Of a stretch of 64,000 nucleotides of DNA, positions 1-64,000 are shown piece by piece. Location: NCBI GenBank assembly GCA_026683435.1, contig GCA_026683435.1_4866.1; one strand, written 5' to 3'. Position 1 is the stretch's first letter, and the number at the start of each line of letters is the position of its first letter. The stretch is from a phage. The position numbers were made by a program, and so were the translations under genes. The notes under the pieces were generated by a model that had not been told where the DNA came from, did not search any database, and saw only the letters and a list, made by a program, of their open reading frames with translations.

Positions 1-1
1 T

Positions 2-424
2 GAGCGTTTTGTGTCGGTAAATGGGACAATGCTCTCTAACTACCCTGGATATATCATCGTGGGCAGTGAGAAAATTCCGGGTAATGTTATACCTTTCGGT
101 GCGTCGACAACAGCTGTTCAGATATCCAGGACTCTTGCCCGCACGAAACCGATGCAGCCAATTCACATCGTGTTCGTGCCTCCGGAAGGTTCTGTGCCGC
201 CGTTGCAAGCGAAGTTCACTATTAATGGCGTAGGTAGTAGTGGTAATCCGATGTTCGTGATTACTGAAACGTCACCGATTGAACTTCGCACTGGAGGCGA
301 GACGATTCTCATTGAGAAGCGTAATCCATTCCACATCCCCACCAGGACATGGGATTGGATTTTACAAACGTTAGATACTGAACGTAGAAACGAAGGCAAC
401 AACTCGGGTGAGTGGGCCTCTTAG
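2..424 (+). CDS. 5'-truncated CDS, C-terminal part of an upstream gene (probably structural); product unknown
   Basis: Frame is open from the window edge to the stop at 424 (ORF track starts at a GTG at 11). Same strand as the following fibre gene. Confidence 0.5.
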   Translation, partial: ERFVSVNGTMLSNYPGYIIVGSEKIPGNVIPFGASTTAVQISRTLARTKPMQPIHIVFVPPEGSVPPLQAKFTINGVGSSGNPMFVITETSPIELRTGGETILIEKRNPFHIPTRTWDWILQTLDTERRNEGNNSGEWAS

Positions 425-458
425 GACGGACTGCCTGCGGGCGGGTAGTCCGTAGGTA

Positions 459-500
459 AACCGCCCTTCCGTTATTGGGAGGGCGGTCTCCGTTTTATTA
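459..500 (+). terminator. putative intrinsic terminator
   Basis: Stem ACCGCCCT/AGGGCGGT followed by T-rich CTCCGTTTTATTA, between the stop at 424 and the RBS of the next gene. Confidence 0.4.
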
Positions 501-519
501 CAGATTAGGAGTGTTTGCA

Positions 520-3500
520 ATGCCGAGAGAAGATGCGGCGCAGTTTAACGGTACGCTCAGTACCGCTACTTACCCGAACCGTTATTCGGCGGTCATTCCC
601 GTCGAAGCACCGTTCTATCGCATCGGGTTAACGTTAACCGTTACCGATAAAACAACCGGAACCAAACGCAAGTTAATAGAAGGTCTCGATTATTTCTTAG
701 GACATTACTTCCAGGAATTAGCCGAGGCTGAGAACGATGCAATATACGGCAGCATAATGCTGCTGAACGCCACAGAGGTAGAATACGAGTTACTGTCGGT
801 TGGTCGACAGTATCGCATCCCTGCTTCTGAAATCGGCAAGTATCTGGTTAAGACAGATATGAAAGACCCGCGTAACTGCGATTGGTCTGAGCTGATGAAA
901 TATCCGCCGATTATCTCGCCAATCGACCCGCCAAAAGACCTCGAAGAAGCGATTCTTCACGATGAAATCGTAAAGGCGTTGGAAGATATCCGTCTGGGTA
1001 TTTTAGAGCGCGCCCACGAGCTGGATGAGGCTTTTGCCGAAGTTACCGATTTGATTTATCAGAACGGTAAGCAGGTGTTTGATGACGAAATGTATCAACA
1101 CCACCTGATTAAAAATGCACATGGTTACACCTGCGGTGACATTGGCGCTCTCCCGGTACTCGGCAAAGCCGTAGATGCGACTAAGGCATTCGGACGTACC
1201 CTGGCAGAGCTAGTGACGTTAATGTCTACCAGCGGCATCCAACAGAAACACGTTGACATGCTTCTGGATAATACCCTGGGTGATTTACTGGGCCGTATGC
1301 GTGTTCTGAATAACGACGCGATTACGTTCCAAACAACGTCTGGTCACGTTATCAGCATGAAGGGTGAGAAGTTCATCATCACCTCGACAAAACCGCTGGT
1401 ATTAAAAGCTGACCAGGATAACAACGAACCGGGCATCGCTACGGAGTTCAGTGCTGGTCTGAACACGCTTTGGGTTCACTCGGGTAAAGCAGGTGACAAG
1501 TGGGGCGCTTATGATGCAGGTGTGCTTGCACCTGTGTATAACAGCGTGTATCTCGTTACGCCGGATATGGTTAAGATGTACTTGACCTCGGTGAAGATAC
1601 TTCCAGCAAACGCCTACTTCAAGTCCAGCGACACGTTGAAGATTTACGGCTCTGGTAAAGAAACAAACAAACTTTACATGAATGCGGAGCTGCCTGCAGC
1701 AACCACAACTGTGCAGGGTTTGTTTGCGATTACTAACCTTTCGGCGTCCGCTGCAGCATCCACAGCGATTTCCCAAAAAGCTGTTACTGACTTGAAGAAC
1801 AAACTCGACGGATATGCGGACGACACGTATACAGTCAACGGTAAAGGGTTTGTGTTAGACGAAAACGGTCAAATGCATTTAACCTTAACCGCGTCGGATT
1901 TCGGTATTGAGAAGATGAACAATACCGGGCCGCTGGAGAAACCGGTTACTAACGCGTTGCGCACCGTTCTATCAGGCAAAGCGCTTACAACGCACACCCA
2001 CACCATTGCCGATCTCGATAACGTGCCGTACGCATCCACGTCTGTTACAGGTTTGGCTAAACTGTGGGATGCTATTGACACCACAACAGATAAGATGGTT
2101 ACTGCCCGTCAGGGTTTCTTGCTCGAACAAAAGATCGGTACACTGAACGACAAGATTGCTACGTTATTACCGGCGTGGACTGTCGGCGGATCATCGTACG
2201 GCAACAATAACTTCTTGCCTATACCTGTCCAGGGGAACTACGAAGGGTATACCAAAAACCAAACCTGGCAGAAAGGTTTGGCGCGTTACGAGTCTGGTAA
2301 GGTTTACTCGCTCCGTAACGGTTCTAACGGGAACCCACCTGGTGACTGGGCTATCTATTACGCCTATGCTGATGTGTCGCCAAGCAATACGCTGGAAAAT
2401 ATGCAGCAGACGTCCGTACGTTATCGACCCGCTGGAATGTCGGCGTATCCTGGGGTGAATCTGGTTGCTATTGTGATTACCGGTACCGATGCAATGATCT
2501 GCTTAGGCAGTGACGGTGCGTACTACTTGGTCATCTTCGATGGGACGATTGACCATGCAAAACATCATCGTGTTGTTAAAGTGGTGTTGGGTGATTACAA
2601 GAACGGTAATGGTGCGGGCACAGTAACGACAGCACCGTGGGCTCCAAACGCTTCTACAGACGATTTGATTGTTTGTAATGAACGTGTCTACCTGTTGCGT
2701 ACGGTGCTTACCTCCGGTAACTATTTCGTGAGTATGCGTAGCATCGCACTCAACGAACTTAATCCGGGTGGTAGCAACACGTTTGTGGCGGATGCGTTAA
2801 CAGGCGGGATATTAACGTCGGGTGAAAACGTTTATCTGCGACAGGGACAGAAACGTGCACCTTCCGATGCGCTCCCAGCACCAGTTACACAGATCTACGC
2901 AGACGCGTTAGCGAAGTGGAACAATGCAACCAACTTTGTACATGGTCCTGAGTGTAATCACGCGATTGGTGTTGATGGGCTGAGCTTTCGTGTTGGTTTA
3001 ACGCCAACGGTTTGGTTTGCTTCTACTACAGGGCAAACTATTAACTTTAAACAATGGGTGTCAAGCTTTGTTGTCGACTGTAGCGCATTAACGGTAACGC
3101 TGGAAGGTGCTGATCGATTCCCTATTGTGGCTGATCTTACCACGGTTCGTTATAACGGTGGTACTGAGATTGGGATTCCAAGCCGGAAGTGGGGCGAAGG
3201 TCAAGCTAATAACCGAACCTTTGCAACATCGCAAGACAAGTATATCGTTTCGCAAGGACATGCAGGCGATCGCGACCTAATGCCGATTGTCACGATTACC
3301 ACGTTAGACGACGGTGTGAGTTGGTACGAGTACCTGTCGTGCGACTACAACTTCACTGCCAGAAGGTTTAGTGCGGTAACGTTAAACCAAGGTCGTGGTT
3401 CTATCTACGAGCTGGGTATGGCGTATCCACTGACTCTGGGAGCGAATTCCAGACTTATCTGGTTGTCACAGCCACGTTCCCGTTTGGCAATTGAGGTTGA

Positions 3501-5703
3501 GTTTGATCCGAACACCACTTACTCAGGTAAAGCGGGGTATGGCCCAACTAACAATCGACGTGTAGTGGATTCTACCACGTACGAGAATCTGTCGCAGATG
3601 TGCCACATTGTTACACCGGCGTCGCCTGGTACAGAGTTAAACGGCTGGTATTGCACAGGACCAGAAACATTCCCTTACCACAACGTTTCTGGCACTTTCA
3701 CGATTCATGCCGATCGGTTGACGCTGTCACAAGCCGAATGGGATAAGATGAAGCAGATGATCATCGACGGTGCACCGGCAGGCGCTGCGAATGGTTATGC
3801 TTCGGAATTTATCCTTGCCGCAAATAACGCAGGAAAGGCATTGTTCTCCGTTTGGTTCATCGGCATTGGTACGGCCACACCGCTCACGTTAGCACAAGTA
3901 GCATGTACGCGTACTGTGAACAACGTTAACGTGTTGGATATCTACTACTTTACACTGAAACCAACAATCAGCAACGGGCAGGTAACATTCCCCGCAGCGA
4001 TATTGGCTTTGTTTGACTTCTATAACAACCTCGACTATGACTTGAACTATGCTACGTTGGGAGAGATAACGGGAGGAAAAACACGCCGGCCGGGACAACC
4101 TACCATGGTGTCGGTAGATGGTACGCAGTTCGGGTTGTATCTTCCACACACGTTAACCTTGCGCCAAATTGGCGACTTGGGTGCGCTTAACTACGCTGTT
4201 GGTCTTACGTTGTCTAATGGTACCTGGACGCGTTCTTCTGCTCCACACGGCGTTGGACGTATGGCACCGTCACACACTCCAGTCAGTCCAGCTTATCTGG
4301 CACATCGCGATCAAGTGATGTTACACAACTCATCTCTCGACTACGTCTATTGTGGTGGTATCGCAACGTCGTCGAGAGATTTTGTCGCGGCTCCTAATTT
4401 TAGTGGCCCGACTGAATCGGTTGTCATTGCTGGTGTGGAAACAGCTGAAGGTTGGCTGGTATATGTGACTGAGGAAGTTGACCTGCGTTTCGGCTCGAGC
4501 ACTTATAAGCTGCCTACGTGGTATATTGACCTCAGCGCAGCATTTCCAACAAACCATCAGAACCGGACATTCTACCTGCACGCCAAGGTAGAAAATGGTA
4601 CACCGAAGTACGTAATGGACGTGATTCAACATCCAGACACTGAAACGGAACTCTATATCGGGTATGTTAAAACGGGCTCGTCGCGAGTCGTCGAGACTAA
4701 CGTCGAACATGCTAAGCGATTAGGGGCGGTGAAACAACTGTTGGAACATGCGGCGGTTGAGAATAAGCATGATGTGGAAGTGGGAAGGGACGCAGCAACG
4801 GGCAGACTGGCACCATTGCGTAAAGAAGCGATGGGTCCTTTGTCGATCGATGCTACGAAAGGCTATCTGGATAGTCAGTTGCTTTATACCGTATCTGACG
4901 CACAGCGTCGCGGTAAACCGATGGTCTCCAAACGTTTCGAAGGCTTGAAAACTTTGCCGGCGTTTACTCAGGCAAACAAGTCGGGGGCGTTTTGGAAACA
5001 TCCTACAACAATTGCGACGGTAACGGCCGATGAGAACGGTGAAGCGGCATCGTTGGGAATGGAGTGGGTAGGTATCCCTACGCCTGCTTTCTCTCCGACC
5101 TCAGGAACGATGATAGTGGTGATACAAAGTAAATTCGTCGTCCCAGGTACACCGGGAGTAGAAACGACCTTTAATGTTCACGTTGCCCCATGGGAGGCGG
5201 TGGACGGCTTTTTCTACAACATCGAGGCGGAAGGTACGGATGTTAACATTGACGAAAATCCAGAAGTGTTATTGCCGTCACCACATACCGTGCACCACAA
5301 ACAGCACTCTCTGCCAGCAGGCGTGCCGTGCACCTTTACATTTGTCGCGGCGGTAAGTTCTTCAGCGCTCGAAACAGCTAACCAGCATATTTGCTCTTGG
5401 CTTTTCACGGACGCTGGGGGTCTACCAATCACCACCGATCTTTCGGATAGTAAGATTCAAATCTTACCAGCGGCGGGAGAGACCAACGGCACACCAGTTG
5501 TTCTGAACAGTCGTAGCTACACGTTTACGAATGTGACAGGTGCAATCCCGGTTGTTACCACGGGCGCTCAGGGTTTATTCCCACCACCGATCGTGGCGTG
5601 GGATGGCGATGATCTTACGTTAACGATTGCGCACGATTGGGTGAACGAGAGAGGATGGCAACAGCCTGATATTATCCAGGTCAATCTTATGTTCCGTACC
5701 TAA
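520..5703 (+). CDS. large tail-fibre-like virion protein (about 1727 aa)
   Basis: Uninterrupted 5.2-kb ORF. AGGAG lies 8 nt upstream of ATG 520; the ORF-track start 475 is an upstream TTG inside the terminator hairpin. Gly/Thr/Asn/Ser-rich with an 'ASTSVTGLAKL' fibre-type motif. Function inferred from composition and size. Confidence 0.7.
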   Translation: MPREDAAQFNGTLSTATYPNRYSAVIPVEAPFYRIGLTLTVTDKTTGTKRKLIEGLDYFLGHYFQELAEAENDAIYGSIMLLNATEVEYELLSVGRQYRIPASEIGKYLVKTDMKDPRNCDWSELMKYPPIISPIDPPKDLEEAILHDEIVKALEDIRLGILERAHELDEAFAEVTDLIYQNGKQVFDDEMYQHHLIKNAHGYTCGDIGALPVLGKAVDATKAFGRTLAELVTLMSTSGIQQKHVDMLLDNTLGDLLGRMRVLNNDAITFQTTSGHVISMKGEKFIITSTKPLVLKADQDNNEPGIATEFSAGLNTLWVHSGKAGDKWGAYDAGVLAPVYNSVYLVTPDMVKMYLTSVKILPANAYFKSSDTLKIYGSGKETNKLYMNAELPAATTTVQGLFAITNLSASAAASTAISQKAVTDLKNKLDGYADDTYTVNGKGFVLDENGQMHLTLTASDFGIEKMNNTGPLEKPVTNALRTVLSGKALTTHTHTIADLDNVPYASTSVTGLAKLWDAIDTTTDKMVTARQGFLLEQKIGTLNDKIATLLPAWTVGGSSYGNNNFLPIPVQGNYEGYTKNQTWQKGLARYESGKVYSLRNGSNGNPPGDWAIYYAYADVSPSNTLENMQQTSVRYRPAGMSAYPGVNLVAIVITGTDAMICLGSDGAYYLVIFDGTIDHAKHHRVVKVVLGDYKNGNGAGTVTTAPWAPNASTDDLIVCNERVYLLRTVLTSGNYFVSMRSIALNELNPGGSNTFVADALTGGILTSGENVYLRQGQKRAPSDALPAPVTQIYADALAKWNNATNFVHGPECNHAIGVDGLSFRVGLTPTVWFASTTGQTINFKQWVSSFVVDCSALTVTLEGADRFPIVADLTTVRYNGGTEIGIPSRKWGEGQANNRTFATSQDKYIVSQGHAGDRDLMPIVTITTLDDGVSWYEYLSCDYNFTARRFSAVTLNQGRGSIYELGMAYPLTLGANSRLIWLSQPRSRLAIEVEFDPNTTYSGKAGYGPTNNRRVVDSTTYENLSQMCHIVTPASPGTELNGWYCTGPETFPYHNVSGTFTIHADRLTLSQAEWDKMKQMIIDGAPAGAANGYASEFILAANNAGKALFSVWFIGIGTATPLTLAQVACTRTVNNVNVLDIYYFTLKPTISNGQVTFPAAILALFDFYNNLDYDLNYATLGEITGGKTRRPGQPTMVSVDGTQFGLYLPHTLTLRQIGDLGALNYAVGLTLSNGTWTRSSAPHGVGRMAPSHTPVSPAYLAHRDQVMLHNSSLDYVYCGGIATSSRDFVAAPNFSGPTESVVIAGVETAEGWLVYVTEEVDLRFGSSTYKLPTWYIDLSAAFPTNHQNRTFYLHAKVENGTPKYVMDVIQHPDTETELYIGYVKTGSSRVVETNVEHAKRLGAVKQLLEHAAVENKHDVEVGRDAATGRLAPLRKEAMGPLSIDATKGYLDSQLLYTVSDAQRRGKPMVSKRFEGLKTLPAFTQANKSGAFWKHPTTIATVTADENGEAASLGMEWVGIPTPAFSPTSGTMIVVIQSKFVVPGTPGVETTFNVHVAPWEAVDGFFYNIEAEGTDVNIDENPEVLLPSPHTVHHKQHSLPAGVPCTFTFVAAVSSSALETANQHICSWLFTDAGGLPITTDLSDSKIQILPAAGETNGTPVVLNSRSYTFTNVTGAIPVVTTGAQGLFPPPIVAWDGDDLTLTIAHDWVNERGWQQPDIIQVNLMFRT

Positions 5704-5750
5704 CAGATAGCGCTATGGGGCAAGGAAGCCCCAATCAAAGGAGTTTGGCA

Positions 5751-6953
5751 ATGGCCGAAATCATTCATCAGTACCCGCTCGACCTTACCGGGACATTAAC
5801 GTCGAACGCCGTTACACGGCGTATTACGTTAGGTTCTGGTAAAGTTAACCGGGCTTTTGCTTTTCCTGACGGAGCTTTCTACGCGGATACCTTCCGCTTG
5901 GCAGCTGCGAATAAACCAGGTGTCTACCCGTACAAACGCGGTACAGACTACGAACTGATTTTTGCACATACTGCATATCAGAAAATGACCAAGAACCGTG
6001 AAGTGGTCATGGGTGTGGTGGTAACTAACTCGGCCATTCCTACTGATATCGAAGTCTCTGCGCAAGTCGTTGGTGGTTTTCAGTCTGCGAACGTCGAAGG
6101 CATCCGACAAGCGATTGCGTCGTTGAAAATTGAAGACCGTGTGGTGGACTTCAAGGATCTTCGAAACGTACCCGATACGTTCCCGTCCGCCCCGACGTAT
6201 AAAGACCTTGGCGATATCTACGGTTTTGAGTATATCATTACCGTACTCGCGGGGATTAAAGATGCGATTAACTCCGGCTCTGCAGTACAGCTGGAAGAAA
6301 TTAAAGGTATTCTGGATGGTCTGAAAAACGACTTCCTCGACGCCTTAAATACCCACATCAACGCCGAAGGTAACGTACACAATCTCGACATTCATCAGGT
6401 TAATGGCCTGACGGAGACGGAGATTCGTGCCCTGATTCAAAGTGTACAGACTGCCATTGACGCCACTATCAAAGATATCGGCGACTTAAGAGCAGCAGAC
6501 ACAGCGTTGGGGCAACGCATCGATGCAATTGTGGCTTCGTTAGCCGCGTGGAACGACCAGCTTAACGTGGTTGCTCAAAATTACCAGAAAATGTCGTTAG
6601 CATTAGCTAACCTTAATTCTCTGGTGTTGCAATTACAGAAGATGGTTAACGATCTTCAGTCTGCACTGAATAAAACAAATCAGCGCGTCACGGATCTTGA
6701 GAATCAGGGCAAAGACTTCCAACAGCAAATTGATAACCTGCAAGGACAAATCAACAGTCTTAAAACTCAGGTTGTAAATAACACCAACGCAATTTCGCAG
6801 GCAAACCAGAATCTGGCGAACCATGCGGCTGCGGATAACCCACACCCGAATTACCTCCATAAACAGTATGGCGGTGTTGTGCAGGCTGCTGTTCACGTCA
6901 ACAACAGCCTCACCTCGCGCGACGATGTTCAAGCTGAAGCGGGTACTAAGTAA
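5751..6953 (+). CDS. fibre-associated protein with long C-terminal coiled coil (fibritin- or tail-fibre-like)
   Basis: AAGGAG lies 9 nt upstream of ATG 5751; the ORF-track ATG 5715 has no RBS. C-terminal half is heptad-like and Q/N/L-rich (LQLQKMVNDLQSALNKTNQRVTDLENQ...). Confidence 0.65.
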   Translation: MAEIIHQYPLDLTGTLTSNAVTRRITLGSGKVNRAFAFPDGAFYADTFRLAAANKPGVYPYKRGTDYELIFAHTAYQKMTKNREVVMGVVVTNSAIPTDIEVSAQVVGGFQSANVEGIRQAIASLKIEDRVVDFKDLRNVPDTFPSAPTYKDLGDIYGFEYIITVLAGIKDAINSGSAVQLEEIKGILDGLKNDFLDALNTHINAEGNVHNLDIHQVNGLTETEIRALIQSVQTAIDATIKDIGDLRAADTALGQRIDAIVASLAAWNDQLNVVAQNYQKMSLALANLNSLVLQLQKMVNDLQSALNKTNQRVTDLENQGKDFQQQIDNLQGQINSLKTQVVNNTNAISQANQNLANHAAADNPHPNYLHKQYGGVVQAAVHVNNSLTSRDDVQAEAGTK

Positions 6954-6965
6954 CTTGTTTACGAG

Positions 6966-7007
6966 CCGGACTATGTTTATGGACATAGTCCGCTCGTTCT
7001 ACTTTTT
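6966..7007 (+). terminator. hairpin plus T-run (terminator or attenuator) upstream of the Cys-repeat peptide genes
   Basis: 10-bp perfect stem CGGACTATGT/ACATAGTCCG with a 6-nt loop, followed by TTCTACTTTTTAA. Confidence 0.4.
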
Positions 7008-7018
7008 AAGGAAGCGTA

Positions 7019-7411
7019 ATGGCGATATCTATTAAAGACGTCAGAAACCGCGTCCAGATAGTCGAAGCTAACATGGCGACAGGCCCCCGTATCGACGCGC
7101 AAGTGGCCTCTAAAGCCCATAATGCGGCAGACCGATTTGGGGGTTGGACGAAAGCACAGCTAGATTGCGGCGGGACATGTTCTTGGACGTGCTCTAACGG
7201 TTGCTCGCATGGCTGTTCGAGCTGTTCAGGAAGCTGTTCTGCTTCTTGTATCGGTAGCTGTTCTTCGACGTGTGGCGGTAACTGTTCTGGTTGCTCTGGT
7301 TGTTCTGGTGGTTGCAGTAGTAGCTGTACCGGTAACTGCTCAGGTGGTTGCGGGGGGGCTTGTTCTTCCAATTGTTCCGGAGCCTGCTCCGGTGGCTGTT
7401 CAGGTCGCTAA
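7019..7411 (+). CDS. Cys/Ser/Gly-repeat small protein 1 (130 aa; putative RiPP-like precursor)
   Basis: AAGGAAG RBS. About 50-aa Cys-free N-terminal region conserved with the next two ORFs, then about 80 aa with about 21 Cys mostly as C-S-x-x units. Confidence 0.6.
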   Translation: MAISIKDVRNRVQIVEANMATGPRIDAQVASKAHNAADRFGGWTKAQLDCGGTCSWTCSNGCSHGCSSCSGSCSASCIGSCSSTCGGNCSGCSGCSGGCSSSCTGNCSGGCGGACSSNCSGACSGGCSGR

Positions 7412-7421
7412 GGGGGATTAA

Positions 7422-7826
7422 ATGGCAATTGGATTAAAAGAACTGAATAACCGATTAAACACGATCGATGCAAACGCTTTAAAGAACACCACGAATGTGC
7501 AAAACTACATTCGCAATAAAGCTACGAATAACGCCGACTTGTTCGCAGGTCAAGGTCGTTCGCACTACGACTGTGGTGGTACGTGTTCTTTTAGCTGCTC
7601 AAGTTGCTCTGGCGGCTGCACAGGGTCTGCGACAGGTGGTTGTGGGTCGACTTGTTCCGCAAACTGTGTATCAGGCTGTAGCAGCAGCTGCACGGGCTGT
7701 AGCTCTTCGTGCTCTGGTGGTTGTAGCGGCACGTGCACAGGCAGCTGTTCTGGGGGTTGTGGTAAATCCTGCTCCGCAAACTGCTCAGGTGCGTGCTCTG
7801 GTGGTTGTTCAGGTCCTAACTCCTAA
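7422..7826 (+). CDS. Cys/Ser/Gly-repeat small protein 2 (134 aa; putative RiPP-like precursor)
   Basis: AGGGGG RBS. Paralogous to 7019-7411 with the same leader-like N-terminus (MAI..K.(V/L)(R/N)NR(V/L), ..NAAD(R/L)F.G, ...(H)YDCGGTCS) and about 20 Cys in the core. Confidence 0.6.
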   Translation: MAIGLKELNNRLNTIDANALKNTTNVQNYIRNKATNNADLFAGQGRSHYDCGGTCSFSCSSCSGGCTGSATGGCGSTCSANCVSGCSSSCTGCSSSCSGGCSGTCTGSCSGGCGKSCSANCSGACSGGCSGPNS

Positions 7827-7841
7827 CTGACGGAGGCTTAT

Positions 7842-8048
7842 GTGATCAGTCTCAAGACTATTCGAAACCGTCTCGTTACGGTAGAAGGTTACATTACAAC
7901 CGCACAGGCAAACAACTATATTGCTAACCAGGGCACCGTGTCGACCACAAATAACCTGGCTGGCTTACCGCTTTCTCACTATAACTGTAATGGTGGGTGT
8001 AGCTGGTCCTGCAGCGGAAGCTGTAGCCGTGGAGCGGGGAATCGATAA
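7842..8048 (+). CDS. Cys/Ser/Gly-repeat small protein 3 (68 aa; short-core paralogue)
   Basis: GGAGG RBS with a GTG start. Conserved leader-like N-terminus (MISLKTIRNRL...LSHYNCNGGCSWSCSGSCS) and a short core with 4 Cys. Confidence 0.55.
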   Translation: MISLKTIRNRLVTVEGYITTAQANNYIANQGTVSTTNNLAGLPLSHYNCNGGCSWSCSGSCSRGAGNR

Positions 8049-8070
8049 CAGAAAACGTTCGGAGTATTAA

Positions 8071-8958
8071 ATGAAAAACGATTTGCATCTTGCGTATAAA
8101 ACCACATTCAACCACCCGCTGCATCTATCTTCCCCAGATTCAGTGCGTGCACACCTTGCTGACAAAGTCAGACTGATTGCACAGATTCCTGGTGAGTGGC
8201 CAAAGGTTCGTGGTCGCTTCTTGACCGACAAGAAGAACTACACCGTAGAAAATACGTTTAAGATCCGTGATATGGTTGCAGAGGCCATCGTTATCTTTAA
8301 CGGCGATGGTAACTCTCGTGGCGTGTTAGTCGACGGTAAGTATTTCTTCAGTGAAGGGATTTTGAACAACAGCGTCGATTTAGAACTGATGTTTACACCG
8401 TTTGACGAACTTGAAGCAAAACCGATGGCGCGCCGTTGGTGGAGTCCGGACTATCTGGGCTCGTTCCCTTACTACTTTGTACTGGTACCTGCCGATACGG
8501 AAACGTATTTCGACACCGAACCATACATCGATATCGAGGGGTATAAAGAACTCGGCATCACCCGTTTAGCGGACATGATGGCGTATAGCTATAAGTTCGT
8601 GTGGGATAAAAAGCGTTCTGTCTGGTATGCGCTGACTGACGATTTTGAAATCACCAAACGTATTCGTAAGCCGTGGATGCAACACCTGGTTCAAACCCGA
8701 TATGGGGATTACCCGGCGACAGAAGCGGACTTGAGTAAGCTGGTAAGCTTCCTCTTAACAAAGGTGGATTTAACGAAAGAAGAAGCAGAAGCTGTTTCTG
8801 AGATTCGTGGTCGTTCGGTAACGTTGGCCGATTTGAAACGTCTGAACGAAAGACACGCCGACCTGAACAAAATTTTAGCTGCCTATCACGACCCGATGTT
8901 ACTGGTGCCTGGCGCTAATGTAGACGAAGATCCTTTATTCGCCATTGATTATATTTAA
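8071..8958 (+). CDS. hypothetical protein (295 aa) in the rSAM cassette
   Basis: GGAG RBS. Co-oriented and tightly packed between the peptide genes and the rSAM genes. No motif recognised. Confidence 0.65.
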   Translation: MKNDLHLAYKTTFNHPLHLSSPDSVRAHLADKVRLIAQIPGEWPKVRGRFLTDKKNYTVENTFKIRDMVAEAIVIFNGDGNSRGVLVDGKYFFSEGILNNSVDLELMFTPFDELEAKPMARRWWSPDYLGSFPYYFVLVPADTETYFDTEPYIDIEGYKELGITRLADMMAYSYKFVWDKKRSVWYALTDDFEITKRIRKPWMQHLVQTRYGDYPATEADLSKLVSFLLTKVDLTKEEAEAVSEIRGRSVTLADLKRLNERHADLNKILAAYHDPMLLVPGANVDEDPLFAIDYI

Positions 8959-8980
8959 AAATATACTGGAGCAACCTGCA

Positions 8981-9895
8981 ATGACAGATCAAGTAGAATC
9001 CAGGATCTCGTCTGAACTGTACGACAAACCGTCAATTCTGTCGGTTGTCGCAACTTCTAAGTGTAACTTAGACTGTAGCTTCTGTGGAGGGGCTTATTAC
9101 ATGGATAGAGAAGATACTTCTCGTGAGTTTCAACGTGAAGAGATTCTCTCGATTTTAGAGAAGAATCCGGATATCGGTGAGATTCATTGGACGGGCGGTG
9201 AGCCGCTGTTAGCGCAGCGTAAGATTGAAGACTTCGTGAACGAGTTGAAGGAGTCTCATCCTAACCTCCGTCATCACATGTACACCAACGGTTTAAAGAT
9301 GCGTAAATCACATCTGCCGTTGCTGAAACAGTTCGACCTTATCTTTGTGTCCATTGACGGCTACAAGAAGTCGGAACGTCCGTTTATGAACTTTGTAAAC
9401 GGTGGTAATCACGAAGCGCTGGAAGTGCTGTACGAGCTGGACAACTATTACACCTGGGGTGTGATGACGCGTGACCAGTTAGGCGATAAACGCTGGTACG
9501 AAGATTTCATCGAGCTGCACCGAGCAATCTATCATTACCGTCCAGGTGGTGTGTCGTTGTTGTTTGATGCGATGATGCCGAAACCGTTATCGCCAGACCA
9601 CGTCATGAACTTCATGTACGGGTATTGGAAAATACTCGACAATATCGAACGCCTTAACATGCAGAACGATTCTGAATGTGGGCTTGCGATCAGTAAAATG
9701 TTCGATACCGAGTGCAACACGTGCAGTGAAGTGCTGTGGCTTAACGCCGACGGTACGCAGGAGCAAATTCAGAACGCCCCAGAGATATTGGAAGTCGGCT
9801 GTAATCGCCTGGCGCGTTCTATCGGCGTTGATGCGTATAACTACATCAACCGTGTAATTTCTGCTAAGCGTAAACGGGCGGCGAACAATGAGTAA
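8981..9895 (+). CDS. radical SAM enzyme (about 304 aa)
   Basis: CNLDCSFC (CX3CX2C) near the N-terminus, GGEPLL glycine motif, and C-terminal Cys cluster (C-x11-C-x2-C). ATG 8981 has a GGAG RBS; the ORF-track start 8945 is a TTG overlapping the previous gene. Confidence 0.8.
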   Translation: MTDQVESRISSELYDKPSILSVVATSKCNLDCSFCGGAYYMDREDTSREFQREEILSILEKNPDIGEIHWTGGEPLLAQRKIEDFVNELKESHPNLRHHMYTNGLKMRKSHLPLLKQFDLIFVSIDGYKKSERPFMNFVNGGNHEALEVLYELDNYYTWGVMTRDQLGDKRWYEDFIELHRAIYHYRPGGVSLLFDAMMPKPLSPDHVMNFMYGYWKILDNIERLNMQNDSECGLAISKMFDTECNTCSEVLWLNADGTQEQIQNAPEILEVGCNRLARSIGVDAYNYINRVISAKRKRAANNE

Positions 9896-11216
9896 TAGCG
9901 AACAGCAAATCCAGTACACACCACGCACGTATCAGGTTGTGACTAACCTGTCATGTAACCTGGACTGCGAATACTGCTACGAGCGTAAATATCCGCGTAA
10001 CAACAAAGTAGCAGACGTGATTGATTTTATCCACGCTTGTTTCGAGCGTGATAAAGATATCCCGAACGTTGAAGTCATCATCGATATCATCGGTGGTGAG
10101 CCGTTCATGCAGCCTAAACTTCTTTTGGCGGCCTTTGAAACCGCAGAGAAGTTATGCGCAGAACACAATCGCCCGTATATGTTCAGTATCTCCACGAACG
10201 GTACGCTTCTGGACCGTCCGCTGAACAAAGAAATTATCGAGCGCTGGAAAGACAAACTGTCTATTGGGGTCTCCATCGATGGTTTACCTGAAGTCCATGA
10301 CAAATATCGTATCTTTACCACGACGCGTGAAGGGTCGTACGAAGCTGCGGTACGCGGTTACAATTATCTGAAGAGTGTTGGCATCGCTGAGCTGGGCGTA
10401 AAGGCGACGTTTACGATCGATACATTGCCGCACTATGCCGCCAGCATGAAATCGTTAATTGACATGTCCGGCGGTGGTACCATCTCTGGTAACGTAACGT
10501 ACGAAGATATCCTGCCGCGCCATATGGCGTTGGATATCGCGAACCAGATGATGGACGTGATGGACTACTGGATTGAGAAGGGTCTGCACACCAACCCGCG
10601 TAACACGATTACACACATCATCCCGGATGGCCTGAACTTTATGGCAACTTGGGACCCGGATTGGCGTGACAAACTCTTACATGACGACTCTGTTCGTCTC
10701 GACCCAGAACGCCTGAAACCGTACTGCGGTACGTTGACGCACATGACCTGTCTCGGCTTTGATCGCAAGATTTACGGTTGTAACCGTTTCATGTCCACGG
10801 TAACTTCCCGCTCTGCTGTAGCAGAACTGGTCGGTCGTGAGTTTGTGAGCCTGGACGGTGGTAAGCTGTTAGAAGAGATTCAAACGCAGTACACCAACTA
10901 CCCAGAAACCTGTTTAGGGTGTCCGATGAAACACAGCTGCGGTAGCTGCGCAGCAGCATCGTACGAAAACGGTGAAGGTACACTGGAAGACCGTAAAGCG
11001 TATCATGCCGAGCGTCGTCAGTGTGGTTGGACTACTGCGAAGCTGATGGCGGCGGAATATTGGTATCAGAAAACTGGTACGACCCGCGCATCAGATTTGC
11101 ATGATAAATCCATGTGCTATTGTTCACGTTGTGTACGCCAACGTGCTGAAGCAGAAAAATTACAAAACGGAGCCCAGAATGAAGTCAATACTGATTCACA
11201 ATTTTACGAAGCGTAA
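9888..11216 (+). CDS. radical SAM enzyme with SPASM-type C-terminal domain (anSME-like RiPP maturase fold)
   Basis: CNLDCEYC (CX3CX2C), GGEPFM, STNGTLL and SIDG motifs, and C-terminal CLGCPMKHSCGSC plus further Cys. Start overlaps the stop of the previous rSAM gene (ATGAGTAA). Confidence 0.8.
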   Translation: MSNSEQQIQYTPRTYQVVTNLSCNLDCEYCYERKYPRNNKVADVIDFIHACFERDKDIPNVEVIIDIIGGEPFMQPKLLLAAFETAEKLCAEHNRPYMFSISTNGTLLDRPLNKEIIERWKDKLSIGVSIDGLPEVHDKYRIFTTTREGSYEAAVRGYNYLKSVGIAELGVKATFTIDTLPHYAASMKSLIDMSGGGTISGNVTYEDILPRHMALDIANQMMDVMDYWIEKGLHTNPRNTITHIIPDGLNFMATWDPDWRDKLLHDDSVRLDPERLKPYCGTLTHMTCLGFDRKIYGCNRFMSTVTSRSAVAELVGREFVSLDGGKLLEEIQTQYTNYPETCLGCPMKHSCGSCAAASYENGEGTLEDRKAYHAERRQCGWTTAKLMAAEYWYQKTGTTRASDLHDKSMCYCSRCVRQRAEAEKLQNGAQNEVNTDSQFYEA

Positions 11217-11745
11217 ACTGCACTTGGTCGATCGCTTCCTGCGCAAAAGCAAGCTGTACAATGTGCACGCAATTGTGGCAGGGGAAGACTTCACTGATGA
11301 AATCCAAAGCCTGTTGATTAAATACGGGCTGAACGTGATGATCCCGGTCTACTGCGTTGAGAAAGGACACGAGTCTGTCGCGGAAATCGAAAAGCGCAAT
11401 CCTGGCTTTGAGAAGCGACTGCTCGCATACCCACGCCACAAAATCGAACTGCTACGTCATTCCATCGATGAAGCCAGTCCTGAAAGTTTAGTGGCTTTGG
11501 GCTTGTCTTTCCCGCGGATGCGTATTCGTAACTTACGCTCCAATAATCCGGTCGACGCGTATTACACAGAGCGTCAAATCTTCGAAGAACACCTGCTCCC
11601 GCAGTTGGAAGAAGAAGAGCAACACAACATTTCTGTGTTGTGGGCCGGTAACCTCGATCAGGACTTCCAGATGCTGGACTTCGGTTTGTTGTTAGAACTT
11701 GGCCTGATTGAGGAGGACGAATGTCTGTTACTGACAAAAGCTTAA
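11179..11745 (+). CDS. hypothetical protein (about 188 aa), cassette accessory candidate
   Basis: ACGGAG upstream of ATG 11179. The ORF-track start 11101 lies deep inside the rSAM gene. Confidence 0.55.
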   Translation: MKSILIHNFTKRKLHLVDRFLRKSKLYNVHAIVAGEDFTDEIQSLLIKYGLNVMIPVYCVEKGHESVAEIEKRNPGFEKRLLAYPRHKIELLRHSIDEASPESLVALGLSFPRMRIRNLRSNNPVDAYYTERQIFEEHLLPQLEEEEQHNISVLWAGNLDQDFQMLDFGLLLELGLIEEDECLLLTKA

Positions 11746-12392
11746 CGAACGAAGAGATCCGCGCCCGTTATTTCCAGCGTGATTTGCCGATTGATCGTCA
11801 CGGTAATTTCATGGAACGAATCGGTGCGCAGGATCAGGGTCGTACCGGATTTTGTGCATTACTCCATTACCATCTCATCGAAGGGATGTCTGATAAAGAA
11901 GCCCTGGCACGTATGAAGCTGTATGAGATGTCGGAGATTGAAGCTAACTTCACATTGAAACGCACGAAAGAGTTTATTGCTAATGTGCTGGAGATTGACC
12001 TCGACGAAATTCGCGGGAATCTGAAATCCACCGCACGTTACATTTACGAAGACGTGCAGAAGATGCTGTTGGAACTTGACCACCGCTACGAAGATGAGCG
12101 TCATGGTTATATCGAGTTTGAAGGTAGCCACTTTCAAGCCGATGAATCGTCGCGCGCCATCCTCGGTCAATACATTCAGGCAGATACCGCACCAGAATAC
12201 TGGCTCGATACGCTGAATACTAAGCACAGTCCGTTTACAGTAGACCAATGTAAAGCGTTGTTGGGCGCTATTGTTGCACGCGACCAGGTGTTGCACTCAG
12301 CAATGGCAGATAACAAACGCCAAATCCGTGAGTTAGCTGAAAAGCGCGATTACACCGGTTTAAAAACATTGTCCGAATCACTCGGCATGTAA
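11721..12392 (+). CDS. hypothetical protein (223 aa), last gene of the rightward block
   Basis: GAGGAGGA RBS. Overlaps the previous gene by 25 nt and is followed by a strong terminator. Confidence 0.65.
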   Translation: MSVTDKSLTNEEIRARYFQRDLPIDRHGNFMERIGAQDQGRTGFCALLHYHLIEGMSDKEALARMKLYEMSEIEANFTLKRTKEFIANVLEIDLDEIRGNLKSTARYIYEDVQKMLLELDHRYEDERHGYIEFEGSHFQADESSRAILGQYIQADTAPEYWLDTLNTKHSPFTVDQCKALLGAIVARDQVLHSAMADNKRQIRELAEKRDYTGLKTLSESLGM

Positions 12393-12406
12393 GCAAAGAA
12401 AATAAA

Positions 12407-12450
12407 GGCCCTACCTCCCCGAAGGGAGGTAGGTACCTTTTATTTATTTC
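12407..12450. terminator. bidirectional intrinsic terminator at the strand-polarity switch
   Basis: Stem CTACCTCCC/GGGAGGTAG with CGAA loop, flanked by T-runs on both strands, between convergent genes. Confidence 0.65.
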
Positions 12451-12472
12451 TTAGAAACTACTAATTGCTCTG

Positions 12473-13021
12473 TTACACGACAGTGTGACCTTCGCCGCCG
12501 AATCCGCCCAGTTCACCGTTGGTGGTGCTCAGGTCAGTTTTAACGATTGGCTGCGTTACAGTATAAACTGCAAGGCTGGCAGGTTGGTATTTAATGTGGC
12601 CTTCTTTCACCTTAACAGTGATGACTTTCTCACCACTGCTGCCGTCCTCGCGTGTAATGGTGAGTTCAGACAACGCAAACGCATCTTCCGTTTCACCGTC
12701 GCCAAATAGTTCTGCGTTGACAAAAGCAAGCACTTCTTCATCGGTATCCCATTCTGCCTGGTCAGCGGTAACTGCTTTCGCACCGATGATGTTCGATGAA
12801 TCGAGGCGGGTATAATGCAGCTCTTTCTCGCCAGTAAAGTTAGCGGATTCCGCGGTGGCAGTGATGGTGAGTTTGGAGTTGCGAGTGTCTCCAGAATCTG
12901 CTGGTGAATAGTCAGCAACAGCGCCGAATGTAACGTCAGCAGAAGTTAACGGACTAGACAGTCCGCTGTTTGCAGCATTAAACAGCGCGACGAGTTGGTC
13001 TTTTGCAGAGATGACTGCCAT
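12473..13021 (-). CDS. small member of the fibre-associated paralogue family (182 aa)
   Basis: AAGGAAA RBS. N-terminal module with 'LHYTRLDSSNI' (family Y-x-R-L motif) and C-terminal 'NGELGGF' shared with the 470-aa paralogues. Confidence 0.65.
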   Translation of the reverse strand: MAVISAKDQLVALFNAANSGLSSPLTSADVTFGAVADYSPADSGDTRNSKLTITATAESANFTGEKELHYTRLDSSNIIGAKAVTADQAEWDTDEEVLAFVNAELFGDGETEDAFALSELTITREDGSSGEKVITVKVKEGHIKYQPASLAVYTVTQPIVKTDLSTTNGELGGFGGEGHTVV

Positions 13022-13144
13022 GGTTGTTTCCTTATAGTAGGTTTGTGGTGCATACTAAATCGTTCTAAAAACAACATAGTGGGCTTAATATGACAGTAAA
13101 GTTGGCTGTTAAACGAGAAAGTTTTTACCACTGAAAGGTACTCT

Positions 13145-13636
13145 ATGAAACGTCTATTTATCGTATTCGCGATTATAAACCTGTTGGCCGGTTGTGTTCA
13201 GTCGCCAAGCAACATAGGACAATTTAGCGCCACACCAGTAAAGAATCACGACTTGGTGATTTATACATGCACAGGGACGCAGGAGAAGTTTGTAGACTAC
13301 CGTCCGGTACTGGACAACCTACAAATGATGCCGCGGTCAGTAACAGTAATGGATGTGGGTGCAAACTGGGTAGCAGCGTGGGACGGTGGCAAACTAGAGT
13401 CACCGATGATGTTTAAAGATACAATTGGCAAAATCGACGGGAATGTTAACACCACCACAGGTGAGCGTTATTACCGTATTAATAAAACCGTAAACGATAG
13501 CCCCACTTATTCTTTTTCGGATGTGAACCCGTATACCGGCGAAGGTAAAGGGATGACATTCTTTCGCTGCAGCAGCGGGTTTATCGGTGAAGTTCCTACT
13601 CCGATTACGATTGTTCCGTTAGAAGAAAATAAATAG
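13145..13636 (+). CDS. putative lipoprotein (163 aa)
   Basis: N-terminal signal peptide with lipobox LLAGC. Followed by a strong hairpin terminator. Confidence 0.65.
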   Translation: MKRLFIVFAIINLLAGCVQSPSNIGQFSATPVKNHDLVIYTCTGTQEKFVDYRPVLDNLQMMPRSVTVMDVGANWVAAWDGGKLESPMMFKDTIGKIDGNVNTTTGERYYRINKTVNDSPTYSFSDVNPYTGEGKGMTFFRCSSGFIGEVPTPITIVPLEENK

Positions 13637-13640
13637 TGTT

Positions 13641-13680
13641 TACCCACTCCCGTAAGGGGAGTGGGTAAGGGCTTTATTTA
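13641..13680 (+). terminator. intrinsic terminator
   Basis: Stem TACCCACTCCC/GGGAGTGGGTA with GTAA loop, then GCTTTATTTA. Confidence 0.6.
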
Positions 13681-13761
13681 CCCTCTAAAACGCTCTGTAA
13701 CGCTCTCTAAGCGCATTAAACGTATCAAATGATAAATGATATTACTTTTGATTAAAGTGGC

Positions 13762-14277
13762 TTAGATTTTAACTAGCTTGCTCCAATCGATGGGTTGTTG
13801 CTTAACCACTTTAACGGTACCACGTGTCGGTGACCAGAAGGTGATATCAGGCTGGTTGCGTACGTCAACATGCAGCCAGGTAATATCGCACTCGATAAAG
13901 TGAATAAACGGAAACTCGTTAGGGTTCGCGGCAATATAGTCGTGTACTTTCTGCAACGGAGTATCAAGCATTGTTGCATCAAACGCATTACCGAATTTAT
14001 GCATACTGCCCGATTCGGCGTACAGTTTGTTTGCACGAGTTTGCCAATCGCCACCCTTTGGTTTCTCTTGATTAATAAAGAACTGCAGGGTACGCAGACT
14101 ACGCTGTTGCTGGGAACTGGTTAAAATCACCATCCGCCCAAAACGATTACGAATCTGTTGGAGCGAGATTAGCAGTAACGGATTAAGGAAACGAATAGCA
14201 CCTTCGCCGTATTTCGCGATGTACTCCTGCGGCATCAACTCTTTTAACGCGAAGTTGGCAGGATTCGGATGAAACAT
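13762..14277 (-). CDS. zinc peptidase, M15-like (peptidoglycan peptidase candidate)
   Basis: 'SGSMHKFGNAFDA' (H..G.A.D) and 'WLHVDVR' motifs are typical of the M15/YcbK-like fold. Adjacent to the endolysin region. Confidence 0.55.
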   Translation of the reverse strand: MFHPNPANFALKELMPQEYIAKYGEGAIRFLNPLLLISLQQIRNRFGRMVILTSSQQQRSLRTLQFFINQEKPKGGDWQTRANKLYAESGSMHKFGNAFDATMLDTPLQKVHDYIAANPNEFPFIHFIECDITWLHVDVRNQPDITFWSPTRGTVKVVKQQPIDWSKLVKI

Positions 14278-14286
14278 TTTCTCTCC

Positions 14287-14928
14287 TTAAGGGGCAGTCA
14301 GGAACGCACGTTTGATATTCAAATACTGCACGTTTACCGGTTGCCCATTAGTAATGTCAACACGTTCGTGTTCAGGAATCGCTAACGTACGCGACGTTCT
14401 AAAGAACAGGTAGTTGCGATTATAGGACAACGTCTTTTCTACCGGCCGGCTATAAACCACTTTAGAGTTATCGTCTACATAGGACGGCCAACCAAACTCG
14501 TGAACGGCACGGTAGAAGGACTTACGAATAAAGGTGTCAACGCCTAATGCCTCCATGATGCGTAAGAACATCAGGTCAGCGAATGTTTTGTCGCAAGCAC
14601 GAGATAGATTACCTTCAACGGTGTCAGGGTAAAAGCCTACCGATGAACGTTTCTGGTAAAACAAATCATGCACACAAGCGGCAGCAGCCCAAGGCCCATC
14701 CGGATGCAGGATAGGACGTAACGCTTCTGGAATGCTTGCCAGGTCCGTCACAAATCCTTTCGGTACCGTTACCCATAACGGGGTATCCGGATGCACACCT
14801 GCTAATGCTACCATCGCATCCATTCCGGCGTGTTCACGATAGAGGCTGCGCAACGTAAACTCGAAATGGAAATCATCCGTGAGGATAAACCACGGCTTCT
14901 CTAACAACTTATACTTAAGTGCTTCCAT
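14287..14928 (-). CDS. DUF1353-like protein (213 aa)
   Basis: 'PKGFVTDLASIP' and 'CVHDLFY' motifs match my recollection of DUF1353. Confidence 0.5.
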   Translation of the reverse strand: MEALKYKLLEKPWFILTDDFHFEFTLRSLYREHAGMDAMVALAGVHPDTPLWVTVPKGFVTDLASIPEALRPILHPDGPWAAAACVHDLFYQKRSSVGFYPDTVEGNLSRACDKTFADLMFLRIMEALGVDTFIRKSFYRAVHEFGWPSYVDDNSKVVYSRPVEKTLSYNRNYLFFRTSRTLAIPEHERVDITNGQPVNVQYLNIKRAFLTAP

Positions 14929-14935
14929 ACTGACC

Positions 14936-15028
14936 TCACGTCATATAACGCACGAGCATCGTGAGGACCATTAATCCCAGTAAAATGGGCATTAAGCCTT
15001 TCGGCCAGTCGTCGTTGTCGTATTGCAT
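14936..15028 (-). CDS. possible very small membrane protein (30 aa; below ORF-track cutoff)
   Basis: GGAGGG RBS 8 nt upstream of the ATG. MQYDNDDWPKGLMPILLGLMVLTMLVRYMT has one hydrophobic helix. Coordinates hand-derived. Confidence 0.3.
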   Translation of the reverse strand: MQYDNDDWPKGLMPILLGLMVLTMLVRYMT

Positions 15029-15118
15029 GGCTTTACCCTCCGACAGAAGATCGCGCGTAATAGTTTGAAGAACCCAGAATCGTAATACGTTTCCGGAACG
15101 GTTTGTACTTCGGGGAAC

Positions 15119-15220
15119 TTAGGCGGAGTTGGACGGTGGGTCATTACGTTTTCTCCTTGCGGCAAAAACAAGGGCGCGCCAGATAGCTTTCATTAAGGCA
15201 GCAAACCAATTCTGTTTCAT
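15119..15220 (-). CDS. possible small ORF (33 aa) coupled to the endolysin stop
   Basis: ATGA overlap with the endolysin stop. MKQNWFAALMKAIWRALVFAARRKRNDPPSNSA has a hydrophobic N-terminus then a basic stretch. Hand-derived. Confidence 0.3.
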   Translation of the reverse strand: MKQNWFAALMKAIWRALVFAARRKRNDPPSNSA

Positions 15221-15834
15221 TTGCACATCCCCAACTTAGCCACGTAGTCTGGCATTTCCTGATAGACGCGGCCATACCAGCCGTAAGTAAACTCTTCGTT
15301 ATCCTCACGCCCTTCACTGATTTCCGTGTAGTACGCAACCTGATGACAGGTTAAAGCGAACATCAGTCGATTCAGGCCCTCTTCCCCACGGGCTTTGATG
15401 AAGCCTTCTAACGCTGTTAACGTACGTGGCCCGATACCACCATCGGCATCGATATCATCGTATAGTTTACCCTGACGGTTTAATACGTTCAGAATACGTT
15501 GCAGGGACTTGATACAGTTACCGCGTCCTGCGTTGATGCCGAAGTCAAACATCCGGTCAGCTAGCAGGACATTCATTTTCATAATCTGGTCTAAGCGCAT
15601 CCGCTGCCACCAGAGCTTGTTGTAAATGTCTAACGCGATTTCTAAGCTCAGGTCACGCATATCCCCTTTATAGCCATATTCTCGCGCAGTGAGTTCAGTG
15701 ACACCGCGGTTCGTTGCTTTGCCCAAATCTTTCGGGTTATTAACGTAACCGGCTTCGATGTTTACTTTGGCACGAATAATGCCCTCTTTACTCCAACGAT
15801 CGACCACGATAACCTCCTGAGTTGATAGGGTCAT
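15217..15834 (-). CDS. endolysin, GH108-like muramidase with C-terminal peptidoglycan-binding-like region
   Basis: N-terminal 'EAGYVNNPKDLGKATNRGVT' resembles the GH108 E-G-G-Y motif. Internal ATG (MTLSTQEV) chosen because the longer ORF start lies inside the upstream terminator hairpin. Confidence 0.55.
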   Translation of the reverse strand: MTLSTQEVIVVDRWSKEGIIRAKVNIEAGYVNNPKDLGKATNRGVTELTAREYGYKGDMRDLSLEIALDIYNKLWWQRMRLDQIMKMNVLLADRMFDFGINAGRGNCIKSLQRILNVLNRQGKLYDDIDADGGIGPRTLTALEGFIKARGEEGLNRLMFALTCHQVAYYTEISEGREDNEEFTYGWYGRVYQEMPDYVAKLGMCK

Positions 15835-15866
15835 AAAAAGAAAGCCTCTTCCCCGTGGGGAAGAGG
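15831..15866 (-). terminator. intrinsic terminator for the upstream fibre gene
   Basis: Stem CCTCTTCCCC/GGGGAAGAGG with T-run on the minus strand. Confidence 0.5.
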
Positions 15867-15912
15867 GCATGGATTATCTTTAGGCTTTAAACCCGTCAAG
15901 TTCCTCGTTAAA

Positions 15913-18090
15913 TTACGATAACGGTATCGTTGGCCGCACCCACGGTTTAGGGGCAGATTTGGTATACGGATTACATTCCATCATTTTACCGAGATACGCA
16001 TCGTAATACACGAAGCGATCGACGTAGAACTTCTCCACCGGTGCACTACTGGTAGCCGATTTCACCCGGTTGCGTTCCACAGCGAGGCTAATCGCCCCGG
16101 TAGGTGCGGGTTTTAGCGTGAACATCACCGCGCGGTTGTAACGCCAAGTGTCGTGCACAATATCAAACTCCGATACACAGTGTGCCATGATACCAAACAA
16201 TGTGGTGGCTGGTAAGTTGGCTACAGCATCGCCGTATGGTGTTCCCACCAAACCGCCGGGTATGTTTTGCTTTTGGAACAGCGTACCTGAAATAATCGTA
16301 CCTAAGAACTCCACAACTACAGGCTTGGTTGGGTCGGTGACTTTATCTATCCCATCCGCACTGGCCAATCGGTTGGCATCTAAATCTGCGAGGTAGTCGA
16401 GGAACTCTTGGTACTCGTTGGTGACATTCGGTTTCACCGTTCCGACGGATACCCAGTTGACGATACTTTTATTCCCACCGACGGCTTCGCCTGCCATCCC
16501 AGGGCGAGTCCATGACATCCCGTCTTCACGACCGTAGACATAGATCGGCGAGCCGGTAGCCGGGGTGTTCCATTGCTCGAACGCTGTATATCGTCCCGGC
16601 TGGCCCCAATCCCCACCCGGACCGCCATAGTAGCGACTCTGGTAGCCGGTAAATTGTGCGACGACTAACTGAGTAGCACCGCCTTTGTCACGGGACCCAG
16701 CTAAGCCGTTACGGTTATTGGTGCCGCTGGGCACCACCGCGCCTGTCCCGAGTGGCGCACCACCAGCTCCACCGATCTTGGTGGTGCTAAACGCATAGTA
16801 GTCGCCCCCACCCCCACCTCCGGCGATGGTGCCGTAGTTTTCGATGGTGACTTTGCCACGGAAGGCATCGGTAATGTGGATTGCGTCAGCTCCGTCTGCT
16901 GATGTGTTCGCAGGCAGAGAATAGACCATACCCGAACCACCACGACCAAGAATGGTTCCCCGGTTAACGAAGTTCCAAACCACCTCGCCAATTTGCGGCA
17001 ATTCGTCGATAACGAACGTCGGTTTCAGGTTGCTGTCGCGATAAACGAAAGCCCCCGCATCTACGGTCACGTTAACAAACAAACGCCCGCACGCCGCATG
17101 GTTGGTCAACGTCGTGGCCCAGTAGCTGTCCGAAACTTGCGACGTAGTTGTGTAGTTCAGGTTAAGGGTTTGCTCGTTATCTTGATAGCGTGCCACATTC
17201 AACGTGGCACTGCCCATGACTTTGTACGAACCCTCCACGGGTGCCAATTGCACTTGTCTTGGCCACTCGCCTGTCAAGTTCTCTACAGGAGCAATTTCGT
17301 TTACATCAAAAACACTCCGAATGCCGAGTGTCTCGATGGCCAGAGCATCGTGCAGGCTACCGGTGAAATCATCCGGGACGTATGTGGTTTTGCCTGCATA
17401 TGTCTCGAGTTTGTTACGTGAAAAGAACACATACTTCGTTCCAAACATCCCGCTCCCCGGTCTAGCGGTCAAAGCTACGACGCTGTTATACGCAGAGGTT
17501 TGGCCTATATCCTCCGGGGACATAGGGGAGCTGACATCGACTTTATCAAGATCCACGATCCGTTTGGTTGCATTAGAGTAGAAGTTAATCCACTGCTGTT
17601 TATTCGCAGCCTTTAGCGTGAGAATGATGTTGGTAACAGTGTAGACGGTGTTGATATCCACGTCACCGTTTATCACATCTAGCGTTTGGCTGCCGTACCA
17701 GATAAGACTTGTCTGTTTCGTCTGGAACGTGATGCGCGCAGCATTGTTTGTCCAAGTGATAGGCAGGTCTTCAAAGTCGTCAGTTAAAAAGGTAATCCCT
17801 AGTAGAGTGTCTAAATGCGGCAACAGTTCGTGGATGGACGCACAAGTGGGAATGGCATCCAACTTAACCTTGGCGAAATAATCAGCAATATTTTGCTTCG
17901 TGACTTGGGCCGTAATTTGACCGTAATTTGAATACCCCGGACCCCCTGTCAGTGTGACGTCTAGGGTTTTTTCGTCACGATGCGCCACGGACACCAGGCG
18001 TACGTTAGCGGGGTCTACTGCTTTGGCGACCGCGTTTTTACGGTTGAGCGACCGAATCACGGTCGCCACTAAATCAGGAGTGTAGGACAT
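15913..18090 (-). CDS. large tail-fibre or receptor-binding-like protein (725 aa)
   Basis: Gly-rich segments (GGGGGDYYAFSTTKIGGAGGAP). C-terminal 'YTKSAPKPWVRP' is shared with the next gene. Confidence 0.7.
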   Translation of the reverse strand: MSYTPDLVATVIRSLNRKNAVAKAVDPANVRLVSVAHRDEKTLDVTLTGGPGYSNYGQITAQVTKQNIADYFAKVKLDAIPTCASIHELLPHLDTLLGITFLTDDFEDLPITWTNNAARITFQTKQTSLIWYGSQTLDVINGDVDINTVYTVTNIILTLKAANKQQWINFYSNATKRIVDLDKVDVSSPMSPEDIGQTSAYNSVVALTARPGSGMFGTKYVFFSRNKLETYAGKTTYVPDDFTGSLHDALAIETLGIRSVFDVNEIAPVENLTGEWPRQVQLAPVEGSYKVMGSATLNVARYQDNEQTLNLNYTTTSQVSDSYWATTLTNHAACGRLFVNVTVDAGAFVYRDSNLKPTFVIDELPQIGEVVWNFVNRGTILGRGGSGMVYSLPANTSADGADAIHITDAFRGKVTIENYGTIAGGGGGGDYYAFSTTKIGGAGGAPLGTGAVVPSGTNNRNGLAGSRDKGGATQLVVAQFTGYQSRYYGGPGGDWGQPGRYTAFEQWNTPATGSPIYVYGREDGMSWTRPGMAGEAVGGNKSIVNWVSVGTVKPNVTNEYQEFLDYLADLDANRLASADGIDKVTDPTKPVVVEFLGTIISGTLFQKQNIPGGLVGTPYGDAVANLPATTLFGIMAHCVSEFDIVHDTWRYNRAVMFTLKPAPTGAISLAVERNRVKSATSSAPVEKFYVDRFVYYDAYLGKMMECNPYTKSAPKPWVRPTIPLS

Positions 18091-18104
18091 GGTGACACCT
18101 TAGT

Positions 18105-19424
18105 CTATAGCGGTGGATACCAAGGGACCGGGGCGGTTTTGCTATATGGACTGTAGACCATATAGCCGCCTTTGCTTGGGTCGTAATAGATGAAATAGTT
18201 ACAGTAATTCGAGTAGAGGCTCGTCATTTGTTTGGATTGGTATCCGTTACGGTATAGTCCCTGGTAAGTAGTAGCTGATGTCGTGGTGGTGTAAGCAGTG
18301 TGGTACAGTACCCGACGCCGGTTAGCAATACTTTCTTGGAACATCTCTTCGGTCGGAAACGCGTGTTGCATCAGCCGTCGAATACTCCCGGTACAGTATC
18401 GAGTGCCATACGGGGAACCCGTTAAATCATCCGCCGTTTCAGGCGATTCTGCCCGAGTCAACACGTACTCGTTTTGATACAACGTGACGCTCATCGAATT
18501 TGGGCTGGTTTCCCGGAAACTCATGTAACGCGCATAACGTTCGACGTCCTCTTCCTGCGCCAAATAGGCCACGTTATTTTTCGGACCAAAGTGCAAGAAG
18601 AACGGACGACGGAGATTACCCATATCCTCAGGTGGCGTCAACTTCACGCAGTAATTGTACTCCCCACGCATATCAGGGTCTAAGCCTGGGTTGTTATTGC
18701 GTGTAGCGACATACCCATAGAGGTCATACGGGTTATCAGTAGCAGCATTACCGATAGTGAACGGGATGCCCGACCATGCCGACAGCGCCGCGATGAACTG
18801 GGTCATGTACGAGTTACTGTTTAGTCGCAGCGGGGTACCCATTGGAATATTGATTATCTGTTGGGTGTACATGCTCCAGTCGAGTCGATAGACCGTGCTG
18901 TAAACATCCATGGGTTCCCAAGCCCCGGTTTCGGTGGTGTGGTACAAGTCGGCAAAGCTGGGCTCTTCACGAATAAAGCTAATAGGAATGTGACCCGTGA
19001 ATGCGGGGTTATCCGATTTAATCGCCACCGTCCGATCGCCCGTTGCCACAGTGATCATTGCAAACTGGCTGTCGGGATACGTTAAATCGTCAGCAGTAAG
19101 CACCAACCCACAAGCTGCGGAAATCCGGTCGATGATGTCGCGGTAGGACGTCGCCCGATAAGGTACTTTAACCGGTACGCTGACGCCTTTAAAATACTGC
19201 GAAAGGTTTAAGCGGTCGTAGTAGATGTCCATCTTACCGCTGTAACCACCACCCTGTAATCCGTTTACCACTATACGGCTGTTGCGGCCATCGCGCAAGG
19301 CATTGGTTAAAGGACCTTGTAATAACGCCACGTTTGTTGCGTTGAGTGGTTTCTTGAGCTGCGGGTTATCACGATTAATCTGATCCCAAACCAGCTGCAT
19401 GACAGGTTTGTTATAGTTGATCAT
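18105..19424 (-). CDS. fibre-like protein with family N-terminal module (439 aa)
   Basis: N-terminal 'MDIYYDRLNLSQYF' module and C-terminal 'YSKTAPVPWYPPL'. Confidence 0.7.
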   Translation of the reverse strand: MINYNKPVMQLVWDQINRDNPQLKKPLNATNVALLQGPLTNALRDGRNSRIVVNGLQGGGYSGKMDIYYDRLNLSQYFKGVSVPVKVPYRATSYRDIIDRISAACGLVLTADDLTYPDSQFAMITVATGDRTVAIKSDNPAFTGHIPISFIREEPSFADLYHTTETGAWEPMDVYSTVYRLDWSMYTQQIINIPMGTPLRLNSNSYMTQFIAALSAWSGIPFTIGNAATDNPYDLYGYVATRNNNPGLDPDMRGEYNYCVKLTPPEDMGNLRRPFFLHFGPKNNVAYLAQEEDVERYARYMSFRETSPNSMSVTLYQNEYVLTRAESPETADDLTGSPYGTRYCTGSIRRLMQHAFPTEEMFQESIANRRRVLYHTAYTTTTSATTYQGLYRNGYQSKQMTSLYSNYCNYFIYYDPSKGGYMVYSPYSKTAPVPWYPPL

Positions 19425-19429
19425 TGCAA

Positions 19430-19466
19430 CGTCCTAAAAAAAGAAAATAGGCCCTTCGGGGCCTAT
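19430..19466 (-). terminator. intrinsic terminator
   Basis: Stem ATAGGCCC/GGGCCTAT with TTCG loop on the transcript, then T-run, immediately before the start at 19424. Confidence 0.5.
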
Positions 19467-19639
19467 TTTTAGCTGTTATGGTGAAGTACGCTATCCCTTT
19501 AACTCCAGCTGATTCGACCTGCGTGTTGGGGATTATCCCGCTGAATGAGCCGACACAACAGCTCAAGTGCAGTGGATGAGTAAAACCCCATATTAGCTCC
19601 TGTTAGCTAAGAACCAATTCGATAACGTGGACTACCGAC

Positions 19640-20078
19640 GCGCTACTGTTCGAAGAGATGTACGATGGTGAGTCTGGATAAGTGGCGCGATAATACCACG
19701 TGTTGGCGTTGCCAGCGATTTGATAGGCGCGTCTACCGACTGTACACTGCTATCAGATAACCAAACACCGTATAAATCACGTAGAGCTGGGAGAAGATCC
19801 CGCACGGTCTTGGCCGTTTGTGGTACGTAGACGCGCGGAGCTATTTAAAATAGATCTGATAATGTTAAACGGTCGTAATAAACCGTGCACTCCCCAGAGA
19901 AACCTTTACCGGGTTTACCTACCAACGTAATTACCGTGTTACGACCATTCTTAGTGGTCTCGGCAGGAATACCCCTCACCCCAATCGAATCAGCGCTGAT
20001 TCTTCCTGCGAGTTCAGGGTTATCCCTTACAACCTGTTGGCAGAGCAGTTCCAGTTCGGGTGCGCTATACAATCCCAT
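19640..20078 (-). pseudogene. truncated, decayed copy of the 472-aa fibre paralogue
   Basis: First 77 codons are about 75% identical to the N-terminus of 21991-23409 and end at a TAA where the intact copy has Lys. About 68 further codons still resemble the paralogue, then the frame ends. The following 200 bp or so has no ORF. Confidence 0.55.
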
Positions 20079-20089
20079 GAAGTCTCCTG

Positions 20090-21025
20090 TTAAGGCAGAA
20101 CGAGTTCAAGTACCGCAATAGAACGTATTGTATCGGTTTCGTATCTACCGTTCGACGGCGACTCTGGGTAAGGTGGACGGCTGTACCACTGATTGTAAAT
20201 GTCAGACATAGTCGCAAAGAGTGCAGATTGCGGGGCAGTAGTCGAATCGGTTGGACCGACCGGAAGGTCGTCAAAGCGCGGCAACTGCCCACTGTAGTTG
20301 TACAGGCGCGCGAAAGTGTTAAACCACTCACCGTCGAGATACAGCTCGGTCTTACCGCTTCTAACGTTAGTCGTCCAGAATCTGTAGTCGAACAAATACG
20401 GCAAACGCACCACGTATTCGTAACCGTTCTTCGCCACCGTGCGGCGTTGGTTACGTGCAGTGGCCCAGCTCGGTACAAATCCATTGCCATCCTGGCCGTA
20501 CATCAGCCCCTGGTTATAAATGAACTGCGGGCTAGCGTATATTATCGCGTTATCGGACATAAACAGAATACGGTTTTTGTAAATGAACTTATGCCAGGCA
20601 CCAACGGCGGAACTGAACATATTCACCACGAGGCTGTTCAGTTCCGTGTTAGTGAATAACTCTGTTGGCGTTACTGTTCCAAAGTATCCAGCGTGCCAGT
20701 CGCCGTATAACAGCTTCTGGGGGCCAGGCCCGGTGTCTAAAAAGAACCCTTGGGCGGTAGGGGTGTTGAAGACACGCTCACCGTCTTTAACCGCAGCTAT
20801 CCAATAACGGTAAGTGGTGTTGTTTTCCACAGCGTTGTCTTCGTACGATGTAGCGTCACCCGGAAGGGTTGCCAGAGGCGTTCCCGGTGCATTAACATCA
20901 ATGGTGGCGTTGCCCGGCGTCTTGCGATAGATTTCGATGCTATCGAGCGCCTGTGGCTTCCGTTGTGCAAAGTTTAATGTAATAGGCATGATTAATCCTC
21001 GATAAGCTCGATTACTGGAATCCAA
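20090..21025 (-). CDS. fibre-module protein, 311 aa (paralogue of 23423-24346)
   Basis: Shared 'IEIYRK..NATIDV', 'TYRYW(I/V)AAVKD', 'DTGPGPQ..L.GDW..GYFGTV' and C-terminal 'ELVLP' motifs. Confidence 0.7.
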   Translation of the reverse strand: MDSSNRAYRGLIMPITLNFAQRKPQALDSIEIYRKTPGNATIDVNAPGTPLATLPGDATSYEDNAVENNTTYRYWIAAVKDGERVFNTPTAQGFFLDTGPGPQKLLYGDWHAGYFGTVTPTELFTNTELNSLVVNMFSSAVGAWHKFIYKNRILFMSDNAIIYASPQFIYNQGLMYGQDGNGFVPSWATARNQRRTVAKNGYEYVVRLPYLFDYRFWTTNVRSGKTELYLDGEWFNTFARLYNYSGQLPRFDDLPVGPTDSTTAPQSALFATMSDIYNQWYSRPPYPESPSNGRYETDTIRSIAVLELVLP

Positions 21026-21978
21026 ACACCGCCCGCGGTCGCACCAGCGACATGTTGTATACGCTGGAGGTTATCCACGGTATCAGTGGAACCCGCCGCC
21101 GTTCCGCGCGTCAGCCCCAACTTACGGTCTGGGTCAAACTCCTGACAATGCGCCCCGCGGCCACTCACCGCCGATCCACTTCCGAATATGCTGGTGTTCG
21201 ACCACTTTATCAGGGACATCACTTTTTTCTTTTCTGGGAACCAGCTACTTATCCCATAGATGAGTCGGTTGTATTCGCTATCGGCAGTATACGGTGACGC
21301 GTCATGGAGTTTACCGTCCCACTGTGCATCGAGTGTCATGACCGGGCTTTCACTGTCGAGTGTTAAACCGCGCAGCAGGCGCATCCGATAGCGGTCACCC
21401 AACCACGTAAACTCCCCAGCCTGGTCAACGTCAGGTAAATCACCATGACCGCCTTCCGGACCAGGTCCCGCCACACCGTACAGCAAACCCGCGTTATAAA
21501 TCGCATCACGGCTATACAGCGTGTTGCCGTTCACACGAAGACCACTAAACAGATACAGAATTTTACCGTCTAGCTGGAACTTCATCAAGCCCGGCTTAAC
21601 AGTTGGGTCGTATCCAGAAAGGGCCACAAACCCTGGCGGATAATCAGCCGCGCTAGGCAATTCACCGTACGCCACATACCCGTAATACGCAAAGCGGTCA
21701 TCACCGTACTGTGGAGCCACGATGCCGATACCGCGACGGTTCTGAATTAGAATTGATTTCTGCGGACTGAACAGTGTCCGACTTCCCACTGTCACGGTGG
21801 TCATGTAGTAATACGTTGTCCCCAGTATCGCTGTTCGGTCAGTATACTCAGTTTCCCCGTTAGTGAACGTTGCCAGGGGTTCAGGTAATGCCGTACGCAC
21901 CAGAGGTTTGGTGTCGCGGTACAGCTTCACGGTCGAAGCCCCAGGGTTATTGTTCGTCCAACGAATTGTAAAAGCCAT
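20992..21978 (-). CDS. fibre-module protein, 328 aa (paralogue of 24356-25354)
   Basis: Shared 'F(T)(I/L)RW.N.N', 'LPEP(L/I)AT(F/L).NGETE', 'PGPEGGHGDLP' and C-terminal 'ELI' motifs. Confidence 0.7.
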   Translation of the reverse strand: MAFTIRWTNNNPGASTVKLYRDTKPLVRTALPEPLATFTNGETEYTDRTAILGTTYYYMTTVTVGSRTLFSPQKSILIQNRRGIGIVAPQYGDDRFAYYGYVAYGELPSAADYPPGFVALSGYDPTVKPGLMKFQLDGKILYLFSGLRVNGNTLYSRDAIYNAGLLYGVAGPGPEGGHGDLPDVDQAGEFTWLGDRYRMRLLRGLTLDSESPVMTLDAQWDGKLHDASPYTADSEYNRLIYGISSWFPEKKKVMSLIKWSNTSIFGSGSAVSGRGAHCQEFDPDRKLGLTRGTAAGSTDTVDNLQRIQHVAGATAGGVWIPVIELIED

Positions 21979-21990
21979 TGTCGTTACCTC

Positions 21991-23409
21991 TTATTGGAAT
22001 CCATCCAACTCACCGTTAGTATCGCCCAGAGTAATTTTTGAAGGTTGGGCGATTTGGTCAGTCGTGAGAATAATCGGTCTAATCTTAACGCTAGCCATGC
22101 CTGTTACCGCGACGGAATATGCACGTTCATCATTGTCCGTCGTGGCAAGCAGAGGACGTGGATTCGCTGCAGCGGAGGTTTCCGTAATAGGCACCACACG
22201 AAGCGATTCGTTTTGGTCGATGTCTGTCAGAGTAACCACGGACGGTGCCCATGTCAGTTCTGCACCTTCGTCAATCAACGGCACAGGTTCATTGGCAACA
22301 TCAAACATCTCCAGGATTGGCCAAAAGCCAGAAGAGGTGTGGATGTATGTGTATGAACGATAGCTCCCACTGATAGACTGGTAATACGCTTGGTCGGCAC
22401 CGAACTGGTGTCGTAACCACACGTAATCCAGGAAGTTAGCATCAGTCGTGCTAAGAGTTCCCCATTCCCCATATACGTTCACCGACCCCAATTTGCTGGT
22501 CAGTGACAGGATAGAGGTGATTGACGGCGGTTTACTCCAATCAGGCGCGGCGGCGTTCTCGGTGTAATACGGGATAGACATTCTGAAATAATGCGTTCCT
22601 TCATCATCCCGTTTTACCATGTATTTCAACTGTTCAACATCGACAGGTGTGTAAGTCGACTTCGGGCGAGGTCCTGCGTCTCCGGAATCAAATATTGCAC
22701 CCTTGTTGTACAGGTCTGCCCAGGTAACGTTGCAAATCGCACGGGTCGGAACAAACACTACCGCCCCATTCAGAAAGAATTTGAGCCACTTGATAGCGTA
22801 GCGGTTAGGCCAGTTGGTGCCGTTATAGAGGGCATACACCATTTCATCAGATGTGAATAACTCTTCCGCGCTTACCAACCCAAAGAATCCGTATAACTCA
22901 TTACCGGCCATTAATCCTTTTGGCCCAGGACCCGATTTCGGATACATCGCAATCGGTTCGTAAACATAGGTCATCTTGCATGACCCGGTATAACACAAGG
23001 AGTTAGCGTGCGCCGTCAGAGTTACAGTTTCCGGCGTAGCGTATTTCATTAATGCAACGTTTGGACTGGTGATGTCACTCGCGGTTAAGTTCAACCCGTT
23101 CAATTCATTGAACGCCGGTAACGCTTCCGCATGGGTTTGTGCGCTACGTGGAATACTCACCATATTCGGGCCAGACTTGAACAGACTGGCCAGATTCAAC
23201 CGGTCGTAATATACCGTTATTTCCCCAGCAAATCCTTTACCGGGTTTTCCTACCAACGTAATCTGTGTGTTTCGTCCGTTAACGTTTTTCGCAACAGGAA
23301 CACCCCTGACCCCAATGGAGTCAGCGGTGATTTTTCCTGCTAAACCGGGATTGTCACGCACAATTTGTTGGCAGAGCAGTTCCATTGAAGGTTCTGTATA
23401 CAACCCCAT
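21991..23409 (-). CDS. fibre-like protein, 472 aa: family N-module plus GPGP/GYFG module
   Basis: 'ITVYYDRLNLASLF', 'PKSGPGPKGL', C-terminal 'NGELDGFQ'. Confidence 0.75.
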   Translation of the reverse strand: MGLYTEPSMELLCQQIVRDNPGLAGKITADSIGVRGVPVAKNVNGRNTQITLVGKPGKGFAGEITVYYDRLNLASLFKSGPNMVSIPRSAQTHAEALPAFNELNGLNLTASDITSPNVALMKYATPETVTLTAHANSLCYTGSCKMTYVYEPIAMYPKSGPGPKGLMAGNELYGFFGLVSAEELFTSDEMVYALYNGTNWPNRYAIKWLKFFLNGAVVFVPTRAICNVTWADLYNKGAIFDSGDAGPRPKSTYTPVDVEQLKYMVKRDDEGTHYFRMSIPYYTENAAAPDWSKPPSITSILSLTSKLGSVNVYGEWGTLSTTDANFLDYVWLRHQFGADQAYYQSISGSYRSYTYIHTSSGFWPILEMFDVANEPVPLIDEGAELTWAPSVVTLTDIDQNESLRVVPITETSAAANPRPLLATTDNDERAYSVAVTGMASVKIRPIILTTDQIAQPSKITLGDTNGELDGFQ

Positions 23410-23422
23410 GGTATTTACTCCA

Positions 23423-24346
23423 TTACGGTAAGACTAATTCAAAAGCAAAGAACATCGTGGCCGAGTTCCCGACACCTGAGGTGTTACTAATCCCCATAGG
23501 CGCATAACCGTACGCATAAGCGAAAATGTTGTTGCTCCATAAAGGAGCTAATGCAGCAGCACCTGTTTCGTTAGGCTGGTAAGTTGAACCTTGCGCCGGT
23601 ATTGAATCGATGGCACCAAGACCAATAGGCGGGAACTGTGAACCGACAGGATACAAACGGCCCATTGTGTTTCGCCATTCACCGTTGTTGTAATCCTGTC
23701 CTGAGAGTGCCGCGTCGTACGGGACTGCGTAAGGTAACCGGATACGGTACGTACGACCATCCTTCGTGACCTTACAATCTTGTTTGGTCGCCGTGGCCCC
23801 CAGCGGAACAATACTTCCGTCATCATCGGTCCCGTACATCATGCCGTACTGATACGCCATTTGTACCGAGTTGCTTTTCGAATGCATCGTCGCTGGGAAG
23901 AAGACAATTCGCCCACGGAAAATAAACTTGTGCCATTCCTGAGGGTCGTAAGTAAACATGTTTCCCTGCTGCGCGGTTAACATGAGTTTTAACTCGGCAG
24001 TATTAAAGAACTCGGTATTAGATACCGTACCGAAATAGCCTGACGCCCAATCGCCACGCAAAATAGTTTGTGGCCCCGGTCCAGTGTCCGGATAGAACCC
24101 TTGCGTAATCGGATTGCCGATAAGTCGTTCATTATCTTTCACAGCAGCTACCCAGTAACGATAAGTTGTATTCTTCGTCAGGGTATCGATATTATCTACG
24201 AACTCTACCGCGCTACCGGATAAGGTGGCGTGGGGTGTACCTGGGTTGTAAACGTCGATTGTTGCGTTCCATCCTTCCTTGCGGTAGATTTCAATCGCGG
24301 TAAGACCTTTGCTGGCTTGGGACGGCCAGCTTAACCGTATAGTCAT
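23423..24346 (-). CDS. fibre-module protein, 307 aa
   Basis: 'PDTGPGPQTILRGDWASGYFGTV' and C-terminal 'FELVLP'. Confidence 0.75.
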   Translation of the reverse strand: MTIRLSWPSQASKGLTAIEIYRKEGWNATIDVYNPGTPHATLSGSAVEFVDNIDTLTKNTTYRYWVAAVKDNERLIGNPITQGFYPDTGPGPQTILRGDWASGYFGTVSNTEFFNTAELKLMLTAQQGNMFTYDPQEWHKFIFRGRIVFFPATMHSKSNSVQMAYQYGMMYGTDDDGSIVPLGATATKQDCKVTKDGRTYRIRLPYAVPYDAALSGQDYNNGEWRNTMGRLYPVGSQFPPIGLGAIDSIPAQGSTYQPNETGAAALAPLWSNNIFAYAYGYAPMGISNTSGVGNSATMFFAFELVLP

Positions 24347-24355
24347 GACTGCCCC

Positions 24356-25354
24356 TTACTCGACCAGTTCAAAGATAGGGTAGTAGCGCCCTTTCGTGGT
24401 GGGTGATAAATAGTTTATACGCTGAATCGTGGATACGGGTGTTCCACCGGCATTGTTAAAAATACCACGATGGAGCACACGGTCTTCCGCGGTATCGTGT
24501 TCCATACAGAGAACACCACCGCCGAAATACTGTGCCAAGGTTCCCAAAGTACCCTGTCCCAGATAAGTATAACCGATTGTTGCCCAGTTAGCCCAACGCT
24601 GTTTCTTCGGCACCTCGTTAACCATCGTGTAAAGTAAATCGTTATACTCACACGGGTTGGTTAGAGAAGCGATTTCATCATGGGTTTTCCCATTATAGTC
24701 AGCTACGAAAGGATACGCAGGAGGCTCGCTAGACGTCGTCAGGCCGCGAGGAAGACGCATAATGTACGTATCCCCTTTGTGGACTATCTTAGCGTCTTGT
24801 GGAGTGGCCGGTAGCGTTCCATGGCCGTTCTCTGGGCCAGCATCGCCCGTACCATAGACTAAACCAGCTTGATAGAGGGAAGCCCAGTCCACAGGCGTAT
24901 TCGGGAACTGCGACGTGTTAGATAGCATGTAATAGATCTTCCCGTTTCGGGTAAATTTATACAACGCCACACGATCGGTTAGTAGGTTAGGGAACATCGC
25001 CAAAAATGCAGGTGGCATTTGCGACGGAAGCCACTGTTCGTCGTAAGGAACCGCACCCATAAACCCTAAACGGTCGTCACCGTTTAGAATAGTCATTGGG
25101 CCTATCCCGCGTTTTACCTCAACAGTATATTTCTGGCTAGACGATGCCACTGTTTTACCGTTGGCGGTTACCGTCAGAAGGTAATAATAGGTTGCGCCTG
25201 GTGTGGCGGTGGTATCACGCCATTCTGTCTCGCCATTTGAGAGCGTTGCAATCGGTTCAGGCAAAGCGCCTGGTGTGATATCTTTAACATCACGGTAGAT
25301 TTTTACTACCGTAGGGATTACGTTTGGATTTTTCCAACGCAAAGTAAAAGACAT
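24356..25354 (-). CDS. fibre-module protein, 332 aa
   Basis: FN3-like N-terminus (MSFTLRWKNPN), 'AGPENGHGTLP', C-terminal 'FELVE'. Confidence 0.75.
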   Translation of the reverse strand: MSFTLRWKNPNVIPTVVKIYRDVKDITPGALPEPIATLSNGETEWRDTTATPGATYYYLLTVTANGKTVASSSQKYTVEVKRGIGPMTILNGDDRLGFMGAVPYDEQWLPSQMPPAFLAMFPNLLTDRVALYKFTRNGKIYYMLSNTSQFPNTPVDWASLYQAGLVYGTGDAGPENGHGTLPATPQDAKIVHKGDTYIMRLPRGLTTSSEPPAYPFVADYNGKTHDEIASLTNPCEYNDLLYTMVNEVPKKQRWANWATIGYTYLGQGTLGTLAQYFGGGVLCMEHDTAEDRVLHRGIFNNAGGTPVSTIQRINYLSPTTKGRYYPIFELVE

Positions 25355-25365
25355 GGATGATACCT

Positions 25366-26778
25366 CTACTTAAAGCCGTCCAGTTCACCGTTAAGAGACG
25401 TTAACGTTGTCTTGTCGGGGGGAGTATACATTTCAGCGGTAGCCGCAATAGGTTGGAAGTCGACTGTCTTCGGCAGCATTAATGCAGGCGGATGCAGTGC
25501 GAAACTGTTTTCTGAAGTAACAACTACCGGTTCGAAATCGGTAGTATCTGGATTACCGAGCACCAACGGCTTGAGACTAAACGTGTTTTCTGCGGACACG
25601 CTGCACGGTTGGAGGCTGTAATCTACCGCGCCGTGGATATCTTCTAAGCCCAAGGTAACCGTGGACTTATCCACCAACTCTAGCACCGGGAACCAGTAGT
25701 AGTTGCCTGCGCTCGATGATTTTTCTAAGTTTGTCCAACTGGCTCCAGACAACGTCGCCATGCGATGATAGGCGACGTTGGTCTTCAGTGTATCTTTCAA
25801 TAAACAGAACAGCGTCCAGTAACTGTTAATCGGTTTGTCCCACGTTCCATTATACAGAAAGTTGAACATCTCAAACTCACTACCTGCTAACTCAGCGGCA
25901 GTTGGGGTGCCGCTGACGTATGGGTCTTTCCCGGCACTAGGTAGACGAACACGGAAGTAAAACCTTTTGTTGTCTGCGCCTGTAAAGCTAATGATGCGTC
26001 CCTGGTTAACGGGCGTCGCCGCAGGGTATTTACCATTATCATCTGTTCCGTAAACGAGTCCGTTTGTATATAATGTATTCCAGGAGATGGAGCTAGCGAC
26101 AGGACTGATCGGGAGGTAAATAACCCTACCCTGGTAAAAGAACTTGTACCAACCTTCGGCACCAGAATGTACCGGTGGTAACGCACCGGCCGATATAGTG
26201 GCATTAAGAAGTTGAGAGTGTGTAAACAACTCTGCAATTGTGGTTGTTCCGAAATAACCCGCAATAGTGTTACCTTGCAGCAACGTTTTAGGGCCAGGTC
26301 CAGAATCGGGGTAAATTGCACCGCTCGGGACGGTATAACGTATCGTTAAGCTGCCTGTAAACGCAGGGCAATTACCTGAGATATTTAATTTCAGCGTCTG
26401 CGGCGAAGCGCTCGGTTTAGGTAGACTTGCGTCAGGTAACTGCAAATCAGAAGCAACTAATGTAAGCCCCAATGCGTCGTTTATTGCAGGTAGCGCGTCT
26501 CGTACCGTTAAGACTGTATCTTTGATAGCCACAGTCGGCACAAAATTAAATAAAGTGGCCAGGTTAATCCGGTCGTAGTACACGGTAACATTACCTTGTA
26601 CACCTGTCCCTGGATACCCGGTGAAAACAGCTTTGGTGTTACGTTGGTTTAACGTAACTGAAGTTGGGCCGCTGGTTAAAGCAGCGATAGCCGGCGTCAG
26701 CTTAACAACTAAATCAGGGTTATCCCGATTGACTTGGTCGTATACAAGCAGTGCCGACTCCTTCGAGTAAAATAGCAT
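25366..26778 (-). CDS. fibre-like protein, 470 aa: family N-module plus GPGP/GYFG module
   Basis: 'VTVYYDRINLATLF', 'PDSGPGPKTLLQGN..GYFG', C-terminal 'NGELDGFK'. Confidence 0.75.
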   Translation of the reverse strand: MLFYSKESALLVYDQVNRDNPDLVVKLTPAIAALTSGPTSVTLNQRNTKAVFTGYPGTGVQGNVTVYYDRINLATLFNFVPTVAIKDTVLTVRDALPAINDALGLTLVASDLQLPDASLPKPSASPQTLKLNISGNCPAFTGSLTIRYTVPSGAIYPDSGPGPKTLLQGNTIAGYFGTTTIAELFTHSQLLNATISAGALPPVHSGAEGWYKFFYQGRVIYLPISPVASSISWNTLYTNGLVYGTDDNGKYPAATPVNQGRIISFTGADNKRFYFRVRLPSAGKDPYVSGTPTAAELAGSEFEMFNFLYNGTWDKPINSYWTLFCLLKDTLKTNVAYHRMATLSGASWTNLEKSSSAGNYYWFPVLELVDKSTVTLGLEDIHGAVDYSLQPCSVSAENTFSLKPLVLGNPDTTDFEPVVVTSENSFALHPPALMLPKTVDFQPIAATAEMYTPPDKTTLTSLNGELDGFK

Positions 26779-26827
26779 AGGGACTCCGCATCGCCAAAAG
26801 AGGGGGGGCTCCGAAGAGCCCCTACAC

Positions 26828-27658
26828 TTAGCTGTTATAGTGGTAGTACGCCACGCCTTTCACGCCTTCCTCATCGATACCCGTTTGGACAACCACGCGG
26901 TCGTACGATTTGTTAGCGAACTGAGCGGTGGATGTCGGCACATCCTGAACGGTGTTACTGTTCAGTGGCCCCGCGTAGTTCGGAATACCCAGGTCATCCA
27001 ACACCTTACGCAAACCAGCCCACTGCGGTAGGCCAGAAGCATCTACTGTCAGTAGGTTTTTATACGCGGTAAAGTCAATACCGTACGTCAACAAATCAAT
27101 ACACTTCTTACCGAGAGACGGTGAAATAGGCTCTTGAATCGCATTCAAGACATCCGATTTCACCGAAGTGTCTAGTACCGGTAAACCACGGTTATAACGC
27201 AACGTCGCAGAACCGATATAAGCCGGAGATGTCGATAGCGCTACGATGTTCTGTGTATTGGTGTAATTTGGGGTATTGGGACCCGCCAGTGGGAGGTTAT
27301 AGATATCGATTGCAGAGAAGTTTACTCCGTAAGTATCCAAGAGCACCGAAAAGGCTGAGTGGAGGTTGGGAGCGTCAAACGTGACGAACTGCGCCTGGAC
27401 AGAAGGACCCCACGGCAATAACCGCGCTAAGTTCACACGGTCGTAGTAAACGGTGATTGCGTCTCGAAATCCAGAACCCTGAATACCGCGCAAGCGTGCC
27501 GACGTATTGCGGTTGTTGGAAGCTGCATTAACGGGAACCTGTGTCACTTTCTCCACGTAGCAGTTTGCCGGCGACGCTTTAATAGGTAGGTTTGGGTTAT
27601 CCCGGTTAATGAGGTCAAAGACCAACTCGTTTGACGGCTTAGCATAGTTGATCATCAA
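26828..27658 (-). CDS. paralogue-family protein (276 aa)
   Basis: N-module 'ITVYYDRVNLARLL'; C-terminal 'YYHYNS'. Confidence 0.75.
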   Translation of the reverse strand: MMINYAKPSNELVFDLINRDNPNLPIKASPANCYVEKVTQVPVNAASNNRNTSARLRGIQGSGFRDAITVYYDRVNLARLLPWGPSVQAQFVTFDAPNLHSAFSVLLDTYGVNFSAIDIYNLPLAGPNTPNYTNTQNIVALSTSPAYIGSATLRYNRGLPVLDTSVKSDVLNAIQEPISPSLGKKCIDLLTYGIDFTAYKNLLTVDASGLPQWAGLRKVLDDLGIPNYAGPLNSNTVQDVPTSTAQFANKSYDRVVVQTGIDEEGVKGVAYYHYNS

Positions 27659-28546
27659 TTATACCTCGCTTGGATCGTCCAGATCGTTGAACTGGAGATA
27701 CAACGTTCCGACGATGGTGGTACAGGTAACAGGCAGTTTCAACACCAGCGCATACTTGTACTTCGCGTTTGTCGGCATTGCAACAGGGTCATTCAGACCA
27801 ACGCTGATAACCTCCGCGCCCGCCAAACCGTAGGAAGCGGAAGTGGTCGCTACCCATGCAGTACCCGTGATATCTTTCAGCAGGTTAACCATATCCGTCA
27901 ACGGCTGTCCAGACAGAATACCCGGCTTGTATGCCAGCAGAGCATCTCGGTACTTAGTGAAGTTGTACGGGTAGGAATAGACCTCTGCAATGACCGCAGT
28001 AACATTTTCGGAACCCATCTGACCGTTCGGGTATTTCAGACCGGTCAGGACGTTAGTAGTGACCGCAGAGACTAACGACTCATCGCCTTTCACGACTTTA
28101 AATGTCGCCTGTCCAACCCAACCGATAGACTCTGGATGTGCAACAACACGCACAGTACCTTCGGTCTTATCACCGTTCCATTCGATATCTGCGTCCTGCA
28201 GGTCAGCTTCTTCCAGAACAAAACCGTAACGTTGGTTCAGTCCAGGAATGGCCGCATACAAGGTTTCGTTGGATGGGCCGATCGCCAACGTGTCACCAAT
28301 CAACACTAACAAGTCTTCGACTTTCATGCGGTTGTAGAAGACATTTTTCTTACCCGACCAGGTAGAGCCCGTTACCCCATCTGCCGTAATTTTAATTTGC
28401 GTGTTACGGTTAGTCAGCGTTTCCTTTTCCGTACCACGGATGTCCTTTGGCGTGGACCAGATGATGTCAGTCATCTTAACAGCAAGCGAGTTCTGTGCGT
28501 TCACTGCTGCCAACAGGACGTCTTTAGAAGGTTGATAAATAGCCAT
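27659..28546 (-). CDS. paralogue-family protein (295 aa)
   Basis: N-module 'VFYNRMKVEDLL'; C-terminal 'LYLQFNDLD'. Confidence 0.75.
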   Translation of the reverse strand: MAIYQPSKDVLLAAVNAQNSLAVKMTDIIWSTPKDIRGTEKETLTNRNTQIKITADGVTGSTWSGKKNVFYNRMKVEDLLVLIGDTLAIGPSNETLYAAIPGLNQRYGFVLEEADLQDADIEWNGDKTEGTVRVVAHPESIGWVGQATFKVVKGDESLVSAVTTNVLTGLKYPNGQMGSENVTAVIAEVYSYPYNFTKYRDALLAYKPGILSGQPLTDMVNLLKDITGTAWVATTSASYGLAGAEVISVGLNDPVAMPTNAKYKYALVLKLPVTCTTIVGTLYLQFNDLDDPSEV

Positions 28547-28556
28547 TCGCTAATTC

Positions 28557-29414
28557 CTAGTTGTTGTAGTGCAACATACACTCGCCGATTACTTTCGGGT
28601 CGTTCTGAATGCCGGTAATCAGCAATACGTTATCGTACGCTTTATTGGCGGTCGCCAACTCACTCGTTTTGTAGCGGGTAATTGTGCAGTTCGTCGGATC
28701 AAACGACGGTACCCCACGTGCGACCAATGTGGCCATCAGATTGGACGTGTAACCCAAATCAAAGTTACTTCCTACGTCCATTCGCCCGTTCTTAAACGAG
28801 GCCATAACCTGCACTTCATCGGTAAAGTCTTCCCCGTACGTCAAGAAGCCCATGTATTTCTTACCAGTGCTTGCTGCTGCAGGGTGGTTCAAAGCCAACA
28901 AGATGTCGTTTACCACGAGGTCTTCGAGGCTATTCTTACCCCGGATAGACATAAAGGTGATGCTGCCAGTGTATTGGATACAGCTAGCGTTAATACGCAT
29001 CGTGTTGTTTACGTTCAGATAAACGTATTGTTCTGGGATATCATCTGCAACCAGGTTTAATCCATAACGACCGTTCAGGTTCTGCGCAAACGCAGTACGT
29101 TTCGACTCCACGTTCAACCAACCGTAGGCATTCGGTGCAGTTACCTGAGGTGTCATGTTCTTAAATAAGTCGTTCAGCGACAAGCGCTTATAACGGAACG
29201 TTTGAGGACCGATATAACCACGACCTTGACGACCACGAATGATAATCTCGGTGTTGGCACCGCTTGCTGTCGGTGTGATTGCTTTCGGCGTACCGATGAT
29301 AGCATTGTCTAAACCCATCGGTAGAACAGCATCCGGGTTTTCGGCATTAATCGCATCGTACAGATATTGTCGCTGAGACAGACTATATAAAGCCATAATA
29401 GCCTCCTCGGCCAA
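28557..29414 (-). CDS. paralogue-family protein (285 aa)
   Basis: GAGGAGG RBS. N-module 'TFRYKRLSLNDLF'; C-terminal 'MLHYNN'. Confidence 0.75.
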   Translation of the reverse strand: MAEEAIMALYSLSQRQYLYDAINAENPDAVLPMGLDNAIIGTPKAITPTASGANTEIIIRGRQGRGYIGPQTFRYKRLSLNDLFKNMTPQVTAPNAYGWLNVESKRTAFAQNLNGRYGLNLVADDIPEQYVYLNVNNTMRINASCIQYTGSITFMSIRGKNSLEDLVVNDILLALNHPAAASTGKKYMGFLTYGEDFTDEVQVMASFKNGRMDVGSNFDLGYTSNLMATLVARGVPSFDPTNCTITRYKTSELATANKAYDNVLLITGIQNDPKVIGECMLHYNN

Positions 29415-29465
29415 AAAAGAAAGGAGTAGCCAGGAGGAGGATTTCCTCCTCCCAGCGAGGCCTAA

Positions 29466-30377
29466 TTAGGCATTAAAGTGCAGGTACATGATACCCTGGA
29501 AGTTGGTGCACAGAGTGTCATCCAGCTGCAGCAGCAGAACCTGGTTGTAAGCAGTGTTTGCACCTTCAACCGGTTTCTTAGGTTCGTCGCCTGAAGCAGT
29601 GCCATCGTCAGTAGTAGAACCAACGTACAACACGTTAGCGCCTTTCAGGTTATAATCCGCAGGCTTATCAGATGCAACCCACAGTTCCGGCACAACTTTA
29701 TTCAGCTCAACCGGGAATGCAGAGTCGCCAGCGATAACACCTTTCGCCTGTACTTTCAGGAATGCTGCGATTGCTGTGCAGTCTACACCGTAAGAGTAGA
29801 TGTAACCCTGACCCTTCGCAGCGCTTGGACCATCTGGGTAAACCAGGCCGTCGAGCTTGGTTTGTGTTACCACCAGACTCAGACGTTCACCAACCTGAGG
29901 CTTAGCACCGATTTTAACCGGGATGCTGCCCAGATAAGCGTAGCAGTCTTCTTTGAAAGTAATGACGTGGTCAACCGGTGCTGGGTCCGGATCGTTCGGG
30001 TTAGTCAGCGGCGGGTTGGTATTTTCCGGAATAGCCGCCGGAACGATATCGTCTTCGGTCAGCTTCAATCCGTATTGGGTGTTCAGGGTCGTCAGCAGGT
30101 CGGTGGTGGTTTTCGGCAGTTTAACGTCGAGGTATGCGGTTACATTACGGAACAGCGCACTGCCTTCCAGGCGATTATAAGTCACGTCCTGAGTACCGAT
30201 GTACCCGGAGTTCTTTTTCGCAGTCAGGGTCATGCTGGTATTGCGATCGGCACCTTCATCGCTAATAGGGGTCGGTGTGCCGAGCGTTATTTTAGAAAGT
30301 TCCAGTTCTGCGTCTGGGTTTTTCTCATTAATAAAATCCAGAACCAGCTTATCGGACGTTTTGTTTAAAGGTTTCAT
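29466..30377 (-). CDS. paralogue-family protein (303 aa)
   Basis: N-module 'DVTYNRLEGSALF'; C-terminal 'MYLHFNA'. Confidence 0.75.
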   Translation of the reverse strand: MKPLNKTSDKLVLDFINEKNPDAELELSKITLGTPTPISDEGADRNTSMTLTAKKNSGYIGTQDVTYNRLEGSALFRNVTAYLDVKLPKTTTDLLTTLNTQYGLKLTEDDIVPAAIPENTNPPLTNPNDPDPAPVDHVITFKEDCYAYLGSIPVKIGAKPQVGERLSLVVTQTKLDGLVYPDGPSAAKGQGYIYSYGVDCTAIAAFLKVQAKGVIAGDSAFPVELNKVVPELWVASDKPADYNLKGANVLYVGSTTDDGTASGDEPKKPVEGANTAYNQVLLLQLDDTLCTNFQGIMYLHFNA

Positions 30378-30398
30378 TCTTACTTCCTTTACTCAGGA

Positions 30399-31244
30399 TT
30401 AATCAGGGTCGTTGTAATGCAAATACAAACGCCCGCCAAAATTCAGACAGTACAACGACAGCTCCACAATCAGCACGTTGTCGACTGCTGGGTTGGTTGG
30501 TAATTCCGCTTTGTTACGCCCGTTATAGACGACGACGGCTTCACGAAGGTTAAAGTCGATAGGGTTGCGGTACGTTGTCCAGTTATCACCGGTGACCGTT
30601 TTGAGAATCTGTGCCAGACGTTCTGTGGTTATCGCAGCACCTAGTCGTTGAAATTCCTCCGCGAAATTATCAAAGCGCCAGGGATACGAATAAACTGCAC
30701 CTTGACCGACCTTGATGTTAAAATACGGATACTCGTAAGGCATCACTGTTAACGGTTCGAAGTTTGCAGGAAGCAACGCATCGCCTGGTAACAGCTGTAC
30801 CTGTTGTTGCCCTATCCAACCTAAAGAAGTGGGCGTGGCAATCAGATCCACACGCCATGTCTTCCTGTCGATTTCGGTATTCACCACATCTGCAGGTTTA
30901 AGGCTGAGACCGTAATACTGGTTAATTAACCCGACCACGTCATGCATCTGGTAAACAGCATCGAGACGTGCAGGAACACGTAGAGGTTGAATCCCGTCCG
31001 GATCGGTAAACATGTCTGCGAAGTCAACACGATCGTAGTACACGGTAGTGGCACCGATAGCATTAGCCGTGGCCAATGCCTGAATGCGCACCATCGCGTT
31101 GTGACCGTTAGCTTTTGCCAGGTCTTCGTCAGACGTCGGAATCGCAGGGACACCAAAAACAACATCTTCGACTTTTAAATCGAGATTGTTTTCGACGTTA
31201 ACTTCCGCGATAATAATCTTTTCAGCTGTGGCTAAAAGTGGCAT
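30399..31244 (-). CDS. paralogue-family protein (281 aa)
   Basis: N-module 'TTVYYDRVDFADMF'; C-terminal 'LYLHYNDPD'. Confidence 0.75.
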   Translation of the reverse strand: MPLLATAEKIIIAEVNVENNLDLKVEDVVFGVPAIPTSDEDLAKANGHNAMVRIQALATANAIGATTVYYDRVDFADMFTDPDGIQPLRVPARLDAVYQMHDVVGLINQYYGLSLKPADVVNTEIDRKTWRVDLIATPTSLGWIGQQQVQLLPGDALLPANFEPLTVMPYEYPYFNIKVGQGAVYSYPWRFDNFAEEFQRLGAAITTERLAQILKTVTGDNWTTYRNPIDFNLREAVVVYNGRNKAELPTNPAVDNVLIVELSLYCLNFGGRLYLHYNDPD

Positions 31245-31254
31245 GTCAAAATCC

Positions 31255-32097
31255 TTATATCGGGAGATAATGAAGGATGAGATTACCGGCGTAGTTGCTG
31301 TCCGCAGCTAGCTTGATAATCGCCACACGCTGATAATCGGGGTTGTAACTATCGTTCGGTGTGACTGAAGTTATCCCCATAAATCGTGCACCTTGGAGTG
31401 CAATTTGTTCAGGTTGCGCATTCGCCCCCGTCACATATGCAAACTTTAATGGCACCACTTCATTCAACAACTCAACATCCGCTGCAGTGATTGCACGGTT
31501 GTAAACCCAATCGGTGGTGAACTGTTTTTGCAGTTCAGTCCAATCGTAACCATACGCCACATACTCAGCCTGCGGTTTACTAGCAACCACGAACGGCGCG
31601 ATAATTGCGCTGAGGTCAACATCCGTCACCACATCCGCCAAGTTCGGGAAGAACTTCGCAAAGCGTAAACGGAAACCACCTTGCCAGGCCAAGCAACCGG
31701 GCTTAATAGTCACATCGATTAACCAGCTTTCTCCCAAATCTTTTACTGACTGGTCAACGATATCGTCGGCAACTAAAGACAAGCCGTATTTCGCATTCAG
31801 AAACGGCAACAACTCAGAGAGTTTATTTACCGGGTCGGCAACGACTACCGGTATTACGTTCCTGAACAGAATTTCCATTTCGATACGGTCGTATTCGAGC
31901 GTAACGTTGCCTTTGTAGCCCTTGCCGTTCAACCCGTATAAGAGCACACGCGTATTCCGGTCAGCGCCAGGCGTTTGGACAGACTCAGGGAAGCCAGTTG
32001 CAACCTGCTCCCATGTGAGTGGATTGGCCGTTAATCCGTTCTGTCGGTTAATAGCATCTAACAACATCTCTTTCGAGGGCTTATCGTAAATAGACAC
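31255..32097 (-). CDS. paralogue-family protein (280 aa)
   Basis: N-module 'VTLEYDRIEMEILF'; C-terminal 'LILHYLPI'. Confidence 0.75.
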   Translation of the reverse strand: MSIYDKPSKEMLLDAINRQNGLTANPLTWEQVATGFPESVQTPGADRNTRVLLYGLNGKGYKGNVTLEYDRIEMEILFRNVIPVVVADPVNKLSELLPFLNAKYGLSLVADDIVDQSVKDLGESWLIDVTIKPGCLAWQGGFRLRFAKFFPNLADVVTDVDLSAIIAPFVVASKPQAEYVAYGYDWTELQKQFTTDWVYNRAITAADVELLNEVVPLKFAYVTGANAQPEQIALQGARFMGITSVTPNDSYNPDYQRVAIIKLAADSNYAGNLILHYLPI

Positions 32098-32107
32098 CTA
32101 TACCCTC

Positions 32108-32905
32108 CTAGTTGTTAAAGTGTAGGTTGAGGCTGCCCTGGAAGTTCGTACATTTATCGGTCAGTTGCACTGACACGACTTTCGCGAACGCCGTATTTGC
32201 TCCCGGCAAGTCTGCAGGTACGCCGTCGAATACGACAGTGGCACCACGCAGGTTATACGGGGATGGGGTATCTTCAGCTACCCAAATCTCAGGAACACAT
32301 TTGTTGAGTTCGATTGCCAACGCCGTGTCATCTACCTCGATACCGACCGCTAAGAGGCTCAGGAAACGAGAGATGTGGCTACAATCGATGTCACGCGAAT
32401 AGATATACGCCTGACCCAACTGGATGTCCTGGTGATCCGGGTACAGAAGACCGCTCAACTCTGTATTGGTTACTACTTCTGCCAGAGGTGTAGCAGGTTT
32501 CAGCTCGATGACCGCTTGACTTCGCCACTCGTGGGAAGTTTCAACAGCAACGACTGTGTGCGTCTGTCCATCAATGGGGTTATCTTCGATATCCTCAGGT
32601 AAGATAGACAGATTAAAACGCTCGTTAATCGCCGCGAGTAAGTCGTGCGTGGTTTGCACGTCCTCGTCTCCAAAGGCAACATCGCCTGTAAGGTAGTCCT
32701 CTAATGGGCGACGATGGTAGTCCACAATCACTTGCGTACCTTCATCACCGCGCATCTTCGAGGTAAGGACTACCTCCGAATCACGACCGTCTACTGACAC
32801 AACCTCCGGCAGTCCGATATCAACATCGTCAAAGGTAAGCGGTGGGCTTATCTTATTCTCTTCGTTGATGAGTTTTAGCAGATTCTGTTTTGAAGTAAAA
32901 GACAT
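32108..32905 (-). CDS. paralogue-family protein (265 aa), first gene of the array
   Basis: N-module 'VIVDYHRRPLEDYL'; C-terminal 'LNLHFNN'. Confidence 0.75.
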   Translation of the reverse strand: MSFTSKQNLLKLINEENKISPPLTFDDVDIGLPEVVSVDGRDSEVVLTSKMRGDEGTQVIVDYHRRPLEDYLTGDVAFGDEDVQTTHDLLAAINERFNLSILPEDIEDNPIDGQTHTVVAVETSHEWRSQAVIELKPATPLAEVVTNTELSGLLYPDHQDIQLGQAYIYSRDIDCSHISRFLSLLAVGIEVDDTALAIELNKCVPEIWVAEDTPSPYNLRGATVVFDGVPADLPGANTAFAKVVSVQLTDKCTNFQGSLNLHFNN

Positions 32906-33004
32906 CGCGTTAACTCGAGTTAAGGGATTATTGAGGTCGTAAGATTTTTAGACCCCCTGCCAGCATATTAAAAGCGTAGTGCGTACCAGAATCCGAACAA
33001 GAGC

Positions 33005-33052
33005 AAACAAAAAAAGAAAAGGAAACAAAAAAGAAGGGGAGCCGAAGCTCCC
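33005..33052 (-). terminator. intrinsic terminator (possibly bidirectional)
   Basis: Stem GGGAGC/GCTCCC with TTCG loop on the minus transcript, then a long T-run. Confidence 0.5.
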
Positions 33053-33083
33053 TTTTCTTCACGACTATATCCTCAATCGTCGA

Positions 33084-33302
33084 TTAACAGACCCACACAA
33101 GGCCGTTATTCTTTGGGCGGTCTTTAACACCGTAGGTTACTTCAACATTGTCAATCTTTTTTTCGTCGTCTTTCATTGTATTCATGAAAGCTTTGGCTTC
33201 TGCTGCAGACATTTTCAGCAGCAGGTCAATCATGTCGGGCTTACGTTTGGCTGCGGTTTCAACAACAGGTTTGATTTCAGATTTGGAGAACAGGTTGCGC
33301 AT
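33084..33302 (-). CDS. hypothetical small protein (72 aa)
   Basis: ORF with lysine-rich composition in the leftward early-type block. Confidence 0.5.
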   Translation of the reverse strand: MRNLFSKSEIKPVVETAAKRKPDMIDLLLKMSAAEAKAFMNTMKDDEKKIDNVEVTYGVKDRPKNNGLVWVC

Positions 33303-33363
33303 GGGATATTCCTTTTTTGTAGATTGCGGGTGAATTGGCGGGACTTTGCCCGCCGGGTTATTA

Positions 33364-33810
33364 TTAGTGTACTTCTTTTTCTAAACGCAGGCGATGCGTC
33401 GCTAAGGCAACCGCGCGGTTTTCGAATTCAAGACTGAATGGACTGATTTGTGCCATGTATTTCTTTACAACATCGTCAGAGACAACTTGACGACGATAAT
33501 CACGAATCATTTCAGCGAAGCTGCTAGTAGGAAGTTCGTCGTATTCGATTTCCATACCACGTCTATTGATGTAATACGAAGCAACCATGTCGTTAAACAT
33601 TACGTCACCGGCTTCACCTAAAGGGAACTCGTCACGTGTGGGTTCCGTAGTCTGGAACGTGGCTTCTTTGGCGTTGGCGATAATCTCTTCGAAGTCCTCA
33701 GTAGTGAATTCGCTAGGGTCTTGTTTGTTGGCCGCCATCACGATTAGGAAAGAAATCATAATCGGGTTTTTGCTAGCGTACTTAGTAAGTTCGTTATTCA
33801 GAATGTACAT
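33364..33810 (-). CDS. hypothetical protein (148 aa)
   Basis: AAGGAG RBS, preceded by the conserved upstream motif. Confidence 0.65.
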   Translation of the reverse strand: MYILNNELTKYASKNPIMISFLIVMAANKQDPSEFTTEDFEEIIANAKEATFQTTEPTRDEFPLGEAGDVMFNDMVASYYINRRGMEIEYDELPTSSFAEMIRDYRRQVVSDDVVKKYMAQISPFSLEFENRAVALATHRLRLEKEVH

Positions 33811-33856
33811 GTTAAAACTCCTTAAGATAATGGTCGATTAGATAAGAGTTAATGGT

Positions 33857-33887
33857 TAACTCTCACCTAAGTAATATATATCTGAAA
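33857..33887 (-). promoter_or_regulatory. conserved upstream motif, copy 1 (putative phage promoter or operator)
   Basis: TAACTCTCACCTAAGTAATATATATCTGAAA on the plus strand, identical to 52611-52641, about 45-75 nt upstream of the ATG. Confidence 0.5.
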
Positions 33888-33904
33888 ATAATTGTAATCG
33901 GACT

Positions 33905-33945
33905 AGACAAAAAAAGAAGAAACCCTACTCCCGAAGGAGTAGGGT
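33905..33945 (-). terminator. intrinsic terminator
   Basis: Stem CCCTACTCC/GGAGTAGGG with UUCG loop on the transcript, then T-run. Confidence 0.55.
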
Positions 33946-33981
33946 ACTGCTTTATTCGCTACCCTTGGGATAAGCGTCATC

Positions 33982-34410
33982 CTAGTTGATGTGGAGTAGA
34001 GTGTCCTTCAACGCCTTCTGCTTTTCGTACGACTGACGACACAAGGAAGTCAGCGTCGAATACGCCGTGCCGGTACGCACCGGTAATTCGCCACCCGCTT
34101 CGGTGGGTTCTGTACGAACAAAAGACCCTTCTTCAAACGGCGGCGCTGCGTGTGGGAAGTTCTTTTTCATGTATCGCTTATACCAGCCGGCTACAACACG
34201 GATAACTTTTGGCATCTGAGATCGTCGGTCACGTACTTTCTTCCCGTGCATCTGATTCATCTCGGAAGACATGCATAGCGAGGTGTACTGACTGAATCCG
34301 TCACTGACCCACTTACCGTCCTGGACCAGTAATTTCTTACCAACTGCTACAGCGATTCTCGGAGAGAAAATGACCGCACCATCTTTACGTTTCTTAGGCT
34401 TAAGCATCAT
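33982..34410 (-). CDS. hypothetical basic protein (142 aa)
   Basis: N-terminus MMLKPKKRKDG resembles the N-terminus of the next gene. Confidence 0.6.
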   Translation of the reverse strand: MMLKPKKRKDGAVIFSPRIAVAVGKKLLVQDGKWVSDGFSQYTSLCMSSEMNQMHGKKVRDRRSQMPKVIRVVAGWYKRYMKKNFPHAAPPFEEGSFVRTEPTEAGGELPVRTGTAYSTLTSLCRQSYEKQKALKDTLLHIN

Positions 34411-35203
34411 TATCGTCCTTGTATAGGGAGTCGTAAGGGCTGTTAGTGTTCATGTTAAATTCTTGTTCTACTTCAGGATGTTGTGAAAGGGAATCCAGAA
34501 AGATCGGTTGATATCCACCCTCTGTACGTTTCTTTATCATTTCAAGGAACGACTTTCCATCAGGAACATCAGGTGTTGATACTAACACCGTGTCAGAGAC
34601 TGTCGGTAAACGCGTGCAGCCTTCAGTGTTCAGCTGTAGTACCGCGTCTGGTGCGATGTGTCTGATGTTAGGAAACTTCAACGCGATCTCTTCCATCTTC
34701 GCTTTCAATGCATCACCGTTTAGCAGCGGTACAGTCGGCGTCATATAAGCGAACTCAACATCTCGATCGGCCACATAATCGCGTAAGTGTTTTCGGGCTG
34801 CTACTGTAGCAGAAACTTGCTCTTTATTAGCGTTTATGCCGATGTCATTAAAGCGTTTTAGTTTGTCTAAGAAAACGCTAATGTTTTCCTTCGGCATAGG
34901 GCGTGGGAACTTACGCAGAAAATAAAGTTGTTCGCGGCCAGGCACCCAGCTGAGTACCCAGCACGCTTTTAGTGTACGGAAGATATCACGATAGGGTTTC
35001 TTCTCTTGAAAGAAATCCCCTTTTAACTGGCAACGGTCTTCAACCATTGCCTGGAGTTGGGTGGCTACGTTGGCCATTGCCGACCAGGTGATAAGACGAC
35101 TACGGTGTTTACCCACGTAGAGACGTCCACCTGTAACACGACGGGACTGTGGATGTACTATTTTGACAAACTGTAATCTTTTCTGTTTGCGTGGTTTTAA
35201 CAT
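34400..35203 (-). CDS. hypothetical protein (about 267 aa)
   Basis: AAGGAG lies 8 nt upstream of the internal ATG (MLKPRKQKRLQF...). Confidence 0.6.
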   Translation of the reverse strand: MLKPRKQKRLQFVKIVHPQSRRVTGGRLYVGKHRSRLITWSAMANVATQLQAMVEDRCQLKGDFFQEKKPYRDIFRTLKACWVLSWVPGREQLYFLRKFPRPMPKENISVFLDKLKRFNDIGINANKEQVSATVAARKHLRDYVADRDVEFAYMTPTVPLLNGDALKAKMEEIALKFPNIRHIAPDAVLQLNTEGCTRLPTVSDTVLVSTPDVPDGKSFLEMIKKRTEGGYQPIFLDSLSQHPEVEQEFNMNTNSPYDSLYKDDNDA

Positions 35204-35280
35204 TTTAATACTCCTTATGGTCGTAACTAATTTGAAACTGTTGCTTTTAAGGATTAACGAACAGCCTGCCAACCTCTAAT

Positions 35281-35697
35281 TTACTCATCTTTTACCTCGA
35301 AACCGTGACTACGGAAATACTCGATGGCCGCAGAACGTTTACCTACACAGGAGAGTTTTTCATAGAGCAACTCAAGGAGTGTTTTTGGTTCCCAACGTTG
35401 CTCTATGAAATAGATTAGGGCACCCAGGTTCCGTCCTAACATCTTGTCACGCAGATCCGCATCTCGTCGGGCATCCCGTAGCTCATCTTCGAGTTTCCGG
35501 TTCTTAGACTGTTCCTCAGAAAGTAGTCGTGTAAGCTTACGGCGTTCTTCGAAAGATTCATCAAGATTTCTTTTCCACGCTTCTTTCGAAATTTCCAACT
35601 CAGTCTTTGATAGGCTGAGTTCCAATTCCAGTATTTCTAATTGGCGACGCAACTGTTTTTTCTCCTGAAACAGGCCGAACATGTTTTCTCCTTGCAA
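35281..35697 (-). CDS. hypothetical coiled-coil protein
   Basis: Charged heptad-like region (LEILELELSLSKTELEISKEAWKRNLDESFEERRKL...). Confidence 0.55.
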   Translation of the reverse strand: MQGENMFGLFQEKKQLRRQLEILELELSLSKTELEISKEAWKRNLDESFEERRKLTRLLSEEQSKNRKLEDELRDARRDADLRDKMLGRNLGALIYFIEQRWEPKTLLELLYEKLSCVGKRSAAIEYFRSHGFEVKDE

Positions 35698-35747
35698 TAG
35701 CTCTATCGATTCTGTTACGAATTTCTGCTAACGTTAACGGTTCCCAC

Positions 35748-36068
35748 TTAAAATCCATTGCGACCTCCATGTGCGATGTATAACGCACATTTCGCATTGA
35801 GTGCTTCGATATTAGCGATAAGTATCATCACCCCGCCGAGTGTTCGTGGTACGCGAACTGCTTCGTACTCGCGACTTTGTGTACGGACACAATATTCATC
35901 GCCCAGGAACGCGATTTCGTAATACTCAGCACGTAACGGTACAAATGACTGTAGCAACATATCTGCGGTTTGATAGTCGTCAGTCAGTTTCCCGCCCTCG
36001 AGTAAATATTTCTGAATCTCGTGAATAGTCAGTCCCCGTAATGAAATAGACACCGGCTTCTCCTTCAT
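35748..36068 (-). CDS. hypothetical protein (106 aa)
   Basis: ORF in the co-directional block; overlaps the upstream ORF in another frame. Confidence 0.45.
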   Translation of the reverse strand: MKEKPVSISLRGLTIHEIQKYLLEGGKLTDDYQTADMLLQSFVPLRAEYYEIAFLGDEYCVRTQSREYEAVRVPRTLGGVMILIANIEALNAKCALYIAHGGRNGF

Positions 36069-36411
36069 GGTCGATTAATAACAGTTCAGGTGGTACGTCG
36101 TAGTCGATGGGTGCGGACTCCTCCATCACGCTATACAATCGCTGATAGAACTCTCTGGAGGTTTCCAGGTGCCCTCTTGACACGTGTCTGACATGCGGTG
36201 TATTAGGATGATAAAACTCGCCGTAGGTTATCGCTAACTCGACAAACCATAGACATAGTTCTCTTGGCCCGTATCGGTTATAAAACTTTATCACCCCAAC
36301 ATCAAACATCTTGTTGTAATGCGGTAAATCACGATAACGAAGTTTTAGTGTACCTACACCGATGCGTTGAAGCTCGATAGAGATAGCTACGTCTATGGTT
36401 AACATTATCAA
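35980..36411 (-). CDS. hypothetical protein (143 aa)
   Basis: ORF in the co-directional block. Confidence 0.5.
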   Translation of the reverse strand: MIMLTIDVAISIELQRIGVGTLKLRYRDLPHYNKMFDVGVIKFYNRYGPRELCLWFVELAITYGEFYHPNTPHVRHVSRGHLETSREFYQRLYSVMEESAPIDYDVPPELLLIDHEGEAGVYFITGTDYSRDSEIFTRGRETD

Positions 36412-36428
36412 TTACCCTTATCTACCGA

Positions 36429-36812
36429 TCAGTTAAATCCGGTATATTCGTTGATGCTACCGTCCTTGATATACACGCCTGGCGTCAGTGCAACTTTACG
36501 TGGATCGTTATCAGCACGCTCGCCGTTACACTGAACGTTCCACTCGTTGACTAAGCGCTCCATTTCGCGCGATGCATATAGGCGCACGTCTGTAACCAGC
36601 TCGCTGGCCTCACCCAGATGCGTTGCGTGAAGCACGCTATTCTCCAGGCCGTAGAGTTTAGCGAGCAGGATTTTGTTAAGTTCTAACGCTGCTTTTGCAA
36701 CGAGCGCGTACCCTTGACGTTGTCCATCTATGTCTGCGTTCAGTAACGTCAGCTGATGATTTTTCATGTGCTCGATAGCCAGTGCTAAATCGGTGTTCGG
36801 TGGTGTTTCCAT
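36429..36812 (-). CDS. hypothetical protein (127 aa)
   Basis: ORF with an ATGA-type junction to the upstream gene. Confidence 0.55.
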   Translation of the reverse strand: METPPNTDLALAIEHMKNHQLTLLNADIDGQRQGYALVAKAALELNKILLAKLYGLENSVLHATHLGEASELVTDVRLYASREMERLVNEWNVQCNGERADNDPRKVALTPGVYIKDGSINEYTGFN

Positions 36813-37132
36813 TAGTTTTTATCCTCACGTTTACTAAATTCTTCTAACATCTCGTCGTACGCACTCCTGGTATCTTTTAATCCCTGAACGGCCGCGTCAT
36901 AGGCACGCCGCGCAGGGGACGTAAGATGGTAGTGCCCAATACGTTCGATAATGTCGTGACAGCGACTTATGTGCGTGCAGAGCCTACTCGCATTAACGCC
37001 CAGTTCCGCGAGGTCGTGTCTTAACTGCAAGTTATCGGCCTGTACACGACGGTTAGCGGCAGCTAATTCTCGGTTTTCTTCGTACAGTTGTTTTTGTCGC
37101 TTGTTAATCAGCGCCAGTAACCAGTTCAACAT
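36812..37132 (-). CDS. hypothetical coiled-coil protein (106 aa)
   Basis: ORF with charged helical composition. Confidence 0.55.
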   Translation of the reverse strand: MLNWLLALINKRQKQLYEENRELAAANRRVQADNLQLRHDLAELGVNASRLCTHISRCHDIIERIGHYHLTSPARRAYDAAVQGLKDTRSAYDEMLEEFSKREDKN

Positions 37133-37142
37133 CCTGTCCCCC

Positions 37143-37661
37143 TTAACGCTTCAGATAGATAACGTTATGGTTTTCGTACTTCGCGTCTACCCAGGAAAAT
37201 TCCCAGTAATGTCTCGGACGATCGGCGATTTTCATGTCCAGTTCCAGTATACCGTCTAAAGGTACCTGTCTGAGCACCTCTACGATGCTCTGCAGCTCGT
37301 TACGAGGCCGGTCGTGGATTAGCTCCAGATAACGCTCCAAACGCGCAGGCGTCGCTACAGTGCGAATATGAGTACGTTTATCATCGTCGTGCAGGTAAAG
37401 GAAGTTTGGTGTGCGTGGAACGTACCAGTGCCAGGTACCGATATACGGACCGGGCTGATAATCAGACAGTTGTTTGATTGCATTTAATACCGACGAACAA
37501 CGGAAATACCAGATGTCCCATTCATCACGAGGGAACAGTTCCGCGACTTTCACTTTCAATGGGTCGATACTAATATCCCCCGCAGCCAATACTTCCGGGG
37601 CAACGCCCGATTCTAAAACGTTACGTTCCCGTTTGGTATACAGGTTCATGATAATATTCAC
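37143..37661 (-). CDS. hypothetical protein (172 aa)
   Basis: ORF in the co-directional block. Confidence 0.55.
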   Translation of the reverse strand: MNIIMNLYTKRERNVLESGVAPEVLAAGDISIDPLKVKVAELFPRDEWDIWYFRCSSVLNAIKQLSDYQPGPYIGTWHWYVPRTPNFLYLHDDDKRTHIRTVATPARLERYLELIHDRPRNELQSIVEVLRQVPLDGILELDMKIADRPRHYWEFSWVDAKYENHNVIYLKR

Positions 37662-37688
37662 TTAATGCTCCTTAGGATTTAAAATAGC

Positions 37689-38024
37689 TTACTGTTTAGC
37701 CCAGTATTCGGCTAACGTTTGGTCACCTTTACCGATGCGAGCATGAATGCCCATTTTACGCAGCCGGTACAGTTCAAGGGACATGGTGTTTAGTTTGATA
37801 AGATTTACGTCCGTTGGGCTCTTAAGGCAATCGTCTAATACATTAACGAATTTATCCAGCGCCTCTTGCGGAACTTTGCCTTCTGGGTAGTCGTACAGTG
37901 TTATCACTTTAAAGGTGTAACCGTCGATATTCGACAACTGTTTTACAGCTTCACCGATATCACGATTTATCATTGGTGTCCTATTGAGACGCATTGGTCT
38001 GGCAACACGGATTACTCTACCCAT
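37689..38024 (-). CDS. hypothetical protein (111 aa)
   Basis: ORF in the co-directional block. Confidence 0.5.
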   Translation of the reverse strand: MGRVIRVARPMRLNRTPMINRDIGEAVKQLSNIDGYTFKVITLYDYPEGKVPQEALDKFVNVLDDCLKSPTDVNLIKLNTMSLELYRLRKMGIHARIGKGDQTLAEYWAKQ

Positions 38025-38349
38025 TGACCACCCCCAAATCGCTTACAGTGGATGCTGCGGGGACATCCAGGTTATTCATCCATAACGACAGCTTGTTCAT
38101 CTTCGCCGCGGTTTCAGGACTAGGGTTATTGCGCAAGTCACTTAAAGCCATCGCAAACTGGGTTGCCAGGATTTGACTGCCGTAGAAAGCACTGCGGCTT
38201 ACTGGTAACGCTTCGAAGCGTGCATCGAAATTGTTTGCTTGGTTAAGTTCTTTAACAGTGCTCAGAATGGCTTCCTGCATTCGAAGTTCACCGTCGCCTT
38301 CAAGGTCAGTTGCCTGACGCAATACCGCAATGTGATAGACTTTAGACAT
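38017..38349 (-). CDS. hypothetical protein (110 aa)
   Basis: AAGGAG RBS, with terminator plus conserved motif upstream. Confidence 0.6.
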   Translation of the reverse strand: MSKVYHIAVLRQATDLEGDGELRMQEAILSTVKELNQANNFDARFEALPVSRSAFYGSQILATQFAMALSDLRNNPSPETAAKMNKLSLWMNNLDVPAASTVSDLGVVNG

Positions 38350-38411
38350 TTTAAGTGCTCCTTAATACATGACATAAGCTCTGATTGAAACGTAAATTTC
38401 AGAGGTTCACT

Positions 38412-38431
38412 GAGATAATATCTATCTGAAA
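38412..38431 (-). promoter_or_regulatory. conserved upstream motif, copy 2
   Basis: GAGATAATATCTATCTGAAA on the plus strand, directly downstream of the terminator hairpin of the preceding gene. Confidence 0.45.
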
Positions 38432-38471
38432 TAAAATAAAGGTTAGGTGGTACCTCGTAGAGGTACCACCT
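38430..38471 (-). terminator. intrinsic terminator
   Basis: Stem AGGTGGTACCTC/GAGGTACCACCT, then T-rich run on the minus transcript. Confidence 0.55.
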
Positions 38472-38477
38472 AGACAC

Positions 38478-40637
38478 TTACTGATATATTTTGATTTGTG
38501 GGTAACTATAGCTATAGCTATCGCTATCAACATCCTGACCGACAAACAAAATGCCTGTGTTAGAAAACGCCGCGCTGCAATACAATGTTAGCCCGGCGGG
38601 GTTAGAAATCGTATTACCGTAGTAGGCGCTGTAGCGCATGTACTTACCGTCATTCTTCACAAACAGGCTGCCTAACGATCCAACCATTCCGAAGATCAAA
38701 CAAGCACCATCGGGAGAAACACAGACATTGCCGTTCGGATATCGAGTGGATGTTACACTATAATCAATTTCCGTGTAATCCAACTCACGTGTCGCCACCC
38801 AACCATCGGCGCGTTTTTCGAAGATGTTGTATTTGTGGGTTTCAAGGACGGATACCAGTATGACTGAAAAGTTCGAAGATGCTGCCACCTTCAACGTCGA
38901 GGCTTCTGCTAACCCTGGGATGTCTAGCTTAGCGGTTTCAACATAGAGTCCTTCTGAACCTTTAGTTACGATATGAACAGATTTTCCATTGTGCTCTGAA
39001 AAAGCAACGCTGGTGCCATCGGCGGTCATCGCAATACTGTCGTACGAACCACACAGAGCACCAGAATCGTCGAAGTCAAACGTGAGCGTTTCGTAATTTG
39101 AAAACCCATCACTTTTTTGGTAAACAGCTATTTCGCGCGTACCATTCCCAACGAACAGTGTCTCTCCGTCCGGGGTGAGTTTGACCAACTTACCGTTTAC
39201 ACCGGTGGCCGGGAGATTGGTAATTGCTGTTGGCGTCACTTTGCCCCACGGCATGTCGGCACTGTTGTCGTAAACCAGCACTGCGCCCTTCGTTGTTTCC
39301 CCAGTTATCGCGGAAGGAATCCCGACGACGAACAAATCGCCTGACTTGTTTATCGATACCGGACAACGCCCATCGGTTTCCGCATTTTCACCAGTATCAA
39401 AAGTTAGATCCATCAGAATGCTGGCATCGTGTCTATAGCCTGGGAAATCTTTTCTATATATAGAAATTGTAGTTGAACGCTTTGCAAGTGGAGTGGTAAT
39501 CAGTACATTTGCATCGCTACTACAATCCAATTCTGCACCCAACGAATAATTATTTTCCGAAGACACGTTCAACGACTGGAATTCATTCGATGGGTATACG
39601 TTTCGGCTTATCTTTATCCGATAAGGATCGGACCACTGTCCGACGGTGTCCTCACCACGATATCTGACGCGTAGCCAATAACTACTACCGTATTGAAGCA
39701 CGTTATCCGGCAGAGTTATCGTTGTAAGGTTTCGCATATCGAACAATGAAGAGAATGGTAGGTTGCTACTAGGACTAAAATCTAACGTATCGCCATAGTT
39801 ATAATAGAGTTTCCAATCTGTAGCAATATGCGTTTCCGTGCCTGAAGTTTCAAACGTCGATGTTTCTATCGTTAAACCTGACGGTCCGTTCACATCGGTT
39901 GGGGTTGGCGACACTATCGTCGGTTTTTGGATTGTGGTCTCTATTACCGAAAACATGGTTACTGACCAGTCACTATTAACCGTATCTGAGTGAAATTTAG
40001 CACGGGCGTAATACGTCTTGTTTCCTACCAGTGTGCCGGGTGGTAAAGTTAGAAATTTTTTAGCATCCTGAGATTCGAGCAATTGGTAAACCGTAGTGGA
40101 AAAATCTTCATTTTCAGACACTTCCCAACTCGTCGCTCTATGAGGTGTTGTTTGAAACGGCCTTGCAGTGAAGCCATTGAGGATAAAATCCAGATCACTA
40201 GCTGAACTAGAACCGTAGTACGGGGAAATCCATGTAGGCGCGTCCACTACATTAGAGACCACCTCAATTTCATAGGTTTTGGTGATGCCGTTAGCAGAAA
40301 CGGTCAGCGTAATAATTTGTCCTAACTGCCGAGGATCTTCGATAAACAACGTATAGTTTAAACCTCCATAATGCCTGATTATTGCTTCAGGGCACGTTAC
40401 CTGATAAACCGACGGTTCTTCATTACCGGCAATGTAAAAAAACGTTTCCCTGCCTAGAATGCATTTTTTTTCATCTCCGTCGGAAAAGATTACAGTGAAT
40501 GATGACTCTGCAGAAGCATCTGACAACGGTATCTTGTATTCGATTCCATCCTTACTAAATAAAACAACCCCACCCGTTTTATCCCCAGTAAATTCAGGCA
40601 GTTCGTGTAAACGTTTCTTTTTGACTACAGTTGCCAT
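38478..40637 (-). CDS. large hypothetical protein (719 aa)
   Basis: Long ORF. An FN3-like/beta-rich architecture is a guess from Ser/Thr/Gly-rich composition. Confidence 0.65.
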   Translation of the reverse strand: MATVVKKKRLHELPEFTGDKTGGVVLFSKDGIEYKIPLSDASAESSFTVIFSDGDEKKCILGRETFFYIAGNEEPSVYQVTCPEAIIRHYGGLNYTLFIEDPRQLGQIITLTVSANGITKTYEIEVVSNVVDAPTWISPYYGSSSASDLDFILNGFTARPFQTTPHRATSWEVSENEDFSTTVYQLLESQDAKKFLTLPPGTLVGNKTYYARAKFHSDTVNSDWSVTMFSVIETTIQKPTIVSPTPTDVNGPSGLTIETSTFETSGTETHIATDWKLYYNYGDTLDFSPSSNLPFSSLFDMRNLTTITLPDNVLQYGSSYWLRVRYRGEDTVGQWSDPYRIKISRNVYPSNEFQSLNVSSENNYSLGAELDCSSDANVLITTPLAKRSTTISIYRKDFPGYRHDASILMDLTFDTGENAETDGRCPVSINKSGDLFVVGIPSAITGETTKGAVLVYDNSADMPWGKVTPTAITNLPATGVNGKLVKLTPDGETLFVGNGTREIAVYQKSDGFSNYETLTFDFDDSGALCGSYDSIAMTADGTSVAFSEHNGKSVHIVTKGSEGLYVETAKLDIPGLAEASTLKVAASSNFSVILVSVLETHKYNIFEKRADGWVATRELDYTEIDYSVTSTRYPNGNVCVSPDGACLIFGMVGSLGSLFVKNDGKYMRYSAYYGNTISNPAGLTLYCSAAFSNTGILFVGQDVDSDSYSYSYPQIKIYQ

Positions 40638-41188
40638 TATACATCGTCTCCGTAGGTTAACACTGCATCATCACCGATGCATAAAACAGTTTCTTCATCC
40701 AGACTTGCCACAGCTTCTTTTTCATTAAACGCCGTGAATGTAAAGGTAGCCGTCCAAGCCGGTGAATCGTCACTCATCGCTGCAATCAATGGCTCGTTTG
40801 TTGGTGTAATAACCCCTGTCGAGATGTCTTCACGTGACAAGTTTAAACCGCATAACTGGTTTACAACTGTCGCTAAATCAGCATAGGTGTCGCCGGGAGC
40901 TACAGTAACCAGTATCGGTCCTTGCGGGTCGATAATCTTATTAGCGACTAGACGGTCGTAATAGACGGTAACCTTCTTGCCGTTAGGTTTACGTGCTTTC
41001 GCAATGTACGCTTGCGAGGTACGGGCACTTTCAACACCTAAGTCGATTGGCCCTACTCCGCTTATCACAATCTCGTCAGGCGATAATGACAAGCCGTTAT
41101 CGTGATTAATCAACGCCACGACAAGCGCTTTCGACGAGAGTGTTAGGTCTGGCTGATAGCGGTCTGCCATTAACGCCTCCAGAAACAA
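40637..41188 (-). CDS. short member of the fibre-associated paralogue family (183 aa)
   Basis: N-module 'VTVYYDRLVANKII'. Located outside the main array. Confidence 0.65.
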   Translation of the reverse strand: MFLEALMADRYQPDLTLSSKALVVALINHDNGLSLSPDEIVISGVGPIDLGVESARTSQAYIAKARKPNGKKVTVYYDRLVANKIIDPQGPILVTVAPGDTYADLATVVNQLCGLNLSREDISTGVITPTNEPLIAAMSDDSPAWTATFTFTAFNEKEAVASLDEETVLCIGDDAVLTYGDDV

Positions 41189-41224
41189 AAAAATAAGCTA
41201 CCACACATATGATCGTGTGGTAGC
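41184..41224 (-). terminator. intrinsic terminator
   Basis: Stem CTACCACAC/GTGTGGTAG, then T-run on the minus transcript. Confidence 0.5.
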
Positions 41225-41238
41225 CTACTCGTACGCTG

Positions 41239-41634
41239 TTAGTGCAGTGTAGCACTGTGCACAACAGTTAACCCGCGACGTTTGATCTCATCCGCGATGG
41301 ATTGCAATAGCTTATCGTAACCCACCTTTACAAATTCAGGTAAGCCACGGTCAACCATCTCCATCTCGGTGATTTCTTCACGGAAAACTTGACAACAGCC
41401 TTCTAAATAACGTTTAGCTTCTGTCACGTCATCGACATACCGCGCATAACTCAGGGCGATCGCGTAACCTTCTGCAATAAACGCATACTTCATGAAGACT
41501 TCAGGGTCGAGTTCTTCAACTGCCACGTCTAGACGTGAAGCGGTCTGACGTACAGAGTTGCGTAATGATTCAGAAAACAGTGTAGTCGTAACCATATCCT
41601 GATTAGGAACGGTTTTAGGCATAATCAATTTCAC
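41239..41634 (-). CDS. hypothetical protein (131 aa)
   Basis: ORF in the co-directional block. Confidence 0.55.
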   Translation of the reverse strand: MKLIMPKTVPNQDMVTTTLFSESLRNSVRQTASRLDVAVEELDPEVFMKYAFIAEGYAIALSYARYVDDVTEAKRYLEGCCQVFREEITEMEMVDRGLPEFVKVGYDKLLQSIADEIKRRGLTVVHSATLH

Positions 41635-41645
41635 GAGGACTCTCC

Positions 41646-42029
41646 TTACGATAACTCGCCCATGTAAATTACTTCATAACCGAACCACTCACCGATTTCA
41701 ATAAGGTAAGAAACTAGCAAGTGGCGATGACAGAATTTCCCCGGTGGGCAATAGCACATTAGTACGACCTCGCCCTGGCGGAGAATCTCTATCAACTTAT
41801 CAGTGTCTTCATCAAACAACCGACTAAGTTTCTGCAGGTAGCGTTTGGTATACGCAGCTTCTGCGTCGGGGCCTTTGTCAGACTTCTTGTAGTCCATCAG
41901 AAAGTCCCAGTCGGGTGCCAAATATTTCAGCCCCGACTTAACCGTTATATCCAGCTTTGGCAAATTCCGTTTTTCAGCTATCCGCCACTTCGCCAGTTGG
42001 AGCGTCCACAGCTTTACTTGCTTTGGCAT
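41646..42029 (-). CDS. DUF488-like protein (127 aa)
   Basis: 'VVLMCYCPPGKFCHRHL' resembles the DUF488 signature. Overlaps the upstream gene by 56 nt. Confidence 0.45.
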   Translation of the reverse strand: MPKQVKLWTLQLAKWRIAEKRNLPKLDITVKSGLKYLAPDWDFLMDYKKSDKGPDAEAAYTKRYLQKLSRLFDEDTDKLIEILRQGEVVLMCYCPPGKFCHRHLLVSYLIEIGEWFGYEVIYMGELS

Positions 42030-42981
42030 TTTTCGCTATCTCTTTTTCTTTCTCCTGAAGCGCTTTAAAATGTGGCGCATACGCGCACCACTCTTCCGCG
42101 GTAAACGATGTGATACATAACCGGTTAGTATCTTCACTTACCGTAAAGGTCGTGTGGTTTCTTTCCGGGTCCTTAAAGTTAGCAAAAGCCGGTACGCCCA
42201 AACCCATAGCAGAAATAGCACTACCGAGAGCAGAACACCATACCCGTCTGTAAGCATCGTTGATTTTAATCTCCCATCCCACAGACGGTGTAATACCAAG
42301 ACTACGATAATTCTGCGACTTTGCCGACGGATGGGCATAAACGATGAGCACGTTATTCTCACGGTCTATCGCGAATTCGTAGTTGTTGTTGTTACTGACC
42401 TGTACCAACCTACGAATATCTTCCGGCAACTCCTGCCACATTTCCAGTTTCTCTTTATCCCACGCAGGTGTTAGAAGCGGTGGAACGCGACCGGCATGAT
42501 CTTGGAAATACATCAATTCGCTATAGAGGTTCTTTAAGCGAGCGTACTCGTCTAATGTCCAATCTCCCAGCTCTAGACTATTCTCCAACGCATCTAGCTT
42601 ATTCCAACCAACAACTGCATAGGCGTGGTGCTGTTTGCGCGTAATACCACACATCAGTTTAGCGAGACCGTTAACAACATTGCCCTGCTGAACCAGAGGC
42701 GACCAGCCGTTAGCATATCCAGCGGTAACGACAGGCTGGAAGTTCTCTTCCCCGAGCACCGCCCATGTAACATGTTCGGTTTGTGCATGGTGTCTATCCA
42801 TCAACCGTTCAACAATGGCCACGCTACAAAGAATTTCCATGAAGTTCGCGTTACCTCCATTCCACATGGAGAAATATGCAGGACGGACATGTCGCGCTTC
42901 ATTGGCCGGTGCTTTGCACAACAGCTGATACATTATCCAGGTGGAATCCAACCCTGCTGAAAACGAAACAAGCTTTGTCAT
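41974..42981 (-). CDS. PP-loop superfamily ATPase-like protein (QueC/PAPS-reductase-like N-terminus) with unknown C-terminal extension
   Basis: N-terminal 'MTKLVSFSAGLDSTW' is an SGGxDS-like PP-loop motif. Start shares ATGA with the stop of the upstream gene. Confidence 0.5.
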   Translation of the reverse strand: MTKLVSFSAGLDSTWIMYQLLCKAPANEARHVRPAYFSMWNGGNANFMEILCSVAIVERLMDRHHAQTEHVTWAVLGEENFQPVVTAGYANGWSPLVQQGNVVNGLAKLMCGITRKQHHAYAVVGWNKLDALENSLELGDWTLDEYARLKNLYSELMYFQDHAGRVPPLLTPAWDKEKLEMWQELPEDIRRLVQVSNNNNYEFAIDRENNVLIVYAHPSAKSQNYRSLGITPSVGWEIKINDAYRRVWCSALGSAISAMGLGVPAFANFKDPERNHTTFTVSEDTNRLCITSFTAEEWCAYAPHFKALQEKEKEIAKNAKASKAVDAPTGEVADS

Positions 42982-43463
42982 TGTTTCACCGTATGTAGAA
43001 ATTGATAACGTGGGGTTTCTTCTGCCACAACATCGAAAGATGGGATGCAAACAATCTTCCCATATCCATCGAGTTCTATACGTGGAGAAATCGTGATGGT
43101 GCCTGCACGCATCACTTCAATCGCTAACGCTTTGAGTGGGCCGTGTGGTGTGAATTCACCGCGGAGTTGAAAGTAACCATCGACAACGCCATAGCAGACG
43201 TTCGATACATAACCGCAAACGCGTACGAGTTCAATACAACGTATCCGATCAATGGCGGCCTTTACTTCCCCGAACGATTGACACGGTTTAATCACAGGCG
43301 CGTCGAATTCACAGAAAACGTGTCCGCGACGTAATGCTAACGATATCGTTTCGTCGGGACGGGCCGAGTCTTTAAATTCGTCGCACGGTATAGACAGTAT
43401 CAGTCCACTCGCGGATGCCACGGTTTGTGCGGGTATTTCCTTAACCTCGGTTTGTAGTTTCAT
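42978..43463 (-). CDS. hypothetical protein (161 aa)
   Basis: ORF translationally coupled to the PP-loop gene. Confidence 0.55.
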   Translation of the reverse strand: MKLQTEVKEIPAQTVASASGLILSIPCDEFKDSARPDETISLALRRGHVFCEFDAPVIKPCQSFGEVKAAIDRIRCIELVRVCGYVSNVCYGVVDGYFQLRGEFTPHGPLKALAIEVMRAGTITISPRIELDGYGKIVCIPSFDVVAEETPRYQFLHTVKQ

Positions 43464-43553
43464 TTATTCACTCGATAATTAATGGGGTTAAAATCAAATC
43501 CATGTAACCTAGGGTTAATAGCGCCACTATCTCAATCGGCGTGAGGTTTTCCA

Positions 43554-43763
43554 TTATTTTTCCTCTTTCAATATCTCAGCAACCGCTTTGCGACACGCGT
43601 TCACAGCGTCAGGATAAGTGCTATTGTTCGGGTCTACTCGATCAATACACATTCTGAACGTGCTGGTTGCGGTCTCTCGACGTTCTGCAGTGCGGGTACT
43701 GGTACTGACGGCGATATAAATACAGAACAACACAGCAGCTGCGATCGGCCAACGTAGATTCAT
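43554..43763 (-). CDS. small membrane protein (69 aa)
   Basis: Hydrophobic N-terminal helix (WPIAAAVLFCIYIAV). Start overlaps the stop of the upstream gene. Confidence 0.5.
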   Translation of the reverse strand: MNLRWPIAAAVLFCIYIAVSTSTRTAERRETATSTFRMCIDRVDPNNSTYPDAVNACRKAVAEILKEEK

Positions 43764-44461
43764 CAGTAATCCCCTGTTGCCCCTATCGCAGTCGCTACTT
43801 TACCGACGACCTCGTCAACCGGAAGTACCACCTCGTCTTTCTTGCTCACAATCTCTGGTACTTCTTTGACATGTTCAACGGTCACGTCAAACTTCCGAGT
43901 ATAACCAACAAGTAACTTTGCCATATCTGCACGACTAACGAACTGTTGTTCTTCCGACAGATGTAACGACGTATCAAGTAGTCCAGAATGCATGAAGTTT
44001 TCAATGAGTTGGTCTTCTTCCTCTTTGAAGTCGTACCGCTCGTTCGGGGCGGCCACAAATGCATAACCGAAATACTTCCCCTCTTCCTGTTCAGGGCGTA
44101 ACGATTTAACTAACTCCTCAGCGTGTTCACAGAAGTCCGCCAAAGTATAATCGTCAAGTGTGGCAACTGCGGTTTCTGTTACAATTTCACCGGTGTCGAG
44201 TTCAGTGAGGTGCATCACCCAAAGATGCCATGGTCGCGGTTGGTCGAACAGCCCACCGACTAACATATCTGTGGCGATAGCACGAATGCGAGGACTTGCC
44301 GTAAAGTGAAAACCACGGCCCGCGTACGGCCCGAGGCGACGAATCGAACTGCCGATAAACGTGATACGATTCAGAGCGTTTTCAGCGACGGTGTGTGCCG
44401 TACGTTCTGTGGCAACTTTCGGGTTATACTTTTTGTTACGGGGTTTCTTTTGCTTAGCCAT
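43763..44461 (-). CDS. hypothetical protein (about 232 aa)
   Basis: Internal ATG (MAKQKKPRNKK) chosen because the ORF-track start overlaps the upstream gene by 86 nt. Confidence 0.5.
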   Translation of the reverse strand: MAKQKKPRNKKYNPKVATERTAHTVAENALNRITFIGSSIRRLGPYAGRGFHFTASPRIRAIATDMLVGGLFDQPRPWHLWVMHLTELDTGEIVTETAVATLDDYTLADFCEHAEELVKSLRPEQEEGKYFGYAFVAAPNERYDFKEEEDQLIENFMHSGLLDTSLHLSEEQQFVSRADMAKLLVGYTRKFDVTVEHVKEVPEIVSKKDEVVLPVDEVVGKVATAIGATGDY

Positions 44462-44504
44462 GTTCTGATTCTCTTTGTGGGTTACATTAAATGTGGCGGT
44501 GATG

Positions 44505-45062
44505 TTAAAAATAGTCTTTCTTATTTTCGCTACGCGGGAACTCAGCGAAGGGGACGGTTCCGTTTTCATCGAGCTTTGCAACCAGCTCACTGAATTTCAT
44601 GAACGGTACAAAACGGTTATTGCCGGGGAACACCGAACAGATTTTCTCAATGCGCTCAATCGTCCAGTTCCCGTTTTCAGGATCAAGGTCAGGGTTTAAT
44701 GCGAGGTGCTCAATAAAGGTCGACAGCAGCGACGATTCTCTATCTTCGGGAATCACCACTACGCGATGATGACTGTGGGTTGAAACCAAACGATAGTTCG
44801 GCCCCGCTAACTTGACGTCTAAGATTTCACCCCCTGCTCGAATCAACGTACCGGCGTAAGTGATTTCTTCATGACGCAGGTTATCCTTACCCGTGTTCAG
44901 TACGTCCGTTAACATCCGTACGTTTTCCGTTGGGAACCACCAACCGTGTATGGTGAAGTGTTCTTCTGGGTTACTGGGCATGGGTAGGTTTAAGCCAACG
45001 TGGTTCGTGTTGACGTAAATCTGGTCGTCGATAATAACGCCTGAGATATAAACGTTATTCAT
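44505..45062 (-). CDS. hypothetical protein (185 aa)
   Basis: ORF in the co-directional block. Confidence 0.55.
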   Translation of the reverse strand: MNNVYISGVIIDDQIYVNTNHVGLNLPMPSNPEEHFTIHGWWFPTENVRMLTDVLNTGKDNLRHEEITYAGTLIRAGGEILDVKLAGPNYRLVSTHSHHRVVVIPEDRESSLLSTFIEHLALNPDLDPENGNWTIERIEKICSVFPGNNRFVPFMKFSELVAKLDENGTVPFAEFPRSENKKDYF

Positions 45063-45583
45063 TTACGCAAATCCTCTCTGTAAACCACGTCGCATTTACG
45101 ACTGGTCATGGGGTCAATGTACGATACCAACTGAACGATGTTCTTCGGCTCCATCCCGCAAGCCCAACCACAGATTGCTAAATCCCCTCCGCTACCAAAC
45201 CCAATAGGTGCACGCAAGTCCAGCTCATCAACCATCAGTATTTTGTTGGGTTCTGGCATGTTGGTGTTCGGGTCTTCCAACGACATCATGGAGTTATGCA
45301 ATTTAAAGGATTTGGTGCGGGTCATTATCAGCAACGTATCGAATGCAATGAACTGGTTGATAAATGCTTCCGCTGCTTCGCGTGCTTTACGCTTGCCAAA
45401 TACGAAAGCGTAGACCGCCTTGTCGAGTTTTACACGTTGTTCGGTAGTTGGGTGGCTGGAACCAAAGAAATACGCTATACGGCCTTTTAAGACCTGTATT
45501 TTCGTATCATCAACAACCATTCCATTCAGCAACACTGCGCGGTCACCAACGAGGTAGTCTTGAGTGAATAATACCGTGGTCAC
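45059..45583 (-). CDS. hypothetical protein (174 aa)
   Basis: AAGGAGG RBS with a GTG start. Confidence 0.55.
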   Translation of the reverse strand: MTTVLFTQDYLVGDRAVLLNGMVVDDTKIQVLKGRIAYFFGSSHPTTEQRVKLDKAVYAFVFGKRKAREAAEAFINQFIAFDTLLIMTRTKSFKLHNSMMSLEDPNTNMPEPNKILMVDELDLRAPIGFGSGGDLAICGWACGMEPKNIVQLVSYIDPMTSRKCDVVYREDLRK

Positions 45584-45592
45584 GCGACCTCC

Positions 45593-45634
45593 TTAAAAAA
45601 GAAAAAAGACGTCCTACTCCCGAAGGAGTAGGAC
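45593..45634 (-). terminator. intrinsic terminator
   Basis: Stem GTCCTACTCC/GGAGTAGGAC with UUCG loop, then T-run. Confidence 0.55.
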
Positions 45635-45640
45635 ACCGAA

Positions 45641-45985
45641 TTAGAAGTGCTTACGGAAGATAGACTCGTTGCAGGTCTCCCCACGCGTCTTACCACGAGA
45701 CACGGTGGTTTTGTTTGCAGCAGTTTTACCATCACCCACAGCGGTCTTCGCCAGCGGCAGACGTTCGCTTGCACCACGGAATGCGTAGTAGCGAATGTTT
45801 TCTGGGGCAGCGACATCGCCTTCGAACTGGAAGGTGATACCTTTACGCAGTGACTTGTAGGTGTAGCCTTTCAAGTCCAGCGTCTGCGGCAGTGCATTTT
45901 CATCGGCACCATGTTGGTAGTGGATAACCGTACCTACACGTTTGATGACGATATACATCTGCGCTGCTTTTGGTGCTTTGGCCAT
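45641..45985 (-). CDS. hypothetical protein (114 aa), possibly abundant
   Basis: AAGGAG RBS, conserved motif upstream and strong terminator downstream. Confidence 0.6.
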   Translation of the reverse strand: MAKAPKAAQMYIVIKRVGTVIHYQHGADENALPQTLDLKGYTYKSLRKGITFQFEGDVAAPENIRYYAFRGASERLPLAKTAVGDGKTAANKTTVSRGKTRGETCNESIFRKHF

Positions 45986-46036
45986 TCTCGATACTCCTTA
46001 TAGATTAAAATGTGAGGGAGAAAACAATCTTCTCCC

Positions 46037-46057
46037 CTAGATAACATCTATCTGAAA
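46037..46057 (-). promoter_or_regulatory. conserved upstream motif, copy 3
   Basis: CTAGATAACATCTATCTGAAA on the plus strand; contains inverted repeat AGATA-N5-TATCT. Confidence 0.45.
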
Positions 46058-46066
46058 AGTAATGCG

Positions 46067-46393
46067 TTAGAGGCGGATTTGCAGCTGGATAGGATCGCTG
46101 TTTTCTCTGTGGGTATCAGGCCAGCAGAAAATACGATGATGTACGCGACTTATCTCAACCACTAACCCGATAGCGGGTACAAACAGGAACACGTTCAGCG
46201 GCATGGTGAAGTCAATCTTACTTTCAAGATTGGTGAAGTGGACTTCTTTGTTATCCACCCCAATCACCTGTGCGTACACCTGCCGTGCTTCCGGCGGACA
46301 CCCTAACGACTTCTGAAACGCAGACTGCATCCGAATGAGTAGCTCACTCGGCGACAGTTCATCGCGGACATCAATGAGGGATGGGCTCGACAT
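46067..46393 (-). CDS. hypothetical protein (108 aa)
   Basis: ORF in the co-directional block. Confidence 0.5.
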   Translation of the reverse strand: MSSPSLIDVRDELSPSELLIRMQSAFQKSLGCPPEARQVYAQVIGVDNKEVHFTNLESKIDFTMPLNVFLFVPAIGLVVEISRVHHRIFCWPDTHRENSDPIQLQIRL

Positions 46394-46685
46394 GGTGGTT
46401 GGTATCCAGTACGAAGGAGTTCTCGCCGGTCTTTTTCGCCAGCGCCCACATCCACTTGTCGGTGGACTTGTCGTGCCACGATGCTAACCACACGCCATCG
46501 ACAATGCCTGCGGTGTCAACTTCCGGGTGGAACAGCATGTATTCGTTTTCTTCCGCATCGAGGACAACGAACTGCCCTTCCTCCATACGGTCGAAGTTAG
46601 CGACACCAACGGTAATCGGTTCCGCATCGACAGAAAGGGTCACTTCACGTTTTGGCAGGTCACGATGAATAGCACTTAACCACAT
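46371..46685 (-). CDS. hypothetical protein (104 aa)
   Basis: ORF in the co-directional block. Confidence 0.5.
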   Translation of the reverse strand: MWLSAIHRDLPKREVTLSVDAEPITVGVANFDRMEEGQFVVLDAEENEYMLFHPEVDTAGIVDGVWLASWHDKSTDKWMWALAKKTGENSFVLDTNHHVEPIPH

Positions 46686-46781
46686 TCTCTTAATTCCTCT
46701 TTACGTGGGTTGTTTCACATAAGTTAGTGGACTGATGTAAATAAAAAGGGACCCCCTCACCCGTGGGCAAGGAGGCAAACC

Positions 46782-47276
46782 TTACAGTTGGTTTTCTTCG
46801 CGGTCGTCTGTCAGGACGGCTGCGCAGATAAAGCGCGCGAGTTTCAATTTCGCAGCCGCTGTCTCCTCTGCAGACGGATTCGGGTCAACCGGCGCAGCCA
46901 AATCAACATCTGCCAGCTCTTCCGCGTATTTCTCAGCAGCTTCATCGAAGCCTGCACGGATACCTGCCAGAAGGTCTTGTACTTCATCGCTTGGCACAGG
47001 ACCATCGATAAGAATCTTCTGAGCATCTGATGGCTCTACATCGGCAAAGTTCATTTCGTTCAACATGCCAATGCGTTCTGCGTTAGAGGTGATGAGTTGT
47101 GCCAACAGTTTTTCAAAACGGTTGATATACTCATCGTCCAACGGTTGACCGGTCAGTAGCTCGTAGTAGCGGGCCATTAGTGTGTTCGCGTCGGCCCCTT
47201 CCTCATGACGCACGCCTAAATCAAAATCGTGCTGAGGGAGCTGACCTAATTCGATCATATCCATAGTTAACCTCAA
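46782..47276 (-). CDS. hypothetical acidic protein (164 aa)
   Basis: ORF with strongly acidic composition. Confidence 0.55.
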   Translation of the reverse strand: MRLTMDMIELGQLPQHDFDLGVRHEEGADANTLMARYYELLTGQPLDDEYINRFEKLLAQLITSNAERIGMLNEMNFADVEPSDAQKILIDGPVPSDEVQDLLAGIRAGFDEAAEKYAEELADVDLAAPVDPNPSAEETAAAKLKLARFICAAVLTDDREENQL

Positions 47277-47304
47277 CGGTGTTTAAGGGTCATACAATGG
47301 CGAA

Positions 47305-47595
47305 TTACGCCGTTACCGGAACAGGGGTGATTAACAGCTCCCCTTCCACCTCACGTAACTGATAACCGTACATAACGTTGTAGGATTTAATGCCGTCGCG
47401 CTGTTTGGCTTTCGCGACGAGCTTTTCCAACACGCGACTATGTGCACGAGTCATCTCTTCTTTCGAATAAACAACTTGGAGTACGTGCTGTTCGTCAATA
47501 ACGGCACGGAACTGCATTACGTCGCCATCCTCAACGTTGTAAACGACTTCTTTAGACTTCGACACTGTACGATTAATTTGCATTATTTTCTCCAT
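47305..47595 (-). CDS. hypothetical protein (96 aa)
   Basis: ORF in the co-directional block. Confidence 0.5.
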   Translation of the reverse strand: MEKIMQINRTVSKSKEVVYNVEDGDVMQFRAVIDEQHVLQVVYSKEEMTRAHSRVLEKLVAKAKQRDGIKSYNVMYGYQLREVEGELLITPVPVTA

Positions 47596-48385
47596 TAGTA
47601 GTTTTCAGGGCACGTCCGTACACATAACTTTCGGGTAGCCAACCGTTTTCTAATAACCACATTGCGGCTGGTCCCCCAGTATATTGGTGGTAAGTGTAAA
47701 CTAATTCATCCCCCACCGGTAATTCAGACTGGATACAATGCATCAACAGTCCGAACTCCTCTCGAGTTAGAGTAACCACCCCTTCTGCGGTAAACCATCC
47801 ACCAATAACCCAGCGTTGTCCACGATGTGAGAGCACTGTCAACTTGTAGCTATCAGCGTTTCGCCACGACATCAGCCTCCCACCCATGACAAGCGTTGAG
47901 TAGATTGAGCTTGTACCGTAAAGCATCCTAACCCAATCCAAGAACGCTTTCTTACTATCGAACAACGAACTGACATCCCCACAGAAATCCTCATCGTGGC
48001 TAGGCACCGATGAATTAATTTTGCGGTAGTTTATCGTTTCGCAACAAAAGCCCATGCGAGCATATTCGTCCCCTTCAGAACGAGTAAAATGCATCGCGTA
48101 GTTACGCCCAGCTGCACGAAGTAAGGAATCCGCAAGCGAGGTTAACTGGGCGTCTAAAGCACGAACCATATTGATAACTTCTAACATGTATCCGTGGTCC
48201 AGACAGAGCACGATCGCATCAGGCGCAACTGTGTCCCGACTGAAAACTTCAAAGATTCGGTAGTAAAGACGACGTTCATCTTGTAACGTGGAAGGATCGA
48301 TATCATTTAACAACGATAACGCTTTACGGTCTTCCAACCACGTTCGGTCCAGAATCCTCTCCGTGCGTTCGATAACTCTCAGCAT
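47573..48385 (-). CDS. hypothetical protein (270 aa)
   Basis: ORF in the co-directional block. Confidence 0.6.
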   Translation of the reverse strand: MLRVIERTERILDRTWLEDRKALSLLNDIDPSTLQDERRLYYRIFEVFSRDTVAPDAIVLCLDHGYMLEVINMVRALDAQLTSLADSLLRAAGRNYAMHFTRSEGDEYARMGFCCETINYRKINSSVPSHDEDFCGDVSSLFDSKKAFLDWVRMLYGTSSIYSTLVMGGRLMSWRNADSYKLTVLSHRGQRWVIGGWFTAEGVVTLTREEFGLLMHCIQSELPVGDELVYTYHQYTGGPAAMWLLENGWLPESYVYGRALKTTNGENNAN

Positions 48386-48394
48386 ATTCTCTCC

Positions 48395-49198
48395 TTACGC
48401 AAGGGTGTAGTGATGCGTGATTACACGATACTCTAACCCATCGATAGAAGGAAACTCGTGCTCTATCGCAACACCCATGTTGACCTTCTTACCTTTCTGT
48501 CCCGCCAAATGCAAAATGGCGTGGTAGTGTTTTAGAAACTCTACCGAGTAGGCAATCGGGTCAAAAGTTTGGCAGCAGAATTGCTCAGTAATGATGCTCT
48601 TCGGGAACTCCTTATAAAGCATTAATGAAAACGGTTTCTGACCGTGCAACCCCACGAACGCAGAGACAAAACCATTTGCTAATTCACCCAACATCTCACG
48701 CGTTCCTGCGTCTTTTAGCGTAGGTCGCATTAGATAGCAAACATCTTGGGTTTGTTCTAATGACAATGTCTCCAACGGGACAACCGATGGGTCTGACGTA
48801 AAACCGTATTTCGGACTGACAGTAATCTCCACACGCTTCGTTACAGCTTCGAACCCCAGACGTTGGTACAATGCCGCATGTTCGGTGTCATGCGGAAAAC
48901 AGGTAATATCAAGCATCTGCACTTCCAGGAGTCGCGTTAAACGCTTCCACTCGTGGAACAGGGGCTCGGAAAGCACGTGCAACTCGTAGATGTAGTAAAC
49001 AATACCTGAACGACATCCACGAAAATACATTTGCGCACGACCGCTATTGCTCAACACTAACCAATGATCGTCTTCTTGGTCTGCGACGGGTCGCAAATCT
49101 TGAATCCGTTCACGGAGTTGCCCCAAGGTGGTCAATCGACCACTAAACTCTACGGTCAGGTCATTTTTGTCCATACCGTATAGATTAAATAGTTGCAT
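48395..49198 (-). CDS. hypothetical protein (267 aa), possibly GNAT-like
   Basis: Weak C-terminal 'YQRLGFEAV' GNAT-like motif only. Confidence 0.5.
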   Translation of the reverse strand: MQLFNLYGMDKNDLTVEFSGRLTTLGQLRERIQDLRPVADQEDDHWLVLSNSGRAQMYFRGCRSGIVYYIYELHVLSEPLFHEWKRLTRLLEVQMLDITCFPHDTEHAALYQRLGFEAVTKRVEITVSPKYGFTSDPSVVPLETLSLEQTQDVCYLMRPTLKDAGTREMLGELANGFVSAFVGLHGQKPFSLMLYKEFPKSIITEQFCCQTFDPIAYSVEFLKHYHAILHLAGQKGKKVNMGVAIEHEFPSIDGLEYRVITHHYTLA

Positions 49199-49207
49199 GT
49201 TGGTACC

Positions 49208-50026
49208 TTATAAGGTGCCGATTAGCTCTGTCACCGCTTTACGTTTATTCGCATCCGCAGACATATATCGACCTACTTGAACTTCGCGCCAAGTAAAGCC
49301 GTAATAAATATCGCGTGTGAGTAACGTATCTGCGTTTGACAGAACGATCTTATTGCCATCGGCAGCTTGTTGTTTTAAAAGTTTCGCTAACTCGCGGTGG
49401 TCAGCTTGTGAAAATTCCTTGCTGTGATACTGCGCATGTTTAGCCGTATCCGAAAGTGGGATGTATGGCGGGTCAGCGTATATCACTGCGTTAGATGGGC
49501 ACTTATTTAAGATGTCGCGGAAGTCGGCGCAGAGCAGCTCGACGTTGGTTTCCGAACAACGTTTCGCCCACGCCAGAATTTCCTCTTCAGGGAAATAGAC
49601 ACCGTTCGGATGTTGACCATAAGGCACGTTAAACCCACCCGACTGATTGTATCTGCACAAGCCGTTGTAACCATGACGTGTAAGATACAGGAACATCGCA
49701 GCGCGCTGGAGATTAGGTTTCCCCGTGGTTGTCTCGCTGTTAAATTCCTCGCGTCGTTTCATGTACAGACCGCGGTCCGTCCCATTTGCAAAGAGCGCCT
49801 TTGCTTCCAGTATCAACGCCTCCGGACGATCGCGCGCCATGGTCAATAACTCGATTAAGTCCGGGTTCGTGTCGCCGAGAATATAGTTCGGGTATTTAGT
49901 GTTTAAAAACACTGACCCTGCACCCACAAACGGTTCAACGAAATACTCAGCATCTGGAAGCACCTGTAGCAGCTCGGGAAGTACGCGACTCTTACCACCC
50001 ATCCATTTTAAAATTGGTCTTATCAC
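49208..50026 (-). CDS. dam: DNA N6-adenine methyltransferase (Dam family)
   Basis: 'KWMGGK', 'FVEPFVGAGSVF' (motif I) and 'DPPY' (motif IV). Confidence 0.8.
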   Translation of the reverse strand: MIRPILKWMGGKSRVLPELLQVLPDAEYFVEPFVGAGSVFLNTKYPNYILGDTNPDLIELLTMARDRPEALILEAKALFANGTDRGLYMKRREEFNSETTTGKPNLQRAAMFLYLTRHGYNGLCRYNQSGGFNVPYGQHPNGVYFPEEEILAWAKRCSETNVELLCADFRDILNKCPSNAVIYADPPYIPLSDTAKHAQYHSKEFSQADHRELAKLLKQQAADGNKIVLSNADTLLTRDIYYGFTWREVQVGRYMSADANKRKAVTELIGTL

Positions 50027-50032
50027 CCGTTA

Positions 50033-51061
50033 TCATCCTCTCATGCCAGATTGAAACATATCACTGATAGTCAGCCTGGTTGTAGTCTCCACCGGAATGC
50101 TAGGTTCTTCTTTCAGCACTCGATCGGCGCGGTTCCCATTCACCCGTTTCCAGCTAATAAGTTCAGGATCGCGTTTCAACGTTAGTGTACGCAGTACCTG
50201 CTTGCAACGTAAGATGTTACCGTACAGGTGATTTGCTGGATTATTATCAGCAGCTGTTTCAATATAGACTTGGTCGGAATGACGTTGTGCGAAATCGAAC
50301 AGCGCGCCCATTAGCCGGCGACCAATGCCACGTTTACGATGCGTAGGTGCAACCGTCAAGCCAGAGAGTTCAACGACGCCTGGCGCGACCAAACGCATTT
50401 GGGCAATGCCGACGATATCACGACCGTCTCGCCAAATCGCGGTTTCCACATTAGCGTGCTGAATTCTTGCTATCACGGTTTCTGCCAAAGGACCAATGTG
50501 TGTATAATAGCCACGAATGTCATACCCCAGTTCCTCGCAAATTGCACCACTGACCAGATTCAGGATAACGTCTTTGTCGTCCTTGGAAAGTTCTGCGTAT
50601 GCGTCACCAGAAATAATCTTGATTTCCGATGCAGTTATTACTTTATCAAACAGTTTAGAATGACATGCCCAGACGATATCTGAAAGAACAAACCCTTTTT
50701 CGACCAGTTTTTGTTCAACATCGCCAGTAGGTGCCGGGCACGACATATATTCGAAGCCTGTGTGGTCGAGCACAAGGGCTAAACCAACTTTATCGAATGC
50801 CCCAGGTACAAACTCCTCAAAATAGTGACAGGTTAGTGTAGGGTCACCGTGTCGATAGGTGGCCACTAAATAACCCTCCCAGGTTTCTCTATTCCGTACC
50901 ACGTAAACAGAATAAGTCTCGTCCTTTAGAAACTCTTTTAGGCGGCGTGCTCGTACAGTATCGCTACCGACGTTATTTTGGAACTCGGCAGAGCGAATGC
51001 TGCTGCGGAACAATTTAGCCACAGTTTTCATTGTAATGCCCTCAAAAGGTAATGCTGTCAC
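50033..51061 (-). CDS. two-domain protein with C-terminal GNAT acetyltransferase domain
   Basis: 'HRKRGIGRRLMGALFDFA' GNAT acetyl-CoA-binding motif in the C-terminal half. Confidence 0.6.
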   Translation of the reverse strand: MTALPFEGITMKTVAKLFRSSIRSAEFQNNVGSDTVRARRLKEFLKDETYSVYVVRNRETWEGYLVATYRHGDPTLTCHYFEEFVPGAFDKVGLALVLDHTGFEYMSCPAPTGDVEQKLVEKGFVLSDIVWACHSKLFDKVITASEIKIISGDAYAELSKDDKDVILNLVSGAICEELGYDIRGYYTHIGPLAETVIARIQHANVETAIWRDGRDIVGIAQMRLVAPGVVELSGLTVAPTHRKRGIGRRLMGALFDFAQRHSDQVYIETAADNNPANHLYGNILRCKQVLRTLTLKRDPELISWKRVNGNRADRVLKEEPSIPVETTTRLTISDMFQSGMRG

Positions 51062-51079
51062 AACATGAGGATAATGCGT

Positions 51080-51117
51080 AAAAAGACAAAAAATTAAGGG
51101 GTCCGAAGACCCCTTAA
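51080..51117 (-). terminator. intrinsic terminator
   Basis: Stem TTAAGGGGTC/GACCCCTTAA with UUCG loop, then T-run. Confidence 0.55.
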
Positions 51118-51120
51118 TGA

Positions 51121-51777
51121 TTACAGTTCAGGTTTGGAGACAAGCGCCGTCCAAGTTTCAGAATGTTTGATACTGACGTGCGCCAAGCGATTCACCATGA
51201 ACGCAAATTTGTCCATATGCTTCTGCACTTCGTTATCAGTCAGATTACCAGCGATAACTTTACCGTCTTTGGTCAGCACGATATAACCGTGGTTGTTGTC
51301 TACAGTAGTAAACGCCACGTCAATCGTAACTGGGTACAGTTTCACCAGCGTCGGCAGAATATGACCAACACGATCCGCCATACCCGCAAGCTGACCACAA
51401 AGGTCGGCTTTATCCTGCATGAACAAACGCAACATCGCTACTGCAAACACCGGATAGATGTTTTCGATTTGCGTGTCGTAACGAGACAGACCGATAACTT
51501 CATCACCACGGGTTAGCACCATGTTGTTCAGATGCGCGCCTTTATAGATGGTAAAGCGTACGTCGCTACCAAGGTTAACCGCAACGATTTCCTGACCAAG
51601 GTCAATCGGATATTCGCGCTCGATGTGAATTGTTTTCAGACGTTCACTGATTGGTACAATTACATCCGGTTTAGGAATGGTAGGTGGGCGTGGAGATTCG
51701 GTAGTACGCGTTTTTGTGGCTTTAATCGCGTTGCTTGCCGTTGAATCTTTTGCTACAGTTTTAGGGGCCTTCGCCAT
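51121..51777 (-). CDS. hypothetical protein (about 218 aa)
   Basis: AAGGAG RBS at the internal ATG (MAKAPKTVAKD). Confidence 0.55.
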   Translation of the reverse strand: MAKAPKTVAKDSTASNAIKATKTRTTESPRPPTIPKPDVIVPISERLKTIHIEREYPIDLGQEIVAVNLGSDVRFTIYKGAHLNNMVLTRGDEVIGLSRYDTQIENIYPVFAVAMLRLFMQDKADLCGQLAGMADRVGHILPTLVKLYPVTIDVAFTTVDNNHGYIVLTKDGKVIAGNLTDNEVQKHMDKFAFMVNRLAHVSIKHSETWTALVSKPEL

Positions 51778-51799
51778 GATATACTCCTTAAGGGTTATA

Positions 51800-52189
51800 T
51801 TAGTTATCCCAGAAAGCTGCTTCTGGAAAGTCGTGTTCAAATGCCCGACGGTCATTCTCTACACGGTTTAAATGTGTCGGTAAAGACACACAGTTATTAC
51901 AGATACAAAGTTCTTTATCCCCTTGACTGGGGTCAAAGTCGTGCCATTTCCACTCAACAGTATCCCGTTTCGGGAAGGTACCTTTGCAATCGTCGCAGAC
52001 CACTTCTTCAGCTGCAATTTCAGCCTGCAGTTTTTCCCAGCAGTCTTCGCACATGTAATACGTTTCGCGGCCCCATGGGTCGCACTCTGCCGTATAGCGC
52101 GGGGCTATAGAGCCCACTTTAAGATGTTTACATCGATCATCCTCTTCCGTCATCACGCGACGGGTGATACCATTTACAAACCAATTCAT
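51800..52189 (-). CDS. Cys-rich zinc-finger-like protein (129 aa)
   Basis: Paired CxxC motifs (CEDCWEKL, CDDCKGT, CICNNC). Confidence 0.5.
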   Translation of the reverse strand: MNWFVNGITRRVMTEEDDRCKHLKVGSIAPRYTAECDPWGRETYYMCEDCWEKLQAEIAAEEVVCDDCKGTFPKRDTVEWKWHDFDPSQGDKELCICNNCVSLPTHLNRVENDRRAFEHDFPEAAFWDN

Positions 52190-52200
52190 ATGTTTGCTCC

Positions 52201-52566
52201 CTACATTACTGCAGAAGGTTTACGTGCCATGACTTTGAGTCCTGTTTCTCGTACCCGGATAGGACAGTTATTCATGTAGTCGGTGCAGGATTCAATTTTG
52301 AAGCTATGGCGGCATTTGCCGTTGATGGAACGGTAAACGATTTCGTAATTCAGGCGCAGTGTATCGGCAACACGCATCAGAGTTTCGATAGTCACGGCTT
52401 TCTCGCGTTCATTTTTAATCGCAGAGATTTGTGACGGTGAGCAGCCTACCAACAATGCAATGTCTTTCTGCGTAACATCCTTCGCAGTGACACGAGTAAT
52501 AATGTAAGAGAGACGAACCAGAAATGCTTTCTTTGCCAACACAACGGTTTGATGTTTAAAACGCAT
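52201..52566 (-). CDS. helix-turn-helix DNA-binding protein (121 aa)
   Basis: 'QKDIALLVGCSPSQISAIKN' HTH-like segment. AAAGGAG RBS, conserved motif upstream. Confidence 0.55.
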   Translation of the reverse strand: MRFKHQTVVLAKKAFLVRLSYIITRVTAKDVTQKDIALLVGCSPSQISAIKNEREKAVTIETLMRVADTLRLNYEIVYRSINGKCRHSFKIESCTDYMNNCPIRVRETGLKVMARKPSAVM

Positions 52567-52610
52567 TAGAATACTCCTTTAGATTAATAGTCGATTAGAG
52601 AGTTTAGTAG

Positions 52611-52641
52611 TAACTCTCACCTAAGTAATATATATCTGAAA
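52611..52641 (-). promoter_or_regulatory. conserved upstream motif, copy 4
   Basis: Identical 31-mer to copy 1, within an approximately 80-bp region highly similar to 33811-33890. Confidence 0.5.
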
Positions 52642-52683
52642 TTTAGTGGAGTGGAAGCAAAAAGCATAAGACTGTTCTGATCT

Positions 52684-52723
52684 GTAAAAAAAGACAATAC
52701 CCTCTTACCCGAAGGTAAGAGGG
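52684..52723 (-). terminator. intrinsic terminator
   Basis: Stem CCCTCTTACC/GGTAAGAGGG with UUCG loop, then T-run. Confidence 0.55.
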
Positions 52724-52729
52724 GTACAA

Positions 52730-53353
52730 CTAACCTGCCAGAATACGTTCAACGATACGCGCGGCTTGTAACGCTATATCGTCGTCAGCCGTAACACGCA
52801 TCAGCGGGAACTTATCGCCGCCATCTGTGGTGATGTGGAAAGCAAAACGGTAATGGTCGCGTAAGGCGTCCCAATCGGTCTGTGAGCGCAGATACTTCGC
52901 TGTCAGTACCTCATCATCCCAGTTCTTACCTTGTGCCTCTACGCGCTTCTTAAAGCGTTCTGTGGCGGTTTCGTAAGATACATCGGTTGCCACGTAAAGC
53001 TTTGGTGCGTTAATGTGGTCTAATACCCGCGAACGGAAAACTTCCCCTTTACCATCGACGCCCTGGTAGACAATAGTCGATTGACAAAAACGGTCAAAAA
53101 TAACGACATCGTGCTCTGGTACAACGAGGTCCATCGTGTATTGGAAATCCAGACACATCGCTTTAGCAATGCGTTCGTTAGAAGCGTGCTGGATAACCAG
53201 AGAACGTGCACTAATACCGGCTTCAGTGGTATTCGTCGGGTGATTGACGATGATGACATTAACGCCAGCGGAGCGCAACATCGCTTGAATCATTTTCGCG
53301 AGTGTTGATTTGCCAGAAAAATCTGGACCATCCAGCGCCACTGAGTTTAACAT
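52730..53353 (-). CDS. thymidylate/dNMP kinase-like P-loop kinase
   Basis: 'LDGPDFSGKST' P-loop near the N-terminus and 'DRF' (Tmk DRY/F-like) motif. Start set at the internal ATG. Confidence 0.55.
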   Translation of the reverse strand: MLNSVALDGPDFSGKSTLAKMIQAMLRSAGVNVIIVNHPTNTTEAGISARSLVIQHASNERIAKAMCLDFQYTMDLVVPEHDVVIFDRFCQSTIVYQGVDGKGEVFRSRVLDHINAPKLYVATDVSYETATERFKKRVEAQGKNWDDEVLTAKYLRSQTDWDALRDHYRFAFHITTDGGDKFPLMRVTADDDIALQAARIVERILAG

Positions 53354-53413
53354 TTTATTCTTCCCCAAAAGTTTAATTAATTGTAGTGGTGTCACAATAT
53401 AGCGAGCATACGT

Positions 53414-53449
53414 AAAGAAAAAAAATAATAGGCACTCCGAAGAGTGCCT
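53414..53449 (-). terminator. intrinsic terminator
   Basis: Stem AGGCACTC/GAGTGCCT with UUCG loop, then T-run. Confidence 0.55.
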
Positions 53450-53456
53450 AGCTTAC

Positions 53457-54221
53457 TTAGAAGTCAACTCGCGTTTTCGATTTTTCCTCAATGCCTTCTG
53501 GCCATGAATCAATCCACGCTTGCAGCACCGCAGCTACACGGGGCTCAGCTAAGAACCTCTTCAATAACGGCCATGACTGGAGAGGATATAAAAACTTCAA
53601 CGAAACTTGACCTGGGTCAAACTCATTCCGAACAGTAAACGGTAAACGGAAATCATAAGTTACCTGAACAACTGGCTCACTGAAAGGCTGGCCAAAGAAA
53701 CTCAGGTTCCGAGTTACCGAAAGGACATGCCCTGCAAACTCACCCCGAATCAGTTCGCTGCTCTTAACGGAGACAAACGAATAACCGTCGGTGTTCGGCT
53801 TACGCAGTCGTTCGGTTTTCATCACGTTAGCGAAGAAGTTATCAATCACTTCTTCGACCAATACGTAATTCAGACACTCCCCACGCAACGCCTCGAGATT
53901 GTGTTGAGACCATGCATCCCATAGCGCCGGTTTTCTGGCAATCAGCTTAAAGAACAGACGTGCAGAAACCGCCCGGAGTTCGCCGAGCATTTTCTTGGTC
54001 AGTTCAGTTTGATCCCAACTGGGGGCACAAAAGATTGTCCTTCCGCCGGAACCTACTAAGGTGGCACCGGTCACGCTGTTAATCAGTTTGTGACTTAACA
54101 TGTGCGGAATACCTTTTGCCGTCAGGTCATTTTCGTCATACGTGAATACGTAGCGATACTGACCATCTGCGGTAGGTACGGAAAGCCATTCTTTGGTTGC
54201 TGCTTTATTGAGTTTTGACAT
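53457..54221 (-). CDS. hypothetical protein (254 aa)
   Basis: ORF in the co-directional block. Confidence 0.6.
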   Translation of the reverse strand: MSKLNKAATKEWLSVPTADGQYRYVFTYDENDLTAKGIPHMLSHKLINSVTGATLVGSGGRTIFCAPSWDQTELTKKMLGELRAVSARLFFKLIARKPALWDAWSQHNLEALRGECLNYVLVEEVIDNFFANVMKTERLRKPNTDGYSFVSVKSSELIRGEFAGHVLSVTRNLSFFGQPFSEPVVQVTYDFRLPFTVRNEFDPGQVSLKFLYPLQSWPLLKRFLAEPRVAAVLQAWIDSWPEGIEEKSKTRVDF

Positions 54222-54320
54222 TTTGTTTACTCGCTTTTAAGTTTAAGTTGGTGAGTTTTAACCGACTCACAACGGCTTCTAGCATATGCTAAGGATGAAA
54301 CGTAATTTTTGCACGTCTCC

Positions 54321-54342
54321 CTAAGATAACATCTATCCAAAA
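54321..54342 (-). promoter_or_regulatory. conserved upstream motif, copy 5 (variant)
   Basis: CTAAGATAACATCTATCCAAAA on the plus strand, next to a terminator hairpin. Confidence 0.4.
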
Positions 54343-54356
54343 AAGAATAGAGTCGA

Positions 54357-54376
54357 CCCACTCCCGAAGGAGTGGG
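54357..54376 (-). terminator. intrinsic terminator
   Basis: Stem CCCACTCC/GGAGTGGG with UUCG loop, then T-run. Confidence 0.5.
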
Positions 54377-54382
54377 TATAAC

Positions 54383-54982
54383 TCACTGATGATCAACTGT
54401 CGGTTCAGACCACTCTGGGACTGGCGGAAGCTTAATATCAGCTGCATACTCTGAAGGTACTGCAAGTGTGGTAAAGCCTCGACATGCTAAATAGTGCTGC
54501 ATTCGTGCTGCCTGGTTTGGTGTATCAGTAATCACCAAATGGGTCTTACGCATAAGTGCGAGTACCGCCTGTCCTTCTTGCGGTGTAGGTGTACGTGGAT
54601 GCTTACTGATAATGCTCATTAACCAGTCACGTGCAATACCGCCTACATTACAACTGGCCTCACGCAAATCAACCACACCTTCTCCCTCACCGACCACCTG
54701 TTTCGTGGAGTTAGGATAAAAGCGATACGGTGCACGACGACGCTTACGACGTACTTCTGAAATAGCACGCCCGAGTATCATCTGTGCATGTTTAACGCTA
54801 CAGCCTTCCACCGGTCTACGCATGTTCGTTACTAAACAGGCAATCTCTAGTACCTTACCGATTTGATAACGACGCTTAAAGCCATGACGACTTATGTCTA
54901 CGTATTCTGGAAGATTGCCGTTTTTATTGATGTTTGCAACCGTAATCAAAAACAGCGAATCGAGAATCATCTCAGACATCAC
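54383..54982 (-). CDS. hypothetical protein (199 aa)
   Basis: ORF in the co-directional block. Confidence 0.55.
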   Translation of the reverse strand: MMSEMILDSLFLITVANINKNGNLPEYVDISRHGFKRRYQIGKVLEIACLVTNMRRPVEGCSVKHAQMILGRAISEVRRKRRRAPYRFYPNSTKQVVGEGEGVVDLREASCNVGGIARDWLMSIISKHPRTPTPQEGQAVLALMRKTHLVITDTPNQAARMQHYLACRGFTTLAVPSEYAADIKLPPVPEWSEPTVDHQ

Positions 54983-54991
54983 AGTCTCCCC

Positions 54992-55363
54992 TTAAAACCC
55001 CGCAACGACTGCAGCCATAAAGTCATGGACGACTTTACGTTGTTCTGCAAGCGGGTAGCCAAATTTAGTAATGTCGTGCATCCACCGAACTCGGTGGGTC
55101 CGACCATCGTGACTGAATGTGGAGCGCAGTACCAGGAAATAATCCGCACTGACTCGAAAATGTAACGAGCAGCTGCCATGTTTGGCTCGCACGGTCAACT
55201 GAATACGCTTTACACCGCCGCCTAAATACTTAGCGTCGATGTCGACCTGGTCAACCTCCGGCACAGCCCGTAAGGCTTGCGCGACGTCTTCCAGGTCCCC
55301 GTTCTTGCTCACATTAGCGCCATGGAGCGCTGCGGTACAGAGTTGAAGCTCTCGATAGAACAT
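54992..55363 (-). CDS. hypothetical protein (123 aa)
   Basis: ORF in the co-directional block. Confidence 0.5.
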   Translation of the reverse strand: MFYRELQLCTAALHGANVSKNGDLEDVAQALRAVPEVDQVDIDAKYLGGGVKRIQLTVRAKHGSCSLHFRVSADYFLVLRSTFSHDGRTHRVRWMHDITKFGYPLAEQRKVVHDFMAAVVAGF

Positions 55364-55917
55364 CCTTCTAGTCTCCTGTCCCTCCCATAGTTCAAGGGAT
55401 TTTTATAATACCAATCTTCATGCACAGGAGTCACGCGGATATACCGGCTGTAAAACAACAAGTATTTGTAAAAGGTATCAATACTGACGTCTTTGTCCAC
55501 TGATAAAAAGTAGTTTAAAGACGGGTCGTCTGGGAACGACACAAAGATACCGGTGAAGTGCGCATCGGAATAGGGGCCATTAAACGGCGTCACTTCACAC
55601 TTCAGGCAAGGTAAGCCAACCTGAAACGCGTTCTGTCCTGTCCAGTAGATTCCACGTGTGGTTGCATCGCGTGTTTTCCCATCGGGACGACAAACGATCC
55701 CTGCCATAAAACTGGAGCGTTGACTTGGGTCAGCCGCATTTAAGAACCGGATTATTCTGTCTACTGAAAAATATTTTAACGTGCCGGGCGGTAATTGCCA
55801 GAACTGTCCCATCGCACGTACCACCTTCCAACCAGGGCGATTTCTTGCCCCGAAACGCTTTACACAAAAAGTATATCGCGAGCCAGTCTGATGTGGCACG
55901 CTGCGGACAGCCACCAT
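55309..55917 (-). CDS. hypothetical protein (202 aa)
   Basis: ORF in the co-directional block. Confidence 0.5.
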   Translation of the reverse strand: MVAVRSVPHQTGSRYTFCVKRFGARNRPGWKVVRAMGQFWQLPPGTLKYFSVDRIIRFLNAADPSQRSSFMAGIVCRPDGKTRDATTRGIYWTGQNAFQVGLPCLKCEVTPFNGPYSDAHFTGIFVSFPDDPSLNYFLSVDKDVSIDTFYKYLLFYSRYIRVTPVHEDWYYKNPLNYGRDRRLEGCSIESFNSVPQRSMALM

Positions 55918-55918
55918 G

Positions 55919-56395
55919 TTAAAGCTCCTTTACCATATCCTGGTATTCAGTTCGAAAACCGAAACGTTCATAAAACGCAATAGCACGGTCATTATTACCG
56001 AGCACGTTAAGCTGCATCCATGCGCAGCCTTTTGATTTGCCGTAATTTTCTACGGCTTCAATTAACTCATGACCGACGCCTTGAGAGCGAACTGATTCAT
56101 CTACAAAAAAGTTATATACCCAGAGGAAACGTTGTCCCTTTTTGGTGTAGCCGAAGGTGATGAAACCAACAGCCACACCACGGTCATCAACGGCGCAAGC
56201 GCACAGCGTACCTTCACCCCAAACCTCCTCCAGTTTTGAGATTTGATTAAACCCTTCACGACCGTTTAAGTCGGCGAGTTTTATTTTCTGATCGTCGTAT
56301 AACTTGTTGTGTAGTCCTAACAAGTCGGCGTAGTATTTCTTTCCATACGGGGAGTTGGGCTTGGTGACAAAAACGATTTTCATCACACCCTCCAA
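55919..56395 (-). CDS. GNAT family N-acetyltransferase
   Basis: 'VRSQGVGHELIEAVENYGKSKG' and 'AIAFYERFGF' motifs. Confidence 0.65.
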   Translation of the reverse strand: MEGVMKIVFVTKPNSPYGKKYYADLLGLHNKLYDDQKIKLADLNGREGFNQISKLEEVWGEGTLCACAVDDRGVAVGFITFGYTKKGQRFLWVYNFFVDESVRSQGVGHELIEAVENYGKSKGCAWMQLNVLGNNDRAIAFYERFGFRTEYQDMVKEL

Positions 56396-56877
56396 TACAT
56401 CTGGTAAGCACCTACCTTAAAGCCAGCTTTGTCGTAGAGCGACTTCGCGGCAGCGTTACCGGCGTTCACGGACAGGTGAACAACTGTACACCCTTTTTCC
56501 GTTGCGGATTTCTTTACCGCATCCATCAACGCGGTGCCGTAACCTTTACCACGTGCGCTGCTGCTAACGACCAGTGAGGATACCGACATCATCGTCACAC
56601 CCTCTTCAGTCATCGTGCGGTATTGCGCAAAGCCATACAAGACACCGTCGTCCACGACCGCCAGTAAACGACCCCGGAAGCGCTCGGCTAACGATTTAGC
56701 CGGCGTAAAACGGACATTAATACCCGTCTCTTTTCGATAGCTTTCTATTTCGCTTTTGTCCAGCTCGTTATAAAGCGCGAGGATATCTGTGGAATATTTC
56801 CTGCCGTTAGCCGTGTCTGGCCCCACTATGGTAATAATCTTCATCAGTTCACCTCGGCCAGCGATTGCTTCGTCCAC
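56383..56877 (-). CDS. GNAT family N-acetyltransferase
   Basis: 'ARGKGYGTALMDAVKKSATEKG' and 'SLYDKAGF' motifs. Confidence 0.65.
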   Translation of the reverse strand: MDEAIAGRGELMKIITIVGPDTANGRKYSTDILALYNELDKSEIESYRKETGINVRFTPAKSLAERFRGRLLAVVDDGVLYGFAQYRTMTEEGVTMMSVSSLVVSSSARGKGYGTALMDAVKKSATEKGCTVVHLSVNAGNAAAKSLYDKAGFKVGAYQMYWRV

Positions 56878-57977
56878 TCCATTAGACCCTCCGCCACGCG
56901 TACCAGTGCCGTGGTGAATGCGTCTTCCATTGCCATTGCATTGCGATAGCGCAGAGTAGCTTCCTTCAGCTCAGCCCCTTCCAGGTTCTTAAGCTCGGAC
57001 TTCATCGCTTCCACTTCTTCGTAAATGCCGGTGTAACCCACAACACGGTTCTTTGTTCCACGTGCAGCAATAGATTTGATAAGTGCTTCCACAGCCTCTA
57101 TTGCTTTCCCACACTGATGCATATCCAGCGACTTAATGGTTTCACCATACTCACCGTCACGCGCAATTGCCCAACTGACCTTACCACTATGGTGCTCAAC
57201 CACAACGATATTTCCAGGGACAGGAAAAGCTTCCACCTTTTTAAAGGGATCGATGATGCCAAGCAACCCAGCAGCACGCTTAACTGCCCAGTTCGTGGAC
57301 TTGCTGATTTGTTTTAAGCCCGGCCCTTCGAATGCTTTGCTTTTCTTCAGAGCAGTGCGTGTGTAAACCGTGTACTTTTGCACGACGCCTTCGTACGCAT
57401 TTGTTTGTTTAGAAAACTTAACACACGCTTCAAAATCGGGTCGATCTTCAAAGCAAATTTTAGACGTCCAGCTACTCGTGTGAACGTCGACCGCAGCGAG
57501 TGTTTTGTGGTCATCTAACAGCGACATTCGCGTTTTAAGCTTATTGAGCTTACGTTCCATGAAAGCAGCTTTCGAAGTTATTTCTTTCAAACGGTCGGCT
57601 TGTTCTTTCGCTAGCGCTTCCGCGAAATCGTAAAAGCGTAATGCGAGCTTTTTCGAGAGTTTACCCGCGCCCTTTGCGGTTGCACCTAGTCCGGCACCCA
57701 CTAACTTTCCAGTACCTTTAACAGCTTTCGCAGTAATGCGCCCTGCTGCGCGATGGATGCCAGCCCGCGGGTCAGTATCAGTCATAAACTGAGCACGCTC
57801 CATCGCTTCGCGCGATTCACGAGCAACCAACATATCTTCACCGTCGTCGGTTAAGCACCAACGCTGACGAATCGCGCAAACCGCAGGGAAGTCGGGCTTA
57901 ACTCCCAGACCTTCGAGTGCGACCAGGCGATCGTAGTCGTCAGTCAGGACTTCTAAATCTAAATCGAGCGTCGACAT
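56844..57977 (-). CDS. hypothetical protein (377 aa)
   Basis: ORF in the co-directional block. Confidence 0.6.
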   Translation of the reverse strand: MSTLDLDLEVLTDDYDRLVALEGLGVKPDFPAVCAIRQRWCLTDDGEDMLVARESREAMERAQFMTDTDPRAGIHRAAGRITAKAVKGTGKLVGAGLGATAKGAGKLSKKLALRFYDFAEALAKEQADRLKEITSKAAFMERKLNKLKTRMSLLDDHKTLAAVDVHTSSWTSKICFEDRPDFEACVKFSKQTNAYEGVVQKYTVYTRTALKKSKAFEGPGLKQISKSTNWAVKRAAGLLGIIDPFKKVEAFPVPGNIVVVEHHSGKVSWAIARDGEYGETIKSLDMHQCGKAIEAVEALIKSIAARGTKNRVVGYTGIYEEVEAMKSELKNLEGAELKEATLRYRNAMAMEDAFTTALVRVAEGLMEWTKQSLAEVN

Positions 57978-57987
57978 CCCCTGCTCC

Positions 57988-58260
57988 TTACATCTGCGTC
58001 AAAGTATAGTAGTAGTTGCGATGTGGCCATCGAACACACAAGGCAAATATCTCTCCCGTATCCGGCGTGGTGTAAACTGTCTGAATTGGGTCATTTTCTT
58101 GTGGTGCGACTTTCGAATCAAAACCGTGGCGTTCCAGGTAATCGAAGAACTCATCCTCGGAGCCTGGGAACAAGCGAAGGCTAGTCACCTTCTTAATCGG
58201 TTTTGACGGCGTAGGGAAGAATGCTTCCCACAAACGACGAGCTAAACTGGTAGTTTGCAT
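57988..58260 (-). CDS. hypothetical protein (90 aa)
   Basis: ORF in the co-directional block. Confidence 0.5.
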   Translation of the reverse strand: MQTTSLARRLWEAFFPTPSKPIKKVTSLRLFPGSEDEFFDYLERHGFDSKVAPQENDPIQTVYTTPDTGEIFALCVRWPHRNYYYTLTQM

Positions 58261-58290
58261 AATAGCGACCTCTGATTAAAGGCAACGTGG

Positions 58291-58890
58291 TCATAATAAG
58301 CACAAGCTCTCAAGCCACAGATGTCCTTCAAGCGCATGGTGGTAACAAGGAATACCACACTGCTTAGCGTATTTCACGCCCATGGCAGTACCGCCGGTCG
58401 GATTACCTTGTTTATCTAAAGGCGCAGAGTAATAAACTGCGTCTACAGGCGTTGCTAAATCATCGCCCATAATTATATTCAGATTACGGCCATGAAGCGC
58501 CCAGGCGAACTCCTGGAGCTTTTCTGGCGCGGGATGAAGCTTACCTACTATCTCACGATAGCGGTCATCCTGAGGGATTACACGGAACTCTACGTTGGGA
58601 TTCTGTTTCTTGAGCCAGAGCTTTTTCTCATCGGGTAGGTAACAAATGAACTCATCATCCCACGCCACTTTCTTGCCGGTATCTTGGTCTATTGTATTCG
58701 CCCACTGTCGGGCAAATCGGAATTGCAATTGGTCTGGACCACACCAGCAGCCGCCAGAAGAAAAATGAATCGTGTAATCTTTGGCGTGCAGCGCATTAAA
58801 CCCACGTAACAATCGCATGTACATTTCAGACATGGTATCTTCATCAGTCTTCCGAGAACCGATTACCGCAATTTTATAAATCTTTTTCAT
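58291..58890 (-). CDS. Rossmann-like protein, DprA/SLOG-like (tentative)
   Basis: 'IAVIGSRK' followed by 'SSGGCWCGPD' resembles DprA/LOG-type nucleotide-binding folds. Confidence 0.4.
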   Translation of the reverse strand: MKKIYKIAVIGSRKTDEDTMSEMYMRLLRGFNALHAKDYTIHFSSGGCWCGPDQLQFRFARQWANTIDQDTGKKVAWDDEFICYLPDEKKLWLKKQNPNVEFRVIPQDDRYREIVGKLHPAPEKLQEFAWALHGRNLNIIMGDDLATPVDAVYYSAPLDKQGNPTGGTAMGVKYAKQCGIPCYHHALEGHLWLESLCLL

Positions 58891-58924
58891 GGACTTACCT
58901 CCTATACGGAGTGGACGATTCGTA

Positions 58925-58967
58925 AGAAAAAAATAAATACCTACCCTCGCTAAACGGGCGAGGGTAG
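58925..58967 (-). terminator. intrinsic terminator
   Basis: Stem CTACCCTCGC/GCGAGGGTAG, then T-run. Confidence 0.5.
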
Positions 58968-58971
58968 TGTC

Positions 58972-59589
58972 TTAAACAAACTCACGATAACGAAAACCGT
59001 TAAGCTTCGTGATAGTCACTTCTTCTAACAGCTTACGCCCCCAGAAACCAGCCAAGTCGTATTCCAGACCAGGCAGCGTTGTCTTGGTTAAGTCTTGGCC
59101 GATATGGTACGGTAGCGTAATGCGTGTGCGCGATTCGTAAACAAATGATTCACATTCATAGACGAGGACGTATCGATCAGTCGGGATGTCGTACTCTACG
59201 TGGCATTGCGCGGGGTTTTCCCACGCCTTACTTACAACGATGCCGCGTTCTGCACACGCCGATTCAAAACTGACCATTGCAGGTTCAGACCATACGCGCA
59301 AATCGGCCGGTTTACCTTTCGACAAATCAAACCATGTGAGATGTTCAGGCTTCAACGTGATTATATCATTTAAGCTCAATTTGCGGTAACGCACAACCAC
59401 ATAGTCATCTGGCTTACTCTTATTAGTCAGCAAAGCACTTACACGACCGTCCGGTTCCGGTGGACCATAACTCTCCACTCGGATACGTTCTGTGGTCAGG
59501 GGCGTATAAACGGTTTCAGCATTAAAAGCATTGACTAAATCGAGCAAGGTTTGACTATGATGGTGGTTAAAGTCAATAACAAAAGACAT
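58972..59589 (-). CDS. hypothetical protein (205 aa)
   Basis: ORF in the co-directional block. Confidence 0.6.
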   Translation of the reverse strand: MSFVIDFNHHHSQTLLDLVNAFNAETVYTPLTTERIRVESYGPPEPDGRVSALLTNKSKPDDYVVVRYRKLSLNDIITLKPEHLTWFDLSKGKPADLRVWSEPAMVSFESACAERGIVVSKAWENPAQCHVEYDIPTDRYVLVYECESFVYESRTRITLPYHIGQDLTKTTLPGLEYDLAGFWGRKLLEEVTITKLNGFRYREFV

Positions 59590-59650
59590 GCCTCGCTCCT
59601 GGTATTTGATTAAGGGGGGTCATAATACTTCACAGGAAAATAATAAACAG

Positions 59651-59670
59651 TATAGGGGCCGAAGCCCCTA
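59651..59670 (-). terminator. intrinsic terminator hairpin
   Basis: Stem ATAGGGGC/GCCCCTAT with UUCG loop; weaker T-run. Confidence 0.4.
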
Positions 59671-59680
59671 TACGCTGTGT

Positions 59681-60070
59681 TTAATAATCGTACAAAGGAT
59701 ACCGTGCGGAAATTTCTTTACCTACCCAAAAAGTTAACTGGTGGGTATTAACGCTGCGGTGTGTTCGTACTGACGGGACAATTGTCGCTTTAACTTTCGG
59801 CGAACACGTACCGGCATCTATTGGCTGGTACGTCTTGCGCTTTGTGTTAACGAGATAAAAGCCACCGCCCGGACACAGTTCAGAACGCCCGTAGTTGACC
59901 ACGGCAAACTCACCCTTCTCCACTGTCACGACTGGTTCATCTTTGTCGCTAAATTTTACAGGTGCGTCAGTTTCCCACATCGGTTTATACTGCGGGAAGT
60001 CCTGAATGGTAAAGGCGTTTACTGGCGCAGTAACGCAGACTATAAACACAGCTAATACAGCACGCATCAT
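59681..60070 (-). CDS. secreted or periplasmic small protein (129 aa)
   Basis: N-terminal signal-peptide-like MMRAVLAVFIVCVTAPVNA. Confidence 0.55.
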   Translation of the reverse strand: MMRAVLAVFIVCVTAPVNAFTIQDFPQYKPMWETDAPVKFSDKDEPVVTVEKGEFAVVNYGRSELCPGGGFYLVNTKRKTYQPIDAGTCSPKVKATIVPSVRTHRSVNTHQLTFWVGKEISARYPLYDY

Positions 60071-60072
60071 AT

Positions 60073-60549
60073 CTAGTCCTCTTCCAGATAGGGTAGAAGC
60101 CAGTCCATTTTCTCCAAACGGTGAATCATGTTGCGAGTGTTTGGCGATACCTGTAGGGCATCATGGAACTGTTTTTTGAAGTGATGCCAGTGATAAGAGA
60201 AAGGTTTTGTTGGATAGCCCGCTTCCTTGAGAACTTCTTCCCACTCCAACCTCTGGATAAGGTGCTCGTCGACCAAAACCTCAACTAAAGCCTTCCAGGC
60301 ACTCCGACGAAAATGCCGGGACAACCGACGTTTTAAATCGGCATAACTTTTTCTTTTACTGGACCGTATTGCTGGTGATGTCTTACTGTGATGAAAAGAA
60401 CGTCTCGTAAGATTCAGAATCTTAACAGGAGTGCCCCTAAGCGAACTGTCTGCAATATTCAGTTCATGCTGAGGAACAAGCTCCACACGGCGGATGACGT
60501 TTATACGGGTTCCATCCGTATCTCGTGTTTCGTAAGCAACACGTATCAT
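60073..60549 (-). CDS. hypothetical protein (158 aa)
   Basis: ORF in the co-directional block. Confidence 0.55.
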   Translation of the reverse strand: MIRVAYETRDTDGTRINVIRRVELVPQHELNIADSSLRGTPVKILNLTRRSFHHSKTSPAIRSSKRKSYADLKRRLSRHFRRSAWKALVEVLVDEHLIQRLEWEEVLKEAGYPTKPFSYHWHHFKKQFHDALQVSPNTRNMIHRLEKMDWLLPYLEED

Positions 60550-60566
60550 TATACACTCTCGCTCGT

Positions 60567-61052
60567 TTAGACGAAATGACCTTCTGCCATCGAAAGAAAA
60601 ATGGGAACGCTTTCAGCGTAATGAGTTAAAAACTTTTCCTCCGGTGGCGTGTGTGACGAAATAACATTGTAGTTCGTCATACGAAAATACCGTTGGCCGT
60701 CAGCAGCAATATACCATCGGTCAATCTGGAAGCCTTGTTGGTGAAAGAATCCTAGCGCGGGAATGTTGGTCGGGTGAACACGACAGCTGATGTGTTTACG
60801 ATCGGAGTTCTGCTGAAGATACTTAAGCATAAATCTGCCGACACCGCCCCGCCGCGATTCTTCGGGCACTACCATATAGACCAAATGGCCAGGTTCCCAT
60901 GCCATGATTCCCCGCACGATATCATCCTCAACAAACATCGTGAGTTTAATAGGCTCCTCGCGGATACTGTTTAAGTCGCGCACCCATTCAACCAGTTCAG
61001 GATAAACATTCGCGGGAATCTTATCCTCGACCACATTAATAACAAGCATCAC
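60567..61052 (-). CDS. GNAT-like acetyltransferase (tentative)
   Basis: 'ESRRGGVGRFMLKYL' and 'GFFHQQGFQ' motifs. Confidence 0.5.
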   Translation of the reverse strand: MMLVINVVEDKIPANVYPELVEWVRDLNSIREEPIKLTMFVEDDIVRGIMAWEPGHLVYMVVPEESRRGGVGRFMLKYLQQNSDRKHISCRVHPTNIPALGFFHQQGFQIDRWYIAADGQRYFRMTNYNVISSHTPPEEKFLTHYAESVPIFLSMAEGHFV

Positions 61053-61687
61053 TTCTCTCCACTAAGCAGGTATCTGGCTTCTGCCAATGACAGGGACGGT
61101 TTTAACAGCATGTGTAGCGGCAGGATTGTTGAACGGTGAAACTGTGCCGGTGTTTTTGCCAGGTGTTCCAGATAGCGATTGACCGACATTTCTTGCCAAT
61201 CGATAGTAGGACGAACCCAACTTATCTGTAACCATTTCCCCAATGAGACGTCACGCTTACCGCGTGGCATAATTATACTTAACTTGTACCCGTGGTCAAA
61301 CTGACGCGGCGGATGGCCTGGCTCCCAAGGAACTTCGGGACCTAACGCATCTGCAAGAAACCCTTCTTTAATTAACACATTTCTGACGGCAGCGAATATC
61401 CGTCCACGTTGCGCGGTGATCTCTTTGACGTGTGCCATGGCATTTAGTTTACGTTTGGTAATTGCAGCGGAAAGCGCGCTGACAAACTGCCCTTCAACAT
61501 ACGGGGCGTTTAAGCAGCTACGAAACGGCACTACGTAAAACGCCTCCCACAATACTTCTTCGACTGCCGCCAATAACAACGCTTCTTTCTCAGCTGCAGT
61601 AAAATCCACAGACAGCATTTTGGTAAACGAACCTAATATAGCGCTAAACGGTAGTAGTACAGACCGTTGACGAAATTGTAATTGCAT
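61049..61687 (-). CDS. hypothetical protein (212 aa)
   Basis: ORF with 4-nt overlap to the downstream gene. Confidence 0.55.
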   Translation of the reverse strand: MQLQFRQRSVLLPFSAILGSFTKMLSVDFTAAEKEALLLAAVEEVLWEAFYVVPFRSCLNAPYVEGQFVSALSAAITKRKLNAMAHVKEITAQRGRIFAAVRNVLIKEGFLADALGPEVPWEPGHPPRQFDHGYKLSIIMPRGKRDVSLGKWLQISWVRPTIDWQEMSVNRYLEHLAKTPAQFHRSTILPLHMLLKPSLSLAEARYLLSGEK

Positions 61688-61751
61688 TTTTATATTCCTT
61701 TTGGGCCGTGCTTACACAGTAATTTACGTAGACGTAATAAAAAAATAAGAA

Positions 61752-61778
61752 GCCTCTTCTCCAGGAGGAGAAGAGGGC
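61752..61778 (-). terminator. intrinsic terminator
   Basis: Stem GCCTCTTCTCC/GGAGAAGAGGGC, then T-run. Confidence 0.5.
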
Positions 61779-61782
61779 TTAA

Positions 61783-62355
61783 TTACACTTTAGGTGCGGT
61801 AGTCTGTTGCTTCGCGTTGCTCTTATTCAGCTTGTATTCAACAACCTTGGCACCAATGGCCATCGAATTGTAAGCAAGTGTCTTAATCGGCCATGTAAAG
61901 AACACGGCCTGAGCAAACAAAGGTAAGAGCGCCACAATCAGCACATCCGTTAACTCCTGTGGATAATGTAGGTGCGTGTCCCAGGCCATCGCGCCAGTAA
62001 TCACCACAGTGGTCAGCACCAACAAAACGATAAGGACTTTCTGCGGACCTTTCAAATTTGGCCACAGGGTCAATAACGTTTCTTTGGCGAGCTTTTCATC
62101 CATGCTTTCTACGGCGGCTTTTGCTTGCGATTCAAACGTTTTCGCCATGTTCCCTACCTGCTCAAGGATGAGGGGGCGTAAAGAAGTAAGAATCACGTTA
62201 GCAGGTTTAGTGACATCAATTTCAACATCACTTCCCAAAGCGGTCTGGGCGGCTGTTTTTAGTCGGTTACTCTCTTCCAGGCTTAATTTATTGGTGCCCG
62301 CCTGGATAAGAACATCCAACACATCCGTCGAGGCTTCTTGCAAAGACTGCGACAT
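61783..62355 (-). CDS. membrane protein (190 aa)
   Basis: Two hydrophobic helices (VLIVLLVLTTVVITGAMAW, LIVALLPLFAQAVFFTWPI). Confidence 0.55.
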   Translation of the reverse strand: MSQSLQEASTDVLDVLIQAGTNKLSLEESNRLKTAAQTALGSDVEIDVTKPANVILTSLRPLILEQVGNMAKTFESQAKAAVESMDEKLAKETLLTLWPNLKGPQKVLIVLLVLTTVVITGAMAWDTHLHYPQELTDVLIVALLPLFAQAVFFTWPIKTLAYNSMAIGAKVVEYKLNKSNAKQQTTAPKV

Positions 62356-62357
62356 CG

Positions 62358-63008
62358 CTATTTCCTCCGGCGTCTTCCTTTCCGCTTACCGGCCTTAGCT
62401 TTAGGAACTTTAACCTTGGGCGGAAGAAGACTATTTAGGTTTAATAAGTTGACCCTGACGAAGATATTGCCCACCGCCACGGCATCGATACTGTGTTCAT
62501 CCAATACCGATAAGTCGCACCGGGTATGGTTCGCGTAGAGTTTGGTCACCGCTTGTTGCATATGCGATTTATCTGTACCCTTTGCTTCCACACCAACGTA
62601 CGACTTCACAATAATAGGATTAAACCCATGGAGATATTTTTCGGGAAACACGTCCCAAAGCGTTCGCCGCAACATCAGTTGCAACTCCACCCCAGATTCG
62701 TACGCTGAGAGCTTAGCTCTTCGCATGAACGGTGTTTCGGTAGCGACAAAAGTCGGCCTTGCCAGTTTTAAAAACTCACGAAAGCGTTCTTCTAATTCTA
62801 CCAAACGCGCATCGCGTTTCCCTACGCACTCACCAAAAGAGCCATTGTGCGTAGGGTCCGCAACATGAGCCGTGCCCGCCCAGACAACTTCACCTTGAGG
62901 TTGGCCAAATTCCCAGTCGATAACCGCCATCCCAAGATGGGCAGTACCGGGGTCAACAGCCGCAATCCTCACCATACTGTCGGGTAACCTCGGCTCAGGA
63001 ATCAGCAT
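62358..63008 (-). CDS. RuvC-like Holliday junction resolvase with basic C-terminal tail
   Basis: 'IAAVDPGTAHLGMAV', 'FVATETPF', 'KSHMQQAV' and 'DEHSIDAVAVG' align with RuvC catalytic motifs. Start overlaps the stop of the upstream gene (TGATG). Confidence 0.6.
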   Translation of the reverse strand: MLIPEPRLPDSMVRIAAVDPGTAHLGMAVIDWEFGQPQGEVVWAGTAHVADPTHNGSFGECVGKRDARLVELEERFREFLKLARPTFVATETPFMRRAKLSAYESGVELQLMLRRTLWDVFPEKYLHGFNPIIVKSYVGVEAKGTDKSHMQQAVTKLYANHTRCDLSVLDEHSIDAVAVGNIFVRVNLLNLNSLLPPKVKVPKAKAGKRKGRRRRK

Positions 63009-63895
63009 CAGTTAGCTGTCCCTAAGAACCACGGTGCCGGCTGGCCGATACGGATGGTCAGTGACAGACGATCGTTGGTCTGTGCCAGGTTAGTGAACAG
63101 GGAGATGTAGTACAACGCCTGCACACCGATAGCTTCGTCGTAGCTGAACTGTGAACCGGTAGCCGACTCACCCGTTTCAGGGGTATCAACGCCAGAGCAC
63201 AGCGCAATTTCAGAGATAATCGAACTGCGTGGCGTACCACGTAGAATCGCCGTCACGTTCATGTATTCCTGAACATCAAACTCAGTCCATGGAATCACCA
63301 GGTCTGCGCCCGATTCAACATAACGACCGTCGGGGATCTCTACAGTGCCGTCATCGTCGTAATCGTAGTCTGGGAGTTCTTTCGGTACCGGGTTCAGTTC
63401 CGCATCGGTATAGACGAAATCTTTGACGGTTTCAACACCGTTTTCGCGAGTGATATCCAGGTCAGTGGTCTTCACTGCGCGCATGTCGATACGTTTCAGA
63501 TAATACGCCCAGTAATCCCGCGCGCCGATAGTTTCACGAGTACGGAAAGCGTACTGTTTACGTTGCTCATCAGACAAGTCATTATCCAACGTACGCAGTA
63601 CCAATGGAACGCGCGAGAACATCCCTGACGCAATCGGGGATTTCGCGACGGGAACAACGTCTGCCACAACATCAGACTGATCAACGATGTGACCACGGTT
63701 ACCCACGCACATGTATCCTAAATGCGGACGTGTAGCGCCATCGGGAACTTTCGAGGTCATGAGTTTATAAAACTCGTTCATCGTGGATTTCTGTGGGTAC
63801 TGCACGTCAGCACCTGTCAATAACGCGGTCGTAAGTCGCATCGCGTTAAGAGTCACTGTTGACAGTTTACCATCGTAAACTTTGGTGTTAGCCAT
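63008..63895 (-). CDS. hypothetical protein (295 aa)
   Basis: ORF in the co-directional block. Confidence 0.6.
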   Translation of the reverse strand: MANTKVYDGKLSTVTLNAMRLTTALLTGADVQYPQKSTMNEFYKLMTSKVPDGATRPHLGYMCVGNRGHIVDQSDVVADVVPVAKSPIASGMFSRVPLVLRTLDNDLSDEQRKQYAFRTRETIGARDYWAYYLKRIDMRAVKTTDLDITRENGVETVKDFVYTDAELNPVPKELPDYDYDDDGTVEIPDGRYVESGADLVIPWTEFDVQEYMNVTAILRGTPRSSIISEIALCSGVDTPETGESATGSQFSYDEAIGVQALYYISLFTNLAQTNDRLSLTIRIGQPAPWFLGTAN

Positions 63896-64000
63896 TTAAA
63901 AATTCTCCTGGGCGAAACCCGTCGAGTGCCCGTTTAGTTACCAGCTGCGCCAGCTTACGGGGAGTTGGGTCAACAAAAGTAATCGCAATCGTGCCTTTGA
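63888..64000 (-). CDS. 3' end of a CDS whose start lies beyond the window
   Basis: Frame is open from the window edge to a TAA overlapping the next start (...RPGEFLNG*). Hand-derived. Confidence 0.35.
   Translation of the reverse strand, partial: KGTIAITFVDPTPRKLAQLVTKRALDGFRPGEFLNG

What the first reader, a model, noticed from the sequence alone, without database searches (positions are those of the whole stretch)
8071..12392. Three unassigned proteins co-transcribed with the rSAM genes; no recognisable protease or exporter
Seen: ORFs 8071-8958, 11179-11745 and 11721-12392 are tightly packed in the same operon and I recognise no motif in them. No peptidase or ABC-transporter signature is visible anywhere in the cassette. 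Inference: these may supply leader recognition (RRE-like), chaperone or proteolytic functions in a non-canonical form, or the product is not exported but incorporated into the virion.
Basis: inference. Interest (0 to 1): 0.5.

Follow-up and report, generated by a model that had tools for sequence, protein, structure and literature searches.

The report
Helper proteins for cross-linked phage tail-fibre tips
The three unassigned genes are real, conserved helper proteins that are not part of the virus particle; they belong to a giant-phage cassette in which two radical-SAM enzymes most likely cross-link cysteine-repeat tail-fibre tip proteins, which would explain why no protease or exporter is present.

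Summary
The window is a Salmonella giant phage almost identical to SPN3US. The three ORFs are SPN3US gp165 (8071-8958), gp162 (11179-11745) and gp161 (11721-12392). All three are real, tightly packed and conserved in synteny down to about 30-40% identity. None was detected in the published SPN3US virion proteome.

- **gp161** carries DUF4376, the C-terminal domain of experimentally shown tail-fibre assembly chaperones. It occurs in only two lineages.
- **gp165** has a confident predicted structure with no match in PDB or the viral structure library, and no RRE fold. In 11 phage lineages its relatives sit directly after a Cys-X-X-X-repeat gene and next to a radical-SAM maturase.
- **gp162** is a (beta/alpha)6 partial barrel whose best fold matches are radical-SAM cores. 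It lacks the CX3CX2C motif and always directly follows rSAM1.

In several lineages the CXXX repeat is the C-terminal tip of a bona fide tail-fibre protein. The substrate is therefore most likely a structural fibre tip rather than an exported peptide, so no protease or exporter is needed. I propose gp165 as a fibre-tip chaperone/adaptor, gp162 as a non-catalytic partner of rSAM1, and gp161 as a fibre chaperone. These roles are inferred, not shown. No cross-link chemistry has been demonstrated.

The parts
8071..8958 (+). SPN3US gp165 homologue (295 aa). Founding member of a phage-only protein family with an unmatched predicted fold. Proposed chaperone/adaptor for the CXXX-repeat fibre tip.
11179..11745 (+). 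SPN3US gp162 homologue (188 aa). A (beta/alpha)6 partial barrel without an Fe-S motif. Proposed non-catalytic partner of rSAM1.
11721..12392 (+). SPN3US gp161 homologue (223 aa) with a C-terminal DUF4376 domain. Proposed intermolecular tail-fibre assembly chaperone.
   Evidence: PF14301 E 5.6e-9, above the gathering cut-off. All full-length family members carry PF14301. DUF4376 proteins are required for fibre function in Alteromonas phages and a Campylobacter prophage. Present only in the SPN3US-like group and L034. Absent from the virion proteome.
8981..9895 (+). Radical SAM enzyme 2 (SPN3US gp164), 304 aa. CX3CX2C plus three conserved C-terminal Cys.
   Evidence: PF04055 E 1e-15. Cys conservation.
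9888..11216 (+). Radical SAM/SPASM enzyme 1 (SPN3US gp163), 442 aa. Closest to the CXXX-repeat-target maturase family and to PapB.
   Evidence: TIGR04115 E 3e-36 and PapB E 1e-32, both below the curated cut-offs. CX3CX2C, eight SPASM-region Cys and a C-terminal CxCxxC are all invariant.
7019..7411 (+). CXXX-repeat protein A (130 aa, 21 Cys). Probable substrate and fibre-tip module. Not annotated in SPN3US.
   Evidence: phrog_6085. Weak TIGR04114 hit. The Cys count of 21 is kept in 13 of 14 diverged loci examined (15 in the most distant, L030). Junction motif shared with a prophage fibre.
7422..7826 (+). CXXX-repeat protein B (134 aa, 20 Cys). The SPN3US 'gp166' is annotated in the wrong frame over this gene.
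7842..8048 (+). Short paralogue C (68 aa, 4 Cys, GTG start) of the CXXX proteins.
   Evidence: phrog_6085 E 2.8e-25. Conserved in related loci.
5715..6953 (+). SPN3US gp167, a coiled-coil virion (non-head) structural protein. Candidate fibre shaft.
   Evidence: Detected in virions, not flagged as head. phrog_2163 and tail-fibre PHROG hits. The L034 homologue is a 617-aa repeat-rich protein that looks fibre-like by eye (not tested against a profile library).
475..5703 (+). SPN3US gp168, a 1742-aa tail/baseplate fibre candidate at the head of the gene string.
   Evidence: Tail protein in proteome and mutant work.
6961..6997 (+). Stable hairpin followed by a T-run between gp167 and the CXXX genes. 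Possible attenuator.
   Evidence: -23.7 kcal/mol, z -5.4, 0 of 200 shuffles as stable.
12410..12433 (.). Bidirectional intrinsic-terminator-like hairpin closing the gene string.
   Evidence: 10-bp stem with 7 GC pairs and T-runs on both strands.

Best explanation
The three ORFs encode accessory proteins, none of them detected in virions, of a tail-fibre-tip maturation cassette.

**Substrates.** The substrates are three small proteins, each with an N-terminal domain followed by a Cys-X-X-X repeat. They correspond to the C-terminal tips of tail fibres in other phages.

**Enzymes.** Two radical-SAM enzymes modify the repeat: rSAM1, of the SPASM type and nearest the CXXX-repeat/PapB thioether-forming maturases, and the smaller rSAM2. 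The modification is most likely a ladder of thioether cross-links. This chemistry is inferred, not shown.

**gp165 (8071-8958).** This is the universal non-enzymatic partner. I propose that it holds the unfolded Cys-rich tip and presents it to the enzymes. It would be functionally analogous to a discrete RRE such as PqqD, or to a tail-fibre chaperone, but it has a different fold that matches nothing in the libraries searched. Its conserved C-terminal half would contact the enzymes and its variable N-terminal half the lineage-specific substrate domain.

**gp162 (11179-11745).** This is a cluster-less (beta/alpha)6 barrel that is genetically and translationally coupled to rSAM1. It probably acts as a non-catalytic subunit of rSAM1.

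**gp161 (11721-12392).** This is a DUF4376 tail-fibre assembly chaperone that helps fold or oligomerise the fibre. It is not detected in the mature particle.

**Why no protease or exporter.** The product stays in the cytoplasm and is built into the virion, so neither a leader protease nor an exporter is needed.
For: Shown by tool results:
- Identity with SPN3US and the gene mapping.
- The ten-gene string is syntenic in more than 20 loci.
- gp161, gp162, gp163, gp164 and gp165 are absent from the 86-protein virion proteome, while gp167-gp173 are present.
- DUF4376 in gp161 scores above the Pfam cut-off. The literature shows DUF4376 proteins acting as fibre chaperones.
- rSAM1 is nearest TIGR04115 and PapB.
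- gp165 relatives lie adjacent to a CXXX gene and to rSAM1-like genes in all 11 lineages with enough flank: the SPN3US group, L030, L032, L034, L035, L036, L038, L039, L040, L041 and L042.
- CXXX repeats form the C-terminus of proteins that hit 'tail fiber protein' PHROGs (E down to 2e-40) and phrog_6085.
- The junction motif NA..LAGQ..YY.C.GCSWTC is shared between the window's proteins and a prophage fibre.
- Neither rSAM has room for an N-terminal RRE, because the CX3CX2C motif starts at residues 23 and 28.
- gp162 always follows rSAM1, even after rearrangement in L038, and its fold resembles rSAM cores.
- No peptidase or ABC family is found in the window's cassette. In the other lineages the Pfam hits listed with the called genes include no ABC transporter or leader-type peptidase. 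The only peptidase-named hits are Peptidase_S74 in the L038 fibre genes and NLPC_P60 in the L032 tail module.

Inferred: the division of labour among the three proteins and the thioether chemistry.
Against: - There is no direct evidence of any cross-link, of any protein-protein contact, or that the CXXX proteins are in SPN3US virions. They were not in the annotation used for the proteome searches, and the Cys-rich region has no tryptic sites.
- In L030 the cassette sits among non-structural genes (Acb2/Tad1-like, GIY-YIG, Cpn60), not beside fibre genes.
- gp161 lies about 3.7 kb downstream of the nearest candidate fibre gene, not immediately after it as is typical for fibre chaperones.
- The correlation between the variable N-terminal half of gp165 and the substrate type is confounded by overall phylogenetic distance.
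- rSAM1 and the CXXX proteins score below the curated NCBIfam cut-offs.
Confidence: 0.55

Rival explanations
1. Classical RiPP. The small Cys-rich proteins are precursors of a released bioactive peptide such as a bacteriocin, signal or anti-defence factor. The three proteins provide non-canonical leader recognition or processing, and release occurs by host proteases and phage lysis.
For: The precursors are small, each with a leader-like N-terminal domain of about 50 residues. The rSAM1 family otherwise matures peptides. In L030 the cassette lies among non-structural and anti-defence-type genes.
Against: The same repeat is fused to proteins that match tail-fibre families in at least four lineages. 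The cassette lies inside or beside fibre or tail modules in most lineages. No leader-type peptidase or transporter appears in any lineage. The N-terminal domain ends in a motif shared with the prophage fibre in L032.
Confidence: 0.1
2. All three proteins are ordinary fibre or baseplate assembly factors for gp167 and gp168. They have nothing to do with the radical-SAM chemistry and are merely neighbours.
For: gp161 is a DUF4376 chaperone-type protein and tracks with gp167-like genes (SPN3US group and L034). gp165-like genes occupy the position directly after a fibre gene that fibre chaperones usually occupy.
Against: gp165 and gp162 homologues accompany the rSAM genes in L030, where no gp167 or gp168 homologue is nearby. 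gp162 moves together with rSAM1 in L038. gp165-like genes were found only next to CXXX plus rSAM genes, never next to fibres that lack the repeat (11 of 11 lineages).
Confidence: 0.13
3. gp165 or gp162 is a cryptic enzyme. Examples would be a protease that removes the N-terminal domain, a dehydratase, or a third modification enzyme, with an active site that current profiles do not recognise.
For: Within the SPN3US-like group both families have many invariant polar residues, for example K72 R73 N74 E78 K88 R120 D167 in gp162 and R197 R199 K200 D220 E238 in gp165. gp162 has an enzyme-type barrel fold.
Against: Across the wider families these residues are not kept. The broad gp165 alignment has no invariant column, and the extended gp162 alignment keeps only K2, S66, P85, K88 and L171. 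There is no fold or profile match to any hydrolase or other enzyme class beyond generic barrels.
Confidence: 0.12
4. The CXXX regions are metal-binding or disulfide-rich modules comparable to metallothionein. The rSAM enzymes act on something else, and the three proteins serve metal or cluster delivery.
For: The composition (Cys with Gly, Ser and Thr) resembles metallothionein-like sequences.
Against: CXXX, gp165 and rSAM1-like genes are strictly adjacent in 11 lineages. rSAM1 and the gut-phage enzyme match the CXXX-repeat-target maturase model; the gut-phage enzyme matches over its full length with E 2e-89. None of the three proteins shows a metal-chaperone family hit.
Confidence: 0.07

Closest known systems
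CXXX-repeat peptide modification system (NCBIfam TIGR04114 repeat target, TIGR04115 radical SAM/SPASM maturase, TIGR04116 associated protein). Defined in silico; I know of no published chemistry (own knowledge, and nothing found in the held library).
   Same: A Cys-every-fourth-residue repeat protein is encoded next to a SPASM-type radical-SAM enzyme. rSAM1's best NCBIfam hit is TIGR04115 (E 3e-36), and the Cys-rich ORFs weakly hit TIGR04114. A gut phage (MT835573) carries a near-threshold TIGR04115 enzyme (300 bits against 350) beside a CXXX-tipped protein inside a tail module.
   Different: Scores are below the curated cut-offs. There are two rSAM enzymes instead of one. The accessory proteins gp165, gp162 and gp161 show no similarity to TIGR04116 or to the 202-aa and 94-aa proteins of the gut-phage system. 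The system is embedded in a giant-phage fibre gene string.
PapB / ranthipeptide (freyrasin) maturation and other thioether-forming rSAM/SPASM enzymes (CteB, SCIFF maturase)
   Same: rSAM1 aligns with the PapB model over residues 22-357 (E 1e-32) and keeps the full SPASM cysteine set. The substrate has regularly spaced Cys residues.
   Different: The substrate is a protein of about 130 aa, or a fibre tip, with about 20 Cys and no Asp/Glu acceptors at fixed spacing. There is no leader peptidase or exporter. The product is probably structural. The chemistry is untested.
PqqD/PqqE and other discrete RRE partner proteins of RiPP radical-SAM enzymes
   Same: A small separate protein is encoded between the substrate and the rSAM genes. 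Both rSAMs lack an N-terminal recognition domain, so a stand-alone recognition partner is plausible.
[quoted passage not shown]
   Same: gp161 has the DUF4376 domain at its C-terminus with a variable N-terminal part, is encoded in a fibre gene string, and is absent from purified virions.
   Different: It is not directly downstream of a fibre gene; five genes intervene. Its cognate fibre is unknown. There is no sequence hit to any solved chaperone structure.
Radical SAM superfamily core fold (for example PFL-AE domain 3CAN, anSME 4K36, CteB 5WGG, SuiB 5V1Q)

Membership tests
RRE / PqqD-like recognition element (PF05402) | Sequence match to PqqD/RRE profiles | tested here: not met
   No Pfam or NCBIfam hit for any of the three proteins. 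None among the 38 gp165-family or 22 gp162-family members at E up to 10.
RRE / PqqD-like recognition element (PF05402) | Winged helix-turn-helix fold of about 90 residues (three strands plus three helices) | tested here: not met
DUF4376 (PF14301) tail-fibre assembly chaperones | Pfam PF14301 match above the gathering threshold, located at the C-terminus | tested here: met
   gp161: 36.9 bits against a cut-off of 25, E 5.6e-9, residues 121-205 of 223. PF14301 is precomputed for all full-length relatives.
DUF4376 (PF14301) tail-fibre assembly chaperones | Gene immediately downstream of its cognate tail-fibre gene | tested here: inconclusive
   gp161 is the last gene of the fibre string but lies five genes (about 3.7 kb) after the last CXXX gene and about 4.8 kb after gp167. 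It co-occurs with gp167-like genes in the SPN3US group and L034 only.
DUF4376 (PF14301) tail-fibre assembly chaperones | Required for folding or function of the fibre | not testable with these tools
   Absence from the 86-protein SPN3US virion proteome is compatible with a chaperone that is not retained in the mature particle. The requirement itself needs genetics or co-expression.
Radical SAM superfamily (PF04055), considered for gp162 | CX3CX2C [4Fe-4S]-binding motif after strand beta-1 | tested here: not met
   The beta1-alpha1 loop reads HNFTKR. C182, near the C-terminus, is invariant within the SPN3US-like phages only.
Radical SAM superfamily (PF04055), considered for gp162 | Profile match to Radical_SAM or to the neighbouring rSAM genes | tested here: not met
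   No PF04055 hit in 22 members. hhalign probability at most 0.8% against rSAM1, rSAM2 and the third rSAMs of other lineages.
Radical SAM superfamily (PF04055), considered for gp162 | Partial (beta/alpha)6 TIM-barrel fold | tested here: inconclusive
CXXX-repeat modification system (TIGR04114/04115/04116) | rSAM enzyme scoring above the TIGR04115 cut-off | tested here: not met
   rSAM1 scores 125.6 bits against a cut-off of 350, although this is its best family (E 3e-36).
CXXX-repeat modification system (TIGR04114/04115/04116) | Target protein with the TIGR04114 repeat | tested here: inconclusive
   18.0 and 17.1 bits against a cut-off of 20. The Cys-every-fourth pattern is obvious by eye and conserved.
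CXXX-repeat modification system (TIGR04114/04115/04116) | TIGR04116-type associated protein | tested here: not met
   No NCBIfam hit at E up to 1 for gp165, gp162 or gp161.
Canonical exported RiPP cluster | Leader peptidase (for example a C39 or S8 family member) and/or an ABC exporter in the cluster | tested here: not met
   None among the window's ORFs from 475 to 13636 in Pfam, NCBIfam or PHROGs. For the related loci the evidence is partial: the Pfam hits listed with called genes and the L029 scan include no ABC transporter or leader-type peptidase. The only peptidase-named hits there are Peptidase_S74 in the L038 fibre genes and NLPC_P60 in the L032 tail module.

The most novel reading that the evidence does not exclude
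Phages use RiPP-type radical-SAM chemistry to build a structural element. A multi-component maturase installs a ladder of covalent cross-links in a Cys-X-X-X-repeat receptor-binding tip of the tail fibre. The maturase consists of rSAM1 with the cluster-less barrel gp162, rSAM2, and gp165. gp165 would be a new class of recognition or chaperone protein, independent of the RRE and with a fold that matched nothing in PDB or the viral structure library. The system would be spread across at least 11 phage lineages, from lambda-like prophages to giant myoviruses.
Probability: 0.35. Interest if true: 0.85.

Novelty: new variant of a known kind. Interest (0 to 1): 0.62.

Why it matters
If this reading is right, radical-SAM peptide maturation is not only a route to secreted natural products. 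It would also be a way for viruses to harden or shape the tip of a tail fibre, the part that decides host range.

That would give a concrete role to two 'putative radical SAM' genes that have sat unexplained in SPN3US-like genomes since 2011. It would add three missing genes to the reference annotation. It would also define a new partner-protein family, the gp165 family, that marks such systems in metagenomes.

The question is directly testable, because SPN3US has an amber-mutant genetic system and published virion proteomics. It also bears on engineering phage host range and on the discovery of new cross-link chemistries.

Tried and rejected
- **Sequence searches of the three proteins.** PDB searches with single sequences and with family profiles gave nothing below E 0.2. 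Pfam on every family member of gp165 and gp162 at E up to 10 gave only scattered noise. PADLOC gave nothing.
- **gp162 as a decayed rSAM.** hhalign and hmmsearch against rSAM1, rSAM2 and the extra rSAMs of L030, L032, L034 and L035 gave no signal. I had noted that L034 carries an rSAM2 paralogue lacking CX3CX2C. That was an artefact of the called start; the extended ORF has the motif.
- **Bacterial relatives of rSAM1.** One genome-contig scan returned only four distant Saccharibacteria rSAMs at 24-28% identity. The one locus scanned (L025) had no CXXX-type ORF, and the lead was dropped.
- **Gut-phage accessory proteins.** The 202-aa and 94-aa proteins of the gut-phage CXXX system are unrelated to gp165, gp162 and gp161.
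- **gp167 against the prophage CXXX-tipped fibre.** Similarity is only weak (E 0.012), limited to an H..TE.EI-type repeat. I did not rely on it.
- **Numbering trap.** The EC001 'MGA' numbers are shifted by one from the SPN3US locus tags. The abundant head protein 'gp160' of the literature is the minus-strand ORF 12473-13021, not the DUF4376 protein.
- **Literature.** Searches for radical SAM together with SPN3US, jumbo phage, tail fibre, CXXX or the TIGR accessions found no paper on this cassette.

Full report
**What the window is.** The region 7000-12500 is 98-99% identical to Salmonella giant phage SPN3US and its close relatives of the genus Seoulvirus. The window was mapped onto the GenBank record JN641803:

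| Window coordinates | SPN3US gene | Notes |
|---|---|---|
| 475-5703 | gp168 | 1742 aa |
| 5715-6953 | gp167 | |
| 8071-8958 | gp165 | first unassigned ORF |
| 8981-9895 | gp164 | rSAM2 |
| 9888-11216 | gp163 | rSAM1 |
| 11179-11745 | gp162 | second unassigned ORF |
| 11721-12392 | gp161 | third unassigned ORF |
| 12473-13021 (minus strand) | gp160 | abundant head protein |

The three Cys-rich ORFs (7019-7411, 7422-7826, 7842-8048) are not annotated in SPN3US. The annotated 'gp166' is an alternative-frame ORF (7495-7830) lying over the second of them. They are annotated in phage EC001.

**Checking the observation.** The three ORFs exist and each has a good ribosome-binding site.

- They are tightly packed: 22-nt gaps flank gp165, and the next three junctions overlap by 8, 38 and 25 nt.
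- A strong bidirectional terminator follows at 12410-12433, and another sits at 460-487 just before gp168.
- A stable hairpin plus T-run at 6961-6997 (-23.7 kcal/mol, z -5.4) separates gp167 from the Cys-rich genes and may attenuate transcription.
- Each ORF has a family of full-length homologues.
- The whole ten-gene string is syntenic in every one of more than 20 related loci. Identity falls as low as 40% for gp165, 32% for gp162 and 27% for gp161.
- No peptidase or ABC-transporter profile matches any ORF of the cassette.

**Published proteomics.** The SPN3US virion proteome lists 86 proteins (Ali et al. 2017, PMC5694885, Supplementary Table 1). It contains gp167-gp173 (not flagged as head), gp160 and gp157 (head). 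It does not contain gp161, gp162, gp163, gp164, gp165 or the mis-framed gp166.

The three proteins and both enzymes were therefore not detected as virion components. Whether the Cys-rich proteins were searched for is not recorded. They are absent from the GenBank annotation, although the 2023 search database held 273 sequences. Their repeat regions have no tryptic sites, and carbamidomethylation was a fixed modification in the later study.

**gp161 (11721-12392).**
- It matches Pfam DUF4376 above the gathering threshold at residues 121-205. All full-length relatives do as well.
- DUF4376 is the C-terminal domain of intermolecular tail-fibre chaperones. [quoted passage not shown]
- gp161 is the least conserved cassette protein, which I read as typical of fibre-tip chaperones (own knowledge).
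- It occurs only in the SPN3US-like group and in L034.
- Neither the sequence nor the family profile finds any solved structure.

**gp165 (8071-8958).**
- The family alignment gave a confident model (pLDDT 90, pTM 0.85). It has a beta-rich N-terminal half and a helical C-terminal half.
- An exhaustive profile search of 1.84 billion representative proteins found only 50 relatives. The distant ones share the C-terminal half (about residues 160-276), with motifs such as AYSYKF.W and ADY.RLI.FLLSKV.LT.EE.
- No column is invariant and no catalytic-looking residue set survives. This argues for a binding protein rather than an enzyme.

The genomic contexts of the relatives are the most informative evidence. 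In all ten additional lineages where flanking DNA was available, the gp165-like gene has a CXXX-repeat ORF directly upstream and an rSAM1-like gene beside it (L030, L032, L034, L035, L036, L038, L039, L040, L041, L042/43).

**What the substrates are.**
- In L039, L040 and L041 the CXXX repeat is the C-terminal end of proteins of 276-482 aa. Their upstream parts match several PHROG 'tail fiber protein' families (E down to 2e-40), and their C-termini match phrog_6085, the family of the window's Cys-rich ORFs.
- In L032 the repeat ends a 258-aa protein encoded just after the lambda-J-like gene of a siphovirus-type tail module. It carries His-rich repeats that weakly match the 'phage tail repeat' profile (PF12789, E 3e-4, below the cut-off). 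L032 is likely a prophage, because the protein cluster includes a Desulfoluna chromosomal protein.
- In L036 a 69-aa CXXX ORF overlaps the stop codon of a 575-aa tail protein.
- The junction motif NA..LAGQ..YY.C.GCSWTC is shared between the L032 fibre and the window's proteins.
- The Cys counts (21, 20-23 and 4-5) are largely preserved across diverged SPN3US-like phages; the more distant L030 proteins have 15 and 16.
- Independently, a gut phage fragment (MT835573) has a CXXX-tipped protein and a near-threshold TIGR04115 maturase inside a tail module, with unrelated small accessory proteins.

The CXXX repeat is therefore a tail-fibre tip module. In SPN3US-like phages it is encoded as separate small proteins.

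**The enzymes.**
- rSAM1 has the CX3CX2C motif at residues 23-30, a complete SPASM cysteine set and an extra C-terminal CxCxxC. All of these are invariant.
- Its best NCBIfam matches are the CXXX-repeat-target maturase family (E 3e-36) and the ranthipeptide maturase PapB (E 1e-32), both below the curated cut-offs.
- rSAM2 has the CX3CX2C motif at residues 28-35 and three conserved C-terminal Cys.
- Neither enzyme has room for an N-terminal recognition domain, so a separate substrate-presenting protein is plausible.

**gp162 (11179-11745).**
- The model is confident (pLDDT 90.6) and is a (beta/alpha)6 partial barrel.
- It has no CX3CX2C motif. C182 is invariant within the SPN3US-like phages but is not kept in the wider family.
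- It shows no profile similarity to any rSAM.
- The extended family keeps only five positions, which argues against catalysis.
- Homologues occur in the SPN3US-like group, L030, L034 and L038, always immediately after rSAM1. In L038 the rSAM1-gp162 pair has moved upstream of the CXXX genes yet stays adjacent with abutting stop and start. This points to a functional pairing with rSAM1.

**Core versus accessory genes.** CXXX protein, gp165, rSAM2-like and rSAM1-like genes are found in nearly all lineages, although rSAM2 is not separately resolved in some short loci. gp162 is found in four lineages and gp161 in two. In L030 the core plus gp162 sits away from fibre genes and lacks gp161. gp161 is therefore tied to the fibre context, while gp165 and gp162 are tied to the enzymes.

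**Most likely mechanism (inferred).**
1. The CXXX tip proteins are made in the cytoplasm.
2. gp165 binds them and presents the unfolded repeat to rSAM2 and to the rSAM1-gp162 pair.
3. The enzymes install covalent cross-links. Thioethers are likely by analogy with PapB-type enzymes.
4. gp161 assists folding or oligomerisation and attachment to the fibre, with gp167 as the candidate shaft.
5. The helpers are not detected in purified virions, so they are presumably left behind.

The product never leaves the cell before lysis and keeps its N-terminal domain as an attachment module. No leader protease or exporter is therefore needed.

**Comparison with known systems.** The cassette works like the in-silico-defined CXXX-repeat rSAM system and like PapB-type ranthipeptide maturation with a discrete partner, as PqqD is to PqqE. 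It fails the curated thresholds and lacks the TIGR04116 partner, so it is not a member by those tests. gp161 is a member of DUF4376. gp165 belongs to no described family and matches no structure in PDB or BFVD. gp162 resembles, but is not demonstrably, a radical-SAM core. No paper in the held library describes radical-SAM modification of phage tail fibres or this cassette.

**Verdict.** The system-level reading is well supported by comparative genomics. The individual roles and the chemistry remain to be shown.

Noticed in passing
window 7019-8048 (and 7495-7830): The SPN3US reference records (JN641803, NC_027402) lack all three Cys-rich ORFs. They annotate 'gp166' in the wrong reading frame over the second one. 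Proteome searches built on that annotation may have missed these proteins.
   Followed up: yes
window 6961-6997: Very stable hairpin (-23.7 kcal/mol, z -5.4) followed by a T-run, between gp167 and the first Cys-rich gene. It may be an attenuator that sets different expression levels for the fibre genes and the maturation cassette.
   Followed up: partly
window 12473-13021 (- strand): SPN3US gp160 carries DUF7941 (E 1e-11). It was reported as an abundant head protein (paralogue family B, more than 300 copies). A 2026 preprint on phage Goslar proposes that DUF7941 proteins form a fibre cloud at the baseplate. The two localisations seem to conflict.
   Followed up: no
window 13145-13636 (+ strand): A 163-aa ORF begins MKRLFIVFAIINLLAGC, which looks like a lipoprotein signal peptide with a lipobox. 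It has no Pfam hit. It might be a superinfection-exclusion or lysis-related lipoprotein.
   Followed up: no
L029 (MT835573.1) 6325-11110: An unrelated gut phage fragment carries a fibre-like gene, a 193-aa CXXX-tipped protein (passes the TIGR04114 cut-off), 202-aa and 94-aa unknown proteins, and a near-threshold TIGR04115 rSAM/SPASM enzyme, all inside a tail module. This is a second, independent accessory set for the same theme.
   Followed up: partly
L032 15410-15952 and L035 6997-7818: In two distant lineages a protein with thrombospondin type-1 repeat hits (TSP1_ADAMTS, TSP_1) is encoded just downstream of the rSAM genes. That domain is unusual in phages, and this may be another Cys-rich fibre component.
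   Followed up: no
L032 11621-12526; L035 5715-6890; L034 6583-7560; L030 3684-4868: Several lineages carry a third radical-SAM gene in or near the cassette. The enzyme complement varies between two and three.
   Followed up: partly
L034 3629-5482 versus window 5715-6953: The gp167 homologue in L034 is 617 aa. It has repeated NPHGTTKAQVGLGSV units and a C-terminal extension that, by eye, resembles an S74-type intramolecular chaperone (not tested against the Pfam model). The window's gp167 ends about where that extension begins (…SLTSRDDVQAEAGTK).
   Followed up: no
Phage records LR535903-LR535913 (SPFM5, 6, 7, 8, 9, 10, 12, 14, 15, 20): These SPFM records match the region only as about 40 short pieces and encode fragmented versions of the cassette proteins. 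This looks like indel-rich assemblies rather than biology.
   Followed up: no
window 14287-14928 (- strand) and 15217-15870 (- strand): gp157 has DUF1353 and is called 'tail assembly chaperone' in RefSeq, yet it was flagged as a head protein in the virion proteome. It lies beside a GH108/PG_binding_3 endolysin. The same DUF1353-endolysin pair follows the cassette in L034.
   Followed up: no

What the first reader, a model, noticed from the sequence alone, without database searches (positions are those of the whole stretch)
8981..11216. Two different radical SAM enzymes, translationally coupled
Seen: both carry CX3CX2C and GGEP-type motifs, but differ in size (about 304 and 442 aa) and C-terminal Cys arrangement; only the second has a full SPASM-like motif. 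The start of the second overlaps the stop of the first. Inference: two enzymes suggest two modification chemistries, or division of labour between long-core and short-core precursors.
Basis: partly seen in the sequence, partly recalled or inferred. Interest (0 to 1): 0.65.

Follow-up and report, generated by a model that had tools for sequence, protein, structure and literature searches.

The report
Paired radical-SAM enzymes for phage fibre tips
Two different, intact radical SAM enzymes of a giant Salmonella phage sit beside three unannotated cysteine-rich mini-proteins; in other phages the same cysteine-rich domain is the end of a tail fibre, so phages probably modify a fibre part chemically, which has not been described.

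Summary
The window is an SPN3US-like jumbo phage. ORFs 8981-9895 (304 aa, SPN3US gp164) and 9888-11216 (442 aa, gp163) are both radical SAM proteins with intact CX3CX2C, GGEP and ribose motifs. They overlap by 8 nt (ATGAGTAA).

- gp163 is a CteB-like enzyme with eight SPASM cysteines and no RRE domain.
- gp164 is a small, mostly phage-borne family with only a three-Cys, twitch-like auxiliary site.

They are not duplicates. With a 295-aa protein of orphan fold (gp165) and the CXXX-repeat proteins upstream (7019-8048, absent from the SPN3US reference annotation), they form a conserved cassette. In distant phages and one bacterial contig with phage tail genes, the same Cys-rich domain is the C-terminus of fibre-like proteins.

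Among IMG/VR loci with a close gp163 relative, 24 of 25 also carry a gp164 relative, once fused to it. The 25th is cut by its contig end. Cassettes with one substrate keep both enzymes, so the split between long and short cores is not supported.

Most likely the two enzymes act together on the same Cys-rich domain, probably making thioether cross-links. The chemistry is inferred, not shown. Novelty: new variant of the in-silico CXXX-repeat rSAM system.

The parts
8981..9895 (+). rSAM-1 (SPN3US gp164, 'radical SAM superfamily protein 2'), 304 aa. Radical SAM core plus a truncated, twitch-like auxiliary domain with three conserved Cys (C245, C248, C274).
9888..11216 (+). rSAM-2 (SPN3US gp163, 'radical SAM superfamily protein 1'), 442 aa. 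Radical SAM core, an eight-Cys SPASM-type domain, and a clade-specific C-terminal CxCxxC extension. No N-terminal RRE.
   Evidence: PF04055 55.6 bits. Best NCBIfam hits are TIGR04115 (CXXX-repeat target maturase) 125.6 bits and PapB 113.6 bits, both below cut-off. The family profile hits CteB 5wgg at E 3e-40, over CteB residues 101-429. TIGR04085 SPASM scores 26.6 bits against a cut-off of 27. Conserved Cys.
9888..9895 (+). 8-nt overlap ATGAGTAA: start of rSAM-2 within the end of rSAM-1.
   Evidence: Sequence read.
7019..7411 (+). CysA, 130 aa. About 49-aa N-terminal region, then an 81-aa C-[ST]-G-x repeat core with 21 Cys. Predicted substrate.
   Evidence: RBS AAGGAAG. dN/dS 0.034 against phage STsAS. 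phrog_6085 at 5e-40. TIGR04114 18 bits against a cut-off of 20. 21 Cys conserved in all six genera.
7422..7826 (+). CysB, 134 aa, 20 Cys. Paralogue of CysA and predicted substrate.
   Evidence: The SPN3US reference annotates a different frame here (gp166 = window 7495-7830). That frame has dN/dS 5.8, whereas the CysB frame has 0.014.
7842..8048 (+). CysC, 68 aa, GTG start. Same N-terminal region, but only 4 Cys (CNGGCSWSCSGSC). Predicted short substrate.
   Evidence: Present in every jumbo-phage locus examined.
8071..8958 (+). gp165-like accessory protein, 295 aa, orphan fold. Conserved partner of the two enzymes. It sits where tail-fibre assembly chaperones usually sit.
11179..11745 (+). gp162, 188 aa, unknown function. 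Its start overlaps the end of rSAM-2 by 38 nt. Conserved in the jumbo-phage clade only.
11721..12392 (+). gp161, 223 aa, DUF4376 domain. Last gene of the co-directional block.
   Evidence: PF14301 36.9 bits..
475..6953 (+). Upstream virion genes gp168 (1742 aa; the SPN3US proteomics paper calls it a baseplate/tail-fibre candidate) and gp167 (412 aa, coiled-coil virion protein). They place the cassette in the tail/fibre module.
   Evidence: SPN3US virion mass spectrometry in PMC5694885.
6961..6997 (+). Stable hairpin followed by a U-rich tract, between gp167 and CysA (terminator- or attenuator-like).
   Evidence: RNA fold -24.1 kcal/mol, z -4.5.
12410..12433 (.). Bidirectional intrinsic-terminator-like hairpin that closes the block. 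gp160 converges from the other strand.

Best explanation
The two genes encode a cooperating pair of radical SAM protein maturases. Together with the gp165-like accessory protein, they most likely modify the cysteine-rich C-[ST]-G-x repeat domains of the three small proteins encoded just upstream (CysA, CysB, CysC).

In other phages and in one bacterial contig with phage tail genes, the same domain is the C-terminal end of fibre-like proteins. So the SPN3US proteins are free-standing versions of that domain, probably a tail-fibre tip, and the cassette is probably a tail-fibre maturation module rather than an antibiotic pathway.

Likely mechanism (inferred):
1. Neither enzyme has an RRE. gp165, and/or the conserved junction NAxxLxG...Y-x-C-x2-3-C-S-W-x-C, presents the Cys-rich segment.
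2. gp163 is CteB/PapB-like, with two auxiliary clusters. It uses SAM-derived 5'-deoxyadenosyl radicals to make Cys-S-to-carbon (thioether) cross-links repeatedly along the CXXX repeats.
3. gp164 has a single auxiliary site with three Cys. It carries out a second step or a second kind of link on the same chain, or between chains of a trimer.

The result would be a covalently stapled, reduction-proof rod, made in the reducing cytoplasm where disulfides cannot form.

Shown here: gene content, motifs, folds, co-conservation, the fusion, and homology of the substrate domain to the ends of fibre-like proteins.
Inferred: that the Cys-rich proteins are the substrates, the thioether chemistry, the roles of each enzyme and of gp165, and presence in the virion.
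For: Both enzymes are intact and under purifying selection.
- PF04055 hits.
- Invariant cluster, GGEP, TNG and SxD motifs across six genera and across distant relatives.
- dN/dS of 0.078 and 0.052.

gp163 resembles thioether-forming peptide maturases.
- Its best NCBIfam hits are the CXXX-repeat-target maturase and PapB.
- Its best solved relative is the thioether synthase CteB, E 3e-40, aligned through the SPASM region.
- Eight SPASM cysteines are conserved family-wide.

gp164 is modelled with high confidence (pLDDT 88.7). It resembles peptide-modifying SPASM/twitch enzymes most closely over about 260 residues.

The cassette is conserved. The order fibre genes, CysA, CysB, CysC, gp165, rSAM-1, rSAM-2 holds in Seoulvirus, Erskinevirus, Machinavirus, Wellingtonvirus and Derbicusvirus.

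Distant relatives of gp163 (33-39% identity) lie next to a gp164-like rSAM, a gp165-like protein, and a fibre-like protein ending in the same Cys-rich domain. Three of the four contexts read are beside phage tail or neck genes (GpJ-type tail tip, T4 gp13-like).

Counts among IMG/VR loci with a close gp163 relative:
- 23 of 25 have a separate gp164-like gene, 1 has a fusion, and 1 is cut by its contig end.
- 24 of 25 have a gp165-like gene.
- 23 of 25 have a Cys-rich ORF.

The L035 fusion (686 aa, rSAM-1 then rSAM-2) argues for joint action.

gp161 to gp166 were not found in purified SPN3US virions, whereas gp167 to gp173 were. This fits enzymes and chaperones (PMC5694885, Supplementary Table 1).
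Against: - No modification has been observed. Nothing here shows that CysA, CysB or CysC are substrates, are modified, or are in the virion. They were absent from the annotation used for proteomics, and their cores have no tryptic sites, so non-detection says nothing.
- The scores to TIGR04115 and PapB are far below the family cut-offs (125.6 against 350; 113.6 against 340). So the chemistry cannot be transferred with confidence.
- The cores lack the Asp/Glu/Asn acceptors used by PapB, QhpD and NxxcB.
- More distant viral and bacterial relatives pair a single rSAM with CXXX-rich proteins. So what the second enzyme adds is unknown.
- The three auxiliary Cys of gp164 are not kept in every distant relative and are missing in the fused form.
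- That the host proteins in the distant cassettes are tail fibres rests on neighbouring genes, HxH-containing repeats read by eye, and one weak Pfam hit (PF12789, 16.7 bits against 27).
Confidence: 0.6

Rival explanations
1. Division of labour by substrate. One enzyme matures the long-core proteins (CysA and CysB) and the other matures the short-core CysC, each working alone.
For: Two size classes of substrate are conserved in all jumbo-phage genera. One metagenomic relative (L013) has an extra gp164 paralogue inserted right after CysA, which hints at some substrate specialisation among gp164 copies.
Against: Cassettes with only one Cys-rich substrate keep both enzymes (L008, L029-L031, L036). 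The two are fused in L035. Co-occurrence is 24 of 24 assessable loci. Both enzyme families are older than the split into three small proteins.
Confidence: 0.08
2. A diffusible RiPP. CysA, CysB and CysC are leader-core precursors of secreted, cross-linked peptides (for example against competitors or for host manipulation), unrelated to the virion.
For: The proteins are small, with a conserved roughly 50-aa N-terminal region and hypervariable-looking cores. The rSAM-2 family is nearest to RiPP maturases. Firmicutes relatives pair with 52-88-aa Cys-rich peptides. No virion detection has been reported.
Against: No protease, transporter or immunity gene lies in the block. The cassette sits inside the tail/fibre module in every phage examined. 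The same domain, with the same junction motif, is the C-terminus of 250-570-aa fibre-like proteins, where no leader could be removed. The number of Cys (21) is strictly conserved in CysA across genera, as expected for a structural element.
Confidence: 0.14
3. Only gp163 is the catalyst. gp164 is a non-catalytic or purely structural partner (scaffold, or substrate-binding pseudo-enzyme).
For: Single-rSAM systems exist for CXXX-rich proteins. The auxiliary Cys of gp164 are variable in distant relatives and absent in the fusion.
Against: The radical SAM cluster Cys, GGEP, TNG and the Ser of the SxD motif are invariant in all 12 diverse gp164-family members aligned, including the fused one. dN/dS is 0.078.
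Confidence: 0.07
4. The enzymes act on something other than the Cys-rich proteins. Examples are nucleotide or DNA hypermodification, cofactor synthesis, or an anSME-like oxidation of Cys/Ser to formylglycine, with the Cys-rich domain simply binding metals.
For: gp164 gives weak N-terminal hits to viperin, MoaA, QueE and NrdG models. Phage rSAM enzymes are discussed in the literature on thymidine hypermodification (PMC8989533, seen). anSME is the second-best solved relative of gp163. Fibre-like proteins in the distant cassettes carry HxH-containing repeats upstream of the Cys-rich domain.
Against: Those gp164 hits cover only the generic core (residues about 30-145) and are far below cut-offs. 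No nucleotide-modification genes are adjacent. Linkage to a Cys-rich ORF holds in 23 of 25 close loci and 51 of 54 more distant ones. The cores lack the anSME C/S-x-P/A-x-R motif.
Confidence: 0.08

Closest known systems
CXXX-repeat peptide / radical SAM maturase system (NCBIfam TIGR04114 target, TIGR04115 maturase; to my knowledge defined by comparative genomics with no published chemistry)
   Same: A SPASM-type radical SAM enzyme is encoded next to proteins made of tandem C-x-x-x units. TIGR04115 is the best NCBIfam match of gp163, and TIGR04114 the only match of CysA and CysB. The relatives found in Firmicutes and in many gut-phage contigs look like this type.
   Different: Scores are far below cut-off (125.6 against 350; 18 and 17 against 20). 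Here the system has a second, twitch-like rSAM and a gp165-like protein, which the single-enzyme systems lack. The substrates carry a different N-terminal region and junction motif, which elsewhere ends fibre-like proteins. The Firmicutes enzymes are 706-728-aa fusions.
CteB / SCIFF and PapB (ranthipeptide thioether synthases)
   Same: CteB is the closest solved structure by sequence (E 3e-40, through the SPASM domain), and PapB is the second-best family hit. All act on Cys-rich peptides; PapB acts repeatedly on CX3D units (established knowledge).
   Different: gp163 starts at the radical SAM core, equivalent to CteB residue 101, so it lacks the N-terminal RRE. The cores have no Asp/Glu acceptors. 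The substrates are domains of 20-110 residues with up to 28 Cys, often at the end of large fibre-like proteins.
HxsB / HxsC pair of the His-Xaa-Ser repeat system (TIGR03978 / TIGR03977)
   Same: A long SPASM rSAM is paired with a short rSAM of about 290 aa. Both are encoded with a short-period tandem-repeat peptide and an accessory protein. gp163 hits HxsB (75 bits) and gp164 hits HxsC (45 bits).
   Different: Both scores are far below cut-off (370 and 268). The repeat is HXS, not CXXX. There is no phage or fibre context. The function of the Hxs system is itself unknown (my knowledge).
Twitch / three-Cys auxiliary-cluster radical SAM enzymes (MoaA, BtrN, SkfB) and the cyclophane synthase ChlB
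   Different: There is no sequence-family membership. Hits cover only the generic core, and no SPASM HMM hit was found on the C-terminal 82 residues. Full-length relatives are few: 25 cluster representatives at E <= 1e-30 among 1.84 billion. Those whose context was read here are nearly all in viral contigs.
Two-enzyme sactipeptide systems such as thuricin CD TrnC/TrnD (from memory)
   Same: Two adjacent radical SAM maturases are encoded with more than one precursor.
   Different: There each enzyme is thought to serve its own peptide. Here both enzymes persist with a single substrate and can be fused.

Membership tests
Radical SAM superfamily (PF04055) | CX3CX2C cluster motif and a Pfam score above the gathering threshold | tested here: met
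   gp164 has C28/C32/C35 and scores 58.7 bits. gp163 has C23/C27/C30 and scores 55.6 bits. The cut-off is 29.5.
Radical SAM superfamily (PF04055) | SAM-binding elements (GGE motif, ribose T/S-N-G motif, SxD of beta-4) conserved | tested here: met
   These are invariant in orthologues of six genera. For gp164 they are also invariant in 12 diverse family members.
SPASM subfamily (TIGR04085 / PF13186) | Seven-Cys motif CX9-15GX4C ... CX2CX5CX3C ... C after the core | tested here: met
   For gp163: C288-x9-C298, then C342-x2-C345-x5-C351-x2-C354, then C379, plus the upstream C280. The last spacing is 2, not 3. These are conserved in 21 diverse relatives and align to the CteB SPASM region.
SPASM subfamily (TIGR04085 / PF13186) | Domain HMM above its curated cut-off | tested here: inconclusive
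   For gp163, TIGR04085 scores 26.6 bits against a cut-off of 27, covering profile positions 1-86 of 93. PF13186 is not reported. For gp164 there is no hit at E <= 10, so gp164 is not a SPASM protein by sequence.
Twitch-type radical SAM | Single auxiliary cluster domain equal to the first half of SPASM (Cys, beta-hairpin, Cys, helix) | tested here: inconclusive
   [not shown]
TIGR04115 CXXX-repeat-target maturase (equivalog) | Score >= 350 bits | tested here: not met
   125.6 bits. It is the best hit but only a distant relative.
TIGR04114 Cys-rich CXXX repeat | Score >= 20 bits | tested here: not met
   CysA 18 bits, CysB 17.1 bits, CysC no hit. The period-4 Cys spacing itself is present in 17 of 20 gaps in CysA and 16 of 19 in CysB. 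Pfam PF27846 (reported for the L009/L010 fibre-like protein) is not in the local Pfam copy.
PapB-family ranthipeptide maturase (NF047865) | Score >= 340 bits; CX3[DE] acceptor motifs in the substrate | tested here: not met
   113.6 bits. The cores contain essentially no Asp or Glu.
SCIFF maturase (CteB/ScfB type) | N-terminal RRE (winged helix) domain for leader binding | tested here: not met
   The gp163 family aligns to CteB only from CteB residue 101. The cluster motif starts at residue 23.
HxsB / HxsC paired radical SAM system | Scores >= 370 and >= 267.9 bits; HXS repeat peptide | tested here: not met
   75.1 and 45 bits. The repeats are CXXX.
RiPP pathway in the strict sense | Leader removed from core; protease and/or exporter | tested here: inconclusive
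   No protease or transporter family hit in the block. In distant cassettes the domain is the C-terminus of large fibre-like proteins. Leader cleavage cannot be tested computationally.
Phage tail-fibre component | Presence in the virion, attached to the fibre or baseplate | not testable with these tools
   Published SPN3US proteomics used an annotation lacking these ORFs. The cores have no internal Lys or Arg for trypsin.

The most novel reading that the evidence does not exclude
Phages use a dedicated pair of radical SAM enzymes plus an orphan-fold chaperone to install a ladder of covalent (thioether-type) cross-links in a cysteine-rich tail-fibre tip. This would be the first radical-SAM post-translational modification of a virion structural protein, and RiPP-type chemistry applied to whole protein domains. 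The module is shared by SPN3US-like jumbo phages and other viral contigs, and occurs beside GpJ-type tail genes on two other contigs, one of them bacterial. A single-enzyme cousin occurs in many more phage contigs.
Probability: 0.4. Interest if true: 0.85.

Novelty: new variant of a known kind. Interest (0 to 1): 0.66.

Why it matters
- **Phage biology.** If the reading is right, tail-fibre parts can be chemically cross-linked by phage-encoded radical enzymes inside the reducing cytoplasm. That would be a new route to mechanical or chemical stability of adsorption organelles, and it could bear on host range and on engineering therapeutic jumbo phages.
- **Enzymology.** It offers a compact, tractable system: a 68-aa substrate, two enzymes and one accessory protein. 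With it one could work out what the uncharacterised CXXX-repeat maturases do and why a twitch-type partner is needed.
- **Annotation.** The reference SPN3US genome lacks the three substrate genes and carries a wrong-frame ORF in their place. This probably hid them from the published virion proteomics.

Tried and rejected
**Literature.** Searches for SPN3US or jumbo-phage radical SAM, CXXX repeat, TIGR04115, tail fibre plus radical SAM or thioether, and viral RiPPs found nothing on this system. The SPN3US proteomics papers do not mention gp163 to gp166. The cyanophage paper concerns an unrelated rSAM.

**gp165.**
- No Pfam or NCBIfam hit.
- BFVD returns only its own orthologue.
- AFDB50 was not available.

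**Link between gp167/gp168 and the fibre-like proteins that carry the Cys-rich domain elsewhere.** No significant similarity.

**Recent DNA tandem duplication as the origin of the repeats.** Only weak, short DNA repeats were found.

**Degenerate-duplicate hypothesis.** Rejected.

**Bacterial representative genomes.** They hold only distant (31% identity or less), single-enzyme relatives.
Full report
**What the window is.** The 5.5 kb around the finding is 98-99% identical to Salmonella phage SPN3US and its relatives (Seoulvirus, jumbo myoviruses of about 240 kb). The two ORFs are SPN3US gp164 and gp163. GenBank already names them 'putative radical SAM superfamily protein 2' and '1'. At the level of 'two radical SAM genes are here', the finding is therefore known. 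No function is recorded, and none of my ten literature searches found one.

**Checking the observation.**
- ORF 8981-9895 has an ATG start with GGAG 9 nt upstream and encodes 304 aa. ORF 9888-11216 encodes 442 aa. The second ATG lies within the last codons of the first ORF, giving the overlap ATGAGTAA at 9888-9895.
- Both score well above the Pfam gathering threshold for PF04055.
- I aligned orthologues from Erskinevirus (Asesino), Machinavirus (Huxley), Wellingtonvirus (Kwan) and Derbicusvirus (CR5, Phobos). In both proteins the CX3CX2C, GGEP, T-N-G and S-x-D elements are invariant.
- gp164 is 40-55% identical across these genera, and gp163 is 63-78% identical.
- Against phage STsAS, dN/dS is 0.078 for gp164 and 0.052 for gp163.

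**How the two enzymes differ.**

*gp163*
- It conserves C280, C288, C298, C342, C345, C351, C354 and C379. The same eight positions are kept in a 21-member alignment that reaches down to 26% identity.
- A profile of that alignment finds the thioether synthase CteB (5wgg) at E 3e-40, aligned from CteB residue 101 to 429. That span covers the core and the SPASM domain but not CteB's N-terminal RRE. anSME is next, at 8e-19.
- The SPASM domain model TIGR04085 scores 26.6 bits against a cut-off of 27.
- The best family models are TIGR04115 (CXXX-repeat target maturase, 125.6 bits) and PapB (113.6 bits), both far below cut-off. They are followed by the geopeptide, HxsB, YhhB, anSME, QhpD, CcpM and SCIFF models. 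PqqE and the sactipeptide models score lower.
- The jumbo-phage proteins add a C-terminal C-x-C-x2-C and a conserved C51.

*gp164*
- It has only three conserved C-terminal cysteines: C245, C248 and C274.
- The motif G-C-N-R around C274 matches Y-G-C-N-R-F around C298 of gp163. The three Cys therefore correspond to the first half of a SPASM domain.
- An AlphaFold model (pLDDT 88.7) places C245 and C248 before a beta-hairpin and C274 before a helix.
- No SPASM HMM matches the C-terminal 82 residues.
- gp164 is thus a twitch-like enzyme whose auxiliary site has three protein ligands.

*The gp164 family is small*
- The word-indexed search found only jumbo-phage relatives, and then nothing until 50 bits.
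- A full HMMER scan of 1.84 billion cluster representatives found 25 at E <= 1e-30.

**The neighbours.** Upstream lie three ORFs with good ribosome-binding sites:
- CysA, 7019-7411, 130 aa, 21 Cys.
- CysB, 7422-7826, 134 aa, 20 Cys.
- CysC, 7842-8048, 68 aa, 4 Cys.

All three share a roughly 50-aa N-terminal region followed by C-[ST]-G-x repeats. They belong to one PHROG of unknown function. They touch TIGR04114 just below cut-off.

The SPN3US reference does not annotate them. Its 'gp166' is another frame of CysB. That frame has dN/dS 5.8 against STsAS, whereas the Cys frames have 0.014-0.056.

All three proteins are present in every related genus, and CysA always has 21 Cys. Between them and the enzymes lies gp165 (295 aa). 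It is confidently modelled (pLDDT 88.4) but has no structural neighbour in PDB or BFVD apart from its own orthologue.

The block runs on through gp162 and gp161 (DUF4376) to a bidirectional terminator at 12410-12433. A strong hairpin with a U tract separates gp167 from CysA.

**Evidence from elsewhere.** Relatives of gp163 at 33-39% identity are found in four other contexts:
- In a Deferribacter abyssi contig (L008) and a metagenomic contig (L011), they follow a GpJ-type tail tip gene.
- In a 213-kb viral contig (L009/L010), they follow a T4 gp13-like neck gene.

In each case the gene order is as follows:
1. A fibre-like protein whose C-terminus is the same Cys-rich domain.
2. A gp165-like protein (not detected in L009/L010).
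3. A gp164-like rSAM.
4. The gp163-like rSAM.

Details of these relatives:
- The fibre-like proteins of L008 and L011 have H-x-H-containing repeats. L008 gives a weak hit to Pfam PTR, 'phage tail repeat like'.
- The Cys-rich domain starts at the same junction: ...NA-x2-L-x-G-Q-x5-Y-x-C-x2-3-C-S-W-x-C.
- An HMM of the jumbo-phage N-terminal region matches these junctions.
- gp164 aligns over its full length to the L008 and L011 enzymes (E 4e-13 and 7e-8). gp165 aligns to the L011 protein (E 3e-6).

A scan of IMG/VR gave 458 confirmed relatives, of which the best 79 loci were analysed. I refer below to the group with a close gp163 relative as class I and to the rest as class II. Results of the count:

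| Group | Loci | gp164-like gene | gp165-like gene | Cys-rich ORF |
|---|---|---|---|---|
| Close gp163 relative (>= 340 bits) | 25 | 23 separate, 1 fused, 1 cut by contig end | 24 | 23 |
| More distant relative | 54 | 1 | 0 | 51 |

- The fusion is L035, 686 aa, with rSAM-1 N-terminal. The locus cut by its contig end is L034.
- In the more distant group, the Cys-rich proteins have up to 92 Cys and a different N-terminal domain.
- Gene order can be permuted (L028, L032, L036). One phage (L013) has a second gp164 copy.
- In 185,579 representative bacterial and archaeal genomes the best relatives reach only 31% identity. They are single enzymes next to 660-aa Cys-rich proteins (Margulisiibacteriota, Termititenax), or 706-728-aa fused enzymes next to short Cys-rich peptides in Firmicutes, as expected for the TIGR04115 type.

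**Interpretation.**
- The pair gp164 plus gp163, together with gp165, is an old, co-inherited unit tied to one kind of substrate domain. As sampled here it is mostly phage-borne.
- Single-substrate cassettes keep both enzymes, and the enzymes can be fused. They therefore most likely act on the same chains, not on separate long and short peptides.
- The domain is the C-terminal end of fibre-like proteins next to tail genes. In SPN3US it lies directly after the virion proteins gp168 and gp167, which were found in virions while gp161 to gp166 were not. A structural role at a fibre tip is therefore more likely than a secreted peptide.
- gp165 sits where fibre assembly chaperones normally sit. Neither enzyme has an RRE. 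I infer that gp165 helps present the substrate.

The chemistry is inferred from the nearest characterised relatives (CteB, PapB): thioether links from Cys sulfur to a carbon of a neighbouring residue or chain. A covalent, non-reducible staple would make sense for an organelle assembled in the reducing cytoplasm.

I put about 0.75 on 'both are active maturases of the adjacent Cys-rich proteins'. I put about 0.45 on thioether chemistry specifically, and about 0.4 on the full fibre-tip reading.

**Limits.**
- No experiment supports modification or virion location.
- Family scores are below the cut-offs.
- The cores lack the acceptor residues of known ranthipeptide systems.
- The auxiliary Cys of gp164 vary in distant members and are absent in the fusion.
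- What gp164 adds to a chemistry that single-enzyme systems apparently manage alone is unexplained.

**Verdict.**
- Observation: confirmed.
- Interpretation: partly supported.
- Novelty: the genes are annotated, but I found no description of their link to unannotated CXXX-repeat proteins, to a domain that ends fibre-like proteins, and to an obligate three-protein maturation set. I rate it a new variant of the in-silico CXXX-repeat radical SAM system.
- Interest: 0.66.

Noticed in passing
window 7019-8048 (and 7495-7830): The reference SPN3US record (JN641803) does not annotate the three Cys-rich genes. Instead it annotates 'gp166' in a different frame of CysB. That frame has dN/dS 5.8 against phage STsAS, whereas the Cys frames have 0.014-0.056. 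Several Erwinia and Cronobacter phage records call opposite-strand or wrong-frame ORFs in this stretch.
   Followed up: yes
L035 7137-9197 (IMG/VR contig IMGVR_UViG_3300028886_000034, 284 kb): A single 686-aa ORF fuses a gp164-like domain (N-terminal, without the three auxiliary Cys) to a gp163-like SPASM domain.
   Followed up: partly
L013 4542-5453: A metagenomic Seoulvirus-like contig carries a second gp164 paralogue inserted between CysA and CysB, in addition to the usual copy.
   Followed up: no
L037-L090 (IMG/VR) and L092-L101 (bacterial MAGs): Among the 79 viral loci analysed, 54 pair a single, more distant gp163-like rSAM with very Cys-rich proteins (up to 92 Cys in 480 aa). These proteins have a different N-terminal domain and no gp164 or gp165 partner. 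The IMG/VR scan confirmed 458 relatives in all. Margulisiibacteriota and Termititenax genomes have 660-aa versions. Firmicutes have 706-728-aa fused enzymes with 52-88-aa peptides.
   Followed up: partly
window 9888-11216, residues C51 and C410-C415: gp163 of the jumbo-phage clade has an extra conserved C-x-C-x2-C near the C-terminus and a conserved Cys at position 51. Both are absent from distant relatives. This may be a further metal site.
   Followed up: no
[not shown]
   Followed up: yes
window 6961-6997: A 15-bp hairpin followed by UUCUACUUUUU lies between gp167 and CysA (-24.1 kcal/mol, z -4.5). It could be a terminator or attenuator that separates the fibre genes from the Cys-rich/rSAM block.
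   Followed up: partly
window 12410-12433: A perfect 10-bp GC-rich hairpin with T runs on both strands lies between the convergent genes gp161 (+) and gp160 (-). gp160 is reported as a very abundant head protein in SPN3US.
   Followed up: no
phage records LR535901-LR535912 (SPFM1, 6, 7, 8, 9, 10, 12, 14, 20): In several SPFM genomes the two rSAM genes and gp165 give only fragmentary, low-identity matches and odd protein lengths. This looks like frameshift or assembly errors rather than biology.
   Followed up: no
L008 3490-4398, L011 2682-3458: The fibre-like proteins that carry the Cys-rich tip have repeats of the type H-x-H-D-x-R-Y-[YF]-T-E-x-E. These resemble the metal-binding HxH repeats of T4-type fibres (from memory), so both metal-clamped and Cys-rich segments may occur in one fibre.
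   Followed up: no

What the first reader, a model, noticed from the sequence alone, without database searches (positions are those of the whole stretch)
14936..15220. Unannotated small ORFs with hydrophobic segments immediately downstream of the endolysin
Seen: a 33-codon ORF shares ATGA with the endolysin stop (MKQNWFAALMKAIWRALVFAARRKRNDPPSNSA), and a 30-codon ORF with a good GGAGGG RBS encodes MQYDNDDWPKGLMPILLGLMVLTMLVRYMT with one predicted transmembrane helix. A 49-codon proline-rich ORF with an AAGGAG RBS overlaps them. All are below the 60-aa ORF-track cutoff. Inference: candidate lysis accessory genes (holin- or spanin-like peptides), since no holin is otherwise evident next to the endolysin.
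Basis: partly seen in the sequence, partly recalled or inferred. Interest (0 to 1): 0.4.

Follow-up and report, generated by a model that had tools for sequence, protein, structure and literature searches.

The report
Three overlapping membrane-peptide genes after endolysin
The gap after the cell-wall-degrading enzyme of this giant Salmonella phage holds three real, overlapping genes for tiny membrane-active peptides that sit where phages usually keep their hole-forming lysis protein, but their function is untested and they are not spanins.

Summary
The window is an SPN3US-like jumbo phage (Seoulvirus). The three small ORFs exist as described, on the minus strand: A 15220-15119 (33 aa, ATGA overlap with the endolysin stop), B 15144-14992 (50 aa, not 49), C 15028-14936 (30 aa). 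All three are protein-coding. Against relatives about 70% identical in DNA, each keeps its frame, start and overlaps; synonymous sites are near saturation while dN is 0.09-0.37.

They form a mosaic slot between the GH108 endolysin and a DUF1353 gene. Related lineages carry A alone, A+B, A+B+C, a B-C fusion, C alone, another TM peptide, or nothing.

A is a hydrophobic helix with a narrow cationic stripe and an RRKR tail. B ends in a short cationic amphipathic helix. C is a single-pass peptide with an acidic N-terminus.

They are not spanins: none has a lipobox, and SPN3US carries a spanin pair (gp204/gp205, homologous to the curated CR5 spanins) 44 kb away. They match no known holin family.

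In unrelated phages the same position, between an endolysin and DUF1353 or directly after a GH108 endolysin, holds small TM proteins, some of them holin-like. Best reading: inner-membrane lysis accessory peptides (holin, antiholin or release factor), confidence about 0.45. A rival holin candidate (gp200) lies near the spanins.

The parts
15217..15834 (-). Endolysin (SPN3US gp156 homologue): GH108 muramidase plus PG_binding_3 domain, with no signal or SAR sequence.
   Evidence: Pfam Glyco_hydro_108 7.8e-18 and PG_binding_3 5.3e-19. PDB relatives 6v3z and 6v40, E 1.7e-41. Not in the virion mass-spectrometry table of PMC5105663.
15119..15220 (-). ORF A, 33 aa. Its start shares ATGA with the endolysin stop. 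It has a hydrophobic helix with a narrow cationic stripe (N4, K11, R15, R22), then RRKR.
   Evidence: Identical at the amino-acid level in 27 Seoulvirus records. Homologues in SPAsTU, pEa_SNUABM_29, phiEaH2, Asesino and the L043 group. dN 0.05-0.37 with synonymous sites saturated in the more divergent pairs. phrog_25143 E 3.4e-12. Net charge +6, muH 0.53. Polar residues lie within a +-20 degree arc.
15153..15158 (-). Shine-Dalgarno AAGGAG for ORF B, embedded in A's Arg-Arg codons (AGG AGA).
   Evidence: Read directly from the sequence. A GGAG/GAGG-type motif is kept at the same place in the relatives.
14992..15144 (-). ORF B, 50 aa, in a different frame from A and C. It has a proline-rich N-terminal module (PTPPKFPEVQTVPETY), a cationic amphipathic helix (GFFKLLRAIFCRRV), and a non-conserved 13-aa tail (KPCNTTTTTGRKA), the last 11 aa of which were added by loss of the ATGA stop seen in SPAsTU.
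   Evidence: For the B2 module, dN is 0.09-0.12 in all but the near-identical SPAsTU/pEa_SNUABM_29 pair, with 8-11 of 11-15 differences at third positions. The B1 module is shared with the N-terminus of the B-C fusion peptides: 9-10 of 16 aa identical, with 5-6 synonymous codon changes. Annotated in EC001.
15036..15041 (-). Shine-Dalgarno GGAGGG for ORF C, embedded in B's Arg-Arg-Val codons.
   Evidence: Read directly from the sequence. CGGAGAG is kept in SPAsTU and pEa_SNUABM_29.
14936..15028 (-). ORF C, 30 aa: acidic N-terminus (DNDDWP), one TM helix, and a short basic C-terminus. The predicted topology is N-out/C-in.
   Evidence: KD19 1.81-2.31 across homologues. Aligns with the DDPP-TMD peptides of Machinavirus-type phages. 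dN 0.26-0.34 with saturated synonymous sites against SPAsTU and pEa_SNUABM_29. Annotated in several relatives.
14287..14928 (-). DUF1353 protein (SPN3US gp157). It starts 7 nt after the C stop and marks the downstream edge of the peptide slot.
   Evidence: Pfam DUF1353 1.2e-17. phrog_1158 'tail assembly chaperone'. In other phages it often follows an endolysin or a small TM protein.
13762..14277 (-). M15-like peptidoglycan peptidase (SPN3US gp158), the last gene of the unit.
   Evidence: phrog_894 endolysin 2.8e-26. Weak Pfam Peptidase_M15_3 match. Reported among virion proteins in PMC5105663.
15845..15866 (-). Terminator-like GC-rich hairpin with a T-tract that runs into the endolysin start codon. 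It is the upstream boundary of the endolysin-A-B-C-DUF1353-M15 unit.
   Evidence: 9 pairs, 6 of them G-C, tail CTTTCTTTTT.

Best explanation
The 288-nt 'gap' between the endolysin and the DUF1353 gene is fully coding. It holds three overlapping, translationally coupled small genes inside one unit: endolysin -> A -> B -> C -> DUF1353 -> M15-like peptidase.

Shown:
- All three are under purifying selection as proteins.
- Their ribosome-binding sites lie inside the preceding gene's arginine codons.
- The slot is a mosaic of modules (A, B1, B2, C) that are kept, lost, fused or swapped between related jumbo phages.

Inferred from sequence properties:
- A is a 17-18-residue hydrophobic helix with all its polar and cationic residues on one narrow stripe, followed by a polybasic RRKR anchor that should stay in the cytoplasm.
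- B carries a short cationic amphipathic helix.
- C is a single-pass peptide with an acidic N-terminus outside and a basic C-terminus inside.

Inferred from position:
- The three act at the inner membrane as the lysis accessory set of the signal-less GH108 muramidase.
- A is made in step with the endolysin by termination-reinitiation at ATGA.
- Either the peptides permeabilise the membrane or trigger release of the enzyme (holin-like), or they tune the timing of a holin encoded elsewhere (antiholin or regulator).

They are not spanins.

Sub-confidences: real genes 0.95; membrane-active 0.8; role in lysis about 0.45.
For: Coding:
- Frames, starts and overlaps are kept at about 70% DNA identity.
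- Sd/S is 0.7-1.0 and dN is 0.09-0.37 at about 70% DNA identity in each ORF's own frame.
- 11 of 17 close-group changes are synonymous.
- A is identical in 27 records.

Properties:
- A has net charge +5 to +7 and muH 0.53-0.61. C and its relatives have KD19 1.8-2.4.
- A's polar stripe spans +-20-32 degrees and is conserved in the three closer lineages (SPAsTU, phiEaH2, Asesino); in the L043 group a core stripe persists (N2, K6, K13, K20) with wider scatter.

Coupling to the endolysin:
- An ATGA or GTGA stop-start overlap occurs in the SPN3US group, SPAsTU/pEa_SNUABM_29, Erskinevirus and the L043 group, where A is the only gene in the slot.
- The endolysin has no export signal and is absent from the virion mass-spectrometry table, so it needs a membrane lesion to reach the wall.

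Positional analogy:
- 'Endolysin -> small TM protein -> DUF1353' recurs with unrelated endolysins. Examples are a GH24 lysozyme with a 53-60-aa two-TMD protein (L083/L085), an M15 peptidase with an approximately 95-aa N-terminal-TMD protein (L054/L068 groups), and a 72-aa two-TMD protein with weak holin PHROG hits (L094).
- Distant GH108 endolysins are often followed, with stop-start overlap, by multi-TMD proteins. One of these is Pfam GTA_holin_3TM, 8e-11.
- 16 of the 17 lineages examined have at least one membrane-active peptide in the slot.

A terminator-like hairpin upstream delimits the unit.
Against: - There are no hits to any holin, antiholin or other annotated family, and no homologues outside this phage clade.
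- C, at 30 aa, and A, at 33 aa, are about half the size of the smallest holins I know of (own knowledge). C's predicted N-out/C-in topology is opposite to class III holins such as phiKZ gp142 (PMC12894885).
- A's helix is only marginally hydrophobic (KD19 about 1.0).
- pEa_SNUABM_6 has no small ORF between the endolysin and DUF1353, and no detectable C-like gene elsewhere. Erskineviruses lack C and Machinaviruses lack A, so no single peptide is indispensable.
- A second lysis-like locus lies outside the window: SLT transglycosylase gp198, two-TMD gp200, and spanins gp204/gp205. It offers a more conventional holin candidate.
- DUF1353 also follows tail-fibre genes in many phages, so adjacency may reflect only the boundary between tail and lysis genes.
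- I had no expression or proteomic data for the peptides.
Confidence: 0.45

Rival explanations
1. The ORFs are real small membrane proteins with no role in lysis. They would be accessory 'moron-like' peptides in a hypervariable slot, for example for superinfection exclusion, modulation of a host membrane protein, or help to the DUF1353 or tail module. Their place next to the endolysin would then be incidental.
For: - Slot content varies between close lineages and is empty in pEa_SNUABM_6.
- The families are confined to one phage clade.
- DUF1353 is named 'tail assembly chaperone' in PHROGs and often follows tail-fibre genes.
- More conventional lysis candidates lie elsewhere in the genome.
Against: - A-type peptides keep a stop-start overlap with the endolysin in four lineages.
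- The same slot in unrelated phages holds TM proteins next to unrelated endolysins.
- High turnover with non-homologous replacement is also typical of holins (own knowledge).
Confidence: 0.3
2. A, and the B2 helix, are disruptin-like cationic amphipathic peptides in the manner of phiKT gp28. They would weaken the outer membrane, or both membranes, at lysis rather than act as holins.
For: - A is 33 aa with net charge +6, and is helical and amphipathic (muH 0.53-0.61). B has net charge +6 in the window.
- Both lie beside the endolysin.
- The gp28 description gives 56 aa, net +7, an amphipathic helix, and screening cut-offs of under 80 aa and at least +4 (bioRxiv 10.1101/515445).
Against: - Disruptins were proposed for phages without spanins. 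SPN3US-type phages carry a syntenic homologue of the curated CR5 spanin pair.
- A is far more hydrophobic than LL-37-type peptides: 13-15 of 19 helix residues are hydrophobic and the polar arc is only about 40-60 degrees. That fits insertion into a membrane better than lying on its surface.
- Machinavirus-type relatives have no cationic peptide in the slot.
Confidence: 0.1
3. A is not a separate protein. It would be joined to the endolysin by a -1 frameshift at AAA-TGA, giving a fraction of endolysin a C-terminal membrane anchor.
For: A's frame is -1 relative to the endolysin and begins inside its last codons, and this geometry is kept in four lineages.
Against: - There is no canonical slippery heptamer. 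The sequence is GC-AAA-TGA in the window and C-AAG-TGA in SPAsTU.
- A has its own ATG or GTG and a G-rich Shine-Dalgarno-like motif 7-8 nt upstream in every lineage, as expected for termination-reinitiation.
Confidence: 0.03
4. The ORFs are chance open frames in a non-coding spacer or a structured RNA region.
For: They are very short. Some annotations omit them.
Against: - Each shows frame-specific purifying selection in two different frames.
- Starts and Shine-Dalgarno motifs are conserved.
- A matches a PHROG family at E 3.4e-12 and the related B-C fusion peptide matches another at 2e-13.
- No Rfam family matches the region.
Confidence: 0.02

Closest known systems
Phage holins and antiholins (lambda S105/S107, T4 T/RI, phiKZ gp142 class III; PMC12894885)
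   Same: They are small and membrane-targeted, and they are encoded beside a signal-less endolysin in a late unit. A has the charged, basic C-terminal tail typical of holins. Families in this class turn over fast, with non-homologous replacement in the same slot.
   Different: - The peptides are 30-50 aa, against roughly 57 aa and above for the holins I know of.
- There are no family matches.
- C's predicted topology is N-out/C-in, whereas class III holins are N-in/C-out.
- A's helix is only marginally hydrophobic.
- There are three overlapping peptides rather than one gene, or one gene with dual starts.
- Function is untested.
Disruptin phiKT gp28 (bioRxiv 10.1101/515445)
   Same: A and B are small, cationic (at least +4 in most homologues), predicted helical and amphipathic, lack a signal sequence, and lie next to lysis genes.
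   Different: The host phage is not spaninless. A is much more hydrophobic and has a narrow polar stripe.
GH108 endolysin followed by a 3-TM holin (Pfam GTA_holin_3TM type), as in locus L131
   Same: The endolysin family is the same, and the next gene starts at or over the endolysin stop codon.
   Different: The downstream partner there is a 126-aa three-TMD protein of a curated holin family. Here it is three peptides of 30-50 aa with at most one TMD each.
Two-component spanins (lambda Rz/Rz1; CR5_183/CR5_184 in Kongari et al. 2018, PMC6139136)
   Same: Both are small envelope proteins of lysis cassettes, and overlapping gene arrangements are common in both.
   Different: A, B and C have no lipobox cysteine and no periplasmic coiled-coil domain. 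The phage's spanin homologues are gp204/gp205, 44 kb away.
PHROG families phrog_25143 and phrog_26367 (unknown function)
   Same: A matches phrog_25143 (3.4e-12). The B-C fusion peptides match phrog_26367 (2e-13).
   Different: These families carry no functional annotation. B and C of the window match no PHROG at E up to 1.

Membership tests
Holin (functional class) | At least one transmembrane domain | tested here: inconclusive
   C meets it (KD19 1.81; homologues reach 2.3). A is borderline (KD15 1.57, KD19 0.92, with K11 and R15 inside the helix). B does not meet it (KD19 0.39).
Holin (functional class) | Encoded next to the endolysin in the same transcription unit | tested here: met
   A overlaps the endolysin stop (ATGA). 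A, B and C are packed with overlaps, and a terminator-like hairpin lies upstream of the endolysin.
Holin (functional class) | Sequence membership of a described holin family (Pfam, PHROGs) | tested here: not met
   No Pfam hit at E up to 1. The only PHROG hits are to families of unknown function. No BLAST similarity between phiKZ gp142 and the SPN3US genome.
Holin (functional class) | Timed lethal hole formation, premature triggering by energy poisons, and complementation of lambda S | not testable with these tools
   This needs expression in a lambda Sam lysogen and DNP triggering, as done for phiKZ gp142 (PMC12894885).
Two-component spanin (i-spanin / o-spanin) | o-spanin: lipoprotein signal with a lipobox cysteine | tested here: not met
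   A and C contain no Cys. B has C34 and C40, but no signal peptide or lipobox.
Two-component spanin (i-spanin / o-spanin) | i-spanin: N-terminal TMD followed by a periplasmic coiled-coil domain of about 100 aa | tested here: not met
   The peptides are 30-50 aa. C has only 4 residues after its TMD. The phage's own spanin-type pair is gp204/gp205: 38% and 31% identity to CR5_183 and CR5_184, with lipobox LLTGC.
Unimolecular spanin (T1 gp11 type) | N-terminal lipoprotein signal plus a C-terminal TMD | tested here: not met
   No lipoprotein signal in A, B or C.
Disruptin (phiKT gp28 type) | Small (under 80 aa), net charge at least +4, predicted amphipathic helix, no membrane-targeting signal | tested here: met
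   A: 33 aa, +6, muH 0.53. B: 50 aa, +6.
Disruptin (phiKT gp28 type) | Phage lacks any spanin or lipoprotein gene | tested here: not met
   A spanin-type pair, gp204/gp205, is present in SPN3US. A lipoprotein, gp159, lies in the window at 13145-13636.
Disruptin (phiKT gp28 type) | Complements the lambda Rz/Rz1 defect; the synthetic peptide is antibacterial | not testable with these tools
   Experimental.
phrog_25143 (unknown function) | Significant match to the family profile over its full length | tested here: met
   A residues 1-29 match profile positions 1-29 of 35, E 3.4e-12.

The most novel reading that the evidence does not exclude
The slot encodes a minimalist, modular hole-forming system in place of a conventional holin. 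A would be a 33-aa helix with a cationic stripe, made stoichiometrically with the endolysin by stop-start coupling. It would oligomerise in the inner membrane to release the enzyme, with B and C as interchangeable partner or antagonist peptides. That would make these the smallest holin-type proteins known, and an example of a lysis function built from swappable peptide modules (A alone, A+B, A+B+C, a B-C fusion, C alone).
Probability: 0.12. Interest if true: 0.7.

Novelty: new variant of a known kind. Interest (0 to 1): 0.42.

Why it matters
No holin has been described for SPN3US-type jumbo phages in the papers I could search. The phiKZ lysis cassette was published only in 2026 (PMC12894885), and its holin and regulator have no detectable homologue here.

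If A, B and C control release of the GH108 muramidase, three things follow:
- They would be an unusually small, modular solution to crossing the inner membrane.
- They would give a defined target for engineering the lysis timing of Salmonella and Erwinia biocontrol phages.
- They would add a clear case of three overlapping genes whose ribosome-binding sites are written in the arginine codons of the preceding peptide.

If they are not lysis genes, the practical result is an annotation fix. Most records of this phage group miss one, two or all three of these conserved genes.

Tried and rejected
- Pfam on A, B and C gave nothing. Rfam on 14700-16000 gave nothing.
- PDB sequence searches of the DUF1353 and M15-like neighbours were uninformative.
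Repeated with the 52-aa B-C fusion first, it found only relatives in the same clade.
- An exhaustive phmmer search with A against 1.84 billion representatives found two true relatives and one spurious repetitive ORF.
- tblastn with A and with the B-C peptide against the phage collection found nothing significant outside the clade.
- BLAST of phiKZ gp141, gp142 and gp143 against the whole SPN3US genome found no homologues. Only the KZ144 catalytic domain matched, hitting gp198 and the large tail protein.
- Literature searches for an SPN3US holin, lysis genes or gp156 found nothing relevant. The SPN3US infection proteome paper (PMC6384053) is not held, so I could not check for peptide detection.
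- The spanin idea was rejected on sequence features and on the presence of gp204/gp205.
- A programmed frameshift joining B to C was considered and rejected. There is no slippery heptamer, and C has its own strong GGAGGG site.
- The lipoprotein gp159 (13145-13636, + strand) was considered as an o-spanin and set aside. It is on the opposite strand, has no upstream i-spanin partner, and is 163 aa long.
- Structure prediction was not run. Single short helices would be uninformative, and multimer input is not available.
Full report
**Identity of the window.** The region is 99% identical to Salmonella phage SPLA1a and 96.5% identical to SPN3US, both jumbo phages of the genus Seoulvirus. The window is reverse-complemented relative to SPN3US and covers roughly its 87-151 kb. 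The genes of interest lie on the minus strand:
- endolysin, 15834-15217 (SPN3US gp156; Pfam Glyco_hydro_108 7.8e-18 and PG_binding_3 5.3e-19; PDB relatives 6v3z and 6v40);
- a DUF1353 protein, 14928-14287 (gp157);
- an M15-like peptidase, 14277-13762 (gp158; phrog_894 'endolysin' 2.8e-26).

**Observation.** The three ORFs are present as described.
- A runs 15220-15119 and encodes 33 aa. Its ATG shares ATGA with the endolysin TGA.
- B runs 15144-14992 and encodes 50 aa, not 49. AAGGAG lies 8 nt upstream of its ATG.
- C runs 15028-14936 and encodes 30 aa. GGAGGG lies 7 nt upstream of its ATG.
- A and C share a frame, and B is in another. B overlaps A by 26 nt and C by 37 nt, and C ends 7 nt before the DUF1353 start. 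The 288-nt 'gap' is therefore fully covered by ORFs.
- The Shine-Dalgarno site for B is written in A's Arg-Arg codons (AGG AGA). The site for C is written in B's Arg-Arg-Val codons (CGG AGG GTA).
- Annotation is patchy. RefSeq SPN3US has none of the three. SPLA1a, phage 1252, SPFM19 and SaP7 have only C. EC001 has only B. SPAsTU has B and C. Asesino has the A homologue.

**Are they genes?** Yes, for all three.
- *Frames and signals.* In SPAsTU and Erwinia phage pEa_SNUABM_29, about 70% identical in DNA, all three ORFs persist with the same order, starts and overlaps. There A starts with GTG inside GTGA, and B ends in ATGA with C.
- *Substitution pattern.* I ran Nei-Gojobori counts on the alignable cores. 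In each ORF's own frame, synonymous sites are near or at saturation (Sd/S 0.7-1.0). At about 70% DNA identity dN is 0.11-0.37 for A, 0.09-0.12 for B2 and 0.26-0.34 for C, and lower for the closest pairs. Differences pile up at third positions, for example 2/1/8 and 3/1/10 by codon position for B2.
- *Close relatives.* Within the SPN3US group, 11 of 17 in-ORF substitutions are synonymous in their own frame, and the rest are conservative (A8T, F33L, M13I, V21A, L25F). A is identical at the amino-acid level in 27 records.
- *Family matches.* A matches phrog_25143 (3.4e-12) and the B-C fusion peptides match phrog_26367 (2e-13). Both families have unknown function. No Rfam family matches the region.

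**A mosaic slot.** I compared 17 lineages. The occupants of the slot between the endolysin and DUF1353 are as follows.

| Lineage | Occupants of the slot |
|---|---|
| SPN3US group | A + B (B1+B2) + C |
| SPAsTU, pEa_SNUABM_29 | A + B (different N-terminus + B2) + C |
| Erskinevirus (phiEaH2, Asesino, L006) | A + B2 only |
| Metagenomic jumbo lineage (L043-L047, L053) | A-type peptide alone (MNWFAKLLALLWKALTSGRKRKDEKRGQEFFWFL), again overlapping the endolysin stop |
| Caitlin, pEa_SNUABM_4, L008 | One 49-52-aa ORF joining B1 (KPVPPVFPEVQVIREEY) to a C-like DDDPPP-TMD |
| ChrisDB, Huxley, pEa_SNUABM_10 | C-like peptide of 38-44 aa |
| Wellington group | A different 33-37-aa TM peptide |
| pEa_SNUABM_6 | Nothing (9-nt gap) |

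B1 is shared at the protein level between the window's B and the fusion peptides. 9-10 of 16 residues are identical, with 5-6 synonymous codon differences. The window's B has an 11-aa extra tail because the ATGA stop seen in SPAsTU became ATGC. The families are confined to this clade.

**Properties.**
- *A* has net charge +5 to +7. Of the 19 residues from NWF onward, 13-15 are hydrophobic. All polar residues (N4, T8 in some, K/R11, R15, R22) fall within a +-20-32 degree arc. That is a narrow cationic stripe on an otherwise hydrophobic helix. It is followed by RRKR and a short polar tail. In the more distant L043 group a core stripe persists (N2, K6, K13, K20), but the polar residues scatter more widely. 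KD15 is 1.5-1.6 and KD19 about 1.0, so A is marginal as a TM helix but too hydrophobic for a typical surface-lying antimicrobial peptide.
- *B2* (GFFKLLRAIFxRRV) is a short cationic amphipathic helix. It shares the L-[LM]-[KR]-A-I-[WF] core with A. This may indicate paralogy, but I consider that speculative.
- *C* and its relatives have an acidic, proline-containing N-terminus, one clear TM helix (KD19 1.8-2.4) and one basic residue after it. By the positive-inside rule this predicts N-out/C-in.

**Not spanins.**
- None of the three has a lipobox or a periplasmic domain.
- Kongari et al. 2018 curate CR5_183/CR5_184 as a separated i-spanin/o-spanin pair.
- SPN3US gp204 and gp205 (180.0-181.0 kb, outside the window) are their syntenic homologues. 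Identities are 38% (E 1e-25) and 31% (E 7e-19). gp204 has a TMD plus a helical region, and gp205 has the lipobox LLTGC.

**Holin candidates elsewhere.**
- No product in RefSeq SPN3US is named holin or spanin.
- A hydropathy scan of the whole genome finds an 86-aa two-TMD protein (gp200, 176428-176688). It lies between an SLT transglycosylase and the spanins. The transglycosylase is gp198 (Pfam SLT 1.4e-6), and its catalytic domain matches KZ144 at 4e-10.
- The scan also finds two-TMD proteins of 63 and 67 aa at 171.4-171.9 kb.
- gp200 is detectable only in Seoulvirus and is 42% identical in SPAsTU.
- The phiKZ spanin, holin and regulator (gp141, gp142, gp143; PMC12894885) have no BLAST homologue in SPN3US.

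So 'no holin evident' is true next to gp156 but not for the genome.

**Evidence linking the slot to lysis.**
1. gp156 has no signal or SAR sequence. It is absent from the virion mass-spectrometry table, which lists gp138-155 and gp160 (PMC5105663 Table S4). It therefore behaves as a cytoplasmic endolysin that needs a membrane lesion.
2. A-type peptides keep a stop-start overlap with the endolysin in four lineages, which argues for coupled synthesis.
3. Across 80 viral loci with DUF1353 homologues, the upstream neighbour is an endolysin of at least three unrelated classes (GH108, GH24 Phage_lysozyme, Peptidase_M15_4) in 7 of 36 clusters, and a tail-fibre protein in others.
4. In several of those loci a small TM protein sits between the endolysin and DUF1353. 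Examples are a GH24 lysozyme followed by a 53-60-aa two-TMD protein (L083/L085), and an M15 peptidase followed by an approximately 95-aa protein with an N-terminal TMD (L054/L068 groups). L094 has a 72-aa two-TMD protein with weak hits to three holin PHROGs directly before DUF1353.
5. Among 80 more distant GH108 loci, the 40-46%-identity group has multi-TMD proteins starting at or over the endolysin stop. One of them (L131) is Pfam GTA_holin_3TM at 8e-11.

Position therefore favours a holin-type role, but only by analogy.

**Evidence against a holin role.**
- The peptides match no holin family.
- They are very small.
- C's predicted topology is opposite to class III holins.
- No single peptide is universally present, and the slot is empty in pEa_SNUABM_6.
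- A more conventional candidate exists near the spanins.
- DUF1353 may simply mark the junction between tail and lysis genes.

**Verdict.**
The ORFs are real, membrane-active peptides coupled to the endolysin. They are not spanins, and they are not members of any known holin family.
- The most likely role is an inner-membrane lysis accessory function, as holin, antiholin or release factor. I put confidence in that at about 0.45.
- The main rival is a set of small membrane proteins unrelated to lysis (0.3), followed by disruptin-like action (0.1).
- The functional claim rests on position and physico-chemistry. It needs the complementation and knock-out experiments listed under next steps.

Noticed in passing
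window 15845-15866 (- strand): A terminator-like hairpin (CCTCTTCCCCACGGGGAAGAGG, then CTTTCTTTTT) ends directly at the endolysin ATG. Its 3' arm contains the only purine-rich, Shine-Dalgarno-like stretch (GAAGAGG) upstream of that start. Endolysin translation, and the coupled translation of A, could therefore depend on the folding of this hairpin.
   Followed up: partly
window 13145-13636 (+ strand): A 163-aa lipoprotein (MKRLFIVFAIINLLAGC..., lipobox LLAGC; SPN3US gp159; phrog_9559, unknown function) converges on the endolysin unit. A strong hairpin at 13639-13669 lies between the two. It is not an o-spanin by context, because there is no upstream i-spanin partner. Its function is unknown.
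   Followed up: partly
window 13762-14277 (- strand): The unit ends with a second peptidoglycan hydrolase candidate, gp158 (M15-like; phrog_894 2.8e-26). PMC5105663 lists it among virion proteins. The operon therefore mixes a non-virion muramidase with a possibly virion-borne peptidase.
   Followed up: partly
L029 (SPN3US 147-197 kb): 28058-28780, 29428-29688, 32978-33976; outside the window: A second lysis-like locus holds SLT transglycosylase gp198 (catalytic domain like KZ144), the 86-aa two-TMD protein gp200 (unannotated in most relatives), and the spanin-type pair gp204/gp205. None of these is named as a lysis gene in the RefSeq record.
   Followed up: partly
L029 24400-24882 (SPN3US 171400-171882): Two adjacent small proteins of 63 and 67 aa each appear to have two TM helices (phrog_16515 and phrog_18173, unknown function). 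They are further unassigned holin-like candidates.
   Followed up: no
L100 about 1990-2790: In one small-phage contig the DUF1353 protein appears to begin with a lipoprotein signal (MRHLILIPVLSIALSGC...) directly after a GH108 endolysin. This hints that some DUF1353 proteins work in the cell envelope rather than as tail chaperones.
   Followed up: no
L140, L142, L144, L174, L183, L185, L191, L194, L195 (just after the GH108 stop): Many distant GH108 endolysins in environmental viral contigs are followed by a conserved 36-52-aa cysteine-rich peptide, with a 4-nt stop-start overlap (for example MSKYCQNCGRQHEGRLVETFTDGDG...). It looks like a zinc ribbon. Its function is unknown.
   Followed up: no
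window 15221-15226 (- strand); same place in L006, L007 and L022: An in-frame GTG two or three codons upstream of A's ATG would add MQ in the window, or MLK in Erskineviruses. This resembles the dual-start motif of lambda S107/S105. No Shine-Dalgarno site serves it, so it may mean nothing.
   Followed up: no
PMC5105663 Table S4 versus the annotation of window 15913-18090 (- strand): The 725-aa protein upstream of the endolysin (gp155) is labelled 'tail fiber adhesin Gp38' in SPFM19. In the published mass spectrometry, however, it is detected in tailless particles, so the label is probably wrong.
   Followed up: partly
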